A stretch of 61,900 nt of DNA, filler included, from Candidatus Zapsychrus exili (lineage in GTDB: Bacteria > Omnitrophota > Gorgyraeia > Zapsychrales > Zapsychraceae), in the NCBI GenBank assembly GCA_030765585.1. It is 7 parts of 7 records of this genome, joined end to end, with 100 filler letters (N's around TTAATTAATTAA, not from the genome) between each part and the next. Parts side by side here need not be neighbours in the genome. Positions count along the whole stretch, not along the records: positions 1 to 19,519 come from JAVCCJ010000074.1; 6 more parts are not named here. The stretch is one strand, 5' to 3'. Numbering within the stretch: position 1 is the first letter of the stretch; every line of letters begins with the position of its first letter. The translations under genes and the position numbers were made by a program. This document shows positions 1 to 61,900 of the stretch, piece by piece. Under the pieces are notes generated by a model. The model had not been told where the DNA came from, did no database searches, and worked only from the letters and a program-made list of their open reading frames with translations.

Positions 1-416
1 AGTATATTCAGGGTAAGCCGTCCCATAGAAGTATTAGTATTGAAATGCTGGGTTACCGAAACAAAAGTCACATTGTTTTGGTCAAAGAACTCTAATAATT
101 GGGAAAAGTCCAATAATGAACGAGACAACCTATCAACTTTATAGACAACAATGCAATCTATTTTCTTTTCCTTGATATTTGAGATTAAACTTTGCAAAGC
201 CGGTCTTTCCGTATTCGCGCCGGTATAGCCGGCATCGTCATAACGATCAGGTAGAACAGTCCAGCCTTCAGATTTCTGGCTGGCGATATAGCTTTCACCT
301 GATTCACGCTGGGAGTCTAAAGAGGTGAATTCTTTTTCTAAATTATCGCTTGTGGATACGCGCGTATAAATAGCGCAGCGAAGCAATTTTTTTTCTTGAG
401 CTGTATTATTTTCCAT
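1..416 (-). CDS. Serine recombinase, N-terminal catalytic domain (runs off window start; absent from ORF track)
   Basis: Manual translation from ATG at 416: MENNTAQEKKLLRCAIYTRVST...RPALQSL...VVYKVDRLSRS...MGRLTLNI. Contains the YxRVS catalytic Ser and DRLSR motifs. Confidence 0.93.
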   Translation of the reverse strand, partial: MENNTAQEKKLLRCAIYTRVSTSDNLEKEFTSLDSQRESGESYIASQKSEGWTVLPDRYDDAGYTGANTERPALQSLISNIKEKKIDCIVVYKVDRLSRSLLDFSQLLEFFDQNNVTFVSVTQHFNTNTSMGRLTLNI

Positions 417-424
417 TTTATCCA

Positions 425-898
425 CTATAGATTAAAAAAGTCATATCCGCTCCAATGAGAATCTGTTATCTCTTCAGAAATAGCTGTCAGGCTCTTATAG
501 TATTTGTTCTTGTACTCAAAACCTTTTTCCAGAACTCTTACCTGAATTTCCTGATCTTTGTACTTTTTATGCATTACAGTGCCTGGAATCGGCAGCCGCT
601 TATCTCTTAAGGAAGGTATGGAGGTAACAACTTTTCCCGCAGACGTTACTTCTGGGCGTAGCGCTTTATTATTAATCGGATCATATTCCTTCAAGAGCTC
701 TTTAATTCTGGTTTTAGCTTTCTCTGATATCCCGCCATATTCAAGTTTTTGTAGTTTATAAGCGATTCTTTTAAAGAGGTAAACTTTATTGTCGCAGGGC
801 GTTTCCCTGACCTTAAATAGCTCTTTGTATTTACTTTGCAGCTTCTCAACCGATGCAACCTTTAACTCCATAATTTGGGATTGTAGCGTTTCTTTCAT
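425..898 (-). CDS. DUF2924 family protein
   Basis: KRIAYKLQ..YGG, PGTV, GFEY..KYYKSLTAISEEIT..HWSGYDFF. Lies directly upstream of a serine recombinase, as is typical. ATG 898 preferred over 943. Confidence 0.85.
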   Translation of the reverse strand: MKETLQSQIMELKVASVEKLQSKYKELFKVRETPCDNKVYLFKRIAYKLQKLEYGGISEKAKTRIKELLKEYDPINNKALRPEVTSAGKVVTSIPSLRDKRLPIPGTVMHKKYKDQEIQVRVLEKGFEYKNKYYKSLTAISEEITDSHWSGYDFFNL

Positions 899-1112
899 AA
901 TTCTGACCTTTCTTTTACACCCACATAGGGCCATAAACGACAAGGTAAGTCAAGGGGAATAGAGAGGTATTTTTAGGTTGTAGGAGAACGAATCTAGCAG
1001 TAAAATAACTTGATTACAAACTGTTTATTCTGTAATAGCCAATAGGTTGATGGTAGAAAAGTTTAATTTTGAGAAGAATCGAAATAAACTTTAACAAAAG
1101 GATGAAACTAAA

Positions 1113-1640
1113 TTGAAAGCAATTGAAACAAAATATAAAGGGTATCGATTCAGGTCGCGCTTAGAAGCTCGTTGGGCTGTTTATTTTGATGCCATAAAAA
1201 TTAAGTGGGAATATGAAAAGGAAGGATATAAACTTGATAGCGGAGATCGGTATCTTCCTGATTTTTGGCTTTCACAAGTCAATATGTGGGGTGAAGTAAA
1301 GCCAGGGAGATTCTCAGAAGCAGAAATCAATAAAGTCAAAGAGCTGGTTAAGGGTGCAAGTTTTCCGTTTATCCTATTAGAAGGAACTCCCGACGAACGA
1401 AGTTATGCTGTTGTGTATTTAAATGATAAGAAAGAGGTTGTTGTCGGTGAACCTAACGGCAATGATTGTGTTATTTCGATGTACCACAATTACCCTATAA
1501 ATGAACAACGTTTTTATTCTTGTTCAGGAGGAGGATTATCGGAATATGACTTTGGTGAAGGAGGGAATTTTTCAGATGTTAGATTTGCTGTTAAGAAAGC
1601 ACGGTCTGCAAGATTTGAATTCGGCGAAAATGGCACTTAG
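1113..1640 (+). CDS. Phage-type PD-(D/E)XK nuclease-like protein
   Basis: YKGYRFRSRLEARWAVYFD...WEYE...YLPDFWL...EVK; TTG start preceded by AAGGA. Confidence 0.7.
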   Translation: MKAIETKYKGYRFRSRLEARWAVYFDAIKIKWEYEKEGYKLDSGDRYLPDFWLSQVNMWGEVKPGRFSEAEINKVKELVKGASFPFILLEGTPDERSYAVVYLNDKKEVVVGEPNGNDCVISMYHNYPINEQRFYSCSGGGLSEYDFGEGGNFSDVRFAVKKARSARFEFGENGT

Positions 1641-1840
1641 TTGTGAGGCGAATGGGGGAAAAATTAAAAGCAATCTTGAGCTTAAGCCTACTGAATACGC
1701 ATAAGAAAAGTTCTACGTACTTTTGAGTTTTTATTGCAGCAGACAAGCGTTAAGAAACGGTATATAAACATAGATGTATTATTAACGTATATCAGCATAT
1801 CGAAAGTAACTATATATACCTGACGTACAAGGGAAAAACT

Positions 1841-2032
1841 GAAGGCCACTGGCGCAAGCTTTCATATGATGAAATCAACGCCCAAGACAAAACAAGCCTT
1901 GATATCTTTTGGCTTAAAGACAAGAGCTTGACAGATCTTGATAATCTTTCCGATCCAGATGTATTGGCAATAGATATCATTGAGAATATAGAAGCTGGGT
2001 TAAAAAGTTTTAAGGAATTATTGAGATGTTAA
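1841..2032 (+). pseudogene. 3' remnant of type I RM methyltransferase subunit (HsdM C-terminus)
   Basis: Translates EGHWRKLSYDEINAQDKTSLDIFWLKDKSLTDLDNLSDPDVLAIDIIENIEAGLKSFKELLRC*, resembling the conserved HsdM tail; the rest of the gene is absent. Confidence 0.75.
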
Positions 2033-2054
2033 ATAACGAATAACGTAGAAGTAT

Positions 2055-3062
2055 ATGAACAGTAGCGGTACTGAAACTAGCGAGAATAAAATTAATGAGA
2101 TGGCTCTAGAGAGGCTTGTTGAGGCTATAAAGAAGAGAACTGTTTTTGCTTTTATAGGAGCAGGTTGTTCAGCAAAACTGCGTTATCCTGGATGGGATGA
2201 TCTATTGTGCAGGCTCGAGGAAGCCATATCAAATAAGAACGATTTGGATGTGTATAAAAACAGCGAAGAATGCATCAAAGACAAGTTGTGGTACGCCGAA
2301 AAATTGGTTACGATACTAGGTGAAGATAAATTTCGTGATGTAATAAAAGATATATTTAAACCCCAAAAAGAAATGGATAGCAAATTTCATAGAGACTTAA
2401 TCAGCATACGATTCAGACATTATATAACCACTAACTATGATAGCATTTTAGATCATGCCGCAGAGAAGGCAGGATTTCCACTATCCCATTTTTGCTGGAA
2501 TGATAAAGATGTGTTAAAGAAGTTTTTTCAAAATATTCATGATTTTGAGTCAACACCTGAAAGATATGTAATCCATATTCACGGAAGATATGATAAACCT
2601 GACTCGATAATTTTAACGGAAAAGGACTATATGAAAATATATTTTGAACAAGAAACAGCTTATAAGATTTTGTGGAGTATTATTTCTTCTTTTCGAATGT
2701 GTTTCATTGGTTTTAATTTATACGATTTAGATCTTCTATCTATATTCAGAAAATCGAGATGGGATTTTGAGAGAGGTGACCCTCGTCATTATGCAATTAT
2801 TGATGAAGAGAATATTGCTAAAGAAAGGCGGTCACGCAGATTATATCTGAGAGAAAAATATGGTATAGAGCCGATATTCTTTGCGAAACAGAGAAAGGGA
2901 AATACTAAATGGAAAGAACAAGAGACTATCGTAGAAAAAATAGCTTTTTTATTTAGTGTTGTAGAAAGAAAAAAGGAACCAAAAATCAAAAAAATAAAAA
3001 AACTTTCTTTGAAAAAAGATGCAAAGAAATTGAAGGAAATAACCGATTTGGCAAAACAATAG
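2055..3062 (+). CDS. SIR2-like (SIR2_2) domain protein, putative NADase effector
   Basis: FIGAGCS..YPGW, ITTNYD, IHIHG, IILTEKDY and FIGF motifs. Confidence 0.88.
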   Translation: MNSSGTETSENKINEMALERLVEAIKKRTVFAFIGAGCSAKLRYPGWDDLLCRLEEAISNKNDLDVYKNSEECIKDKLWYAEKLVTILGEDKFRDVIKDIFKPQKEMDSKFHRDLISIRFRHYITTNYDSILDHAAEKAGFPLSHFCWNDKDVLKKFFQNIHDFESTPERYVIHIHGRYDKPDSIILTEKDYMKIYFEQETAYKILWSIISSFRMCFIGFNLYDLDLLSIFRKSRWDFERGDPRHYAIIDEENIAKERRSRRLYLREKYGIEPIFFAKQRKGNTKWKEQETIVEKIAFLFSVVERKKEPKIKKIKKLSLKKDAKKLKEITDLAKQ

Positions 3063-6000
3063 ATGAAAACCATAGAGAGAAAGAAATTAGTTAGTGCTTT
3101 TATGGAATCAATAAGGAAGGGGTCGTTGCTTGTTATTGGCGATCCGGGGACTGGTAAAACGTGGTTACTTAAGCAAGCTATTCAGAAGGTTTCGGCTGAA
3201 GATATACCACACTTTTTTATCCAGGTAGATGCAATTGATGTGAGAAGCGTTACGGACTTTAAAAAAGTGCTCGGGTTAGATAATCCGATTCAAGATGTAC
3301 TTAATTATGTGAGCGGTGGTAAGCGGAGTATTCTTTTTATTGATGCCTTAGATACAGCTCGCGGGCCGGTAAAACAAAATATATATATACAGTTCATTGA
3401 GCTAATTCAAAGAAAATGCAAAAATTGGTCAATTATTGCAAGTATTCGTTCATATGATGCCAAGCATTCTTTAAAGCTTTTGAATTTATTTCCTATAAAA
3501 AGCCCTGAGTTATCTGAGGAGTTTCAACTTGAAAACGTGAAGTATAGACATTTTTTTGTTCCCCCGCTTTCAGGTACTGAGATCGCGGAATTCCTTGATA
3601 AAAACCAGTTGTTAAGTAACTTATATCAAAAGGCAAGCGATAAGTTAAAGAAATTATTCTATGTACCTTTTAATCTTTGGTTGCTGGATACCTTGATTAG
3701 CGGAGATATCGCTCTTAACAGAATTTCTGATGCTCAAACCGTTGTACAGCTTTTTGGTTTATATTGGGAATTTAGAATTATAAACAAACAGGATTCCGAA
3801 GATCGTGAAAACATCTTGAGAAGAGCGGCAAAAATCATGGTCGGCAACAATTCTTTGTCCTTATGGAAAAAAGATTTGTACATTGAGGGCACAAGTAACA
3901 CGCTTAAAGGGTTGCTTAGTGATCAGGCGTTAATAGCGCTATCAGGAACCGAACAGCGTTTGGCTTTTGAACATAATATGATATTTGATTATGTTGTTTC
4001 GAGACTATTAATTCAAGAGAATCCCAAGTATGCACTTAGTTTTCTTCAACAAGATCAAAGCAGGCCAATCTTTTTGAGGCCGAGTATAGAATATTATTTT
4101 TCCCGACTATGGTACAGCGATCGCGTTCTTTTTTGGAAGGTGTTTTGGCACTTCCAATCTGCTAGTAAAAATGAATACATTCATATTCTACCAATTGTTA
4201 CTTTTGTAAAAGAAATCAGCTGTCTCGAAGACTTTATACTGGTTAAAGACAAGCTTGAAAAGGCGAGTAGCTTATATCGTAAAGATTACTATAAAATTAT
4301 AAATAATATCTTCAGAGTTTTGAAAGTATTTAAACCTTCTATAGAATTCCCTCAAGATTGGGTATGGGTTGAAATGATGTATGTTGTAAAGGATACGTTA
4401 AGCGTCATTTTTATAGATGAGTTTATCCGCAGCCTAAAAACAGCTGTTGATAAATGGGATAAATGGACTGTATCGCAACAAGAAAAAATTGCTGTCATAG
4501 CAAGAGCAATATTAAATTGGGCATGGCAACCACCTAAGGGGCTTACTAATAATCAAATAAGTCTTTTACATAACATGATAGCAGTTTGGGGTGTTCCTTT
4601 AGTCTGCAAAACATTTGGATCTGGCACAAAGGAAGCAAAAAAAATCCTGAGCGGAATCTTAAAACGTGTCGGTTCCTCATCATTTATTATTCGCGAGATT
4701 TATAGCCTTTGTGGTGAAATAGATTCTATATGGCTCTATGATCCTGATTTTGTAATAGCTATTTATAAAACAGTTTTTGGGTATGAGGAAAAGTCACAAG
4801 GAATGACTGTGATGCGAGGTGGAATTTTGTCTTTAACTAGCACGAAAAGGCAGGATTACGAAGGTTGTTACTATATTCTTAACAAAAAATTTCCGAACTT
4901 TCTTGCACAATGTCCGATACAAGCTACCAAAGCAATGGTTGAGGCGGTTAATATAATTGTTAAACGAAAAGAGTTGTCTAAATGGAAGAAGAAAAGTTAT
5001 CCAATTCAATGGTTTCAATTTTTTGATATAAAGGCAAAGTATTTAGAAGACAGAAGTTCCGTTTGGGCCGACCGTGAATATAGAAGAGAACATTTCAAGA
5101 TGCTCGGTGATTTTACAAATTATTTAGATAAGTTAGGTCAAAAGAACGATGTCGTTAGCTTGAATTTAATAAAATCTTTGCTGGTTGAGATTGCGCGGAT
5201 AAATGAAGTTGCTTTTATATGGAAACGATTATTACGTCTTTGTTCAAAAAACCCATCAGTTTTTACTCAATTACTTCTGCCACTTTTTAAATCGACCTCA
5301 ATTTTAATTAATAGAGATACAACTTATGAAGCTGGTGAGGCATTAAGGATAGGGTTTGTTTATTTGGGCAAAAAAGACAGAGAAGAAATTGAAAACATAT
5401 TGCTAAAATTACCGGAACATATAAAAGGTAAAAACAATAAGGATCGGTTGACTGAACTCCGGAATACTTTGTTAAGTTGTATCCCTAAGGATATCTTATC
5501 TGAGGTTTCAAAGCAGACGTTGAATGAAGCAGAAAAATTTGCCAAAATTTTTCCGAATGAACCAGAAATGAAAAATATAGAATTTTCCAGCAAGCCATAC
5601 ACAAATATTGATTGGTTGAAAGAACAAAAGGCAAACTTAGAGGCAGATAGCAGCAAGAAAATATTAGATCTTGTAGCTCCAATTAAGTCATTTCAGGAAA
5701 AATTCCTTAACGGAATTCCGATAAAAGAAGAAATTAATGGAATATTGAGAAACGTACTAGAACTAAAGAAGGAACTTGAAAACAAGGATATTGCTTATGA
5801 TGAGCTAGTCAAACAGGATGTACTAACAGACCTTACTTCTGTATGTATACGCATTTCAAGGAACGATGAGTTATCTGGTGAGAGCAAAATCTTGAAACTT
5901 TGCGAGGAAGTATTTGTATTAGCTGCTAAGAACCAATTCCCAAAATACGATAAAAAATATCATGACAAATTCGATAGTCCACATTGGGGGCCTTCTCCAC

Positions 6001-7127
6001 GTATTGAAGCGGCAGAAGGAATAATGAATTTAACGAAAAGGAAAGAATTTGTTACAGAAAACAACTTGAAATTGATTAAAGATTTGTCTACTGATTTAGT
6101 ACCAGCTGTTAGATACAATATTATTAGGAGGCTACATTTTCTTTATAGAATAGCAGAGAAAGAGATGTGGAATGTCGCTGTTCATACAGCTAAACGCGAA
6201 AATACTAACGGGGTTCTGGTGGCTTTGGCAGTATCAATGGGTGTTTTTGCCCGATTGAAAACTAATTCCGTTTTGGATATTTTTGATATTATTTGTAAAA
6301 GAAAATCTATCAAAGAGCGAAAGGCATCAGGTGTTCATAATGATCCTTGCGTTTCCGCAGCAACTCAATTAGTGCTTTTAGATAGTAATAAAAGATCTAA
6401 TTTAAAAATTAAAGTTTATGAAAAGAGCCCGCTTAAATATTTTGATGAGTTACAACAAGTTGCTATTTCAGCAATAAATTATTTAACTATAGGATTCGAC
6501 GAAAAAGAACATAAAGAAATAAATACAGAGTTAGTTAGAAAAAGGACGAGACGGATTCTTTCGCGACTTTTAGTGAGCGCTAGCGATGGATTTCGTAAAC
6601 TATACAAAAGATACGGAAAGAATAAATGGCCTGAAGACAGAAAAACATTAGCGATTGGGCTTTACGATATAATAGATATCATTGCAAGATGGCTATATTT
6701 TAGCGCTACTAGCGAGAATAGAAAAACATGTCTTTATGATGAGCAAATTCAGCAATATTATTTTGAAATAAAATCTTTGATTAACCAAATAATATTAGTA
6801 GGTTCAACCAAAGAGGCCTTTTTGCATCCAGGTACGACTCATTATTTGATGCAGTTGTGCAATATAGTAATAAAATATGACCCCATAGGAGTGATTAGAA
6901 TTACTGAGGCATTATGTAAGGCTTCGGAAATGCATGGATATGCTTTGGACTCTATGGCAATTGGAGAAGTAGTAAAGCTAGTTGAGGTTTATATTGCTGA
7001 TTTTAAGGAGATTCTACAGGACAAAAGAAATATCTTATCTTTAATGAACATCTTAAATATATTTATTAAAGCTGGTTGGCCAGGAGCAATTAAATTAGCG
7101 ATTAGATTAGATGAGATTTGGCGATAG
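3063..7127 (+). CDS. Large STAND NTPase with helical-repeat C-terminus (Avs/AVAST-like, resembles Avs2), no N-terminal effector
   Basis: Walker A GDPGTGKT at aa 26-33, Walker B ILFIDALD, PFNLWLL, FEHNMIFDY, long helical region, C-terminus GWPGAIKLAIRLDEIWR. Subtype is from recall. Confidence 0.7.
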   Translation: MKTIERKKLVSAFMESIRKGSLLVIGDPGTGKTWLLKQAIQKVSAEDIPHFFIQVDAIDVRSVTDFKKVLGLDNPIQDVLNYVSGGKRSILFIDALDTARGPVKQNIYIQFIELIQRKCKNWSIIASIRSYDAKHSLKLLNLFPIKSPELSEEFQLENVKYRHFFVPPLSGTEIAEFLDKNQLLSNLYQKASDKLKKLFYVPFNLWLLDTLISGDIALNRISDAQTVVQLFGLYWEFRIINKQDSEDRENILRRAAKIMVGNNSLSLWKKDLYIEGTSNTLKGLLSDQALIALSGTEQRLAFEHNMIFDYVVSRLLIQENPKYALSFLQQDQSRPIFLRPSIEYYFSRLWYSDRVLFWKVFWHFQSASKNEYIHILPIVTFVKEISCLEDFILVKDKLEKASSLYRKDYYKIINNIFRVLKVFKPSIEFPQDWVWVEMMYVVKDTLSVIFIDEFIRSLKTAVDKWDKWTVSQQEKIAVIARAILNWAWQPPKGLTNNQISLLHNMIAVWGVPLVCKTFGSGTKEAKKILSGILKRVGSSSFIIREIYSLCGEIDSIWLYDPDFVIAIYKTVFGYEEKSQGMTVMRGGILSLTSTKRQDYEGCYYILNKKFPNFLAQCPIQATKAMVEAVNIIVKRKELSKWKKKSYPIQWFQFFDIKAKYLEDRSSVWADREYRREHFKMLGDFTNYLDKLGQKNDVVSLNLIKSLLVEIARINEVAFIWKRLLRLCSKNPSVFTQLLLPLFKSTSILINRDTTYEAGEALRIGFVYLGKKDREEIENILLKLPEHIKGKNNKDRLTELRNTLLSCIPKDILSEVSKQTLNEAEKFAKIFPNEPEMKNIEFSSKPYTNIDWLKEQKANLEADSSKKILDLVAPIKSFQEKFLNGIPIKEEINGILRNVLELKKELENKDIAYDELVKQDVLTDLTSVCIRISRNDELSGESKILKLCEEVFVLAAKNQFPKYDKKYHDKFDSPHWGPSPRIEAAEGIMNLTKRKEFVTENNLKLIKDLSTDLVPAVRYNIIRRLHFLYRIAEKEMWNVAVHTAKRENTNGVLVALAVSMGVFARLKTNSVLDIFDIICKRKSIKERKASGVHNDPCVSAATQLVLLDSNKRSNLKIKVYEKSPLKYFDELQQVAISAINYLTIGFDEKEHKEINTELVRKRTRRILSRLLVSASDGFRKLYKRYGKNKWPEDRKTLAIGLYDIIDIIARWLYFSATSENRKTCLYDEQIQQYYFEIKSLINQIILVGSTKEAFLHPGTTHYLMQLCNIVIKYDPIGVIRITEALCKASEMHGYALDSMAIGEVVKLVEVYIADFKEILQDKRNILSLMNILNIFIKAGWPGAIKLAIRLDEIWR

Positions 7128-7360
7128 AACATGTACGGATTAAGATTTATTAATGTGTAAAAACACAAGAACAAATCAAACAGTATCCGCGATTATATGG
7201 CCGTCAGATAACTGAAGAAGAATATCGCGAAATAGCTGTATAAAATCTTCTATGACCTTCCTTTAAGATCTTTAAGAGAGACTTGATTGTATCCTAATTC
7301 TATGGATATATATGACCTGACAGAAAATACTCTTTAAGCGAGAGAGGCTTTCGAGGGTTG

Positions 7361-7603
7361 TTATATATTATTTTCCGCTTCTTTGATCAGCTTACTCAAG
7401 GGTAAGTTTAGTGCCGCGGCAATCTTATAAGCCACACCAATCCCCACATCAACCTTCCCTAATTCAATAGAACTTACATAAGTACGGTGTATATTAGCCT
7501 TATCAGCAAAATCTTCTTGTGAAAGATTTAGCTTGTGGCGTCTTCTTCTTACCGTCATGCCGAATTCCTGCCCGATTTTTTTAATCTTGCTAGATTCTTT
7601 CAT
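7361..7603 (-). CDS. XRE-family HTH regulator (controller C-protein-like)
   Basis: LSQEDFADKANIHRTYVSSIELG; 80 aa. Confidence 0.88.
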   Translation of the reverse strand: MKESSKIKKIGQEFGMTVRRRRHKLNLSQEDFADKANIHRTYVSSIELGKVDVGIGVAYKIAAALNLPLSKLIKEAENNI

Positions 7604-7622
7604 CAGAGTTATAATCCCACAG

Positions 7623-7655
7623 TGTAGACTATTAATCTACAGATGATAGTCTACA
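7623..7655. promoter_or_regulatory. C-box-like operator upstream of XRE gene
   Basis: Perfect 10-bp inverted repeat TGTAGACTAT (7623-7632) / ATAGTCTACA (7646-7655) with GACT..AGTC core, 20 nt from the ATG. Confidence 0.6.
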
Positions 7656-7797
7656 AAATGAAAATCAAGCTTATTCTGGATATCTTGTGTTTGAGGAGGA
7701 AAGATAAGGTTTTGGCGAGGAAACAAAGTAAGAATAGCCTTGATTATATTTTAATTGTATGGCCCTATGTGGTCTGAAGAGTTTTTTCGAAGCGTCT

Positions 7798-8010
7798 TTA
7801 ATCTAACAGCTTTGAAGGTTTAACTTTGAGAGCTTTGGCGAGCCTTTCGATGGTTTCGACTTTAAGATTTGGCGGGTTTTTACCTTCAATTTTTTGGATG
7901 TATTTATAGTCGATGCCGGATAAACCTGAAAGTCTATCTTGTGTATAGTTTCGCTTTTTACGAAGTTCTTTTATCCTTTTGCTTAATTTGATGCGGATTG
8001 AAGCTTTCAT
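7798..8010 (-). CDS. XRE-family HTH regulator
   Basis: RIKELRKKRNYTQDRLS..SGIDYKYIQKIEG..PNLKVETIERLAKAL; ATG at 8010. Confidence 0.88.
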   Translation of the reverse strand: MKASIRIKLSKRIKELRKKRNYTQDRLSGLSGIDYKYIQKIEGKNPPNLKVETIERLAKALKVKPSKLLD

Positions 8011-8039
8011 ACACCAATTATCCCACGGTGTTATCATTA

Positions 8040-8069
8040 TTGACACCTAACGCTTGTAAGGTGTATAAT
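8040..8069 (+). promoter_or_regulatory. Consensus sigma-70 promoter overlapped by a palindromic operator
   Basis: TTGACA (8040-8045), 18 nt, TATAAT (8064-8069); ACACCT...AGGTGT palindrome at 8043-8064. Confidence 0.65.
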
Positions 8070-8289
8070 TTGTAAGGTTATAGAAAAAAGACGTTGCGTC
8101 AAGAGCAAAAGAAACGGTGATATCTCTGGAGTGAGATTAGCCAGATTCATGAAAGCGAAGAAATAGAAATCCGACTCCAAGTACGATAAGGGTGTATATG
8201 GAGGCGGTTGAGATATATAGATTTTAGAGGGTTATGTGTTAAATGGTGAAGCAAGTAGGTAGATGAGCTTAGACAAGGAGGGTGATAGT

Positions 8290-9267
8290 ATGAAGAGATT
8301 AGTTGTAGTATTGGTGTTTTCAGCATTGTTTTGCATGAGAATAGTTTCTGTTCAAGCCGGTAGCAAGGTTACTGTTGGTGTGGGGAAGATAGAATATAGA
8401 GCAACCTTGAGTGAGGCAGATAAAAATAGGCATGCTTATGGTAGAGGGAGTGTGGCAGCAGAGAACACAAAAGCATTTGTTGATATGCTAAGCACCGCAC
8501 TTATCAAGGCAAAGAAGTTTAGAGTTATCGAACGTGAACGCTTGGGCGACCTTATTCAGGAGCAAAGTTTAGGTGAAAGTGGTATGATTCTTGATGAAGA
8601 AACTGCTCATAAGTTGGGAACAGTACACGGTATAGATTACATGATATTAGGAGCTATTACCCAGTATGGCATCGATAAGACAGGGATAGGCACAGGAGGC
8701 AAATTAGGTTTCAACCTTGGTTTGGCCAGCGAGAAAGCAAGGATGTCTGTTGATATGCGGATAATTGAGGTAGAAACAGGAGCGGTGGTTATAGCGGAAA
8801 CAGTAGAGGAAATAGTAAGTGGGTCAAAAAGTTTAAGAAGTGAGTATGTGGCGTTAGATTCAGGGGGTGGCCAGCTACTTTCAGATGTGATGAGAAAGAC
8901 ATCTAACTCTGTAGCGAGATTAATAGTTTCCAAGCTTTTTCCAGTAAAAGTAGTAAATATCTCATCTAGCGGAGTAATAATGCTTAATTATGGTAGTGGA
9001 TTTTTGAATGAGAAAGGTGTATTTGATGTTTTCTCCCAGGGAGAGGAAATAGTAGACCCCGACACAGGGGAAGTGTTGGGTAGTGAAGAAGAAAAGGTAG
9101 GGCGTATTGAGATAACCAGTGTCCATGAGAAATTCTCAAAAGCAAAAGCATTGGAAGGAACAGATAAGATAGGGAAAGGCATGATTTGTAGATCTGTCAG
9201 TAAGAAAACATTAGCAAAAGAGCAAAAGACAAGAAAGAAAACAAAAAGAAAGAAATTGAAGTTTTAA
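8290..9267 (+). CDS. CsgG/HfaB family exported protein with FlgT-like C-terminal domain
   Basis: Signal peptide; FRVIERERL..LIQEQ, DYMILGAIT, VDMRIIEVETG, DPDTGEVLG; RBS AAGGAGG before ATG 8290. Confidence 0.8.
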   Translation: MKRLVVVLVFSALFCMRIVSVQAGSKVTVGVGKIEYRATLSEADKNRHAYGRGSVAAENTKAFVDMLSTALIKAKKFRVIERERLGDLIQEQSLGESGMILDEETAHKLGTVHGIDYMILGAITQYGIDKTGIGTGGKLGFNLGLASEKARMSVDMRIIEVETGAVVIAETVEEIVSGSKSLRSEYVALDSGGGQLLSDVMRKTSNSVARLIVSKLFPVKVVNISSSGVIMLNYGSGFLNEKGVFDVFSQGEEIVDPDTGEVLGSEEEKVGRIEITSVHEKFSKAKALEGTDKIGKGMICRSVSKKTLAKEQKTRKKTKRKKLKF

Positions 9268-9346
9268 AGGGGATAATCTTAATGAAGACGGAAATCTGAT
9301 AGGCACTTTTCTATTAAGCAGGAATCAGTAAAAGAAGAAGTTAGTC

Positions 9347-9955
9347 ATGGGATACGATAAAGAACTGTTAAAAAGTTGGTGTGATGACGAAAGTTGGGGA
9401 GATTACCTAAGTCGAAAAGGTGCATTGGTTGATAACGTCTCGACCGAACAATTCAAAGCCATTGAGAAAGAATACTTTGATGCGCTCAAAGAGAGAATCG
9501 ATATTTGCGAGGACATACTTAGAAGACACAAAGACGGATTTGTCAATTATGTGCTTGCTCAGCTTTATGATAAAGATGATGTTGATCGATCGCCGGAAAC
9601 CTTATGCAAGCGAAAAGTTATCTATCACTGCCTCCAAGCAATTAAGGAAAATTCTAATTTTGCACCAACTTGGGTATTACTTGCTGAAACCTATGAATGG
9701 ATAGCAACATTGGGCGATGAAAGCGATACCATGCCAAAGATGGAGGTCTCGGTTCGTGATAAACATATTACTGCCAACATAAGACAAAAAGATCAATTAG
9801 GTATTGCAAGTAATTCTCAAGACGTCACAATCCAATATATTGAAAAAGCTATTTCTTGTATTAAAAGGGCGATTGCCATAGATCCATCAAATAAAGAATA
9901 TCAGGGGATACTCAGAAGCTATTATCGTCAAAGAAATGAGGACTATCGGCGATAA
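9347..9955 (+). CDS. Hypothetical protein with TPR-like helices
   Basis: 202-aa ORF; AISCIKRAIAIDPSN is TPR-like. Confidence 0.55.
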   Translation: MGYDKELLKSWCDDESWGDYLSRKGALVDNVSTEQFKAIEKEYFDALKERIDICEDILRRHKDGFVNYVLAQLYDKDDVDRSPETLCKRKVIYHCLQAIKENSNFAPTWVLLAETYEWIATLGDESDTMPKMEVSVRDKHITANIRQKDQLGIASNSQDVTIQYIEKAISCIKRAIAIDPSNKEYQGILRSYYRQRNEDYRR

Positions 9956-9957
9956 TT

Positions 9958-10296
9958 ATGTATAAAAAAACTTTAGAATTAGATTACATTTCCCTTGACA
10001 AATGTAATTTTTCGTGTATTCTTTTGAGTGATATGAGTGATCAATTTTGGAAGATATATAAGGAGTGCAAGGCGCATACGGATGAACTGCTGGAAGTAGC
10101 TGGCAAGGATAAGGAAAAACAGAGGAAGACCTACGCACGGAAAATATATGATTATAGGAAAGCGCATGATTTAACCCGGGATGAACTGGCAAAAAAACTA
10201 AAGGTTTCTAAAATGGAGATTTTGCGCTGGGAAAACGCAAAGCATATGCCAAGTGAACTAGCTATTGATAAGATGAAGCAAGTAGGTATTTTGTAG
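9958..10296 (+). CDS. XRE-family HTH protein
   Basis: LTRDELAKKLKVSKMEILRWEN..HMP. Confidence 0.75.
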   Translation: MYKKTLELDYISLDKCNFSCILLSDMSDQFWKIYKECKAHTDELLEVAGKDKEKQRKTYARKIYDYRKAHDLTRDELAKKLKVSKMEILRWENAKHMPSELAIDKMKQVGIL

Positions 10297-10367
10297 AAGA
10301 GGAATTTTTTTGTTTAGAAAATCACACGCAAGATAACAATTGTAGTCAAATATGTAAGGAGGTTAGC

Positions 10368-11642
10368 ATGGATGCAATCATGGAAATAAAAAAGATACCG
10401 ATTACCGAAATAAACCCTGCATCATATAATCCGCGTAAGGATTTGCAGCCAGGAAACAAAGAGTATGAAAAATTGCAAAAAAGTATAGAAGAGTTTGGTT
10501 ATGTTGAACCATTGGTTTGGAATAAAAGCACAGGGACACTTATCTCAGGGCATCAGCGTTTAAAAATTCTTAAAGCCCAAGGCGTAAAAGAAGTCGAAGT
10601 TAGTGTAGTCGATCTTTCGGCTGAGAAAGAAAAAGTTTTAAATATCGCGCTTAACAAGATCGAAGGCCGTTGGGACGAGAAAAAGCTATCCGGCATTTTA
10701 TTTGAATTAACCAAAATGCCCGATTTTGAATTTGAATTAACTGGCTTTGAGCTACCGGAGCTTTCGCAACTATTGGATCGCTACCAAGAAATTAAAGATG
10801 GCGATGATTATGATTTCGATGCGGCAATTAATGCCTTGGGAGAAATTATTACAAAGCGAGGGGATATCATTGAGTTGGGGTGGCATAGGATCCTTTGTGG
10901 AGATAGTAGCAATAAAGACGATATAAAACGTCTTATGGCAAATGAAGCAGCTGATCTTCTCTACACCGATCCGCCATACAATGTTAACTATTATGGTGGT
11001 CATCGACCACACACGAAAGCTCGTCCCAAGAAGTGCAAACACTGGGTAAAGGTCTACCAAGATAATCTTTCTGACCAAGAATATAGGGATAAGCTTAAGA
11101 GTGTCCTTGTAAATATTTGTGAGTTCTTAAGTCCAAATGCTGTTTCCTATATTTGGAATGCCCATAAAAATTTTGGTCTGATGCATGATATTTTAATAGA
11201 CCTTAATTTTCATGTGGCTTCAGTCATCGTATGGGCAAAGCCGAATTTCTCGATATCGTTTGCTGACTACAGCGAACAAGTGGAGTTTTGTTTATACTCA
11301 TGGCGTTGTGGTAATGGTGCACATCCTTGGTACGGAAAAAATGAGACGACGCTATGGCAGATTAAACGTGACCCACCTACCAGCCTTATTCACCCTACTC
11401 AAAAGCCTGTAGCGCTTGCTTCGCGTGCTCTCGCAAATAGTTCAAAGCGTGGCGATTTCGTTGCGGATTTATATCTTGGTAGTGGCAGCACACTTATCTC
11501 GGCCGAAAGTTTAGGTAGGCGGTGTTTCGGCATGGAGATTGATCCAAAATTCTGCGACGCCATTGTGCGTCGTTATATTGCTTACGTTGGTAAGAATAAA
11601 GTTTCAAGAGATATCGTTAAACGTTATCTGAAGGAGGATTAA
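10368..11642 (+). CDS. ParB-like domain fused to N4/N6 DNA methyltransferase (phage type)
   Basis: YNPRK..SIEEFGYVEP..ISGHQR; HRILCGDS, TDPPYN, HPTQKPV, DLYLGSGSTL; RBS AAGGAGG. Confidence 0.92.
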   Translation: MDAIMEIKKIPITEINPASYNPRKDLQPGNKEYEKLQKSIEEFGYVEPLVWNKSTGTLISGHQRLKILKAQGVKEVEVSVVDLSAEKEKVLNIALNKIEGRWDEKKLSGILFELTKMPDFEFELTGFELPELSQLLDRYQEIKDGDDYDFDAAINALGEIITKRGDIIELGWHRILCGDSSNKDDIKRLMANEAADLLYTDPPYNVNYYGGHRPHTKARPKKCKHWVKVYQDNLSDQEYRDKLKSVLVNICEFLSPNAVSYIWNAHKNFGLMHDILIDLNFHVASVIVWAKPNFSISFADYSEQVEFCLYSWRCGNGAHPWYGKNETTLWQIKRDPPTSLIHPTQKPVALASRALANSSKRGDFVADLYLGSGSTLISAESLGRRCFGMEIDPKFCDAIVRRYIAYVGKNKVSRDIVKRYLKED

Positions 11643-11643
11643 T

Positions 11644-12324
11644 ATGTGTGCAGAAAAAATTAATAGTACCGAGATATCTGCATTGCAATTACTTCAGGAT
11701 ATTAATTCTGGATTGATCAACCCGAAAACGATCGATAAGCAGAGTCGTCAACAATGTATCGAGTCATTAGTGGCAGAAGGTTACACCTACCAACAAATTT
11801 CGCAGATTCTTAAGTGTTCCGAAAAGACCGTTTCTCGAGACATAAAGGAGATACGTACACGTAATGAGCTTATACCGAGTGTTGAATTTGCCAAGCAGTT
11901 TATTGGTGAGGTATTTCATAAGGCGATGAGCCACCATGGTTTCTTGGTGCGCACGGCACGCGCCAAAGATGCATCTTCTGCGGAGAAAATTCAAGCTGAA
12001 TACGCAGCATGGAAGGTTCTAAAAGAGCTTATGGAGAAATTTCAGTCTTTAGGATATTTGCCATCAAAGCCCACCGAGGTTATCGGTAACTTTTATCACC
12101 ACACCGATAATGATGAAAATAATTCTCCGGAAGCAATGCGTAAGATGCTTCTTAGTATTGAAGAGGCAGCAAAAGATGCCGGTGTCCTAGATAAGGAGGT
12201 GATTGCAAAAATAGAACTATTAAAGGCACGCATTGCCCAGTCGGAGATTGTAGTAGATATAAAACAGTTAGAAGGTAAAACCTTAAAAGAAAATGAGAAA
12301 AACCATGAAGAAGGACATAAGTAG
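11644..12324 (+). CDS. HTH protein in terminase small-subunit position
   Basis: GYTYQQISQILKCSEKTVSRDI HTH; sits between the MTase and TerL. TerS role is inference. Confidence 0.6.
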   Translation: MCAEKINSTEISALQLLQDINSGLINPKTIDKQSRQQCIESLVAEGYTYQQISQILKCSEKTVSRDIKEIRTRNELIPSVEFAKQFIGEVFHKAMSHHGFLVRTARAKDASSAEKIQAEYAAWKVLKELMEKFQSLGYLPSKPTEVIGNFYHHTDNDENNSPEAMRKMLLSIEEAAKDAGVLDKEVIAKIELLKARIAQSEIVVDIKQLEGKTLKENEKNHEEGHK

Positions 12325-13951
12325 TAGTATCAGAGAATTACAAAAGGAAGTAGCGCGCAAGAGCCTTAAGGTTTTTGCAACTACCTATTTCAAGCACTAC
12401 ATTAAGTGCAGCTTTGCAGATTTTCACCTTGAGTTATTTGATTATCTGACCGAAATTACCTTAAAACGAGGTAGGCAGCTTGCAATTGCCGCACCCAGAG
12501 GAAACGCTAAAAGTAGTATAGTAAGCCTCATGTATGCGCTCTGGTGTATCTGTTATGGGTATGAGAAGTGTGTTGTGCTTTTTTCAAGCACCCGGAAGCA
12601 ATCAGGAAAGTTGCTCGGTCATATTAAGGATGAATTGAGCTCTAACATGGAACTTAAAAGAGACTTTCCCGAAGTTTGCGAGCCACCGAATCCGCGTTGG
12701 AGAGATGATGAGATTACTACCAAAAGTGGAGTTAATGTTATGTCATCAAGTGTAGAGCACGGGATAAGGGGTATCCGGCATAAGGATAGCCGTCCAGGTC
12801 TCACTATTCTTGATGACGTTGAGTCTGTTGAAAGTATCCGCAGCCAGGAGCAAAGAGAAAAGATTTACGACTGGTTTACAAAAATGGTGTTGAACCTCGG
12901 CTCGAAGAAGAGCAATTACATTATTGTGGGGACAATTCTTCATTTTGATTCTTTGCTTGCAAAGATTATCTTAGGTGAGGAGTTTCCGGGATGGGAGAAA
13001 AGGATTTATAAATCGGTTAAAAGTTTTTCGGCCAGCCCACTCCTCTGGGATAAGTGGGAACAGATTTACCGGGGCAAGGATCTCTATAATGAAGATTCAG
13101 GACCCGAGGTTGCGAAGAAGTTCTTTGAGGATAATAAGGATAAGATGCTTGAAGGCACCGAGGTCTTATGGCCTGAAAAAGAATCCTATTATGAGCTCAT
13201 GCTGATGAAGACCCAAAAGGGCAACCTTAGTTTTGATTCTGAGAAACAGAATGAGCCTAAGGATATAAGCGGCCAGTCAATCGATATGAAAAAGGTCATA
13301 TTTTGGGAAGATAAGCATCAAGCGTTGGAAGAACTTCAAGCGTTCTTAGGGACTCGTAAAGTGGTGCTTGGCGCCTGCGATCCCAGTATCGGTAAAGGCA
13401 AAAAGAGCGACTATTCCGCTATTGTTAACGTGTTTATGGATTACACCAACAAAGATATCTACGTTGTCGATGCTGACATGGGACGGTGGGATGTGCATAC
13501 GTTGGTTGAGCGAATCTGTATACACCATAAGACGCGCAATTTCGCTACCTTTCTCTATGAGGCAAATGCAGCGCAAGCATGGTTAGGGGATATAATTAAG
13601 AAAGCGCCAACAACTATACCTCTAAAACCGGTTACTAACAATACACCAAAGAACTCGCGGATTATGAAGCTCATAGTGTTGATAGAACAAGGCAAGGTGA
13701 AGCTTTCACGAAGACTTAGCGAATTAATCCGGCAGCTGGAACAGTATCCGAACGGTGCACATGATGACGCCATTGATGCTTTGTCCATGTTAATTGATGT
13801 TGCAGAGAATTTCTCGAGGCTCGATGTTGAAAAGATAAAGAAGATTATGGAGCTGGTTAATGGACTAAGTCCCGAAAAAGACCCTAATGCTTTCTTTGTC
13901 CAGGGTGGTAAATATATTTCTAATCCATTTCGTCTCCTTAAGGCAAAATAG
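12293..13951 (+). CDS. Phage terminase large subunit
   Basis: Walker A APRGNAKS, Walker B ILDDVE, IVGTILH, nuclease motifs ACDPS..SDYSAIV and HDDAIDA. Confidence 0.9.
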   Translation: MRKTMKKDISSSIRELQKEVARKSLKVFATTYFKHYIKCSFADFHLELFDYLTEITLKRGRQLAIAAPRGNAKSSIVSLMYALWCICYGYEKCVVLFSSTRKQSGKLLGHIKDELSSNMELKRDFPEVCEPPNPRWRDDEITTKSGVNVMSSSVEHGIRGIRHKDSRPGLTILDDVESVESIRSQEQREKIYDWFTKMVLNLGSKKSNYIIVGTILHFDSLLAKIILGEEFPGWEKRIYKSVKSFSASPLLWDKWEQIYRGKDLYNEDSGPEVAKKFFEDNKDKMLEGTEVLWPEKESYYELMLMKTQKGNLSFDSEKQNEPKDISGQSIDMKKVIFWEDKHQALEELQAFLGTRKVVLGACDPSIGKGKKSDYSAIVNVFMDYTNKDIYVVDADMGRWDVHTLVERICIHHKTRNFATFLYEANAAQAWLGDIIKKAPTTIPLKPVTNNTPKNSRIMKLIVLIEQGKVKLSRRLSELIRQLEQYPNGAHDDAIDALSMLIDVAENFSRLDVEKIKKIMELVNGLSPEKDPNAFFVQGGKYISNPFRLLKAK

Positions 13952-14040
13952 TCAAAGATACCCCTTGATATTCTGGCGCTTCCGAGCCATATATGTACTG
14001 CTTGGAAGCGCCACTTATTTTTAAAGAAAGGAGGTTGTAT

Positions 14041-14328
14041 ATGTGGAAACAAGGAGATTTGCTTGTAATGCGAATTGGGACGATTCCAAATAGCGCGGTA
14101 CGCTATAATAATCGCGTCTTAGCTGAAGGCGAAGCAACAGAGCATCTGCATGAGCTTGACAGCGGTGAAGTTTATATAGAAAAAGACATGCTGTATTTTA
14201 GAATAAATGCAGAAACATCAACGCTTACTCATCCGGAGCATAAATCGCTTATATTTGAACTCGGCTCTTATAAAGTTGTCAGGCAGCGTGAATACGAGCC
14301 AAAAGGATGGTGGTATGTACGCGACTGA
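14041..14328 (+). CDS. Small conserved phage-associated His-motif protein
   Basis: KQGD..LAEGEATEHLH..LTHPEH..GSYKVVRQREY; RBS AGGAGG before ATG 14041. Confidence 0.7.
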   Translation: MWKQGDLLVMRIGTIPNSAVRYNNRVLAEGEATEHLHELDSGEVYIEKDMLYFRINAETSTLTHPEHKSLIFELGSYKVVRQREYEPKGWWYVRD

Positions 14329-14483
14329 TTACGCGAAGATAGGTCATATATGGCTTCAAGGTAGGCTAAAATATGTATACACAAACCCTAATAAATCAAC
14401 CGCGGACTGTCTCGGGATCAAGAAACTTAAGGTTTGTCTAGATTTTTGTATTTTACAGACCCATTAACAGAAGGAGGAATAAA

Positions 14484-15233
14484 ATGGAGGGTTTAAAGGT
14501 TCTGCGCAGTACCCAGATAATAATACTGGGGGTTTGTTTTGTAGTTGCCACAATAGTTTCAACAGTAATTCTTTCAAAAGGGCTTTTACAGATAAAGAAA
14601 TTCTCAAGTGAAGTAGTAACCGTAACTGGGTCGGCCGAAAAAAAGATAGTTTCCGATTATATTGTCTGGAAAGGGCGTTTTTCAAGGCAGGAATCGGAGT
14701 TAAAGACAGGATATGCAAAACTGCAGGATGACCTAAAAAAAGTAAAGGCATACCTTGCTTCCAAGGGTATAAAGGATGACGAATTGATTGTTTCCCAGGT
14801 TGATACCGAAGTTCTGTATAAGAAGAATGAGAAAGGATACAATACAAATGAGATTGAAGCTTACAGGCTTTCTCAGGGTATTGAGGTAAAATCTTATGAT
14901 GTCAAGAAGGTTGAAGATGTCTCCCGTCAATCTACAGAACTTATAGAGCAGGATATTCAGCTTATTTCTAACGCTCCGGAATACTTCTATACCAAGCTTG
15001 CCGAGCTTAAGATTGAAATGCTTTCCAAGGCTACGGAAGACGCCAAGAAGCGCGCTGCTACTATGGCAAATTCAACCGGAAATAAGATAGGCGCCATTCG
15101 TTCCGCAAAGATGGGAACTTTCCAGATTACTCCCGTTAATTCGTATGATGTATCGTGGTATGGCAAAAACGACACCTCCTCTTATGAAAAGAAGGTCATG
15201 GCTGTCGCAAATGCCAGTTTTGCGATAGAGTAA
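14484..15233 (+). CDS. SIMPL (DUF541) domain protein
   Basis: N-terminal TM; VTVTGSAEK, ATEDAKKRA, GAIRSAKMGTFQIT; RBS AGGAGG. Confidence 0.85.
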   Translation: MEGLKVLRSTQIIILGVCFVVATIVSTVILSKGLLQIKKFSSEVVTVTGSAEKKIVSDYIVWKGRFSRQESELKTGYAKLQDDLKKVKAYLASKGIKDDELIVSQVDTEVLYKKNEKGYNTNEIEAYRLSQGIEVKSYDVKKVEDVSRQSTELIEQDIQLISNAPEYFYTKLAELKIEMLSKATEDAKKRAATMANSTGNKIGAIRSAKMGTFQITPVNSYDVSWYGKNDTSSYEKKVMAVANASFAIE

Positions 15234-15344
15234 TAGTAATAAAATTAAATCTGGAAGCGAATTTAATAAATAGTGAATATGGGCTAGCCAACAGGCTGAC
15301 CGCTTAGATTCCCTAGTGGAAATTTACATGCAAGGAGGCAAGCT

Positions 15345-15692
15345 ATGTCAAAATGGAACCCAAATGAAATAAGTAAACAGTTTAAATTTATCGCAGATAA
15401 GGCAGAGAGGTATTTATTGGAAGTAAAAGAAAAAATGAAAGATAGGAAAACTTATGAAGCGATTCACGATGAGTATCTGGCGAAAATCTCTGTGTATTGC
15501 TATCTTTATGGTAGGACATTTCTAAAAACCAGAGAAAGTTTTGTTTCTGAGCTAAAAAGAATGTTAAATAATTCAAGAGAACCGCTTTCGGAAGCCTTGA
15601 ATTCTGAGCGCTTTATTATGTATTGGAAATCATATGTTAAGCAGTTACTTTCACAATATGAAGTTAATACCGAAAAACAACATAATAAATAA
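15345..15692 (+). CDS. Hypothetical protein
   Basis: 115-aa ORF with RBS AAGGAGG. Confidence 0.6.
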   Translation: MSKWNPNEISKQFKFIADKAERYLLEVKEKMKDRKTYEAIHDEYLAKISVYCYLYGRTFLKTRESFVSELKRMLNNSREPLSEALNSERFIMYWKSYVKQLLSQYEVNTEKQHNK

Positions 15693-15804
15693 AGCAATTC
15701 AACACCGACGTCCGGACAAAGAGAGGTGGACAAATCTATCTCATAGTCTTTCAAAGAGTTACGGAATTTGCAGCATCCATACTTTTTCAAAATAAAGGAG
15801 CAAT

Positions 15805-16527
15805 ATGATTTCTATTGCGCAAGATGGGAAAATTAATGTTAACTGGGTCCAAAATGGTATAAGAGGCAAGAAAGTATTCCGCTCTATTAAAGAGGCAGAG
15901 CGATTTCAAGAGCTTGTTGATGATATCCAGAATTCTATAAAACTAGCAGAGGAGATGGGTAAATTTAGCAGAGATTTTGACTATGATCCAAGCCTGGTCA
16001 ATCTTAAAATAGAAAAAGTAGGAAAAGATATAGCAAATCTTAAAGAGAGTTTAAGAGTCAAGCAAACCCTGCAGAAAAAGCTAGGTATGGCTACTCAGAA
16101 ATTATCTGAGCAGCCAAGGAATGTTATTGATAAAGATACCTTTTTTAAAGAGATTAAGTCTTTAAGGCGAGATATAGAGCATTTGGATAGATTCTTTAAA
16201 GAGCATGCAATAGTTTCTTTACATGTTCTAATGAAAGGGACGCTAGAGGAGATGGAAGGATATTTTAAGCAGCAGAAAGAGACAATAAAAGATACAAAAA
16301 ATCTGTTTTGGCAGCTTGAAAAGGACGTTTTGCAGAAATTTTCAAGCATTACAACAAAAGATAGAGTTCTTAGCATAAAAGAGGTGGCAAAGCACCTGGG
16401 AGTAAGTTATTCAGGTGTTCAGACTATGATGTTTATGAAGAAATTACCATATTTTCGTGTAGGCAATAGGTATAGGATAAAAGAGAATGACTTAACAAAA
16501 TGGATAGCACACAATAAGGGCTCTTGA
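15805..16527 (+). CDS. Coiled-coil protein with C-terminal excisionase-type HTH
   Basis: LSIKEVAKHLGVS...LPYFRVGNRYRIKENDL. Confidence 0.75.
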   Translation: MISIAQDGKINVNWVQNGIRGKKVFRSIKEAERFQELVDDIQNSIKLAEEMGKFSRDFDYDPSLVNLKIEKVGKDIANLKESLRVKQTLQKKLGMATQKLSEQPRNVIDKDTFFKEIKSLRRDIEHLDRFFKEHAIVSLHVLMKGTLEEMEGYFKQQKETIKDTKNLFWQLEKDVLQKFSSITTKDRVLSIKEVAKHLGVSYSGVQTMMFMKKLPYFRVGNRYRIKENDLTKWIAHNKGS

Positions 16528-16649
16528 TAGTTGGGTTAATTTCTCCTTGTTTAAAATGCTCAAGAGTATTAAAATATGATTTACTACAGAGAGATGGTAA
16601 CCGTTTCTAATTTTTGGAAAATAGAAACGTTTAAAATCTCAATAATCTT

Positions 16650-17474
16650 ATGAGTAAAGAAAAGAAATTAGCCAAGCTTAAAAAGAAATTTGAAGAAGCT
16701 CAGAAATATGGCTTAGGTCTTCAGAAGGAAGGGGTAAAGATTGTAAGTCATGCAGAGAAAGGTAAAGAGGTTGTCCATTTTATAGAGAACAACAATGGCG
16801 TAATTAATGAACCATATATCCAAGGATGGGTTATCGGTTCCGGGGATCTCATCCCTGCGCATCCCCCCGATAACTTAGGCGAGATTACTAGGTATACTAT
16901 GATGTTAGGAACCTCTTCGGCTACAGCGTCAGCGATTTTTATTAACCCAGGAAGTAATCTATTAAGTTTTGACACAAAGCCCACAATAGATTTTTTGCAA
17001 CATTATGATGAAGATATGGCGGAATTAGATGGGTGCTTAAGAACCTTTACGGATATTTATAAAGATATAGGAGAGTTAGTCGCTATGAGAAAAAGCGCAT
17101 GGGATGTTTTTAATTCAGCGATAGAGACTAACGCGGTCATGGCAAGTCATTCCATGAGGGAGATTTTGTCAAAAGTAATTGCAAAGTTGTCAGATAATAA
17201 AAAAGTGATGGAGTCTGAGTGGTGGAAACCATCAGAGGATAAAGAAACTCCAACCTTACGGCAGCGGTTAAGATACCTACTGCTTGGATCAAAAGAAGGG
17301 AGCAAGGGCCTTGAAATAGTTAGCAATATGGTGGAGAAAAGTTTTGATGCTAATGATAAATTGAAACAGGTGGCCCATGGTTCGAGAGAGTTGAGAGAAG
17401 AAGTCAGAGGAGCCATGCGTATTACCGAATACGCTTTACTTGCTATATTTCGAGCAAAAAATATAAAAAGATAG
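16650..17474 (+). CDS. Predicted pPIWI-associating nuclease (HEPN-like) domain protein
   Basis: SHSMREILSKVIAKLSD..V..SEWW..PTLRQRLRYLL..KQVAH resembles that family. Confidence 0.55.
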   Translation: MSKEKKLAKLKKKFEEAQKYGLGLQKEGVKIVSHAEKGKEVVHFIENNNGVINEPYIQGWVIGSGDLIPAHPPDNLGEITRYTMMLGTSSATASAIFINPGSNLLSFDTKPTIDFLQHYDEDMAELDGCLRTFTDIYKDIGELVAMRKSAWDVFNSAIETNAVMASHSMREILSKVIAKLSDNKKVMESEWWKPSEDKETPTLRQRLRYLLLGSKEGSKGLEIVSNMVEKSFDANDKLKQVAHGSRELREEVRGAMRITEYALLAIFRAKNIKR

Positions 17475-17541
17475 TTATGCAAAATGTGGCCGCTTCAAAT
17501 TTTTGGAAATATAGCATTACAAGCTTTATTAATGGAACTAA

Positions 17542-18981
17542 ATGAAGATTCCTAAAGTATTTATATCGTATAGCTGGTCGTCAGCAAGTCATTGCGATTG
17601 TATTCGTTCATATGCGGAGCGTCTTATCAATGATGGCGTAGATGTTATTTTCGACCAGTGGAGTTTGACAGAAGGCCAAGATAAATACGCTTTCATGGAG
17701 AAAATGGTCACAGATTCCAAAGTGACACATGTACTAATTTTTTCTGATGATCAGTATACAGAAAAAGCAGACGGACGTAAAGCAGGTGTTGGGACCGAAT
17801 CCCAAATCATCTCAAAAGAAGTTTACGATAAAGTTGATCAGAAAAAATTTATTCCGATTATTTGTCAGAAAGATGAAAATGGCGAACCCCGGTTACCGGT
17901 ATTTCTTAGGTCTCGCATTTGGATTGATTTTAGTACTCCAGAAGCAGTAAATGAAAACTGGGAGAAACTATTACGTGTCTTATATGGTAAACCTATTCAT
18001 GAGAAGCCATCTCTAGGCAAGCCACCTTTATTTCTGAACGATACGGAAGTCCGACCGTCACTACCAACAATAGGTAAATTTAATACCCTTCGGGATGCAT
18101 TATTAAATACAAAACCTACAATCGAGTTTTGTCGGAGAGATTTCATTGATACTGTTATTGGTTTTATAGACTCTTTGAGGATTCATAAAAATCCTAACGT
18201 TGAACATAGAGACGAAAAAGTTCTTGATGATCTTCATAAATTATTGCCGGTTCGGGACCAACTGATTGATTGGCTCATTCTCGAATCGAGTTTTGCACAG
18301 GTACCGCGGTTCGATAATATGCTCGTTGAATTTTTAGAGAGAATATTAGCTTTAAAGTGTCGACCTGAAGATGCAACACAGTGGGAACGGTGGTGGTTTG
18401 ATTCGCAGCGTATTTTTGTCTACGAGCTATTTCTTTATATCGTTGCTATTTTAATTAAAGGTGATAGATTCGAAAGCCTACGAAACATATTTACTACTCA
18501 TTTTCTCCTTCCAGAGTCAGAAATCAATGGGGATTATAATTTTGTTTCCTATGATCATTTCCATGGATATTCTGAAGCTCTTGAATATAGGAATAAACGT
18601 TTAAAGCTTAATCGTATCAGTATAGTTGCGGATATCGTTAAAGAAAGAGCGACGCGTCGTGATATTCCATTTCGTGGCGTGATGCAGGCAGACTTAGTAG
18701 TAGTGCTTATTTCCCTACTTTCAAATGATTGTCGTTGGTATCCAAATACACTAGCATATGCTGAACGTGTTGTAAAATTTCCCCTTTTTGTTCGTGCCGC
18801 GCAACATAAGTATTTTGAACGATTGAAACTTATTACTGGTATAAATACTGGTGATATGCTTCGGAAAAAATTTGCAGAAGGATACACCAAACATAATGTA
18901 AGAAGTTGGCATATGATGTTCACCGTATTCATTTCTTTATCTGATTTAATGAACATGAAAGCATTGGACACGATTGACTAA
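17542..18981 (+). CDS. SEFIR/TIR domain protein (bSEFIR-like, putative antiphage)
   Basis: PKVFISYSW..LINDGVDVIFDQW..FMEKMV..GVGTESQII..KFIPI. Confidence 0.82.
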   Translation: MKIPKVFISYSWSSASHCDCIRSYAERLINDGVDVIFDQWSLTEGQDKYAFMEKMVTDSKVTHVLIFSDDQYTEKADGRKAGVGTESQIISKEVYDKVDQKKFIPIICQKDENGEPRLPVFLRSRIWIDFSTPEAVNENWEKLLRVLYGKPIHEKPSLGKPPLFLNDTEVRPSLPTIGKFNTLRDALLNTKPTIEFCRRDFIDTVIGFIDSLRIHKNPNVEHRDEKVLDDLHKLLPVRDQLIDWLILESSFAQVPRFDNMLVEFLERILALKCRPEDATQWERWWFDSQRIFVYELFLYIVAILIKGDRFESLRNIFTTHFLLPESEINGDYNFVSYDHFHGYSEALEYRNKRLKLNRISIVADIVKERATRRDIPFRGVMQADLVVVLISLLSNDCRWYPNTLAYAERVVKFPLFVRAAQHKYFERLKLITGINTGDMLRKKFAEGYTKHNVRSWHMMFTVFISLSDLMNMKALDTID

Positions 18982-19471
18982 AGACGAAGGCAATAAAGTG
19001 GGAAATAGAAGGTACTTTCCGAGTTAACCTGGAAAGTGCATTTGGTTCAAGATGGAAGGTGTACTGGGGGGAGCGTTCCTGTAGTTCCCTCAGGCTAAAA
19101 ACAAGCGTCACGGCTTATAACCGAGGCGCTTTTATTATTACTTGTATACACAAGCGCCTTTATATCGCGCCATATCTCTGGGGTATATATAGGAGAAAAG
19201 GTAACAGTACGAGGTAAGCAATGTACTTTACAGGGTTTGTCCACTTTTTCATACTGGACAAGTGGTTACTCTTTACCCCACAAATAGTTACGCTATTTTG
19301 TGACATAAAATACCGGACAAATAGGACAAATTAGCGAGGGAATTACCTCTCAGTAATTGAATTTTCTTGCTAATACCCCATAATCCTAATATAATAAGGA
19401 CTTGTAAATAAGGATAGGTTCCCTAGGGTGGCACGGCTCAGGGACCCCACTTCTTCGCTCTTCTTCGTCCT

Positions 19472-19499
19472 TTGCACTTCGAAGAGTTTCGAAGTGCAA
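19472..19499. repeat. Perfect 12-bp hairpin
   Basis: TTGCACTTCGAA-GAGT-TTCGAAGTGCAA. Confidence 0.8.
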
Positions 19500-19519
19500 G
19501 CATTGATGATTGGCGGGAA

Positions 19520-19619
19520 NNNNNNNNNNNNNNNNNNNNNNNNNNNNNNNNNNNNNNNNNNNNTTAATTAATTAANNNNNNNNNNNNNNNNNNNNNNNNN
19601 NNNNNNNNNNNNNNNNNNN
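19520..19619. other. Artificial contig linker; same at 29568-29667, 36511-36610, 41347-41446, 52287-52386, 57932-58031
   Basis: Identical 100-nt N44-TTAATTAATTAA-N44 spacers, with stops in all six frames. Confidence 0.97.
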
Positions 19620-19647
19620 AACACTTTAAAATTATTTAATAATTCTT

Positions 19648-19759
19648 TTTTCCTTCTCCCCTTTGGGGAGAAGACCTGTCTTTCTTTAGGAAGACAGAGA
19701 TGAGGGGTAAGAATAAAAGCCCCTCACCCTAACCCTCTCCCCAAAGGGGAGAAGGAAAA
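19648..19759. repeat. REP-like composite palindrome
   Basis: 24-bp perfect terminal inverted repeat TTTTCCTTCTCCCCTTTGGGGAGA (19648-19671 / 19736-19759) with internal hairpins and CCCCTCACCCTAACCCTCTCCCC. Confidence 0.75.
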
Positions 19760-19871
19760 TCTCTTTTTGAAATTAATCATTTCTTCTACTAATTTGTTAC
19801 CATTATTATGAAGTACTACACGGCAGGCAGGTATCCATCTTGAGACCTAAATCAAAACTAACTTTTTAAAA

Positions 19872-19945
<74 letters not shown>

Positions 19946-20111
19946 TATCACTATTATTATATATAGGGAAACGAGCCATTCAATAAATAATCTTTATATA
20001 ATACTAATATTATAAGGAAAAAGGTAAAAGTTAAAAGGCAAAACAGCAGAGCTTGTGAAACTCTAACAAATCAACCTTTTACCCTTTACCTTTTACGCTT
20101 CTTAAATTACT

Positions 20112-20261
20112 GTCATTCCGGCTTGCGAAGCAATACCGGAATCTCCTAATGTAGATCCCTGCATTCACAAATAAAATCTCAAAATGAGATCCCTGCATTC
20201 GCAGGGATATAAGCCCGAACAAGCAACTTGCGCTTCTTTTAGTCGCGCAAGTTGCGTTCGG
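20112..20261. repeat. Cluster of REP-like hairpins downstream of apt
   Basis: GTCATTCCGG..CCGGAATC; AGATCCCTGCATTC twice (20153, 20187); GCAACTTGCGC/GCGCAAGTTGC stem (20223-20255). Confidence 0.65.
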
Positions 20262-20795
20262 CTAATATTTTATAACAGAATAAATATCAAAATCCTTTAA
20301 CCTATCTTTTCCTTTTAAAAATCTTAATTCAACTACAAAAGCAATGCCAACAATATTTGCTTTCTGCTCTTTAATCAGATCAGACACAGCCTTAATAGTT
20401 CCGCCAGTTGCGAGCAAATCATCTACTATCAATACACGAGAATTCTCATCAATCGCATCTTCATGAATTTCAAGAGTATCTGTACCATATTCAAGATCAT
20501 AAGTAATGCCTTTTGTTTTATATGGAAGCTTCCCTTTTTTGCGAACTGGAACAAAACCAACGCCTAATTTATATGCAAGCGCTGCTCCAAATATAAACCC
20601 TCTTGCCTCAACCCCAACAATTAAATCAATATTTTCTTTCTTAAACTTCTTAGCCAATAGATCAACTGATTTCTTAAATGCAACCTTATCCTTAAGCAAC
20701 GTTGTAATATCTTTAAAAATTATTCCTTCTTTTGGAAAATCAGGAATATCACGAATATATTCTTTTAATTCCCCTTTTCTCATCTTATTAGCCAT
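20262..20795 (-). CDS. apt: Adenine phosphoribosyltransferase
   Basis: IPDFPKEGIIFKDIT, EARGF, VRKKGKLP, LEYG, VDDLLATGGT. Confidence 0.97.
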   Translation of the reverse strand: MANKMRKGELKEYIRDIPDFPKEGIIFKDITTLLKDKVAFKKSVDLLAKKFKKENIDLIVGVEARGFIFGAALAYKLGVGFVPVRKKGKLPYKTKGITYDLEYGTDTLEIHEDAIDENSRVLIVDDLLATGGTIKAVSDLIKEQKANIVGIAFVVELRFLKGKDRLKDFDIYSVIKY

Positions 20796-20810
20796 ATATT
20801 CCTCGCTTTC

Positions 20811-21638
20811 CTATTCGCTTTTATTCTTAGCGTTTGCTTCCCTTTGTTTTATTATTTCTCTTATCTTGGCAATTGTTGCTGCTTCAATTTGTCTAATTCT
20901 TTCGCGCGATACCCCAAGAATTCTTGCAACCTCAGCCAACGTACGCTTTTCTCCGTCGACTAAACCATAACGAAGCTCTAGTATCTTTTGTTCGCGATCA
21001 TTTAACATCTCCAAGAAACCTTTAGTTCTTTCTTTATTAAAAAGTCCTTCTAAATGATCATCAGGCGCAGTGATATTTTCATCAGCAATAAAATCTTTTA
21101 CTTGTCCATCTCCCTGATCTCCAACAGGAGCCTCCAAAGAAGACATTTTTGTTATAGAACCCTCTAGATTTCTTACTTTATCAACAGAGATTTTCATCTT
21201 TTTTGCAATCTCACCTACTCGAGGTTTTCTATTTAACTTATGCGTTAATTTCTCCATTACCTTTTTATACTTAAAAATTTCTTCGTTCATATAGACAGGT
21301 ACACGTATCATTTTTCCCTGATCTATAATGGCGCGTGATATGCCTTGCTTAATCCACCAAGCTGCATAGGTTGAGAAACGAAAGCCTCTCTTATGGTCAA
21401 ATTTCTCAACGCTTTTCATCAAACCTATGTTTCCTTCTTCTATTAAATCGCTTAAAGGCACACCAAGATTAACATATCGTTTCGCGATGCTAATTACCAA
21501 TCGCAAATTAGATCGAATCATCTTGTCTCGAGCGTCCTTATCCCCTTTTGCAATTTTCTTAGCCAGGTCTACTTCTTCTTCTGGTTTAAGAAGCGGAATA
21601 GGCCTTACATCTCTTAAATATGCTTTAATTGGATCCAT
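20811..21638 (-). CDS. RNA polymerase sigma-70 factor, RpoD/RpoS group, lacking region 1.1
   Basis: DPIKAYL, NLRLVISIAKRY, DLIEEGNIGL, RFSTYAAWWI, SRERIRQIE; ATG at 21638. Confidence 0.92.
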   Translation of the reverse strand: MDPIKAYLRDVRPIPLLKPEEEVDLAKKIAKGDKDARDKMIRSNLRLVISIAKRYVNLGVPLSDLIEEGNIGLMKSVEKFDHKRGFRFSTYAAWWIKQGISRAIIDQGKMIRVPVYMNEEIFKYKKVMEKLTHKLNRKPRVGEIAKKMKISVDKVRNLEGSITKMSSLEAPVGDQGDGQVKDFIADENITAPDDHLEGLFNKERTKGFLEMLNDREQKILELRYGLVDGEKRTLAEVARILGVSRERIRQIEAATIAKIREIIKQREANAKNKSE

Positions 21639-21784
21639 TGACTTGTCTCTAAAAGTGGTCGAGAGGTAGAGTGATAGAGTGGTAAAAAACAAAAACCAAA
21701 TAATAGCAATGCAATAATTTTCTTATTATATTATTTCAATTTTGCTACTTACCACTCTATCTCTATACCTCTTTACCTCTATTG

Positions 21785-24483
21785 TTAATATTTTTTATTC
21801 TCAAGTACTGCTTGTGCTGCTGCAAGACGTGCAATCGGAACTCTATAAGGAGAACAGCTTACATAATCTAAGCCAACTCCTGCGAAAAACTTAACTGATG
21901 CAGGATCTCCACCATGTTCGCCACAAACACCACATTTTAATTTTTTACGTGTTTTACGACCTCTCATTACACCTATTTTAACTAATTGCCCAACACCTTC
22001 TTGGTCAATTGATGCAAAAGGATCTTCAATAAAAATCTTTTTATCCATATAGTCTGGCAAAAAGTTTCCAATATCATCACGACTATAACCAAGAGTCATT
22101 TGAGTAAGATCATTTGTACCAAAAGAGAAAAACTCTGCTTTTTCAGCAACTTTATCAGCGACTAAAGTAGCACGAGGAATTTCCATCATAGTTCCTACTA
22201 AATACTTTACTTTAACGCCTTTTTTCTTAATAATTGCATCAGCAGTTTCTCTTGTTATTTCTTCTAATATATCAAATTCTGCCTTTGTTCCAATAAGAGG
22301 AATCATAATTTCAGGCAATACTTTGATTTTCTTCTTTTGCATATTACAAGCTGCTTCAATTATCGCTGTTACTTGCATTTTACAAATTTCAGGATAAGTA
22401 ATTGATAGACGGCAACCGCGGTGTCCAAGCATAGGATTCATCTCATGAAGAGCTTCAACTTTTGCCTTTACCTTCGCAGGAGTTATCTTTAATCTTTTTG
22501 CCATCTCAGCTTGTCCTTTAGCTTCGTGAGGTAAAAACTCGTGAAGTGGAGGATCTAATAAACGAACTGTTACAGGAAGTCCATCCATTGCCTTAAAGAT
22601 TCCTTCAAAGTCTTTTCTTTGGTAAGGAAGCAACTTGGCAAGTGCTTTTTCGCGACCTTCAACATCATTTGCTAGTATCATTTCACGAATAGCCCAGATT
22701 CTATCTCCTTCAAAAAACATATGCTCTGTTCTACAAAGGCCAATTCCTTCAGCACCTAATTTACGTGCAACTTCAGAATCTTTTGGAGAATCAGCATTAG
22801 TACGAACATTTATACGACGAACATTATCAGCCCATTTCATAACTTCTAAGAATATTTTACAAATTGGATGCTGACGAGCTTTTTTGTTTCCTTCAACTAT
22901 TCCAGCAATTACAGGAGACGAAGATGTTGCAACAGCTCCGATGATTATCTCACCTGTTGAGCCATCAATTGATACATCATCACCTTCTTTAATTGTTTTA
23001 CCTGAAACAGAAATTGTCTTTGTTTTGTAATTAATGTCTAAAGCGCCACAACCAACAACACAACATTTTCCCCATCCACGAGCAACAACTGCAGCGTGCG
23101 ATGTCATACCACCAGTTGATGTTAAAACAGCTTCAGCTGCCCACATACCACTGACATCTTCAGGAGAGGTTTCTTTTCTAACTAGAATTACTTTATTTCC
23201 TTTTTTAACCCAAGCTACTGCATCTTCAGCATTAAATACAATCTTACCGTTTGCAGCGCCAGGACCTGCTGGAAGACCCTTTGCAACAACACGTTTTGCA
23301 GCAATTGCAGCAGATTTTGCCTTTGGATCTAAAATAGGGAAAAGTAATTGATTTAAATGATCGCCTTCAATTCGAGATAATCCAACCTCTTCTGAGATTA
23401 GTTTCTCCTTTACCATATCAACTGCCATTTTAACAGCTGCAAGACCGGTTCTTTTACCATTTCTTGTTTGAAGCATAAAAAGTTTACCTTCTTGAATAGT
23501 AAATTCAACATCTTGCATATCTTTGTAATGCTTCTCTAATTTTAATCTTATAGCGTCAAGTTCTTTGTATATTTTAGGCATTCTCTTCTTTAACATTGAA
23601 ATTGGATCTGGAGTACGAATACCAGCAACAACATCTTCGCCTTGAGCATCAATTAAATACTCACCAAAGAATTTATTTTCTCCGGTTGCAGGATTACGAG
23701 TAAACGCAACACCTGTACCTGAATTTTGACCCATATTACCAAAAACCATTGCCTGAACATTTACAGCTGTTCCTTTTAAGCCATGCATCTTGTTAATATT
23801 TCTATAAGCTATAGCACGAGGGATATTCCAAGAACCAATAACAGCATTAATTGCTAGGCCTAATTGCTCACGTCCACAAGTAGGAAAATGTTTTCCAACA
23901 TTCTTTTTGTAAACTTTTTTATAAGCAAAAACAACTTCCTTCAATTCTTCAGTTGTTAAGTCTGTATCTAATGCTCTTTCGTATTTTTTCTTAATACGAG
24001 TTAGCTCTTCTTCGAAATCTTCGTGAGGAACTTCCATACAAACATCACCAAACATATTTATAAAACGACGATAAGAATCCCATGCCATACGCTCATTCTT
24101 TGTCTTTTTAGCTAATCCAATTACAACATCGTCATTAATACCAAGATTTAGAACTGTATCCATCATACCTGGCATTGAAACAGCAGCACCACTACGAACA
24201 GACACTAAAAGAGGATTTTCTTGGTCGCAAAACTTAGCGCCCATAGCTTTTTCAATCCTTATAATATTCGCATCAATTTCTTATCTAGCATTGCTGGTTT
24301 CTTTTTCCCATGCGAATAGTAATGTTCACAAACATCGGTTGAAATAGTGAAACCTGCAGGCACCGGCACTCCAATATTAGACATTTCAGCTAAATTTGCA
24401 CCCTTACCACCTAATAATTCCTTCATTGTTGACTTACCTTCGGCTTTTCCACCCCCGAAAAAGTAAACGTATTTCTTTGACAT
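21785..24483 (-). CDS. ppdK: Pyruvate phosphate dikinase, split by a 1-nt frameshift near 24281
   Basis: N-terminal part [21 protein letters not shown]; main part [54 protein letters not shown]. Confidence 0.95.
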
Positions 24484-24542
24484 CTTAACTTCCTTTCGTT
24501 TTAATCATAAACCAACACTTGGTGTTGGTTTGCAGTTATAAA

Positions 24543-25841
24543 TTACATCTTTTCCTTTAAATAATTCTTTAAATTATCAACAGAAACACGCTCCTGTTTC
24601 ATAGTGTCTCTATCCCTTACAGTAACTTGTTTATCTTCTATAGAATCTACATCGACCGTTACACAAAATGGTGTTCCTACCTCATCTTGTCGTCGATAAA
24701 GTTTGCCAATTGCAGCTGTATCATTATAAGTACAGACTAAATCACTTTGCAAATCTTCTTTGATTTTATGAGCCATAGTTACAATATCATTGTTTTTCTT
24801 TAAAAGCGGTAATATAGCCACCTTAATTGGTGCTAGCTTCTTATCTAGCTTTAAAACAACACGTAGTTTTCCATTTACTTCTTCTTCGCAATATGCATCA
24901 ACTAAAAATGCAAGAAGTGAGCGATCAACTCCACCTGAAGGCTCAATTACAAACGGAAAATATTTCTCGTTTGTGAAAGGATCTTGATATCGAAGGTCGA
25001 CTCCTGAGAATTCTGAATGTTGTTTTAAATCAAAATCTGCACGATGTGCAATTCCCTCGAGCTCAGACCATCCAAACGGAAATTTATACTCAACATCACT
25101 ACAACCTTTTGCATAATGAGCAAGCTCATCATCCGCATGTTTGCGTAATTGTAAGTTCTCTTTTTTTATACCTAATCCTAAATACCAATTAAAACGCTCT
25201 TGTATCCATTTTTCATGACACTCATCAGCATCTTTTGGATTTACAAAATACTCAAGCTCCATTTGTTCAAACTCTCGCATACGAAAAGTAAAGTTTCCCG
25301 ACGTCACTTCATTTCTGAAAGATTTTCCTATTTGAGCTATACCAAATGGAAGTTTACGACTAGTTGAGTTTATTACATTTTTAAAATTTACAAATATGCC
25401 TTGAGCTGTTTCAGGTCTTAGGTAGGATATATTTTTATCGTCTTGTAGCGCGCCTATATTGGTTTTAAACATAAGATTAAACGCACGCCCCTCAGTAAAA
25501 TTTTTAGCACCACAAGTAGGACATGTATCTCCAATATGATCTACGCGAAAACGATTCTTACATTCTTTACAATCGACCAATGTATCAGAAAAATTAGAAG
25601 TATGTCCTGATGCCTCCCAAGTTTTTGGATGCATCAATATTGCAGCATCAAGCCCAACAATATCATCACGATTATGTACAACTGCTTTCCACCACGCAGC
25701 CTTTACATTGCTTTTAAGTTCTGAACCTAGAGGTCCATAATCCCAAGAGCTTCCTAAACCGCCGTATATTTCTGAAGATTGAAAAATAAAGCCTCTGCGC
25801 TTACACAGAGATACTATTTTGTCCATTAAGTCGTTTTTCAT
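24543..25841 (-). CDS. glyQS: Glycine--tRNA ligase, homodimeric type
   Basis: KRRGFIFQSSEIYGG, YLRPETAQGIF, FRMREFEQME, IEPSGGVDR, YRRQDEVGTP. Confidence 0.96.
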   Translation of the reverse strand: MKNDLMDKIVSLCKRRGFIFQSSEIYGGLGSSWDYGPLGSELKSNVKAAWWKAVVHNRDDIVGLDAAILMHPKTWEASGHTSNFSDTLVDCKECKNRFRVDHIGDTCPTCGAKNFTEGRAFNLMFKTNIGALQDDKNISYLRPETAQGIFVNFKNVINSTSRKLPFGIAQIGKSFRNEVTSGNFTFRMREFEQMELEYFVNPKDADECHEKWIQERFNWYLGLGIKKENLQLRKHADDELAHYAKGCSDVEYKFPFGWSELEGIAHRADFDLKQHSEFSGVDLRYQDPFTNEKYFPFVIEPSGGVDRSLLAFLVDAYCEEEVNGKLRVVLKLDKKLAPIKVAILPLLKKNNDIVTMAHKIKEDLQSDLVCTYNDTAAIGKLYRRQDEVGTPFCVTVDVDSIEDKQVTVRDRDTMKQERVSVDNLKNYLKEKM

Positions 25842-26087
25842 TAATTTGCTCTCACTTCGTTCGAGACTTTACGATTACAGAAATTTAAAGAAAGATTACA
25901 GTGATTTAATCACTGTAATCATTATGAATCATTGAAATCAGCAGAGGAATAACGAAACATTTATTCCGATGCAATGAATTTGCTATTTTAGCCAAAAATT
26001 ATTTAAAAAGCAAGTAAATTTGTAGAAACAAAAAAGTATTAAAAATGATACTTTTTTAAAATAAAATATAAATTACTTATATTAATA

Positions 26088-26417
26088 TTAAATTTTACAT
26101 TTACAAGCTTTGGCTTTAAGTATTTCTTTTTGTTCCTTAACAGAATTAACAAAAATATCTTGTTTTGATAAACCACTTGCTTTTCTTTTATCAAGAGGAC
26201 TTCTGTAGTTATATCCTCTTCTTTCTATTTCTTTTACCAAATCCTCATGCCTTAAGAATAGAGCATTGAGTTTTCCACCCCACCTTAAAGTTTCAGGATG
26301 CTTTGAATAACCTTTTTTATTATTAGTTAAAATAGACCAAATCGCATGCAGCTCTCTATGTTCTCCTAAAAGATGACTTCTGCAAAGTTTTTGAGGAGTA
26401 ATATCCCATATTCGCAT
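26088..26417 (-). CDS. Pyrimidine dimer DNA glycosylase / endonuclease V family protein
   Basis: MRIWD..L..HLLGEHRELH..HPETLRW..RH..L..E..RRGY. Confidence 0.75.
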   Translation of the reverse strand: MRIWDITPQKLCRSHLLGEHRELHAIWSILTNNKKGYSKHPETLRWGGKLNALFLRHEDLVKEIERRGYNYRSPLDKRKASGLSKQDIFVNSVKEQKEILKAKACKCKI

Positions 26418-26422
26418 ATTAC

Positions 26423-28057
26423 TTATTTAACCAAAAGATTTTTTGATATAGTAAAGTAAAATGTTGAGCCTTCACCCTCTTTAGACTCGACCCGTATCTC
26501 TCCATTATGATCTAAAATTACACCTTTTACTATCGCAAGCCCAGTTCCCGTGCCTTCATATTCTATAGAATTATGAAGCTTTGTAAAAATTTCAAATATC
26601 TTATCTTGATCTTCAGCCTTAATTCCTATGCCATTATCTTTTACAAAGAACTCATAATAATCTCGTTTTTCTTTACAACCAATATTAATTTCAGGAATAC
26701 TACCTTCGATTTTAGACGAGAACTTTATTGCATTACTTATAAGATTAAAGAAAACTTCCTCCATCTTAATATGGTCACAAGTAATGTCTGGCATATCTTC
26801 CTGAACCTGAAGCTTAACATTATTTTCTAACATCATAAAATCTAACCTCTCTGCAACAGATTTTATTATTTCACTTATATCAACAGACCTATAAGGATTC
26901 TTTATTCTAGATATTCTAGTAAGCTCAAGCAAATCCTCTATTAATTTTTTTAACCTGTCTGCTCCCTTAAATATTCCCTCTATACATCTCTGAGCCTTTG
27001 GATCAAGTTTGTCCTTATGTTGATTATTTAAAAAAGTTCCATATCCAATAATACCTGTCAAAGGAGCCCTTATGTCATGACTTACTGTATGAACAAAACG
27101 ATCTAACTCTTTATTAACCTTCTCTAAATCCATTTTCTGCTCTTTTGTCGTCTTAAGATGTTCTGATAGTGCTTTATTTTTATTCTCTAGCTCTGCGTTA
27201 AGCTCGCCAAGTCGCTTCGCCATTTTATTAAAAGCCTTACTTACATCTCCTATTTCATCTTTTGAACCATCATTTAAACTCACAACAAAATCGCCTTCTC
27301 CAATTTGTTGAGCAGCATTAACTAAAACTTTCAAAGGTTTTAAAATGCTTCGTATTATTGAATAAGCAATAATTATACTCACAAACATACTTATATAAAA
27401 GCTAAGCCACAATATTTCTCGAGCTGCTTTTTCTTCATATTTTGCACGACTTAGAGAATTGGCAATAAATTGCTTCATACTCTCAACTAAATCTTTTGCT
27501 TTTCTTGTAACTTTCTTTTCTGCCTGATTAATTTGATCTATTTCCCCTAAAGACACCTGATAATTCTCAGAACTTACGAGTTTAATAAATTTTTTATTTA
27601 AAGCCTTGTAATAATTATGACTATCTTCAATATCCTTTAAGAATTTACTAGCCTCAACAAGTTCAGTTTTCTTTAAAGAAGGCTTAGCCTCTGCTTTGAT
27701 TCCTTTTTCAATAACTTCTTGAGCTTTTAAAATATCACCAGATATACTAGCGTTTAACTTATCAAATCCCTGTTGAATAAGTTCTATGTGATACAATAAA
27801 TACTCTCGACGAGCAGGTATCATGTCTTCAAAGGCAAGTTCTTCTGCAATTCGAATAATACGCTCAACTAATAATGCTTTTTCAAATTGATGCTGCGCCA
27901 CTGATGTAACAGCAGATGTTATCGCAACATCTTTTTTAACAACCTTATTTAATTCTTGTCCAATTTTGGATAACTGACTTAAACCAACTACAGTATTTAC
28001 GCACAACACAACTAAAAGAAATAAAATAAACGATGATATCTTGTTTGAAATTTTCAT
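26423..28057 (-). CDS. Membrane sensor histidine kinase (HAMP-HisKA-HATPase)
   Basis: Two TMs; DEIG..FNKM, VSHDIRAPL, NLISNAIKF, DNGIGI, GTGLAI. Confidence 0.95.
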   Translation of the reverse strand: MKISNKISSFILFLLVVLCVNTVVGLSQLSKIGQELNKVVKKDVAITSAVTSVAQHQFEKALLVERIIRIAEELAFEDMIPARREYLLYHIELIQQGFDKLNASISGDILKAQEVIEKGIKAEAKPSLKKTELVEASKFLKDIEDSHNYYKALNKKFIKLVSSENYQVSLGEIDQINQAEKKVTRKAKDLVESMKQFIANSLSRAKYEEKAAREILWLSFYISMFVSIIIAYSIIRSILKPLKVLVNAAQQIGEGDFVVSLNDGSKDEIGDVSKAFNKMAKRLGELNAELENKNKALSEHLKTTKEQKMDLEKVNKELDRFVHTVSHDIRAPLTGIIGYGTFLNNQHKDKLDPKAQRCIEGIFKGADRLKKLIEDLLELTRISRIKNPYRSVDISEIIKSVAERLDFMMLENNVKLQVQEDMPDITCDHIKMEEVFFNLISNAIKFSSKIEGSIPEINIGCKEKRDYYEFFVKDNGIGIKAEDQDKIFEIFTKLHNSIEYEGTGTGLAIVKGVILDHNGEIRVESKEGEGSTFYFTISKNLLVK

Positions 28058-28079
28058 AGCTAAATCCTTATAAAATTTT

Positions 28080-28138
28080 GTAGGGGCGGGGTTTACCTCC
28101 GCCCATTATTCTTTAGGGAGGACGCAAGACCCTCCCCT
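28080..28138. repeat. GTAG-type REP pair interrupted by IS110
   Basis: GTAGGGGCGG..CCGCCC and GGGAGG..CCTCCCCT; the expected terminal CTAC is completed by AC at 29374-29375. Confidence 0.8.
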
Positions 28139-28151
28139 TGTATGTTGTAAA

Positions 28152-29309
<1,158 letters not shown>

Positions 29310-29352
29310 AGTATCAATGAGCAAAAACCTTAACTAACTAAACAAAAAGTGG

Positions 29353-29358
29353 TTGACT
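29353..29358 (+). promoter_or_regulatory. -35 box of the IS110 circle-junction promoter (-10 at 28141-28146)
   Basis: After circularisation the junction reads TTGACT-17 nt-TATGTT. Confidence 0.8.
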
Positions 29359-29409
29359 TTTAACACAATCGCTACGTAACTATATATTTAAAATAAATTA
29401 ACTGTTAGC

Positions 29410-29567
29410 TCACTCAACCTTTCTCGTTATAACTAAATTAGCATCTGTATTCATAAACCCTTTTTCTAGAATGTCACCAACCGATACAGGCTCTTCAATC
29501 CTAAGCTTTTTTATTCTTGCCATTGCATCTGACAACAATTCTTTTGATATTGCTTTATCAGTTTTTA
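29410..29567 (-). CDS. DUF1667-like protein, C-terminal fragment
   Basis: KTDKAISKELLSDAMARIKKLRIEEPVSVGDILEKGFMNTDANLVITRKVE*. Confidence 0.65.
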
Positions 29568-29667
29568 NNNNNNNNNNNNNNNNNNNNNNNNNNNNNNNNN
29601 NNNNNNNNNNNTTAATTAATTAANNNNNNNNNNNNNNNNNNNNNNNNNNNNNNNNNNNNNNNNNNNN

Positions 29668-29996
29668 ATAAAGTTGTTCATATGGATAATTTTATGGATC
29701 GCATTAGTTTTAAATACACATTAAATCCTTTGGATGTTGTTGAAACAAAAGCACTAATAAAATTTCGAATGACCAGGGCGGGATATCGGGGAGCGGAAGA
29801 TCTGTTTTTGGACGAGGCAATAAGTGAGATATATGTAAAGACAAAAGGATATCCTAGAAAGATAAATATGCTTTGTCATAAGTGTTTAAAAGAATTAATT
29901 ATGAAAGATGAAAAAATAATTGATTTAGAAACAGTAAAAGACGTTCTTTTGAAAGAAAAACAGTGGGCATCAGCGACCAGAGAAAATTCATTATAA
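29668..29996 (+). CDS. ExeA/GspA-like AAA ATPase, C-terminal fragment
   Basis: DRI..LNPLD..ETKALIKFRM..AG..F..EAI..IY..TKGYPRKINMLC. Confidence 0.8.
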
Positions 29997-30070
29997 GAAA
30001 GTTAGAATAAATAGTAAAAAAAGTAACTTTTATCTTGAGCTCTCCTTCAGTTATTATAAGATTATAATAT

Positions 30071-30700
30071 ATGATTATAGAAAAGAAAGAAACTGCAGAA
30101 CAGAAATTACTTAAAATGATAGAGACTTCTTCGTTTGAGGGAGAGTCTGACTCTGCATTAGAAAGTCAGTCTACAAAGAAATATAACGTTTTAACTGCAT
30201 TAAAATTATCTAACAAATTTTTATATTTTGCTGTCATAGTAGTAACTTTATTTTTGGTTAATGAGGTCAAATTTGGAACAGAGATTACAAGTAGAAATAT
30301 TATCATTCCTAGTGTGAAGAAAATATTAGTAAAATCTATTAGCTTAGAGAGCGTTTTGCCAACCACACAAAATATTGCTTTCTATCTTTTTGGAGTCAAA
30401 AACAGAAATATTTTTCAGCCATACGAAAAGGCCACTTTAAATAAAGTCGTGAATGCTTCAGAGGAAAGTAAGCGAATAATGCAAATAACGCAAGGATATA
30501 AATTAGTTGGGGTTTCTTGGTTAGATGATGTTGAATCAGCTTCGGTGATGATTGAAGACACCGGTAAAGGCATAACCTACTTTTTGAAAAAGGGTGAAAA
30601 AGTTGGGGATATAATTGTAAAAACCATTTATGCCGATAGTGTAGAGCTAGGCTATGAAAATGAGGAGATAATAATTGGCTATGATAAACCACAAATGTAA
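30071..30700 (+). CDS. T2SS/type IV pilus accessory protein (GspC/PilP-like)
   Basis: Single TM; RNIFQP, YKLVGVSW..VMIED..YFLKKGE; upstream of the secretin. Confidence 0.55.
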   Translation: MIIEKKETAEQKLLKMIETSSFEGESDSALESQSTKKYNVLTALKLSNKFLYFAVIVVTLFLVNEVKFGTEITSRNIIIPSVKKILVKSISLESVLPTTQNIAFYLFGVKNRNIFQPYEKATLNKVVNASEESKRIMQITQGYKLVGVSWLDDVESASVMIEDTGKGITYFLKKGEKVGDIIVKTIYADSVELGYENEEIIIGYDKPQM

Positions 30701-32285
30701 TCACACGAAGTGGATTTTATCTTTTACTTCTTTGTTTCTTATTTGTTTTGTTGTTTTGGTGTTTTGTAGTTCTAGCTTTGCGGCAGATCCAAAACCTATC
30801 GTTATTTTAAACAGCGAAGAATCTATTCTTGATCGTATGGAAAGATCCATAAGCCTTGATGTTAGAGATATGAATATTATTGATGTTATTAAATTTCTAG
30901 CTTTAAAAGGCGAGTTTAATATTGTAGTAAGTCCAGCTGTAGAAGGCAGGTCTACAGTTCTTTTAAAGAGAGTTTCCATTCATGATGCTCTAGACATTAT
31001 TGTTATTTCCAATCATCTTGCTTATAAGGTTGATAAGAACATTGTTCAAGTTATGTCTGAGATAGAATATGAAGCTTTGGTTGGAAAGAAGTTTAGCGAT
31101 CAGAGAGAAGTTGAGATTATTCGTTTAAATTATTCAAAACCAACGTATGTTCTTGCTGCTTTAGATAATATAAAAAGTAACATTGGAAAAATAATAATAG
31201 ACGAAGATACAGGCTCTGTTGTTTTGATTGACACCCCAGAAGCAATTGTCAAGATGAAAGAATCTCTTTTTGAAATAGAAAGACCTCTTAAGACATTTGT
31301 TTACGAAGTTCAATATGCAGAAGCTGATGCTTTAGCTATTAAATTAAGAAGTCGTATTGATGCTAAGGCAGTGGGTTCAATTACTCCAGATGAGAGATCT
31401 AATAAGCTTGTTATACGAGCTTTTCCGGATAGGATTAAGGAAGTAAGAGCTATTTTAAAAGAATTAGATGAATCAACTAAAGAGGTTTTGGTTGATGCCA
31501 AAATCCTTTCTATTACTTTGAAACCAAGATATGATGCTGGAATTGATTGGCAGTTAGATTTTCGTAATGTTGGAAATGATGAGCTGGAGAAATTAAGTTT
31601 TGAAAATATGTTTTTGAATAAAGATAGTATGTCAGGAAGCGATCAGTTGTATTCAAATTTTGGACAAATTGCTGTTGGAGATTTTGATGTAGATAATTTT
31701 GAGATGTCGGTTCGTTCTTTAGAGCAAGTTAGTGACACAAAAATTTTATCAAATCCACAACTTTTAGTTACAAATAATCAAGAAGCCAAGATACATATTG
31801 GAGACACTGTTCCTTATATTATATCAACTACATCAGGAACAGGGGACAATGCTGTAACTAGTGAGGATGTTAGGTTTGTGGATGTTGGTATTAAATTGCA
31901 TGTAATGCCTACTATTAATGACGAAGGTTTTGTTACAATGCGTCTTAAACCAGAAATTTCAACAGTTGTTGGTACTATAACCTCTCAAGGAGGAGGAATT
32001 CCTCAGGTTAATAAAACAGAGGTTGAAACAACTGTAATGGTTAAAGATGGCAATACCATTGCTATGGGCGGCTTGAAGAAAGATAACAAAATTCATACTA
32101 AAAAGGGATTTCCAGTCTTAATGGATCTTCCAGTTTTGGGATTTTTATTTGGCAGAACAAGCGATGATTTTGAGCAAAAGGAAATTGTTATCTTTATAAC
32201 TCCTCATATTGTTACTGGAAGAAATGAAGATATGGAAAAAATAAAAGGTGAAATAAAACCTTTTAAATCATACAGTACAGACTAA
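30675..32285 (+). CDS. Secretin (PilQ/GspD family)
   Basis: ISLDVRD, DERSNKLVI, GIDW, SNPQLLVTNNQEAKIHIG, GIKLHVMP, PVLGFLF, IFITPHIV. Confidence 0.93.
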   Translation: MAMINHKCNHTKWILSFTSLFLICFVVLVFCSSSFAADPKPIVILNSEESILDRMERSISLDVRDMNIIDVIKFLALKGEFNIVVSPAVEGRSTVLLKRVSIHDALDIIVISNHLAYKVDKNIVQVMSEIEYEALVGKKFSDQREVEIIRLNYSKPTYVLAALDNIKSNIGKIIIDEDTGSVVLIDTPEAIVKMKESLFEIERPLKTFVYEVQYAEADALAIKLRSRIDAKAVGSITPDERSNKLVIRAFPDRIKEVRAILKELDESTKEVLVDAKILSITLKPRYDAGIDWQLDFRNVGNDELEKLSFENMFLNKDSMSGSDQLYSNFGQIAVGDFDVDNFEMSVRSLEQVSDTKILSNPQLLVTNNQEAKIHIGDTVPYIISTTSGTGDNAVTSEDVRFVDVGIKLHVMPTINDEGFVTMRLKPEISTVVGTITSQGGGIPQVNKTEVETTVMVKDGNTIAMGGLKKDNKIHTKKGFPVLMDLPVLGFLFGRTSDDFEQKEIVIFITPHIVTGRNEDMEKIKGEIKPFKSYSTD

Positions 32286-32319
32286 GTAATTATAGAAAGA
32301 ATTGTAAAAAAAATAGGTT

Positions 32320-33192
32320 ATGCTTATGCTTAAAAAATATTTGACAGAAGGAAGAGTAATCAAGGTAAGGTTCTTGATGACCGTTTTAGTGGCACTTGCT
32401 ATTGTTTTTACCTTTACGGCGATAACAAGGGCAGAGGAAGCTGTTGAAGTTAGTGCAAGTTTGAAGAATGTCATTGAAGAAAATCAGCTGTTGTTTGTTC
32501 AAATAAAAGAATTGGAAGCGCAATTAGAAAAATTTAAAGCTGAGAATTCAGAAAAAGAAGCACAGTATAATCAATTAAAAGAAGATAAAAAAGGATTATC
32601 TGATGAATTCAAAAGTCTTCAAAGTTCTAATGTCAGGTATATTAAGGAAATTAGAAGGCTTGAAGGCGGTATATCAGACTTGCAGATCGTCAAAAGAAGA
32701 AATCAGAGAAAGCTAAAAGATTTAGAGCAAGAATTATCTAATTATGCTGAAATTGAAGATGATGATGGTACGCCTGGAGTAGAAGTCATTGAAAGTATAG
32801 ATAAAATAAAATCAAGAGAAAGCAAAACTTTAGATTTGCTTTCTAAAATAGATGCGTTTACTGAAGAAGATGAGGTTTTAAGAAGAGACTCTGCTAAGGC
32901 TCATTATAATATGGGAAATATTTATTTTAAAAAAGGTGAATATGAAATTGCTGCTAGAGAGTATTATCAAGCAGTTACTTTGATGCCAAATGATCCAGAT
33001 TCTCATTATAATCTTGCTTATGTGAGTGGTGAATACTTGAAAGATTATAGAACAGCGCTAAAACATTATCAGATGTATTTATATTTAAATCCAGGCGCTC
33101 AAGATAAAAATTTTATAAAAGAAAAAGTATTGCAAGCTAAGCTAGTAATAAAGAGTCTAGTTGATTCTCCTTTGGATAAGCTTGATAAATAG
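32320..33192 (+). CDS. Exported coiled-coil / TPR protein
   Basis: Hydrophobic N-terminus; AHYNMGNIY..GEYE.A, DSHYNLA. Start uncertain. Confidence 0.8.
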   Translation: MLMLKKYLTEGRVIKVRFLMTVLVALAIVFTFTAITRAEEAVEVSASLKNVIEENQLLFVQIKELEAQLEKFKAENSEKEAQYNQLKEDKKGLSDEFKSLQSSNVRYIKEIRRLEGGISDLQIVKRRNQRKLKDLEQELSNYAEIEDDDGTPGVEVIESIDKIKSRESKTLDLLSKIDAFTEEDEVLRRDSAKAHYNMGNIYFKKGEYEIAAREYYQAVTLMPNDPDSHYNLAYVSGEYLKDYRTALKHYQMYLYLNPGAQDKNFIKEKVLQAKLVIKSLVDSPLDKLDK

Positions 33193-33385
33193 AAGCATGT
33201 TGTTTTTAAAGATTTTATGATCATGAAGTTTTGTGATATTAAAATAGATTCATTACGGTTGGCGTAGTAACAAAAAACAAAATATTTTAAAATTTTGACA
33301 AAATACTTAATTTGTCCACGGGGGAGTTGTGCGCCCATTTTTCGGAAAAAACATTTTAAATATTAATAAAAATAACTCTTATCCT

Positions 33386-34999
33386 ATGAAAAACTCTAAA
33401 TTTATGTTCAATAAAACATCTTTAAAAGTATTCATTTTGACTTCGTTTATTATCTTTTCTTCTTTAATTTTCAATTCCCACCTTTACGCCAATAATTTAT
33501 CTATTAGTAATGTCTCCCTCGGAGACAGAGACCCATCTTCAGACACAATTGTTGTCAATTTTGATATTTCTTGGGACAATTCTTGGAAGACAAAAATCAA
33601 TCATGACGCCACATGGATCACAATCCGTTTACATAATCCTTCCTTAACGCCAACAAACAAAAAATTATGTCAACTAACCTACGCAGGCCTTAATCCTCAA
33701 GGAATATCCTTAGACTCTGCTTCCGTATTGGAAGCTTATGTTTCTTCGGATAAAAAAGGAGCATTCTTACGCCCATCCTCTTATGGACATAACAGCTCTT
33801 TAGTTACAGAAAGTATTGAAGCAACTATTGATTATAGTAGTTGTGGTTTTAGTGATGATAGTAGTGTTTATGCAAGCGTTTTTGGAATAGAAATGGTTTA
33901 TGTTCCAGAAGGAAGCTTTTATGCAGGTGATAATGACACCAGCACAGCTTGTTTAGATCAAGGATCTTCTGATTCAAATCCATGGAACATATCAAGTGAG
34001 TCAGCGATTTCTATTTCAAACCCTACTTCAGACGGATATCATTATGTTTCTGCAGGAAATACTAACGAAGATGCTACAGGCGCGAGTTTTACGCTTCTAG
34101 CAGATTTTCCTAAAGGTTATAAATCTTTTTATGCTATGAAGTATGAAGTTACAGAAGAGCAATGGGTAGAATTTTTCAATTCCTTGTCTTCTTCTGCAAG
34201 AACAAATAGGGATATTACAGATGGCAGCCATAAAAATACAGACACTGTTTCGTATCGAAATACTATAAGTTGCTTTGGATCTCCTTTGGTTTGTTCGTCT
34301 TTAAAAGATTCAAGAGCTTTGAGTTATGTAACTTGGATGGATTTAACAGCTTTTCTTGATTGGGCAGCATTAAGGCCAATCACAGAATTAGAATATGAAA
34401 AAATGAGTAGAGGAGCAGCTTTAGCTGTATCTGGAGAATTTGCATGGGGTGCGACTGATATAATTGCTGCAACGACAATTTCTGGATCAGATGAAGATGG
34501 GACAGAAACAATAGCTAATTCAAGTGCAAACGTTAATTATAATAATACAATTTTAAGTGGCGGAGATACGTCAGGCGGTGCAGATTATACTAAGGGGCCA
34601 TTACGTGTGGGAATATTTGCAGTGAGCTCAGCTACGCGAACAAATGCAGGTGCAGGATATTATGGCAATATGGAGCTTTCAGGAAATTTGAGAGAACGTA
34701 TCGTAACAATTGGTAATGCAGCAGGAAGGTCTTTTATTGGTTCTCATGGAGATGGAGTTTTATCAATTGATTCTAGTTATGAAGGCAATGCAACAAATGC
34801 AGACTGGCCAGGAATAGATGATGTTGCAACAAGAGGAATTACTAATGCTGGCGGATCTGGTTTTAAAGGTGGGTCCTGGGAAGATCAATCGTCAGGTACA
34901 AGATTAAGAACTTCAGATAGAAACAATGCTGCAGAAACATCAACTGCAGCTTATAGTAACGCTGGTGGTCGAGGAGCAAGGACTTATGATGGAGAATAA
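33386..34999 (+). CDS. SUMF1/FGE-sulfatase-like exported protein, paralog 1
   Basis: FDISWDNSW, EMVYVPEGSF, MKYEVT..QW, TELEYEK, MELSGNL.E, GGSW. Start uncertain (33329, 33386 or 33404). Confidence 0.78.
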   Translation: MKNSKFMFNKTSLKVFILTSFIIFSSLIFNSHLYANNLSISNVSLGDRDPSSDTIVVNFDISWDNSWKTKINHDATWITIRLHNPSLTPTNKKLCQLTYAGLNPQGISLDSASVLEAYVSSDKKGAFLRPSSYGHNSSLVTESIEATIDYSSCGFSDDSSVYASVFGIEMVYVPEGSFYAGDNDTSTACLDQGSSDSNPWNISSESAISISNPTSDGYHYVSAGNTNEDATGASFTLLADFPKGYKSFYAMKYEVTEEQWVEFFNSLSSSARTNRDITDGSHKNTDTVSYRNTISCFGSPLVCSSLKDSRALSYVTWMDLTAFLDWAALRPITELEYEKMSRGAALAVSGEFAWGATDIIAATTISGSDEDGTETIANSSANVNYNNTILSGGDTSGGADYTKGPLRVGIFAVSSATRTNAGAGYYGNMELSGNLRERIVTIGNAAGRSFIGSHGDGVLSIDSSYEGNATNADWPGIDDVATRGITNAGGSGFKGGSWEDQSSGTRLRTSDRNNAAETSTAAYSNAGGRGARTYDGE

Positions 35000-36510
35000 T
35001 AAAAAACTTAAGGTGTTATTTTTTATTTTGATTGCAGTGGTAGCGTTTTCTTTTATGGCCAATCAAGCAATGGCTAACAATTTATCGATAGAGAATTTCG
35101 AAGTTTATTCTACTGACGCAACAACAAATACTATAACATTTTCATGTGACATATCTTGGGAAAATAGTTGGCGTAATGTAACAAACTATGATGCTGTTTG
35201 GGTATTTCTAAAATATTCTACAAATGCCGGTGCAACTTGGTCTCATGCAAGTATGTCCTCAAGCGGAACAAATCCAGCAGGATTTAATTCTCCTACAGGG
35301 TTTGAAATAGTTGCTCCTAACGATGAAAAAGGGTTTTTCTTACAAAGAACAGATTTGGCATCAGGCAATGTAAATACGCCTAGTGTTAGATTTGTTTGGG
35401 ATTATAGCCAAGATGGATTAAGTGATGAAACAGCTATGGCAGCAAATACAATAAATAAGATTTTTGGAATTGAAATGGTCTATATACCTGAAGGTTCGTT
35501 CTATTTAGGAGACGGAAACAGTTCATCTGCATATAAATTTAAACAAGGTGGATCAGATGATGATCCTTGGTATATTCAAAATGAGAATGCGATAACAACG
35601 ACAAGCACATCAGCTGATGGTTTTTATTATCAAAGTTCAGGAGCATCTGGTGAAAGTAGTACAGCGTCAGTATTTCTTATACCAACATCTTTTCCTAAAG
35701 GATATAAGGCATTTTATCAAATGAAATATGAATTGACTGAAGGGCAGTGGGTAGCATTTTTTAATACTTTAACTTCTAGTCAAAAAACAAATAGAGATAT
35801 TACAAGCGCTAATGAAGGTGGTAAAAATTCCGATTCTGTTGCAAATCGTAATACTGTTTCTTGGGATTCATCTAATCTTAATTCAAGCGCAACTTCATCA
35901 AGACCAGATAGATCGGTAAGTTATATTTCTTGGCCTGATATGTTGGCATATGCCGATTGGTCAGCTTTAAGACCAACGACAGAATTAGAGTTCGAGAAAT
36001 CAGCAAGAGGTGTAGATATATCTTCTGTTGTAGATGAGTTGGCTTGGGGGAATACATCTGTTAATAATGCAGAAGCTGGTGAAATTTATCCAGATGCAGA
36101 TGAAGATGGGGACGAGCAAATATCTGATAGTGGAGCTAATATAAATCGTAATAACTCCAGCTGGAGTTCTGGAGATGGAAGGACAGGCGGAGATGCTCAG
36201 GGACAAAAAGGTCCTTTACGTGCAGGAGTTTTTGCTGAGAGTTCAACAACAAGAACAACAAGCGGTGCAGGTTATTACGGAACGATGGAACTATCTGGAA
36301 ATCTTCATGAAATGGTAGCCTCCGTTGGTAAGTCTGAAGGTAGACAATTTTTAGGAACACATGGAGATGGGGAACTTACAACTATATCTGGTTATGAAGG
36401 AAATGCAACGAATATAGATTGGCCTGGCATAAATAGTATAGATTCTGCAAGAGGAATTACGGGTACTATAGGTTCTGGATATAGAGGAGGAGATTTTAAT
36501 AATTCAAGCA
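34986..36510 (+). CDS. SUMF1/FGE-sulfatase-like exported protein, paralog 2 (truncated by contig end)
   Basis: Colinear with paralog 1 (DISWENSW, EMVYIPEGSF, FPKGY, GPLRAG, MELSGNL); RBS GAGGAG. Confidence 0.78.
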
Positions 36511-36610
36511 NNNNNNNNNNNNNNNNNNNNNNNNNNNNNNNNNNNNNNNNNNNNTTAATTAATTAANNNNNNNNNNNNNNNNNNNNNNNNNNNNNNNNNN
36601 NNNNNNNNNN

Positions 36611-36976
36611 AACTTCCGACTTTATCTCGTTCATCAGTTTCATAGCCTCAATAATACAAAGCACTTGTCCAACCTCAACAATTTGTCCAACCTCAACATA
36701 AGAAGCAACATCTGGCGAAGAAGCCCTATAAAAAGTTCCTACCATGGGAGATTTAATTTCTTCACCTGCAGGTATCGCAGGACTTTCTTGTACTTTAGAT
36801 TGATCTTGGGCTTGAGATACAACAACAGGTTGTACTTGTGAGGATTGTTCTACATGTACAATTTGACCCGAAACTTTTTTAAGCTTAATTTTAGATCCTT
36901 CTCGTTCAACCTCCATTTCAGCTAAACCATTTTCATTCATGAGGTTGATAATTTCTCGAATTTCTTTAAGATTCAT
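36611..36976 (-). CDS. accB: Acetyl-CoA carboxylase biotin carboxyl carrier protein (3' end cut by contig edge)
   Basis: [19 protein letters not shown]. Confidence 0.95.
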
Positions 36977-37539
36977 TTTTTCACCCTTTCAACATATTCT
37001 CCGGATCTTGTATCAACTTTTATCCGGTCTCCTATATTTATAAATAATGGAACTCCAATTGCCGCTCCTGTTTCTATTGTCGCGGGTTTATTGCCTGCCC
37101 TTGACGAATCACCCTTGAACCCAGGCTCTGTATGAGTTATTTCACACGATACAAACGTAGGAAGTATTACTTTTAATATCTCGTCATTATAAAAGAAACC
37201 AATAACTTCTAAATGATCTGTTAAAAATCGAACAGCATCTTTCAATACATCCTTCGATATTGCAACTTCTTCAAATGTGTCATGATCCATAAAATGATAA
37301 GAGTCGCCGCTTTGATACAAATTCTCAAGCTTTCTTTCATCTAAAATAATTTCTTCTACTTTATCTACAGGTTTAAAAGTTTTTTCAATTACTTGATCTG
37401 TTTTGATGTTTTTTAGCTTAGTTCTTGCAAATGCTCCACCTTTTCCAGGCTTCACATGCTGATGTTCTACCACTAAGAAAATATCTGCGCCTACAAGTAT
37501 GCTTTTTCCTGTTGTAATTTGACTAATTGATATCGCCAC
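36973..37539 (-). CDS. efp: Elongation factor P
   Basis: [37 protein letters not shown]. Confidence 0.97.
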
Positions 37540-38572
37540 TTAAAATCTCATATCCTTTTTTTGTTACCAAAACCATGTCTTCTATTCTAATCCCAAACTT
37601 ATTAGGAATATAAATGCCTGGCTCAACCGTTACGATCATGCCTTCTTTTAAATACTCTTGACTTAATTTCGACAAAATAGGTCTTTCATGGACTTCTAAT
37701 CCAACTCCATGACCCAATGAATGAGTAAAAAACTTATCTAACTTATGCTTTTTAAATAACTTACGCGCGAAATTGTCAATATCCGCTGTACTTACCCCAG
37801 GGGCTATTTTCTCTATTGCACTAACCTGGACTTCCTTTACTATACTATTTACCTCTCTTAAAGGTTTGGGTATTCTACCTAAAAAGAACATTCGTGTCAA
37901 GTCGGACTTATAGCCATTCAAATCTACTCCCATATCGACGAGAATTATATCATTCTTAAGCACTTTTCTGCCTGTTATTTGAGCATGCGGATAACACGAA
38001 TTGACTCCTGATGCCACAATAGTTTCAAAAGATAATCTAGCTCCTTTAGACTTAACAAAATTATCAATTTTAAAAGCAATTTCTTTCTCTGTTAAATCTG
38101 GTTTAATAATACTTTTAATATATTTATTAGTACTCTTATGTAAATTTAAAGATTTCTTTATACTATTAATTTCATCTTTCGACTTAATTGACCTTAAAAG
38201 CTCTACAGCTCCGCTTCTATCAACAAGTCTGATTGTCCCACATGCTTTTTTTATGCTTTTATGCTGCGCATAAGTTAACACATTGCCTTCAAAACCAATA
38301 TTCTTAATTTTAAGTGTTTTTAAAATTGTGGCTAGTGTCTTTGGCAGAGATTCTTTTATACATTCTAGCTTTATACCACGAAGCTTCTTTTTCACTTCAA
38401 GCATATAACGAGAGTCTGTAATATAAAAAACTTTATTTCTTGCGATTAAAAGCCATGCGTCTTCTGCAGAGAATCCTACTAAATAAGATATATTGGCATC
38501 TTTTGTCACAACAAAAGCGTCAATATTATCTTGTTTAAAGACAGAAATAATATGCTTTAATCTTTTATTCAC
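37523..38572 (-). CDS. Xaa-Pro peptidase (M24)
   Basis: PHA, DMG..GYKSDLTR, HSLGHGVGLEVHE, TVEPGIY, GIRIED. Confidence 0.94.
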   Translation of the reverse strand: MNKRLKHIISVFKQDNIDAFVVTKDANISYLVGFSAEDAWLLIARNKVFYITDSRYMLEVKKKLRGIKLECIKESLPKTLATILKTLKIKNIGFEGNVLTYAQHKSIKKACGTIRLVDRSGAVELLRSIKSKDEINSIKKSLNLHKSTNKYIKSIIKPDLTEKEIAFKIDNFVKSKGARLSFETIVASGVNSCYPHAQITGRKVLKNDIILVDMGVDLNGYKSDLTRMFFLGRIPKPLREVNSIVKEVQVSAIEKIAPGVSTADIDNFARKLFKKHKLDKFFTHSLGHGVGLEVHERPILSKLSQEYLKEGMIVTVEPGIYIPNKFGIRIEDMVLVTKKGYEILSGDIN

Positions 38573-38586
38573 AATAAGTATAAAAA

Positions 38587-39027
38587 TTAATTTTTTAGAA
38601 GTTCAATAGTTGCTTTCAAACCAAGTATATAGCTGCTTACTCCGAATCCACTGATTTGACCGAAAGCCACAGGAGCTATTAAGGATGTGTGACGGAACTC
38701 TTCACGCGCGTAGATATTAGACAGATGTACTTCAATAGCTGGTATATCAACAGCTGCAATAGCATCACGAATAGCAACGCTTGTATGAGTGTATGCTGCT
38801 GGATTAATCAAGATTGCTTTTATGCCGGCCTCTTTTGTACGACCAATAGCATCAACAATTTCGCCTTCATGGTTAGATTGTAAAATATCTAAAGAAACTT
38901 CATTTTCCTTCGCTATTTTATCTAAAATAACATTTATTTCATCTAATGTTGTTTGCCCATATATATCTTTTTCTCTCGTGCCTAAAAGATTTAAATTTGG
39001 TCCATGAATAACTAATATTTTACTCAA
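38587..39027 (-). CDS. aroQ: Type II 3-dehydroquinate dehydratase
   Basis: [43 protein letters not shown] start after AGGAGG. Confidence 0.96.
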
Positions 39028-39037
39028 TTCAAACCTC

Positions 39038-39193
39038 CTATTTTTCTGCTTCATCCACTAGAAGCACTGGTATACCATCTTTAATTGGATATTTACGACC
39101 ACAACTTATACATACAATTTTATCCTCTATTTCTTTAACCTCGCCTCTGCATGCAGGACAGGCTAATATATCTAAAAGACTTTTATCTACCAT
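39038..39193 (-). CDS. Trm112-family small protein (absent from ORF track)
   Basis: [43 protein letters not shown]. Confidence 0.9.
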
Positions 39194-39195
39194 GA

Positions 39196-39588
39196 TTACT
39201 TATTCTCTTTGTTAGCAAGCTCAACATATTTCATTTGAAGCTCATAAACAGATGCTTCAAGCAAATTAGCTTCTTTCTCATCTAAATTGCCTTTAGTTTT
39301 TTCTTTAAGCATTATAAGAGTATCTATCAGAAACTTCGCTTGATTAATATTCTTATCAGTCTCATTAGTGATAGGGTTTGGCACCTCGCCTAAGAAAATC
39401 ATTGTTTGAAAGCCCAAGCTTGCAATATAATTCATAAAATTAAGCTCTGGTGCAGCTTCTTGAGCAGCCGTCTCTGCACTTTCTTCTGATTTTACCTCTG
39501 GCGCTGATTCCGACTTTTGCGCTTCTTGCTTTTCCTTTACAGCGTCTTCTTTCCAAGACTCATCTACTTTTTTTTCTTCACTCATCAT
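39196..39588 (-). CDS. DUF1844 family protein
   Basis: KKVDESWK..IFLGEVPNP..AKFLIDTL..LKEKTKGNL..E..LL. Confidence 0.85.
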   Translation of the reverse strand: MMSEEKKVDESWKEDAVKEKQEAQKSESAPEVKSEESAETAAQEAAPELNFMNYIASLGFQTMIFLGEVPNPITNETDKNINQAKFLIDTLIMLKEKTKGNLDEKEANLLEASVYELQMKYVELANKENK

Positions 39589-39693
39589 TATACCTCTTCA
39601 TTATTATATTATTAGTATTAATAGTATTAAATAGAGTACCACTCTATAAGTATGTTGTCAATTGCTAGAGCTTGACTTAAAAATATTTATATT

Positions 39694-40398
39694 TTATTCA
39701 TCAATCTCGAAAGATATAACCACATTAAAAGTTAATTCTGGATAGTTTAAATCTTTTGGGAAGCTTGAGAAAGGGCTTGCATCTTTTATACTTCTTTTAC
39801 CTATTTTCCTTAAATAATCATTAGCTCTCGTTCTTTCTTCAATAATCTTTATATCTTTCAAAGATCCATCTGCAGACAATACAAACGTAAGATAAACTTC
39901 ACCTACCTCAAAATCAGGATGATCTATATGAGAATAGGCCATTTGTTTTATCTTCTGCCTAATATTTTGATTATAACTAACATATTTTACATTAGTTATC
40001 TTTTCAGATTTTAATATTGGGACTTTTATCTTACGCCCCATATCTAATGTTTTAATTTTAGGGGCTTGTTTCTTGTCTAATTTGAATTTCTTTTCAAATT
40101 TAGATATATCCTTTATATTCTTACCTGGAGACGAAAAGAAGTCTTCTTTCTTAGAAGCTATTTCTATATTGTCACTAAACTTTTCTTTTTCTATTCTTGT
40201 TTCTTCAATAACTTTAAGAGACTTAGAAGACAAGTTTTCTCTTTTGCTTTCTTTTGGTTGTATTTTATAATACGTAACTTCAATTTGCTTTATCTGTCTT
40301 TTAAGCAGCTTCATTTGCGAATTTGAAAATCCAATAACAAAAACACAATGTAAGGCAAAAGAAATTAACAATGCATAATTAAATGTTCTATTTTCCAT
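39694..40398 (-). CDS. TonB/TolA-like C-terminal domain protein
   Basis: ISFALH anchor; Y...IRQKI..GEVYLTFVL..DG..SIKDASPF..FP. Confidence 0.7.
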   Translation of the reverse strand: MENRTFNYALLISFALHCVFVIGFSNSQMKLLKRQIKQIEVTYYKIQPKESKRENLSSKSLKVIEETRIEKEKFSDNIEIASKKEDFFSSPGKNIKDISKFEKKFKLDKKQAPKIKTLDMGRKIKVPILKSEKITNVKYVSYNQNIRQKIKQMAYSHIDHPDFEVGEVYLTFVLSADGSLKDIKIIEERTRANDYLRKIGKRSIKDASPFSSFPKDLNYPELTFNVVISFEIDE

Positions 40399-40439
40399 AT
40401 ATATTTATATTCTTCTTTAAGGCAGGTCTATTTGCCTTT

Positions 40440-41105
40440 TTAAGTAGCAAATATTTCTTTTAAAAAGTATATAATAAAACGAATAGTATCTTTGAAAGGA
40501 TTTATTTTACTCACTTCGTTTCTATAAATTGTTTCAATCACAACAGATGAAATTTTAGTATATTTCTTAGCAGCCTTTATCAAAATCTCGGTCTCAAATT
40601 CAAATTCATCACAAGACAAACTAATTTTATCCAGAACATCACATCCTACATATCTGTATCCACACTGTGTGTCTGGTATGGTTTGTTTACATACGGAAGA
40701 AATTAAAGCGGACATAAATTTATTTGTTAAATAACGAATAAACGGCATGTCTCTTGAATCATTCATTCTGTTTCCAACAACAATAATATCTTTATTTCCA
40801 TTTACTTTATCTAAAAATTTATCTACATCATTAACATTATGTTGCCCATCTCCATCAAGTATTATAACTCCATCATATTTTTCACTTACTATTCTGTTAA
40901 ACCCTCGACGAATAGAATATCCCTTACCACTTTTGTTTTCATTTCTTATTACAAACGCTCCATTATTTTTTGCAATATCGCCAGAATTATCCGTCGATCC
41001 ATCATCTACAACAAAAACATCATGATTCTTTTTCTTTAAACCATCTACTACTTGTCCTATTGTTTTTGATTCATTAAAGACTGGAATTAAAATACAGACT
41101 TTCAT
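40440..41105 (-). CDS. GT2 glycosyltransferase (DPM synthase-like)
   Basis: LIPVFNE, VVDDGSTD, GKG, DGDGQH, DTQCGYR. Confidence 0.93.
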   Translation of the reverse strand: MKVCILIPVFNESKTIGQVVDGLKKKNHDVFVVDDGSTDNSGDIAKNNGAFVIRNENKSGKGYSIRRGFNRIVSEKYDGVIILDGDGQHNVNDVDKFLDKVNGNKDIIVVGNRMNDSRDMPFIRYLTNKFMSALISSVCKQTIPDTQCGYRYVGCDVLDKISLSCDEFEFETEILIKAAKKYTKISSVVIETIYRNEVSKINPFKDTIRFIIYFLKEIFAT

Positions 41106-41346
41106 TTTACGGGAAACTCCCTAAACATTAACCATTGAGTTGGATATTCTCTAATTTTTTTCTCTATTACCCTTATATACTCTCTTATAACGCTCACTAT
41201 CATATCCTGTTCTACCAATTCGTTAGATGTTTGCGGAGAATAAATAGGATCAGATATAAATAATTTAAAGGTGTTGTCTTTTTGTCTAATTAAAAATGCA
41301 GGAATAATTGGTGAACCTGTTTTGCAAGCAAGAACTGCGGGACCTT
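41102..41346 (-). CDS. LpxL/HtrB-like lipid acyltransferase, C-terminal fragment
   Basis: KGPAVLACKTGSPIIPAF..IEKKIREYPTQWLMF; ATGA overlap with the GT2 gene. Confidence 0.8.
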
Positions 41347-41446
41347 NNNNNNNNNNNNNNNNNNNNNNNNNNNNNNNNNNNNNNNNNNNNTTAATTAATT
41401 AANNNNNNNNNNNNNNNNNNNNNNNNNNNNNNNNNNNNNNNNNNNN

Positions 41447-41817
41447 ATGAATGGAAAAAACGGGGAGCAAAAGAAGATATAGAATATGCTATTTTAACAG
41501 CAGAGATTTCAAAAGCCGCTTTTGGCATGACGCCGGAAGAGTATAAAAAATTTAAGGGCTTAAACCGGGAAAACTTGCGTGACCATATGGAAGATTTAGA
41601 ATTGATATTAACAATGCTGGGCGAAGCAACGACAACAAAAATAACCAAAGATAGAAATTCAAAAGGATTTATTCCTTTAAAAAAAGATGCCAAAGAAGGT
41701 GGGGAAGTAGCTGGCTCAGCTAGAAAGGACATTGAAAAAAGAACAGGCAAGCAAGTATTAACAAAAGAAAATTATTTGAAACCTTTAAAACAAATCAAAA
41801 AAGCAAAAATTAAATAA
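41447..41817 (+). CDS. Bro-N / antirepressor-type protein, C-terminal fragment
   Basis: EW..RG..EYAILTAEIS..YKKFKGL..ENLRDHM..LELI..GGEVAG.AR. Confidence 0.75.
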
Positions 41818-41992
41818 AAAAATAACAAAAAAGCCCGTCTTTTACAACTGGCAGTTGATAACGAATAGTTTTCCACTCGCACTCTTGTCATACCAAACAG
41901 AAAAACCTTGTAAAGAGCAAATCCCACAATCCACATTATTTAAAAAACAGCTCTTTTTAAAGCCGTTAATAAAGAACAAGAGTTAGAATCAA

Positions 41993-42239
41993 TTAATATT
42001 CCAGTTTTACTCCGAGTTTGTCAGCCAATTGTTGAATCCATTTTTCCATTTCTATTTACCTTATGACTAAGCATTACCATCTCTTGAAAATAAGTATCTG
42101 CTTTCTTAGCATAGGAATCAACAGCAGTTAATAATTTATTAAAATCCTCTTTGGTAGAAAGATTTTTTACGGCTTCTTTCAAGTCTTCCTTGGTTGCAAA
42201 GACATCTATAAGTTTTTGTATATCTTTATCTTCAAGCAT
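41993..42239 (-). CDS. Small coiled-coil protein with apparent 1-nt insertion near 42050
   Basis: MLEDKDIQKL..ATKEDL..HKVNR; removing one A gives MEKWIQQLADKLGVKLEY*. Confidence 0.6.
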
Positions 42240-42409
42240 CGAAATAAATTTATTTATTGAGAGGCGAAATGAATTGAAAATCCATTGAGCATAAATTGTA
42301 TTTTAATTATAGGTTTTTACAAGTTTATGTCAAGCGCCAAGCTTTCGCATAGTAAAAGCGCAGGTAAAGAAGAGAAACAAAGCTTCTCTTCGCCCATAAC
42401 CACAACATT

Positions 42410-45400
42410 ATGAAAAAAATATATTTTAAAGAAAAATATTTTGGGATTCCCAAAAAGTTTATCTTATCGCTCATTATTATTGGAGTGGTTTTTGCTATTT
42501 ATGGGTTAGCGAAAATAACCATATTTGCCCCTAAGATTGTTGCTGACAGAACAGGCCAGTATATTTTTAAAACAGTTAATATTAAGGATTTTAAGGCGGG
42601 GTTTGGGATTCAAAGAGAAACGCCAAACATAGTTTTTCAAAGAAATGGAACAGAGATTATTATTGAACTCCCTTCTAAAAATATGACCTGGCAGAAAATT
42701 AAAAAAGGCGTTCAGGCGCAATCTCAAGAATATGCTTATGAATACTCTATTTTGAAAGATGAAAAAGGCAAAGCAGTTGGAATTAAAGAAGAGATTGTTT
42801 TGGAACAACCTCTTAGTCTGAGCCATTTTGTTTTTCCAATTACTTTAAAAAACTTAGAGCCAAAAGAAATTGAAAATGTATGGCATTTTTTTAATGTTTC
42901 AGGCAGAGACCAGTTTTACATTCCAGCGCTCTTTATGGAGGATGCCAATGGAGAAAGGAGCGAAGAGGTCAAGATTGAAGTTAATACAGCCGGAGGTTTT
43001 ATTAAGATTACTCCTTCAAGACAATGGCTGGATGACATTGAAAGAGTATATCCCATAATAATTGACCCAAGTATTAGGATTTATCAAGAAACAGAAGAAG
43101 AAAAAGATTTGCCGAACATTGTTAATGCTTATGTTGACCCAATCAAGGTGGTTCCCGGCGATACAATGTTTGTTTATGCAGAAATTATGGATCCTCACGG
43201 CGTTTCACAGGTCATAGCTGATATGGGAGGCATTGAAACTATTAATTTAGAACTTAAACAGGGAACTATTCATAATGGAACCTGGCAGGCAGAATGGCTG
43301 GTCCATGATACAGGACCAAGAGAGTATACTACTATCATCACTGCTACCAATAAGATTGGTAAAAGTTCATCAGCATCTATTGTATGGCTTGACCCTAGCT
43401 GGCTGGCGGGCTGGGACAATAGAATTAAATTTACCATAGACAACACAAAAGTGGATGATGATTTATCTCATTTTCCTGTAACCGTGTTTTTGGATTCTAC
43501 CCAAGGCGAAGAAGTCTTTACTGAATTTGACGCGGACGCGGATTATCTTAAAGTGGCCTTTACAAAAGATGATGGAGTAGCAGAATTATATGCTGAAAAA
43601 GAATTTTTTCAAATAGGGTATACATCAGAATACCCACCAGCACAGTCAGATACTTATGTTAAAGCGACTACGATATATGATGCTGACCATTACGCACATT
43701 TTACCACTGACCCTACAAAATCATTAACAGGAACTTATTATGGTACTACTTGGCAAAGTGGGGTAGGAATAGATACTAATCAACGCTTTCATATTGATTT
43801 AGGTTCTGCGAAAGTCATTAAGAGAATATATTATGAGAATATGCACAATAGCGGGGATGAAACAGATAGGGGTGTTCAAAACTTTACTTTCTGGGGTTCT
43901 AATACGGGAGCAGGAACATTTGATGATTTAGTTTATGTTAATGATGAAGGTTGGACACAAATTACAACTGCAACAAGTTCTTTTGACCGACATGTTGCAG
44001 CAGACCAAGCTGACCCAAAATATATAACCGTAACTAATTCAACTGCTTATAGATATTATGCTTTTAAATTTGCTGATAATTATGGTTCTGCTGCAAGTCT
44101 TATCTCAATTAGAAGAATAGAGTTGCAGACGGAACAAAAAGGGATTTACCACATCTCAAAAACCGGCTGGGAAATATCTTCTTCCACAGACACGGATTTC
44201 TACATGTATTATGACAATGACCACGCAGACAACACAGATTATATTGGCGCGATAAACACTACTGCTGGGGCAAATGTATGGGATGCTAATTTTAAAATGG
44301 TTCAGCATATGGTAGATGATACGACCTCGGCTATAAAAGATAGCACAAGTAATAATAACGATGGGACGAAACTTTCGGCTGACAATCCTATAGAGGCAAC
44401 AGGGAAAATAGGACAGGGGCAAGACTTTAGTGATGATTATATATCATTTGCTGATAGTGCTGACTGGTATTTTTCAGGTGATTTTAGTATAGATTTACTT
44501 GTTAATTTTGATGTCGCTACGAATGGTATAAGATATAATTTGGTAAGTCAATATAGTGACGGAGAAACGTATTTTGCATTTAGAAGGGAAGCAAATGACA
44601 AACTTGAAGTAATTTTTTATAATACTAATGTGGCGGTAGGAGAATTTGCTACCACTGATGTTTGGAGACCAACAGTAGGTACATGGTATCATGTAGCATT
44701 TGTAAGAAGTGGTGCAACAGCATATATATATATTAATGGTGCCTCTGTGGGAGTTACTGAAGTTACAACTTGGGGAACTATACCTAATGTTGTTGCGGAT
44801 TTGTGGATGGGTGCTTGGGCTGGTACCCCATATTATCTGGATGGCAAAATGGATGAGACTCATATTACTCAATCTGTCCGTTCTGCCTCTTACATAAAGG
44901 CAACCTATAATTCAGCATTGGATACTTTGCTTACTTATGGGGATGAGGAAGAGTATGTTCATCCTGTTCCTGCGGACTTTGCACATCGTATCAAACTTAC
45001 AATAGACAATACGAAAGTAGATTCAACTCTAACTCATTTTCCTGTAACCGTAATATTATCTTCTACTCACGGTGATTCTGTATTTGATGAGTTAACTTCT
45101 GATGCAAATCGTTTTAAAATTGCCTTTACAAAAGCCGATGGCTCTACTCAACTCTATGGAGAAATAGAAAAGTGGGATGATGCCAATGAAAGCGCTGTTA
45201 TACATGTATCAAAAACTGGCTGGGAAATATCTTCAACCGCAGACACGGATTTCTATATGTATTATGATTCAAGTCTAAATGATAATTTCGCTTACATAGG
45301 AGATATAGCTTCAACCCCGGGAGAAAGTGTCTGGGATAGTAATTTCAAAATGGTTCAGCATATGACAGATGACACAACTTCTGCTATAAAAGATAGCACG

Positions 45401-48400
45401 AGTAATAATAATGATGGCACAAAGAAGGGTGCGAATGAGCCTGTAAGTATAGCAGGTAAAGTAGGATTAGCACAAGATTTTAGCAGTGATTATATAACTC
45501 ATGCAACCTTCTTAGATGTTATGCCTGATGACCTTACTTGTGAAGCGATTATAAAACTTGATATCGTAGATACAGACCATTATATATTCTATAAGAAAAA
45601 TATTAGTGGCGAAGATTTAATGGGTTTCTATATACATAATACAAATCAGGTTCGCTTTTGGGGAGAGGCTCAGGGTGGTGGGCCTAAAGCCGTTCAGGGT
45701 ACAGATACGGTTACCACCGCAACTTGGTATTATGTTGCTGGAGTTCATACTCATGATTCTGCGTTAAAAGCATACCTAAATACAACAGAATATACAGGAG
45801 ATACTCTTGGAAACATTCTTGATGGTACTAATACAGATATTTTTGTTGGAGCTTCGGATGCTGTTCCAAATAATCCATTTGATGGAATTATAGATGAACT
45901 TAGATTTTCAAGCACCCCACGAGCTGCCGCTTGGCTCAAAGCAACCTATAATACATTATGGGATACCTTACTTACTTATGGGGCTCAGGAAGACAACACT
46001 GCTCCAACTGCTCCAAATACTCTTTATTCCAACAACGCCAATGCCCAAGCCGGGAAAGAAAATCCAACCGGGATTACTGATACCACGCCGGTTTTTTCTG
46101 CTGTCTATAATGACCCGGATGCAGGAGATATTGCTAATAAATATAGAATCCAAGTGGCGACTTCTTCTGATTTTGCTACCTCAAGCGTATTTTGGGATTC
46201 AGGAAGTTCGGGTATTTCAATGTCAAACTGCGTTCAAGGAGACAGATGCCAGGATATTGCATACGCCAGCACTACTGTTTTAGCCTTAGACATTACTAAA
46301 TACTATTGGAGGATTAAGTTCTGGGATGGAGGTACAGGATGGGATGGCAGTGAAGAAGGTGCTTGGTCAACAGAAACAGCTCACTTTACCATGGCTTATC
46401 GTGAATTAGATACTTCTACCAATGCTAACACCCTTCGCTTAGGCGCTGACCGCCATACTTTTTATGACGGCACCTACTATTGGGCTTTCTATATTGACGA
46501 CAACAGCCACATTGTCTATGAAAAATCCTCAGATGGTACGACTTGGGATGGAACAGTTACGGAGATAGCCACTTCTACCACTTATACTTCTTTGGGTATT
46601 TGGGAAGATGATATTTATATTTGGACTGCTTATAATTCCACCACTACCAGTTATACTAAAAAAATTAAGATTTCTGACGGCGCCTTAGGCGCTGAGTATT
46701 CAACCTCAACCCCTGACCGTTATCATCCCCAAATAATTAAAGACAGCGCAGGATATTTATGGAGAAAAGAGGAAGAGGAGGGTTCAACTTCTGTAGAACT
46801 TGATTATATGGAATATGCCAATGATGCTGCTGCACAAGCGGAGTATGTGAGTAATGATAGTTGGAATTTATTAAATGAAGATTGCTCAGATATAAGTGAT
46901 TGGACTGATGAGGATACAGGAACAGCAGTTTCCGAAGTTGACCCAGCAGGGCAGTTCAGGTTAGACACTAATTTAGGTGCTGATAGCAACGCCATTGCAA
47001 GTTTATATAGAACTATAACCTCACCCCCCGATAAGTTTGTTATCGAAGCCAAAACTTACTTTGATAAAATAGGAGTTCTCAATGCACCAGATTATAGTCA
47101 AATTGCGTACTTTACAACCTCTTGGCTTTTTTTGGCTCGGTTTGCCTCTGATGGTCTTTTTATTTACAAAGCTGCTGGCAACACCGAAGTTGGAACGGAT
47201 ATAGTTAAACATGGGGGTTCTGCTGCTTGGCAAACTTGGAGATTTGAAGTGGATAAATCTGGTGGAGAGGCTGCTGCCACAGTAGAGGTATTTTTAGATA
47301 ATGTATCTCAGGGAACTTTTGATTCTGATTATGAAACACCGGGAACAGATGGCAAATTTGGGCTTAGTGTAGCGGGCTATATTACGGATAATATGGTAAC
47401 TCATTATGATTATATAAAAATAGGAGAACTTAATCTGCAGTCTTATTCCGAATCCACCATCAAACAACAAGGCTCTTATTCATTAAAAGGGGTAGCCAAA
47501 GCAACTGATTCTCTGAATGATACTTTAACAAGAACAATTGGTTCGCCAATAGATTTAACTGCAAAGGATATAATTTACTTTGATGCTCGGGCTTCAAGAA
47601 CAGGAAGCAATATCAAGATAGGGATACACGATTCAGGTGGGGCAACAACCGAAATCACACCCAATATAACGCAAGCAGATACCTTCCAAACGGTTACTTG
47701 GGACATTTCAGGAGTGGCTAATGCCAATAAAGATGTAATAGATAGCATTATAATAACTATTGTAAATGCCGATGCGAATAATACCTTTTATATAGATAAT
47801 ATGTATGGTGAAGGATCTGAAATTACTTACTATGCTCGGCAATCAACCAGTGTTAATGACGATTCTGCCTGGCAAGCCGAAACGGAAATTGGAAGAGATT
47901 CTTCCGGGTTTGGACATATGTCTTTAACACATATGGGCTCTGGGAAAGTAATGGCTCTTTTTAATGATTATGATAGTACAAATTATAATCTCAAATACAG
48001 AATTTATGATAGTTCTTGGGGGGCTTCTTCAACTGTGGTTACTGATTGCAAAGACAACACAAGTTATGCTGATTGGGACGAATATCATTGGTTCTCTGCT
48101 GTTGCGGATTCCTCAAACAATATCCATGTTGTTTATGTAGATTCAGATGATAATGATTTGAATTATATTTATTACAATGGTTCTTCCTGGTCCAGCGCTC
48201 AAGAAATCTATACCGGCACAGTTACTCATCCTTCTTTGTCTTATGACTCAACCACTGGAAATCTTGTTGCCTTCTTTATTGAGGGAAATGCAATTAAATA
48301 CAAAGTTAAAAATTCAGGCTCCTGGGGAGACCCCTCAGGCGGAGCAGTTGTTAAAACAGGTCTTGACTCGCCAACATATCTTGGTTCAGCTTATTCAGAC

Positions 48401-48547
48401 GCCACCTCAATCGGCATTATCTGGAAAGAAAGAAGTTCAAGTCCCTATGCCATTTCTTATGCAGTTCTAACTCTTACCGAAGCCCGTTCCGACATCATCA
48501 GAATTAAAGGCGGAACCCGCCTAAAAGGCGGCCTCCGCCTAAAGTAA
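42410..48547 (+). CDS. 2045-aa membrane-anchored surface protein with two DUF2341+LamG-like modules, FN3/Ig-like and propeller-like regions
   Basis: N-terminal TM; YPIIIDPS; duplicated IK.TIDNTKVD..HFPVTV, DFYMYYD, WD.NFKMVQHM; LamG-like WYHVA and DGIIDELR; YYWRIKF. Confidence 0.82.
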   Translation: MKKIYFKEKYFGIPKKFILSLIIIGVVFAIYGLAKITIFAPKIVADRTGQYIFKTVNIKDFKAGFGIQRETPNIVFQRNGTEIIIELPSKNMTWQKIKKGVQAQSQEYAYEYSILKDEKGKAVGIKEEIVLEQPLSLSHFVFPITLKNLEPKEIENVWHFFNVSGRDQFYIPALFMEDANGERSEEVKIEVNTAGGFIKITPSRQWLDDIERVYPIIIDPSIRIYQETEEEKDLPNIVNAYVDPIKVVPGDTMFVYAEIMDPHGVSQVIADMGGIETINLELKQGTIHNGTWQAEWLVHDTGPREYTTIITATNKIGKSSSASIVWLDPSWLAGWDNRIKFTIDNTKVDDDLSHFPVTVFLDSTQGEEVFTEFDADADYLKVAFTKDDGVAELYAEKEFFQIGYTSEYPPAQSDTYVKATTIYDADHYAHFTTDPTKSLTGTYYGTTWQSGVGIDTNQRFHIDLGSAKVIKRIYYENMHNSGDETDRGVQNFTFWGSNTGAGTFDDLVYVNDEGWTQITTATSSFDRHVAADQADPKYITVTNSTAYRYYAFKFADNYGSAASLISIRRIELQTEQKGIYHISKTGWEISSSTDTDFYMYYDNDHADNTDYIGAINTTAGANVWDANFKMVQHMVDDTTSAIKDSTSNNNDGTKLSADNPIEATGKIGQGQDFSDDYISFADSADWYFSGDFSIDLLVNFDVATNGIRYNLVSQYSDGETYFAFRREANDKLEVIFYNTNVAVGEFATTDVWRPTVGTWYHVAFVRSGATAYIYINGASVGVTEVTTWGTIPNVVADLWMGAWAGTPYYLDGKMDETHITQSVRSASYIKATYNSALDTLLTYGDEEEYVHPVPADFAHRIKLTIDNTKVDSTLTHFPVTVILSSTHGDSVFDELTSDANRFKIAFTKADGSTQLYGEIEKWDDANESAVIHVSKTGWEISSTADTDFYMYYDSSLNDNFAYIGDIASTPGESVWDSNFKMVQHMTDDTTSAIKDSTSNNNDGTKKGANEPVSIAGKVGLAQDFSSDYITHATFLDVMPDDLTCEAIIKLDIVDTDHYIFYKKNISGEDLMGFYIHNTNQVRFWGEAQGGGPKAVQGTDTVTTATWYYVAGVHTHDSALKAYLNTTEYTGDTLGNILDGTNTDIFVGASDAVPNNPFDGIIDELRFSSTPRAAAWLKATYNTLWDTLLTYGAQEDNTAPTAPNTLYSNNANAQAGKENPTGITDTTPVFSAVYNDPDAGDIANKYRIQVATSSDFATSSVFWDSGSSGISMSNCVQGDRCQDIAYASTTVLALDITKYYWRIKFWDGGTGWDGSEEGAWSTETAHFTMAYRELDTSTNANTLRLGADRHTFYDGTYYWAFYIDDNSHIVYEKSSDGTTWDGTVTEIATSTTYTSLGIWEDDIYIWTAYNSTTTSYTKKIKISDGALGAEYSTSTPDRYHPQIIKDSAGYLWRKEEEEGSTSVELDYMEYANDAAAQAEYVSNDSWNLLNEDCSDISDWTDEDTGTAVSEVDPAGQFRLDTNLGADSNAIASLYRTITSPPDKFVIEAKTYFDKIGVLNAPDYSQIAYFTTSWLFLARFASDGLFIYKAAGNTEVGTDIVKHGGSAAWQTWRFEVDKSGGEAAATVEVFLDNVSQGTFDSDYETPGTDGKFGLSVAGYITDNMVTHYDYIKIGELNLQSYSESTIKQQGSYSLKGVAKATDSLNDTLTRTIGSPIDLTAKDIIYFDARASRTGSNIKIGIHDSGGATTEITPNITQADTFQTVTWDISGVANANKDVIDSIIITIVNADANNTFYIDNMYGEGSEITYYARQSTSVNDDSAWQAETEIGRDSSGFGHMSLTHMGSGKVMALFNDYDSTNYNLKYRIYDSSWGASSTVVTDCKDNTSYADWDEYHWFSAVADSSNNIHVVYVDSDDNDLNYIYYNGSSWSSAQEIYTGTVTHPSLSYDSTTGNLVAFFIEGNAIKYKVKNSGSWGDPSGGAVVKTGLDSPTYLGSAYSDATSIGIIWKERSSSPYAISYAVLTLTEARSDIIRIKGGTRLKGGLRLK

Positions 48548-48668
48548 AACTATAATTTCCCACGCCGCCAGCATAACAAAAAACACCCCCCAAACCTCAA
48601 CCCCGCCCACCCGACAAACCCCCAAAACACCCTCCTCCCACCCATCCGAACCCACCCGAAAAGCCCCG

Positions 48669-48756
48669 AAAACACCTTCCAAAACTCTGCCCCACCAACC
48701 CTAAAAACCCCCAAAACACCTTCCAAAACTCTGCCCCACCAACCCTAAAAACCCCC
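48669..48756. repeat. Exact 2 x 44-bp tandem repeat in a C/A-rich tract (about 48560-48790)
   Basis: AAAACACCTTCCAAAACTCTGCCCCACCAACCCTAAAAACCCCC at 48669 and 48713. Confidence 0.9.
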
Positions 48757-48795
48757 AAAACACACCAAAAACCCCAGAAAGCCCAGAAATATCTG

Positions 48796-48879
48796 TACGA
48801 AATCCGTTTGATATTTCGTATACGAAATTATGGATATTATTATGTTTACCAAATATACATTGTATACGAAATGCGTTTG
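48796..48879. promoter_or_regulatory. TACGAAAT array with perfect palindrome upstream of recQ
   Basis: TACGAAAT(C/G)CGTTTG at 48796 and 48865; palindrome ATTTCGTATACGAAAT at 48813-48828. Function inferred. Confidence 0.45.
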
Positions 48880-48978
48880 GTTTTATTAAATCAAATTAGA
48901 TATTTTTAAAAATTTAAATAATTTTTAAAAAAAAGAAAAAAGTATAAAAATAGAATTAGAACAAAATAATTTTTTTTA

Positions 48979-50244
48979 ATGCCAACTCCAAAAGAAATCC
49001 TAAAAACATATTTTAACCATAATGACTTTCATCTCAACCAAGAACAAGCCATTAATACTATTTTAAAAAACGAAGACGTATTAATCCTCATGCCAACTGG
49101 TGGAGGTAAATCCATTTGTTATCAAATCCCAGCTTTAATCCTAAACGGAACTGCAATAATAATTTCTCCTCTTATTTCTTTAATGAAAGACCAAGTAGAT
49201 TCTTTAAAATCCAAAAAAATAAAAGCAGATTTTTTAAATTCCACAGTCCCTTATGAAAAACGATTAGAAATAACAAACAATCTAAAAACAAACAATCTTG
49301 ATTTACTTTATTTATCTCCAGAAAAACTCTTTTGGAATAATAATAAATTTCTCGGTTTTTTAAAAACAATAAATATTTCTTTATTCGCAATAGACGAAGC
49401 CCATTGTATATCCCAATGGGGATATGATTTCCGTCCAGAATATTTAAAACTTTCCCTTTTAAAAAAATATTTTCCATCTGTTCCAACTATTGCTGTTACT
49501 GCTACGGCTGACGAATATACCAGGAAAGACATCATAGAAAAGCTAAGCATTAAAAATTCTAAAATTTTCGTTTCAGGTTTTAACAGAAAAAATATTTACT
49601 ATTATATCCAACCAGTATCTGACAAGCATGATATTTATAAAAAGATAGCAAATTATTTAAGAAAACACAGAAATGATTCTGGAATTATCTATACGTTCAC
49701 TCGTTCTGAAGCAACTATTTTAGCAGACACATTAAGTCAAATTGGTTTTTCAGCGAAACCGTATCACGCGGCCTTGCTCAGGGATGTCCGCGACAAAAAC
49801 CAGAGAGCGTTCATGAACGGAGAAGTAAAAATAATAGTAGCAACAATTGCTTTTGGAATGGGGATTAACAAACCGAACATCAGATTTGTTTTGCATACCA
49901 GCATACCAAGAAACATAGAGAATTATTATCAGGAAACGGGAAGAGCGGGGAGAGACGGCTTAAAAAGTGAAGTTATTTTGTTTTATAACAAATGGAGAGC
50001 GAATGACAAGAAAAAATTTATCATCTCAAATATCAAAGATCCCGAGAAAAAAGAAATAGAAATCAAAAAATTAGAAAAAATGATTGAATTCTGCAAAATT
50101 AGGACATGTCGACGGAAATTTTTATTGGAATGTTTTGGAGAATCTATCTCAGACCATTGCGAAAAATGCGATATATGTATTAATCGAAATAAAGGAATTA
50201 TTCCAAAAATTTATCAAACCTTATCAAGAAAAAGTGTAATATAA
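48979..50244 (+). CDS. recQ: RecQ family helicase, short form
   Basis: MPTGGGKSICYQ, IDEAHCISQWGYDFRP, ATIAFGMG, YYQETGRAGRDG, CRR..CDIC; no room for winged-helix or HRDC. Confidence 0.93.
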   Translation: MPTPKEILKTYFNHNDFHLNQEQAINTILKNEDVLILMPTGGGKSICYQIPALILNGTAIIISPLISLMKDQVDSLKSKKIKADFLNSTVPYEKRLEITNNLKTNNLDLLYLSPEKLFWNNNKFLGFLKTINISLFAIDEAHCISQWGYDFRPEYLKLSLLKKYFPSVPTIAVTATADEYTRKDIIEKLSIKNSKIFVSGFNRKNIYYYIQPVSDKHDIYKKIANYLRKHRNDSGIIYTFTRSEATILADTLSQIGFSAKPYHAALLRDVRDKNQRAFMNGEVKIIVATIAFGMGINKPNIRFVLHTSIPRNIENYYQETGRAGRDGLKSEVILFYNKWRANDKKKFIISNIKDPEKKEIEIKKLEKMIEFCKIRTCRRKFLLECFGESISDHCEKCDICINRNKGIIPKIYQTLSRKSVI

Positions 50245-50267
50245 ATATAATAAAGCAATTCTAAAAT

Positions 50268-51326
50268 ATGAAAGAAAAAATAATTGTTTGTCCAAGATGC
50301 AAATCCAAGGAAATTGTTAAATACGGGAAGAGAAAAATAAAAGTTCAAGAGATTCAAATTTATAAATGCAAGCAATGTGAGAATTTCTTTTCAGATAGAG
50401 AAATGAAATACAAATCTTATCAGGAAAACATAATCCTTAATGCAATTTCAATATATAATCTTGGTTATTCGCTAGAAGAAACAAAAAACCAGGTCGCAAA
50501 ACGCTTTAGAACAAGGATTCCATTATCAACGATTCATTCCTGGATAGAAAAATATAAGAATATTTGCGGTTATTCAAAATTGAGAGAAGAAGGCAGAAAG
50601 AGTTATGCCCCCGAAAACATTATTTTCTCTAAAGAATTTGATCATAAACAAACATATAAATTCCAATATCATAAAGCTAAGTTAGATATGAAGTTTCAAT
50701 ATGGAAACCAAAGGAAGCTTCAATTATTCAAGGAATATCTGGAATGGATTGCCAAAAAGAGAGAAAGTTGTTCTGGGACAAAAAGCAAGAGGCCGTTTCC
50801 TCATCATATTTTTACTCAAAAAAGCGAAGAATCGAAACAAAGAGCTTCGCAAATAAAGATGGAAAGATTTACTCCGGTTGAAGTAACTAAGAATAATCTG
50901 GCGAATTCTCTTGCTGAATACGGATTGAAACTGGCAAAGACAAATTATGCAAGGCATGAAAAAGTACAGGATTTTATGCTGATAAATGATTCTGTTACGG
51001 TAGCGGCAGAAGTTCCTGTATATCTCACGAACGACGACATTAAATATTTTAAAGAAAAAGGATTTCAATTTAATTTCAGTGGTTGCAGTACTCCTATAAC
51101 AGGTCATATTGATTTGCTACAAATCAGAAATGGTCTTATTTATATCCTTGATTACAAGCCAGATGCCAGAAAAGAAAAGCCATTTGAACAATTAATGGTT
51201 TATGCCTTAGCCCTTGGTTCTAGAACAAAACTGGCAATAAAGGATTTTAAATGCGCTTGGTTTGATGATAAAAATTATTATGAATTCTTTCCATTGCACA
51301 TGGTTTATAAATCCAGAAAAAGATAA
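50268..51326 (+). CDS. Zn-ribbon + HTH + PD-(D/E)XK nuclease protein
   Basis: CPRC..YKCKQC; STIHSWI; AEVPV..GHIDLL..ILDYKP..QL..Y. Confidence 0.75.
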   Translation: MKEKIIVCPRCKSKEIVKYGKRKIKVQEIQIYKCKQCENFFSDREMKYKSYQENIILNAISIYNLGYSLEETKNQVAKRFRTRIPLSTIHSWIEKYKNICGYSKLREEGRKSYAPENIIFSKEFDHKQTYKFQYHKAKLDMKFQYGNQRKLQLFKEYLEWIAKKRESCSGTKSKRPFPHHIFTQKSEESKQRASQIKMERFTPVEVTKNNLANSLAEYGLKLAKTNYARHEKVQDFMLINDSVTVAAEVPVYLTNDDIKYFKEKGFQFNFSGCSTPITGHIDLLQIRNGLIYILDYKPDARKEKPFEQLMVYALALGSRTKLAIKDFKCAWFDDKNYYEFFPLHMVYKSRKR

Positions 51327-51428
51327 AATTATGAAAAACAGTTCTTTTAAAAGCTGTTAATAGAAAAATACAACCTGACATTATAAATTAAATTGAGTAC
51401 AATCGTATTAGGAACTGACTACGGAATT

Positions 51429-51980
51429 ATGGACATTTTTAAATTAACCAAATCAAAAACAAGGGAAAAACTTCTCCAACTATTCTTTTCAGACCCGAGC
51501 AAAAAATACTATTTAAGAGAACTCGAAAGAATTCTTAATATTTCGGTAGGAAATATCCGTCGGGAACTTTTATTTCTAGAGAAAACAGGTCTTTTCAAAT
51601 GTGAGAAGATGGGGAAACAGGTTTATTACTTTTTGAACAAAGATTCTGCTTTGTTTGAAGATTTCAAAAATATTGTTTTCAAAACCATAGGAGTACAGGG
51701 GAGATTAAAAAAAGAATTAGAAAAAATTAAAGGCATTAAACAGGCCTTTATTTTTGGTTCCTTTGCTAAAAATAAAGAGAATACATCAAGCGATATTGAT
51801 TTAATGATTATTGGAAAAATAGATGAAGATTTGCTTATTTCTAAAATTAGTAAATTAGAAAACCTTTTTAAAAGAGAAATTAATTACCATTTAATTGATG
51901 AAGAAGAATGGAAAGAAAAATCTAAAAAAGACTCTTTCCTCAAAAACATTATCCATAGTCCTAAAATAAAAATTATATGA
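51429..51980 (+). CDS. wHTH + minimal nucleotidyltransferase (MNT-type)
   Basis: YYLRELER HTH; FIFGSFA..SDIDLMIIG. Confidence 0.88.
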   Translation: MDIFKLTKSKTREKLLQLFFSDPSKKYYLRELERILNISVGNIRRELLFLEKTGLFKCEKMGKQVYYFLNKDSALFEDFKNIVFKTIGVQGRLKKELEKIKGIKQAFIFGSFAKNKENTSSDIDLMIIGKIDEDLLISKISKLENLFKREINYHLIDEEEWKEKSKKDSFLKNIIHSPKIKII

Positions 51981-52162
51981 CGAAACTTATAAAAGATTTA
52001 GAAAATCTTGCTCAAAAACAAAATCTTAAAGACTTTTTCATTTTATAATCAAAGATATTTTATTAGTGTTGGAATAAATTAAATATTTGATACTTTTTGT
52101 AACTAATTTCTATAAATTATAAAGTTGAATTTTAGGGTAATCTGCAGTATAATTAAGACATA

Positions 52163-52286
52163 ATGACCAATAAAACAAAACAAGAATCTAAATTACCGAA
52201 GTTTTTTCAACCTTTATTATGGGCTTATGATTTTTCTTTTATTGACATAGAAAAAGATAAAAAGAGAATAATTATTAATACTATTA
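52163..52286 (+). CDS. DUF6922-like small protein, N-terminal fragment
   Basis: LPKFFQPLLWAYDFSFIDIEKDKKRIII; TATAAT at 52148-52153. Confidence 0.55.
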
Positions 52287-52422
52287 NNNNNNNNNNNNNN
52301 NNNNNNNNNNNNNNNNNNNNNNNNNNNNNNTTAATTAATTAANNNNNNNNNNNNNNNNNNNNNNNNNNNNNNNNNNNNNNNNNNNNACTCTTATTACACT
52401 TATTGCACTTATTGAATATGCC

Positions 52423-52557
52423 CTATACCAAGGTAGGCAAAATTTTAAACCTAAAGCCAAATAAGGAAGCCACCTCAGAATAACTAGGCATCCTGTTATT
52501 CTTAAGATAAAACTTCCTTATCTTCTCTAATCTATTACTAATCTTATCCTCTGACAT
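52423..52557 (-). pseudogene. Truncated LexA-like DNA-binding domain
   Basis: MSEDKISNRLEKIRKFYLKNNRMPSYSEVASLFGFR, then similarity is lost and a stop follows. Confidence 0.55.
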
Positions 52558-52566
52558 AGTAATTAT

Positions 52567-52595
52567 ATTATAGTGTACGAACGTTTACTTGTCAA
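52567..52595 (-). promoter_or_regulatory. Perfect sigma-70 promoter with SOS-box-like spacer
   Basis: Minus strand TTGACA-AGTAAACGTTCGTACAC (17 nt)-TATAAT. Confidence 0.75.
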
Positions 52596-52604
52596 GGGGA
52601 GAAG

Positions 52605-52838
52605 TTATCTGGGTGCAGTTACAGTAATTCGAACTGTTCCATCTTTTAGTGGCTTATATTTAAATACAGTAATATCAACACCCTTACCATGCTCTACTGC
52701 CTGCAATATAGCCCTTGAAAATTTAATAGCTAAATCTTTATCTTTTGGTTCAAATCTTATTCCTAGGGTTTTATTATCAGGTTTTCCACCATATACTTTA
52801 GTTGACACGTAGGCAAAACTTTTTCTTTTTCTTTCCAT
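52605..52838 (-). CDS. Hypothetical protein
   Basis: 77-aa ORF with RBS AAAGGAG. Confidence 0.6.
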   Translation of the reverse strand: MERKRKSFAYVSTKVYGGKPDNKTLGIRFEPKDKDLAIKFSRAILQAVEHGKGVDITVFKYKPLKDGTVRITVTAPR

Positions 52839-53169
52839 AATTAATTTTCTCCTTTGAAAAAATCAACTCCTAATAAACTAAATTCATCATTCATATTAAC
52901 AGCAATTGATAATTCTTTATCAATGGACCCTATTGAAATTTTTCTTTTTACTATCGAACAAGTTATTAATCTGTTAGCTGTAGAAAAAGTTTGCGTTTTG
53001 AGATTACTAAAATTTTCATTTTTTTTGCTACTCTCATTAAACGTTTCGTAAAATTTTGTTAGCCCAGTGGTAGCCAACGACTATTTCGTAAAACTTAACA
53101 TATTATATTCCAATACTTTCTACTCATTGACCTTCAGGTTCACTGCCTGATGTAAATTAATCCTTTTTT

Positions 53170-56100
53170 TTACACAAAGGCTTTTGGCCAACCACCATAA
53201 GTATCAATAATTTTATCTACCTCGGACATTAGACCAGATGTTTCGCTCAGCAAGACAATAATTTTTTGATAATGTTCTATTTCTTTCTTAGATAACTGGC
53301 GACCCTTGCGACTCTTAAGCCATTTCTCACAAACTTGATAGCCACCAATATAAAAATTCCAAATTTCTCTGGATACACCCTTAAAACCAACTGACTTGTC
53401 TTTGTCAATACACACCATATCATTTGACCAAGAAATTCTTTCAACCTCGGTACTCTTCCCACTAATAAACTTTGTTACATAATTATTGAGTTTAGATGAT
53501 TTCATCAGATGTAAATCGACAAGATCGCTTCCAATCTTCGCCATTTTTTGAAACAACTCCAAACTACTTGTCAGAGGTAACCGAGGAAAGTCAATCTTCA
53601 ATGATTCCACATAACGGTTCCGATAGCTAGGGCTATGAAGCGCACAGTAAATATAATTAAATATATCTTCAGCCGTTAAACTATGAGGAATTCCGGTGAC
53701 ATTATCCTTTGTTAGTCTTAACTTATTTGCAAGTAAATCAAGAAAATGTGGAGTAAAATTCGTAAAATCTCCTAAATTCAGATCTGTTTTTTTTGATTGC
53801 AAATGAAGTGGAAATGCAAATGCATTATTCGATGTTTTGGACGAAAGAAGTATAACCTCCGAAAGAGTATCACTTACAAGAACATGGTGGAAATCTTCGC
53901 CTTTCGTCATCCGTGAAGTTATAAGAGCTAGGTTTTTTCCATCCACCATGTGTTGCATTACTGGCCATGCCCTACCCCAAATCAATGACTCATGATAGAA
54001 AACTGGACGAATATCAAAAGGCCTATAAAGAACTTGCTGAATATAGGCTTTTAGATTTTTGACACTTTTAATTTTTGCGCGTGCTCGTGCAATATTCCAA
54101 CCCTTCTTCAATGGGATACCGAGTGATTTACATGTTGCTTCGTCATTTAGTTTAGAATCACGAAAAGCTTTGGCACGTTCCAATATTGGTTCAGGTGTAA
54201 AATCTATGACATAAGAATCTCGAGCAGTAATCATCCCAATACTATGTAACTTAAAGATTTCTGTAATTTTTGGCCAAGATGTATATTCAGTAAAGCCTTG
54301 TTCTGATAATGTGCGAAAGAGAAATAATTCAGAATCACATGCAACATTTTTCCAAGAATGGCTACTACAATTGTTTGATCGAAGAAATGGATATTTATGA
54401 TCCTCCCTGTCTCCCCAAAGATCATTCTTAAAAATTTTATTGTTAGGAGTACTTTTTATTTTTCCTTTTAATCCAATAAATATGGCAACCCCTGTATCTT
54501 TAATATCAAAAACATTCTGATCATTAGAACCGTCTTTTGCTTTTTCTCCTCGATTTACATTACCGTGTAAATCGAAAATCCAAATTTTACGAAAATTGTT
54601 AAGAAGAGACCAGCGAACTCCGCGGAGCGTCGGGTTATCAACAAAGCCATGGTTGCAAATCATTCCGCAGATACCTGTAGTAGCGAAATTCAATCGGTCC
54701 TCCGCAAAAGCGAGAAACTTAATATAATCATCTTGCAAGTTTTTCTCCAGCTGAAGCGCCCCACGTTCCTTAATTTTTACACCATCAATATATTTGAATC
54801 GACCTACCAACGCACGCGTTTGTTCAGTCAGATTCGCCGAATGCCCTGAATATGGCGGATTTCCAACAACAACTGTTATTGGAACTGTACTTTTCACAAT
54901 ATTAGATTCTTCAGCTTCCCGAGATAAAAACTGAGCAAATAAAGTCCCACTGTATTTATGGGGTGGTTCAAGTGTATTAGTTAAAAAAATATTTAATCGT
55001 TCATGCCCTTTAAACTCATATCTCGTATCTTGAAGTGTCATTGCCAATTTCATATGAGCAACAGAATATGGCGCCATTTTTAATTCAAATCCATATAATC
55101 TGGGCAACAAATGTTTGGGAACATATGTGTTCCAACGCACATTAATCTCTTCAGCAAGGCTTCCTTCTTCTCTCCATTTTTGATTAAGATTGTCATATAT
55201 TTTCAGTATTACATGTTTAAGAAAAGTACCTGTTCCTGTAGCAGGATCAAGAACTTGGACAAATGGCTCTCTTGCAAGTTTTTTTCCTTCTTTACTATTT
55301 TTTCGCATACCTTCAGGCATTTTAATCTTGCCCTTTTCCAACAATTCACCCCACGTTGAAATATCAGCTAAGCCATCTGGGCATCCAAAATCATTTTTTA
55401 AAAGATGATCAACTGAATTAACTATATACGAAACCACGGCATCTGGAGTATAAAATTCACCTCTCCTAATCTTCTGCTTTGCATCATATTCTCTCATAAA
55501 TCCTTCATACAAATGAATAACTGGGTCTTCTCCAGGCTTTTCTTTTCCAAAGTCATCCTGAATAGCTGTTGTATCAGTGTTATTTAGAAGATCAACTAAC
55601 TCATATATCCCCAGATCATCTAGACTTATTTTGCCCTCTTTCTCTTCTTGGAAACTCAAACACTGACTTAATAAATTCTTTAGAAAAGGATTCGTTCTTG
55701 GAATATTTCTTACAATTTCCCATATATGAAGGTTGTCATCATCATCCATACATCGAGCTGAGAACAGGCCGTAAGAAATCGTCTGTGCATACATATCTGC
55801 AAAATCGTCTTCTGTTAAATCATGAATTAAAACTTTTTTAAAATCTTCATACAATTTATGTAGTGGTCCATCTTCTAACTCTATTTCTAATACACTTAAA
55901 ATATGCCGCCTAATTCTTTTAGCACATCTTGCTAATTCTATTGCGAGCTGTGGCGATGTTTTGACAACATATCGATGTTCTAACTTAAAGGCAGACTCCC
56001 ACTGTTGTCTCCATTCTTTAGAATCATTAGAATCTGCGGGCCATTCAAGTCTGGACAAGCTGCATTCAACAGCTTTCACATGTCGATCTGTATCATGTTG

Positions 56101-56550
56101 ATCCCAAGATATTGCTTTAATTTCAGGCAATCCTTTTTCTTTTTGTATAAAATGTACAATGGAAGTTCCTTTTTCTTCTCCTGATCCAAAAAAGGATATA
56201 AAAATCAAATCTGACATTTTCCATACAGGTTGATTAGGATTTTGTCTTCTTTTTTTCTCAACAAATTGTCTTAAAATGCTCCTCAAAAGAACTACTGGAA
56301 GCTTATTCTTTGAAAAATCGATATAAAATATTCCCCAAGGCCAATCAGAAGCTGGAGGTCTTAACTGCTTAATTATTATGGAAGTGCTATCTGAGGATTT
56401 GATAATCCCAAGTTCTTCGGGATCATAATCAAATGTAATTTCTTCTTCACTAGACTCTGGATCTATTGGCCAATTCAATTCATCGCAAAAATAAGTAAGC
56501 AATGATTTAAAGCTTTTAATATCTTTAATTCCCTTGGCTATTGTTGGCAT
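53170..56550 (-). CDS. N6-adenine DNA methyltransferase with type ISP-like C-terminal specificity domain
   Basis: FADMYAQTISYGLF, GEFYTP, LDPATGTGTFL, VGNPPYS, DLHGN, YRPFD, DFPRLP, IGGYQVCEKWLK. Confidence 0.88.
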   Translation of the reverse strand: MPTIAKGIKDIKSFKSLLTYFCDELNWPIDPESSEEEITFDYDPEELGIIKSSDSTSIIIKQLRPPASDWPWGIFYIDFSKNKLPVVLLRSILRQFVEKKRRQNPNQPVWKMSDLIFISFFGSGEEKGTSIVHFIQKEKGLPEIKAISWDQHDTDRHVKAVECSLSRLEWPADSNDSKEWRQQWESAFKLEHRYVVKTSPQLAIELARCAKRIRRHILSVLEIELEDGPLHKLYEDFKKVLIHDLTEDDFADMYAQTISYGLFSARCMDDDDNLHIWEIVRNIPRTNPFLKNLLSQCLSFQEEKEGKISLDDLGIYELVDLLNNTDTTAIQDDFGKEKPGEDPVIHLYEGFMREYDAKQKIRRGEFYTPDAVVSYIVNSVDHLLKNDFGCPDGLADISTWGELLEKGKIKMPEGMRKNSKEGKKLAREPFVQVLDPATGTGTFLKHVILKIYDNLNQKWREEGSLAEEINVRWNTYVPKHLLPRLYGFELKMAPYSVAHMKLAMTLQDTRYEFKGHERLNIFLTNTLEPPHKYSGTLFAQFLSREAEESNIVKSTVPITVVVGNPPYSGHSANLTEQTRALVGRFKYIDGVKIKERGALQLEKNLQDDYIKFLAFAEDRLNFATTGICGMICNHGFVDNPTLRGVRWSLLNNFRKIWIFDLHGNVNRGEKAKDGSNDQNVFDIKDTGVAIFIGLKGKIKSTPNNKIFKNDLWGDREDHKYPFLRSNNCSSHSWKNVACDSELFLFRTLSEQGFTEYTSWPKITEIFKLHSIGMITARDSYVIDFTPEPILERAKAFRDSKLNDEATCKSLGIPLKKGWNIARARAKIKSVKNLKAYIQQVLYRPFDIRPVFYHESLIWGRAWPVMQHMVDGKNLALITSRMTKGEDFHHVLVSDTLSEVILLSSKTSNNAFAFPLHLQSKKTDLNLGDFTNFTPHFLDLLANKLRLTKDNVTGIPHSLTAEDIFNYIYCALHSPSYRNRYVESLKIDFPRLPLTSSLELFQKMAKIGSDLVDLHLMKSSKLNNYVTKFISGKSTEVERISWSNDMVCIDKDKSVGFKGVSREIWNFYIGGYQVCEKWLKSRKGRQLSKKEIEHYQKIIVLLSETSGLMSEVDKIIDTYGGWPKAFV

Positions 56551-56551
56551 C

Positions 56552-57931
56552 TTAACTAATCTCCATCCACGCTCTTAATCTGGGCTTTATGCCAATGGGA
56601 GCTTGTATTTCTCGCAAAAATGGATCCAAAACTTTCTTTTCAAAATTCCCTTTAATTTCGACTAATTGAAGCTTGTCGTCCGATACTTTTCTAGGGGTTC
56701 CCTGCGGTGTGTGAACAATATCAACTATTCTTTTAATATTTTCCGTAACTTCATTAGCTTCTGTGTTGTATAAATACCACCGTACATAACCTGACTCAAT
56801 AAGCCATTCTCCGTTTGCATTCTTGCTTGGCAGTTCATAACAGAAAAACACATGTTTAGATTCAATCTCTTGTTTTTCTTTTCCACTAAAGAGTCTCAAT
56901 GGATAATTGTTTAATTTTTGTGCAATTTCAGGATAATCCCTAAGAAACCTTTGATATTCCAGCCGCATTTCCTCCTCAACTGTAATAGCCCCTTCATAAA
57001 TGTTGTTAAATTCCCTCAAAGACTCATAGTCGTCTTCCGGCGTAAGCAACTGTCTTCCTTCAATTCCAAGAGTCTTAGATATTCTCAATGTTTTATCTGT
57101 AACTCGTTTATAAAGCGTCAAAACATCATTCAATTCATCTGGCGGAAGAAAATTCCAAAATCTTACTTTCCCCCTAAGCTCAGCAACCTCAGGATGGCTT
57201 TTCACTAAATTCTCCTCAACTGCGGCATCAAATCTACGATCAACACGGCCTATCCTTTGCATAAGCCTGACCGGATTCCAATGAAGATCATAATTAATCA
57301 TTAACGAGGCATCTTGCAAGTTTAAACCTTCTGCCAAAATATCAGTTGCCACTAATACTCTAATTTCTTTTCTCTTGTTTTCTTTTAAATACTGAGAAGA
57401 GTAGCCATTATAGTAAGGTGAAAAATTCTCAATAATATCACCATGATTTCTACCATCTGAACTATCGATTTCATCCACATTGTCTATTCCAGCATTCTTT
57501 AATTCTCGCTCTATATAATTTGCAGTGTCCTTAAACTCCGTAAAAATTAATACTTTCTGCTTTTGTAAATCCTGATCATTTCTCATTAAATTAATAAGAG
57601 CTTGGATTTTATCATCCTGTTCTGGCTTAAATACTTTCAGGTCAATTAAAAACGTAACCAAAAGATTTAAATCTTTAAGTGTTAGTTCAATAATAGTGTC
57701 CATATGATAATTTTGAGGATCAACGATTAATTTTTCAACCTTAAGCTTTAATTCTTCTTGAATAACATCTTCATCAGCGTCCTCTTCATCCTCTGTCTCC
57801 GGAGATTTAACTTGTTTTATCCATTTAAGTATTTCAGTGTGTTTTATTTGACTTCGCCAATGCTCAGACTTCTTGCGATCATGCAACTCAACAAAGGCTA
57901 ATAATTTTAACAACAAATTAATACATGATTG
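56552..57931 (-). CDS. SF2 (SNF2-like) helicase, C-terminal part
   Basis: KVLIFTEFKDTA, ATDILAEGLNLQD, INYDLHWNPVRLMQRIGRVDR. Confidence 0.9.
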   Translation of the reverse strand, partial: QSCINLLLKLLAFVELHDRKKSEHWRSQIKHTEILKWIKQVKSPETEDEEDADEDVIQEELKLKVEKLIVDPQNYHMDTIIELTLKDLNLLVTFLIDLKVFKPEQDDKIQALINLMRNDQDLQKQKVLIFTEFKDTANYIERELKNAGIDNVDEIDSSDGRNHGDIIENFSPYYNGYSSQYLKENKRKEIRVLVATDILAEGLNLQDASLMINYDLHWNPVRLMQRIGRVDRRFDAAVEENLVKSHPEVAELRGKVRFWNFLPPDELNDVLTLYKRVTDKTLRISKTLGIEGRQLLTPEDDYESLREFNNIYEGAITVEEEMRLEYQRFLRDYPEIAQKLNNYPLRLFSGKEKQEIESKHVFFCYELPSKNANGEWLIESGYVRWYLYNTEANEVTENIKRIVDIVHTPQGTPRKVSDDKLQLVEIKGNFEKKVLDPFLREIQAPIGIKPRLRAWMEIS

Positions 57932-58031
57932 NNNNNNNNNNNNNNNNNNNNNNNNNNNNNNNNNNNNNNNNNNNNTTAATTAATTAANNNNNNNNNNNNN
58001 NNNNNNNNNNNNNNNNNNNNNNNNNNNNNNN

Positions 58032-59818
58032 ATTTAAAAGATATTCTAAAGAAGTTTGGATATAACCAAGAATTGTCTGAGACGCTAAAACAGGCTGTTA
58101 AGAATTTTGATAGAGAAAATAAAATATTTGATGAGATTACTCGTAATGCAAAACTGATTCGGAATAACGCATTTGAAAAAAAACCTGAACTTGTTGCTTC
58201 TTTTCAGTCTTTTAAACAGGTATTAGAGCAAAAGATTGTAAATAGGCGTTTGTATTCATTACAACTACTCTCTTCTTTCCACATGGCTTTTGCTCAAAAT
58301 TCTTGCAATTTTTCAGTGCCAGGCTCAGGAAAGACGTCAATAGTTTATGGTGCGTATGCTTATCTAAATAGTTTGCCAGAAGACGACCCCAGATATGTTG
58401 AAAAACTACTTGTGATAGGCCCATTATCCTCTTTTGCTCCTTGGGAAAACGAATATGAGGATTGTTTTGGCAAAAGAGCTAACTCTTTCAGGATGTCTGG
58501 CGACGATATAAATACAAAAAAAATAAAACATCAGCATTTGTATTCTTCTAATCCGGCCGAAGTTACTCTAATTTCCCACGGCGGAGTCAATATTTTCAAA
58601 AAGGACATTGTGGATTTTTTAGAAAGACATAAGACCATGCTTGTTGTAGACGAAGCCCATAGGATTAAGAACCCAGATGGTGTTTGGGGAAGAAGTATCA
58701 CAGAAATATCAAAAGCAGCTGTTGCTAGGGTCGTTTTAACAGGAACTCCTGTCCCCAATGGCTATCAGGACATTTATAATCTTTATAAATTCATATATCC
58801 TTTTAAATTTAAGGATATATTGGGCTTTCATTTCCAGAACCTACAAGATTTGACGAAAGATGATAGTCAAAATAATTCAAATGTTGATAGGCTCAAGGAA
58901 AACATATCTCCTTTTTTTATTAGAATAAAAAAATCAGACTTAAATTTGCCACCGATAGTAGAAAAGACGATACCAGTTAATATGGATACATGCCAAAGAG
59001 AAATTTACGATTTTATCGAGTCGAAGTATGTTGAAGACTTCAAAAAGAATTCTTCAGGAACAATAAAAGACATCTTAAATAGAGCAAAACTTATTCGACT
59101 AAGACAGGCTTCGACCAATCCAGCCTTGCTGTTTAAGCCACTAAAAGACTCGATTGATATCTCGGATGTTAATTCGAATATAGCTAATAATATTGATGAG
59201 TATATTAGCGACTCAAGCTTTTTTGATAAAATAACTAAATATCCTAATGTTGAGACACCTCAGAAGTTTAAAGAAGTCCTGAATATTTTAAACTCAAGAA
59301 TATTTCCGAATGGAGGCAAGGTCATTATTTGGACGATTTTTGTTCAAAATGCTAAAGAACTTAAGGATTATTTAAACAAGAATAGGATTGCGTCGCGGCT
59401 GTTAATTGGCGAAATTGAAACAGAAGAAAGAGAGGCGACAATAGCAAAGTTTAACAAAGTTGATGATGAAGAATTTAAAGTAATAATAGCAAACCCATTC
59501 TCTGTAGGCGAATCGATTTCTCTACACAGAGGTTGCCATAATGCCATCTATCTAGAAAGAGATTATAGTTGCACGAATTTCTTGCAGTCTAAAGATAGGA
59601 TTCATAGGGTAGGTCTTAAAGAAGGTCAACTAACAAATTATTTCTATCTTATTTCGAAAGATTCAATAGATGAGGTTATTGAAGATAGGCTTCAAATAAA
59701 AATTGCAAGAATGGAAAATATTATTAATGATGATATTCCTCTATTCGGGATTGTTGACAATAATGATGAAACAGATTTAATAAAGGGACTGATTGATGCC
59801 TATGCTCGTAGATCTTAG
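58032..59818 (+). CDS. SNF2-family helicase (probably 5'-truncated)
   Basis: FSVPGSGKT, VVDEAH, LTGTP, ESISLH, QSKDRIHRVG. Confidence 0.88.
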
Positions 59819-60809
59819 TAAGTATGATAATTTAGGTTCTCCAAACATATTCTTTGCATTGTTGAGCCAAATAAATAATTCAGATTCAACTTGGACTTTC
59901 GATGATGCTTCGGCTTTTTTCTACAATAAAATGATTGATGGCAGGCTGGTCTTTGATGGTTGCATTAATTTCGCCTTAAGCATAGACATGCTGGTTTTAG
60001 AAGACAATAATATTAAAATTGAAGAAGAGTTTAGACAGAACTTGAAATCCAAAGAAGAGCTAACAGATAAAATTATCCAACGTCTTTTTCAAGTTTTAAA
60101 ACAAGACGATTTATTTTATCACATCTTTAGTTCTAAAAACCTTTCTTATGATGCCGTTTATAAAACCATTAAACTGGGAAATTTAGCTTTCGGTTCTAAG
60201 TTTGCTGGATTTAAACAGTTGCTTCTTGCTTTTGAGGTTATTAAAAATCATCCGATAGTTGAATTTGATAGTTTTATTGTTAACCCTAGTTATAAGGGCT
60301 TACTTGATAGGGATATCCTTCCTCAAGTTAGAAAAATGAAATTAAGCGTTGAAGACTTTGACTTTTTAATGGAGAAAAAACGGCTATACGGTGAAGAAGC
60401 GGAGCGATTTGTCCTAGAATTTGAAAAAAAACGTTTAAACAACGAAAAAGAAGTTGAGTGGGTTGCAATGTATACTGTAAATGAAGGGTATGACATAGCT
60501 TCTTATGATTGTCTCTCGGACGATCACATTAATAGGTTTATTGAAGTGAAGTCATACGAAGGTGATGAACCTTATTTCTTTTGGACTAGAAATGAAGCCT
60601 TAATAGCTAAACAAAAAAAAAGCCACTATTGGCTTTATTTGATAAACAGAAAAAAAGTAAACGGGAAAAACTATCAACCGGAGATGTATCAAAATCCTAT
60701 TGAAAGCATAATGGGTAACAACTTGTGGCACAAAGAACCAGAGACATGGCGTATATCAATTAAAAAAGCAGAAGAACCGGATAGAGATAAAAAGCTTGGT
60801 GTGATATAA
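59802..60809 (+). CDS. DUF3883 / NOV-C PD-(D/E)XK nuclease domain protein
   Basis: GEEAERFV..E..RL..GYDIAS..RFIEVKS..FFWTRNE..A..YWLYL. Confidence 0.85.
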   Translation: MLVDLSKYDNLGSPNIFFALLSQINNSDSTWTFDDASAFFYNKMIDGRLVFDGCINFALSIDMLVLEDNNIKIEEEFRQNLKSKEELTDKIIQRLFQVLKQDDLFYHIFSSKNLSYDAVYKTIKLGNLAFGSKFAGFKQLLLAFEVIKNHPIVEFDSFIVNPSYKGLLDRDILPQVRKMKLSVEDFDFLMEKKRLYGEEAERFVLEFEKKRLNNEKEVEWVAMYTVNEGYDIASYDCLSDDHINRFIEVKSYEGDEPYFFWTRNEALIAKQKKSHYWLYLINRKKVNGKNYQPEMYQNPIESIMGNNLWHKEPETWRISIKKAEEPDRDKKLGVI

Positions 60810-60831
60810 TCTTGTGCAGGAGGAAGTATAA

Positions 60832-61615
60832 ATGTCTAAAATTGTTCATTGTGCGAACTCTACTATCACAGAGGCATGGGCTTATTGTTCAGGGCGTTCC
60901 AGCAGAAGTAGATAATAGTGAAAGTGGTGCTTTTACACATACGCTTGATAAAAAGTATAAAGATAATAAGAAAATTCCAGCAATAGTTGTTACTCAGCAG
61001 GCAAAAGATTTCCCAATGCCTGCATATTGGCACTCACAATTATCTATAAATTCAGACTCAAATCTAATACGTTTTGGGCATCAATATCTTAGTATACACT
61101 TTCTTAAAAAGAATGATTCAAAATATGACACATTTTCTGACACATTAGAGCCTGTAATTGTAGATACTTTGAATACCTGGGCAGACATTATTTCCGATAG
61201 AAGAGGCGTATTGCCTGTGAATATGATAGGATTTGGATACATAAATACTTTTGTTGATTTTGCTTTAGATGGATTTGATTTATCTAAATACTTTAGATAC
61301 AGCTTTGGTGTGGATAATAGTGAAATAGAGGCATCTCTTTCTGCGGTTAAAACTTCATTCACTATATTAGAGAACAAAACCAGTATACCAATAATTCTAG
61401 AGATAGAAGTAGGTCCTAACCCTAAAAAACCAGGTTTTATGAAAGTTGTTACAAAGGTTATGGCTCAACGACTTAAAACTACACATATCCCACAAAAGGA
61501 TACAAAAAAGATTATGGAAGAAATAAAAGGGATGAAAGATTTGGCTGCAGATACTTTCTTTGGATTCGTCACTGATGAGACTAAAAAAATTATGGAGGCC
61601 CAGTATGCTAAATAA
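60832..61615 (+). CDS. TIGR04255-like protein with apparent 1-nt insertion near 60879
   Basis: RBS AGGAGG and ATG 60832 give MSKIVHCANSTITEAW; the ORF continues in the +1 frame as LIVQGV..YDTF..IGFGYIN..FFGFVT. Confidence 0.6.
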
Positions 61616-61900
61616 TATTTCGCATACTAAGAAACATCCAGCAGTAGTTTTTAAAGTAAACCCCAGAACTGAATTAGCTACTTATAAGGAGGTTTTCTCC
61701 TCAAGATATCAATATAAAACCGTGGACTTGAAGCCTGAAAATTATGATAAATGGAATATGTTCGATAGCCATTATTCTGCTTTGAGTATTTTTTTGCAAG
61801 TATATGAAGATTTTAGATTTGAATTGTCATACAGAAAAGCTCTTGGTGAGCTATTAAGTAACGAAGATGATATTACTTTGAAGTTTCTTAATAATAGCAG
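61605..61900 (+). CDS. Hypothetical protein (runs off window end)
   Basis: GGAGG RBS, ATG 61605, open to the end (MLNNISHTKKHPAVVF...). Confidence 0.55.
   Translation, partial: MLNNISHTKKHPAVVFKVNPRTELATYKEVFSSRYQYKTVDLKPENYDKWNMFDSHYSALSIFLQVYEDFRFELSYRKALGELLSNEDDITLKFLNNS

Follow-up and report, generated by a model that had tools for sequence, protein, structure and literature searches.

The locus described here lies in a window of 61,900 nucleotides from Candidatus Zapsychrus exili, by which we mean the whole stretch of DNA analysed, filler included. Two genes follow one another on its plus strand, one encoding a SIR2-family protein and the other a large STAND (NLR-like) ATPase-sensor that lacks an effector domain (Table 1). 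At their junction the window reads gca aaa caa TAG ATG aaa, with the SIR2 stop codon (3060-3062) and the sensor start codon (3063-3065) in one frame. This arrangement had been described in a first-pass annotation, and the open reading frames of 335 and 1354 residues that it implied were recovered, as was a Walker A motif beginning at residue 26 (G26-T33 in the sensor sequence). The annotation had also remarked that no clear ribosome-binding site lies at normal spacing before the sensor gene. None is present, but this is not special: of the window's 37 long ORFs only 15 have a loose SD-like motif 5' of them, and the SIR2 gene, like the sensor gene, has none upstream. A scan for promoters and terminators gave no more than chance would (25 promoter-like sites where 24.9 were expected, and 2 terminator-like sites where 3.0 were).

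Table 1. Features of the SIR2/sensor locus, numbered along the whole window
Feature	Position	Strand	Basis or remark
DNA methyltransferase gene, 3' remnant without start codon	1754..2032	+	stop-to-stop frame; tblastn
SIR2-family gene, 335 aa	2055..3062	+	predicted NADase effector subunit; Pfam SIR2_2
Junction CAA TAG ATG	3057..3065	+	SIR2 stop, then sensor start in frame; gap 0
Gene for a STAND (NLR-like) ATPase-sensor without effector, 1354 aa	3063..7127	+	PDC-M54A model match, homologues, SeAvs7 profile match
NOD module, residues ~1-330	3063..4052	+	predicted structure, Foldseek, invariant motifs
Putative nucleotide-binding domain ~1-168; helical domain ~169-262; winged-helix domain ~263-330	within NOD
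Walker A G26-D-P-G-T-G-K32-T33	3138-3161	+
Walker B ILFIDALD, residues 90-97	3330-3353	+
FxHNxxFD motif, H304	3972-3974	+	read as a putative NLR 'MHD-like' histidine
Alpha-solenoid (HEAT/ARM-like), residues ~331-1354	4053..7124	+	model, Foldseek, VIA-align; presumed ligand sensor

The methyltransferase remnant stops 22 bases before the SIR2 start, and its last 68 residues share 63-69% identity with plasmid genes annotated 'class I SAM-dependent DNA methyltransferase' (tblastn, E 2e-22); its frame gave no NCBIfam match. The pair is carried on a prophage-like element, close to its integrase, and would there shield the lysogen from other phages. No third conserved gene accompanies the pair in related loci, the commonest neighbour cluster being found in just 19 of 103.

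The SIR2 protein matches Pfam SIR2_2 above the cut-off (E 2.3e-24), and PADLOC SIR2 models of the LmuA, ThsA and Dsr1 types with E values of 1e-23 to 4e-16. Judged by its motifs, the NAD-cleaving active site appears to be complete, with a Gly-rich NAD loop (G35-A-G37-C-S39) and with the catalytic Asn and His carried by a TTNYD motif (N127) and an HIHG motif (H176). Residues G35, G37, T125, N127, H176, Y192 and G219 are invariant in all 106 operon partners. The nearest solved relatives are DSR2 (8wkt, E 3.9e-14), ThsA (6lhx, E 2.8e-12) and KomC, with 'DSR2 H171A' among the names of the structure entries, and we take N127 and H176 to be equivalent to DSR2 H171 and ThsA N112/H152. By analogy with ThsA, DSR2 and Avs5, the protein would be an NADase whose activity depletes NAD+. 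For Avs5, NAD+ hydrolysis is demonstrated as the output in the accessible text of the published work (PMC12931631; Avs5 also PMC11897194). The lysine-rich tail noted at first pass is present in the window's protein, where K+R make up 34% of the last 59 residues, but it is not a linker-like feature of the family, the median tail of the 106 partners having 11% K+R and 20% D+E.

The sensor protein has the predicted features of an NLR-like STAND NTPase, namely a P-loop with Walker A and B motifs, a NOD fold and a C-terminal solenoid of about 1000 residues. Pfam gives only sub-threshold P-loop/STAND matches, to AAA, nSTAND3 and NACHT over residues 8-135, nSTAND3 scoring 20.2 bits against a cut-off of 27.2. 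Thirty-seven homologues were found, 28 of them 1330-1365 residues long, and in an alignment of 104 homologues G26, P28, G29, G31, K32, D94, D97, R129, H304 and N305 never vary. When the model of the NOD (m29d545becf8c; pLDDT 90.2, pTM 0.86) was searched with Foldseek, it matched Avs4 (8dgf_B, E 2.5e-10) and, at E 1e-9 to 1e-8, NLRP3, NLRP9, NLRC4 and NOD2, all with probability 1.00, and also EfAvs5 (9jap_A, E 1.5e-7). The domain limits in Table 1, and the reading of H304 as an 'MHD-like' histidine, are those that this model suggests.

The solenoid, modelled over residues 400-1354 (m0e60f6049f3b; pLDDT 91.0), is punctuated by two β-hairpin inserts at ~581-594 and ~648-661, and probably serves as the ligand sensor. 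Its top Foldseek match is again Avs4 (8dgf_A, E 5.1e-8, TMq 0.42), followed by importins, SF3B1 and mTOR. In VIA-align the same chain gives the longest alignment among the 50 matches listed, with 790 residues spanning residues 2-951 of the solenoid model (rmsd 9.1) and a Z score of 13.8, values of about 13 being such that for helical repeats they may reflect only a common arrangement. Neither Foldseek nor VIA-align listed SeAvs7 (9n00), a structure that their libraries may not contain. A profile of the sensor part had no significant match among PDB sequences; against 9n00_A it reached E 0.01 over one repeat of ~40 residues, much as it did against PP2A HEAT repeats.

How are these two genes arranged elsewhere? 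Related loci were found by an alignment-based search of genome contigs, a single-protein search of the same contigs having returned nothing. A SIR2 homologue lies directly upstream of the sensor gene, on the same strand, in 136 of 159 loci. The other 23 comprise 15 in which the sensor has an in-frame N-terminal extension of ~200 residues and 8 with fewer than 550 bases upstream; the pair is thus present in every one of the 136 loci where the upstream sequence is long enough and the alternative extension is absent. These loci are spread over many bacterial phyla and three archaeal lineages, methanogenic archaea among them. A stop codon separates the two genes in every one of 118 non-redundant pairs. 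They overlap by 1-32 bases in 82 of these and are 0-6 bases apart in 25, so that the spacing lies between -32 and +6 bases in 107 of 118, with the qualification that sensor starts in the relatives were chosen for their closeness to the aligned N-terminus and that overlap lengths such as -11 and -17 may be off. Junction types switch often on the sensor tree (53 state changes), and the split persists throughout. The identities of the partners to the window's SIR2 and sensor co-vary (n=105), with a high Pearson coefficient (0.91) that rests on a dozen or so close relatives and a low Spearman coefficient (0.32). Four loci (L052, L061, L068 and L078) have only short SIR2 fragments upstream, implying that the pair can decay.

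The sensor family is large, comprising 2615 representative clusters at E <= 0.001. Among the best 150 of these, 32 are fragments, 111 begin directly at the ATPase and 7 carry a different domain at the N-terminus. The first-pass annotation took an N-terminally fused effector to be the norm; this is so for the Avs proteins characterised to date, whereas in this family the ATPase comes first in 111 of the 118 representatives whose N-terminus is intact. The dominant conserved form has SIR2, the predicted NADase, on a separate gene that appears to be translationally coupled to that of the sensor.

Where the sensor does carry a fused domain, this varies. SMEK_N was found in five of six N-terminal extensions tested and PNP_UDP_1 in P0171, and forms that match PDC-M54A in full carry an uncharacterised domain of ~300 residues. 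In four loci (L008, L034, L043 and L075) a SIR2 gene accompanies a sensor to which SMEK_N is fused. Four of the long proteins (P0032, P0035, P0036 and P0038) were considered as fused SIR2 forms and rejected: BLASTP with the SIR2 sequence showed no similarity, hhalign gave their N-termini a probability of 1% against the SIR2 alignment, and P0032 had no phmmer match among PDB sequences. Among closely related sensors, effectors are swapped frequently. A bolder proposal, speculative and on balance unlikely, is that the pair is a natural 'split NLR' in which a detachable SIR2 subunit docks without an adaptor and is assembled or released on activation, the trans-acting SIR2 having been repeatedly exchanged with cis-acting effectors (SMEK_N, a PNP-type phosphorylase and others), with some lineages keeping two at once. 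If true, it would offer a simple system for the control of a non-covalently bound enzyme by a NOD oligomer, and a model for effector exchange in immune receptors.

Co-folding of the two chains, one of the checks proposed at first pass, gave an ipSAE of 0.57 for SIR2 with sensor residues 1-660 (0.57, 0.58 and 0.57 in three runs), against 0.00 for the best of three controls. When the method was calibrated, 116 of the 157 solved complexes passed, as did 2 of the 215 mismatched pairs, scores of 0.60 or below including only 18 of the 157 solved complexes together with both passing mismatches. At least 55% of contacts are common to the runs, with a partner pLDDT of at least 76, and no interface was returned; the solved fused SIR2-STAND protein EfAvs5 (9jap) could bias the prediction by likeness. 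These models weakly suggest that SIR2 may bind the N-terminal part of the sensor.

The in-frame stop invites two readings in which the genes are properly one. If some ribosomes read the TAG at 3060 as sense, the active species could be a continuous SIR2-STAND fusion of ~1690 residues, resembling Avs5, in whose published descriptions, so far as accessible, such a fusion is known for another family; the zero gap in the window's clade is compatible with this. Yet in 105 of the 118 related pairs the genes are in different frames, a relation that is independent of how sensor start codons were assigned, and most of them overlap, which makes read-through to a fusion impossible for those pairs. Even among the seven members of the window's own clade, gaps of 0, +1, +5 and +23 occur. 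TAG is an ordinary stop here, terminating 12 of the 37 long ORFs in the window, the sensor gene included, and for this reason reassignment of TAG was likewise rejected. Comparison of fused and split homologues, as the first-pass annotation had advised, yielded no fused SIR2-sensor form among the 37 sensor homologues, no match of the SIR2 profile to any of the best 150 of 2615 representatives, and none fused to this sensor among three longer SIR2 relatives, the last being weak evidence. Control by read-through is accordingly very improbable. The annotation's other suggestion, that a recent nonsense mutation or an assembly or sequencing error has interrupted a normally fused gene, draws on the single stop between domains that are fused in families such as Avs5, and we give it almost no credence. 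The junction AAACAATAGATG is common to the window and five independent relatives with 65-83% sensor identity, these being its closest (L002, L080, L081, L082 and L083, in which AAACAATAGATGAAr is identical). Positions 3060-3062 are bridged without a difference by contigs from four of four sequencing runs (X1-X4), which as assembled contigs of depth 3-7 cannot show minority variants and which all come from salt-lake metagenomes of one period, one of them possibly the source sample. The ATG stands exactly at the conserved N-terminus of the family's sensors, and the split itself is universal in the family. The stop is therefore real and normal for the family, and neither an error nor a read-through signal. 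The exact ATG after the stop had been held to favour a genuine split, and the split is genuine; the in-frame arrangement as such carries no special meaning, because gap 0 occurs in only 6 of 118 non-redundant loci and is one of many junction types.

Two further readings accept two genes and differ on what they do. Since SIR2 proteins and STAND proteins are each found on their own in other systems, a stand-alone SIR2 defence gene might simply lie beside an unrelated STAND regulator. Such independence is hard to credit for genes that stay together on one strand, mostly overlapping, in all 136 eligible loci across so many lineages, with no other neighbour conserved. More room, though still not much, must be left for a pair that cooperates otherwise than by proximity-activated NAD+ depletion, through triggered release of SIR2 to form its own oligomer or filament, through ADP-ribosylation of a target or through a signal molecule. 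All family members examined have SIR2 as a polypeptide of its own, which would permit release; its co-occurrence with a fused SMEK_N in some loci indicates that it need not occupy the N-terminal effector position; and filament-forming defence sirtuins (EfAvs5, FAM118B) are described in the accessible literature. On the other side stand the docking on sensor residues 1-660 that co-folding tentatively favours, and catalytic residues that are those of NAD-hydrolysing defence sirtuins.

We conclude, with a probability of roughly 0.75, that the locus is an intact, translationally coupled two-gene operon encoding a two-subunit, NLR-like candidate anti-phage system, and that separate genes are the ancestral as well as the usual condition in its family. 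Of the possibilities raised at first pass, the paired and stop-separated loci bear out the one favoured there, an Avs-like system of two components whose NADase acts in trans. Defence activity, NADase activity and binding are what we infer for this candidate family. The TAG-ATG may be read as a termination-reinitiation junction, coupling being suggested by the spacing seen across the family; it would then be the local form of a family-wide tight coupling that keeps the two subunits made together. In the resting state the sensor would be ADP-bound and closed, with SIR2 docked on its N-terminal half. Binding of a phage protein by the solenoid would lead to nucleotide exchange and oligomerisation of the NOD, bringing the docked SIR2 subunits together as active NADases, and the resulting NAD+ depletion would stop both the infected cell and the phage. 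Ligand-induced oligomerisation is proposed by analogy with Avs3, Avs4 and Avs7, as set out in the accessible part of one report (10.64898/2026.01.04.697583).

The SIR2/sensor pair would thus be a widespread two-gene candidate anti-phage module. In the characterised bacterial NLR-like sensors (Avs3, Avs4, Avs5 and Avs7) the killing domain is on the same polypeptide, whereas this large family differs, which raises the question of how a NOD controls an enzyme that is not fused to it. For annotation, such pairs should be neither 'repaired' into fusions nor flagged as pseudogenes; current PADLOC models would recognise the sensor only.

How does the pair relate to known systems? Neither protein matches an Avs-named PADLOC model at E <= 0.1 (models for Avs2 and Avs4 are present, and that for Avs5 is assumed to be), so that the profile check proposed at first pass gave it no Avs name, and the tests applied here place the sensor in none of the named Avs types. 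Avs5 (EfAvs5, 9jap; PaAvs5) likewise combines a SIR2 effector, a STAND NOD and a C-terminal repeat sensor, but as a single fused Sir2-nSTAND3 polypeptide, whereas here SIR2 is a separate coupled gene throughout the family. The accessible text of a modularity-network preprint and of Rousset 2022 mentions fused SIR2-STAND forms only. DSR2, DSR1 and ThsA have the same catalytic Asn and His as the window's SIR2, but in DSR1 and DSR2 the SIR2 domain is fused to its own sensor and in ThsA to SLOG, neither with a STAND ATPase. The stand-alone 335-residue SIR2 scores 15.5 and 19.3 bits with the NCBIfam DSR1 and DSR2 models, against a cut-off of 1400, and its match to Thoeris ThsA covers model positions 7-234 of 478, the protein ending at residue 335 without the SLOG/STALD fusion.

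A precedent for an effector in a separate gene neighbouring an NTPase sensor is provided by the EAD-linked NTPase conflict systems, as described in the accessible text of Kaur, Burroughs, Iyer and Aravind (eLife 2020, PMC7159879). Those systems have an effector-associated domain on both proteins, whereas the window's sensor has just ~18 residues before the P-loop strand and therefore no EAD-like adaptor; recruitment by an adaptor of this type was rejected, the sensor having no N-terminal domain.

Literature searches turned up no phage-protection experiment on this family, and one for 'PDC-M54' found no paper. No PDC-M54 model, PDC-M54B included, was matched by any of the 106 SIR2 partners at E <= 1e-5, nor was a PDC-M54B-named model among the matches of the window's own SIR2. 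The sensor, in contrast, matches PDLC04700 of the PADLOC-DB v2.0.0 candidate PDC-M54A (PDLC04700/04702) with E 9.7e-211 over positions 306-1657 of 1657. It lacks the first ~305 positions of the model, a domain that is not SIR2, and so falls short of a full-length match; full-length members (P0032, P0035, P0036 and P0038) are homologues of the sensor at 21-29% identity. By sequence the closest solved ATPase, and the sole solved STAND match of the ATPase profile, is SeAvs7 (9n00/9n01/9yix; E 8.5e-15, query 16-393 against 9n00_A 276-629). The sensor of SeAvs7 is likewise long, helical and of comparable size, and the Avs7 family has many exchangeable effectors according to the accessible part of the report cited above, but SeAvs7 carries its own fused N-terminal Cap4 nuclease and the likeness of its sensor to that of the window's protein is not significant. 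The Avs7 sensor is reportedly common to Dsr1, and both window proteins fall far below the NCBIfam Dsr1 cut-off. By fold, the NOD and the solenoid of the sensor protein both find their best structural match in Avs4 (8dgf), at 10-12% sequence identity, and it too differs in having its own fused N-terminal nuclease. The pair is thus closest to the candidate PDC-M54A, to SeAvs7 in the sequence of its ATPase, and to Avs4 and Avs5 in fold.

The SIR2 gene and the downstream STAND sensor gene adjoin directly, the TAG stop at 3060-3062 being followed by an in-frame ATG at 3063-3065 (GCA AAA CAA TAG ATG AAA), as the first-pass annotation had noted. It had offered three readings of this junction: a real split with SIR2 acting in trans, a fusion controlled by read-through, and a nonsense mutation or sequencing error. 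We reject the last of these. Logan contigs from four sequencing runs (X1-X4, salt-lake metagenomes) bridge 3060-3062, all with TAG and with zero differing letters; because they are contigs, not reads, of depth 3-7, which may stem from a single campaign and may include the source sample, they exclude an assembly slip and are compatible with a minority variant. The junction AAACAATAGATGAAr is identical in loci L002, L080, L081, L082 and L083, the closest relatives among the matches listed, whose sensors are 65-83% identical to that of the window. TAG is an ordinary stop here, ending 12 of the 37 long window ORFs (TAA 22, TGA 3), and it is also the sensor gene's own stop. Two of the annotation's supporting arguments fail. 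The lack of a ribosome-binding site is unremarkable, since just 15 of those 37 ORFs have even a loose SD-like motif ahead of them, and the Lys-rich SIR2 tail is a peculiarity of this AT-rich copy (K+R 34%; the median of 106 partners is 11%). Elsewhere in the window a run of N's, a scaffold gap at ~57917-57940, lies directly upstream of a minus-strand ORF (56552-57916).

Homologues bear on the remaining readings. Searching with the sensor gave 37 further proteins, 28 of 1330-1365 aa (27-76% identity), four shorter (884-1207 aa) and five longer (1535-1674 aa). Alignment-based scans covered 79 genome loci (best 80 of 218 confirmed relatives) and 80 metagenome loci (best 80 of 191), and in 136 of these 159 the gene immediately upstream, on the same strand, encodes a homologue of the window's SIR2. 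Among the other 23, the sensor ORF extends ~600 bases further upstream, in frame, in 15, and the upstream sequence is shorter than 550 bases in eight. In the proposed comparison of fused with split homologues, a stop codon separates the genes in all 118 non-redundant pairs from these best-80 scans. With the sensor start taken as the codon nearest the aligned N-terminus, a choice on which the exact overlap lengths hinge, 82 pairs overlap by 1-32 bases (commonest classes -11, -17 and -4), 25 have gaps of 0-6 bases (0 in six), two are separated by 23 and 35 bases, and eight lie at least 92 bases apart; one computed spacing, -226, is nonsensical. Frame relations are independent of this choice, and the two genes differ in frame in 105 of the 118. 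Read-through, for which the in-frame ATG of the window leaves room, is therefore unable to join the two proteins in these pairs, and we reject it.

A FastTree tree built on the first 700 residues of the sensors pairs the window with L002 (support 100), within a seven-row clade (support 99) with gaps of 0, +1, +5 and +23. Over the tree as a whole, at least 53 changes of junction state are needed, with the split kept throughout. An exhaustive search using a profile of the sensor part gave 2615 representative clusters at E <= 0.001 (1368 at E <= 1e-30); among the best 150 of the 2615, 111 begin at the ATPase, seven have another N-terminal extension, 32 are fragments, and none is matched by the SIR2 profile. 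Three longer SIR2-containing proteins were found, none fused to the sensor family, which the tool's own note calls weak evidence. The stop in every related pair, the agreement of the contigs and the 150 SIR2-free representatives support a real split. No third gene is conserved, the commonest neighbour cluster occurring in 19 of 103 loci. The pair also occurs in archaea (L005, L014, L045 and L052; Methanosarcina, Methanomicrobiales and a Methanobacteriota MAG), with sensor identities of 30-32% and, in the first three of these loci, a 2-base gap (TAAAAATG). At L052, L061, L068 and L078 the upstream SIR2-like ORFs are short (101-261 aa) and lie 188-1453 bases from an intact sensor gene; they may be decaying SIR2 partners.

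The SIR2 ORF matches Pfam SIR2_2 (E 2.3e-24); among solved structures it is closest to DSR2 (E 3.9e-14), ThsA and KomC, and in PADLOC it scores best against the LmuA-, ThsA- and Dsr1-type SIR2 models. Seven residues (G35, G37, T125, N127, H176, Y192 and G219) do not vary among the 106 operon partners, implying selection on the NAD-processing site, and the subunit is catalytically complete. For the sensor, Pfam gives only sub-threshold P-loop/STAND matches, within the first 135 residues. The Walker A motif (G26-D-P-G-T-G-K-T33) leaves no space for an N-terminal effector, as had been argued. The model of residues 1-700 (pLDDT 90.2) matches Avs4 (8dgf_B, E 2.5e-10), NLRP3, NLRP9, NLRC4, NOD2 and EfAvs5, and this part is an NLR-type NOD, the nucleotide-binding, helical and winged-helix module. 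Walker A, D94/D97, R129 and FxH304NxxFD are invariant in 104 of 104 sensors, the last being probably the winged-helix 'MHD-like' histidine motif. Residues 400-1354 are modelled as an alpha-solenoid (pLDDT 91.0), for which Foldseek places Avs4 first (E 5.1e-8), then importins, SF3B1 and mTOR. In VIA-align the Avs4 alignment, spanning model residues 2-951, is the longest of 50 rows (790 residues, rmsd 9.1), with a Z of 13.8 that falls in the range called common for helical repeats. The only solved STAND relative of the family profile is SeAvs7 (9n00_A, E 8.5e-15, ATPase region only); with the sensor-part profile that match is not significant (E 0.01).

How might the two subunits act together? 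Both genes are intact, co-inherited and tightly coupled, and the NOD is complete, with a large solenoid. On the model of Avs3/4/7 (10.64898/2026.01.04.697583), the solenoid would bind a phage protein, and nucleotide exchange and oligomerisation would follow. SIR2 subunits would then be activated and NAD+ depleted, as modelled by Avs5, DSR2 and ThsA (PMC12931631; PMC11897194). The sensor may either recruit SIR2 or release it. The homotypic EAD mode of other NTPase conflict systems (PMC7159879) is inapplicable, since the sensor has no N-terminal adaptor. Co-folding, as the annotation proposed, gave a score of 0.57 for SIR2 with sensor residues 1-660 (runs 0.57, 0.58 and 0.57; best of three controls 0.00), which could partly reflect resemblance to the fused EfAvs5 structure. 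In the tool's calibration 116 of 157 solved complexes reach the pass mark, as do two of 215 mismatches, and only 18 of those 157, plus both passing mismatches, score <=0.60. At least 55% of contacts agreed between runs and partner pLDDT was 76 or higher, with no interface returned; the result lends weak support to direct binding.

SIR2 in trans is the dominant of four forms in which this scaffold is found; the others have fused SMEK_N, fused PNP_UDP_1 or unknown domains. Immune sensors typically change their output domain in this way while the sensor stays constant. SMEK_N (PF21941) was found in five of six extensions tested (E 1e-42 to 1e-45), and the domain also matches a PADLOC Argonaute-associated REase model. 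SMEK_N-fused loci, mainly in Poribacteria and Latescibacterota, are interspersed among SIR2-type loci on the tree, where the 12 rows without a SIR2 match need at least nine changes. Some SMEK_N-fused loci (L008, L034, L043 and L075) have a SIR2 gene as well and would thus place two effectors on one sensor. Further SMEK_N fusions occur at L011, L013, L023, L046 and others, and at some SMEK_N-fused loci a type ISP/IIG restriction enzyme gene lies upstream in place of SIR2. Protein P0171 (1599 aa) carries a fused N-terminal PNP_UDP_1 phosphorylase domain (E 2.2e-21); P0066, P0091 and P0110 (~1510 aa) have an N-terminal domain of ~165 aa without a Pfam match.

The pair lies on a prophage-like or satellite-like mobile element (window 3-19000) without recognised capsid or tail genes; host-like genes, a sigma factor and kinases, appear from about 20 kb onwards. 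The remnant of a methyltransferase gene stops 22 bases short of the SIR2 gene. Over its final 68 aa it matches the 3' end of plasmid genes labelled 'class I SAM-dependent DNA methyltransferase' (63-69% identity, E 2e-22). It appears to be a restriction-modification gene that was truncated, and its position directly upstream of SIR2 suggests cassette replacement at a defence hotspot.

Features of the SIR2-sensor pair and the prophage-like or satellite-like mobile element, in window coordinates
Feature	Position	Strand	Remarks
Serine integrase	window edge		phrog_95; cut by edge
DUF2924 gene	after integrase		
Nuclease-like gene	1113-1640		
DNA methyltransferase 3' remnant	1754-2032	+	stop-to-stop frame without start codon
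SIR2 ORF	2055..3062	+	335 aa
Sensor ORF	3063..7127	+	1354 aa
Cro/cI-type HTH repressor	7361-7603	minus	
Cro/cI-type HTH repressor	7798-8046	minus	
ParB-methyltransferase gene	10368-11642		
Large terminase	12293-13951		phrog_38, E 6e-95
phrog_11745 protein	17542-18981		

Literature searches on PDC-M54, on SIR2/STAND/Avs5 and on separate-gene SIR2/STAND systems found no paper on this system. The main text of the 2026 STAND survey (10.64898/2026.01.04.697583), in the part available, says nothing of sensors that lack an effector and have one in trans; its supplementary tables may already list the clade. The strongest family match of the sensor is the PADLOC candidate defence model PDC-M54A (E 9.7e-211, model positions 306-1657 only). 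Full-length PDC-M54A-type homologues have an N-terminal domain of ~300 aa, which sequence and profile comparison rejected as a SIR2, and no SIR2 partner matches the PDC-M54 models; the overlap is confined to the sensor. The fold of the sensor matches Avs4 and EfAvs5. No Avs-named PADLOC model is matched, and the effector is unfused. We conclude that the pair is a widespread candidate two-subunit SIR2 plus NLR-like module, which by analogy would work like an Avs5-type SIR2-NLR; whereas the effector is fused in Avs5, here SIR2 is separate, and the system lies outside that family.
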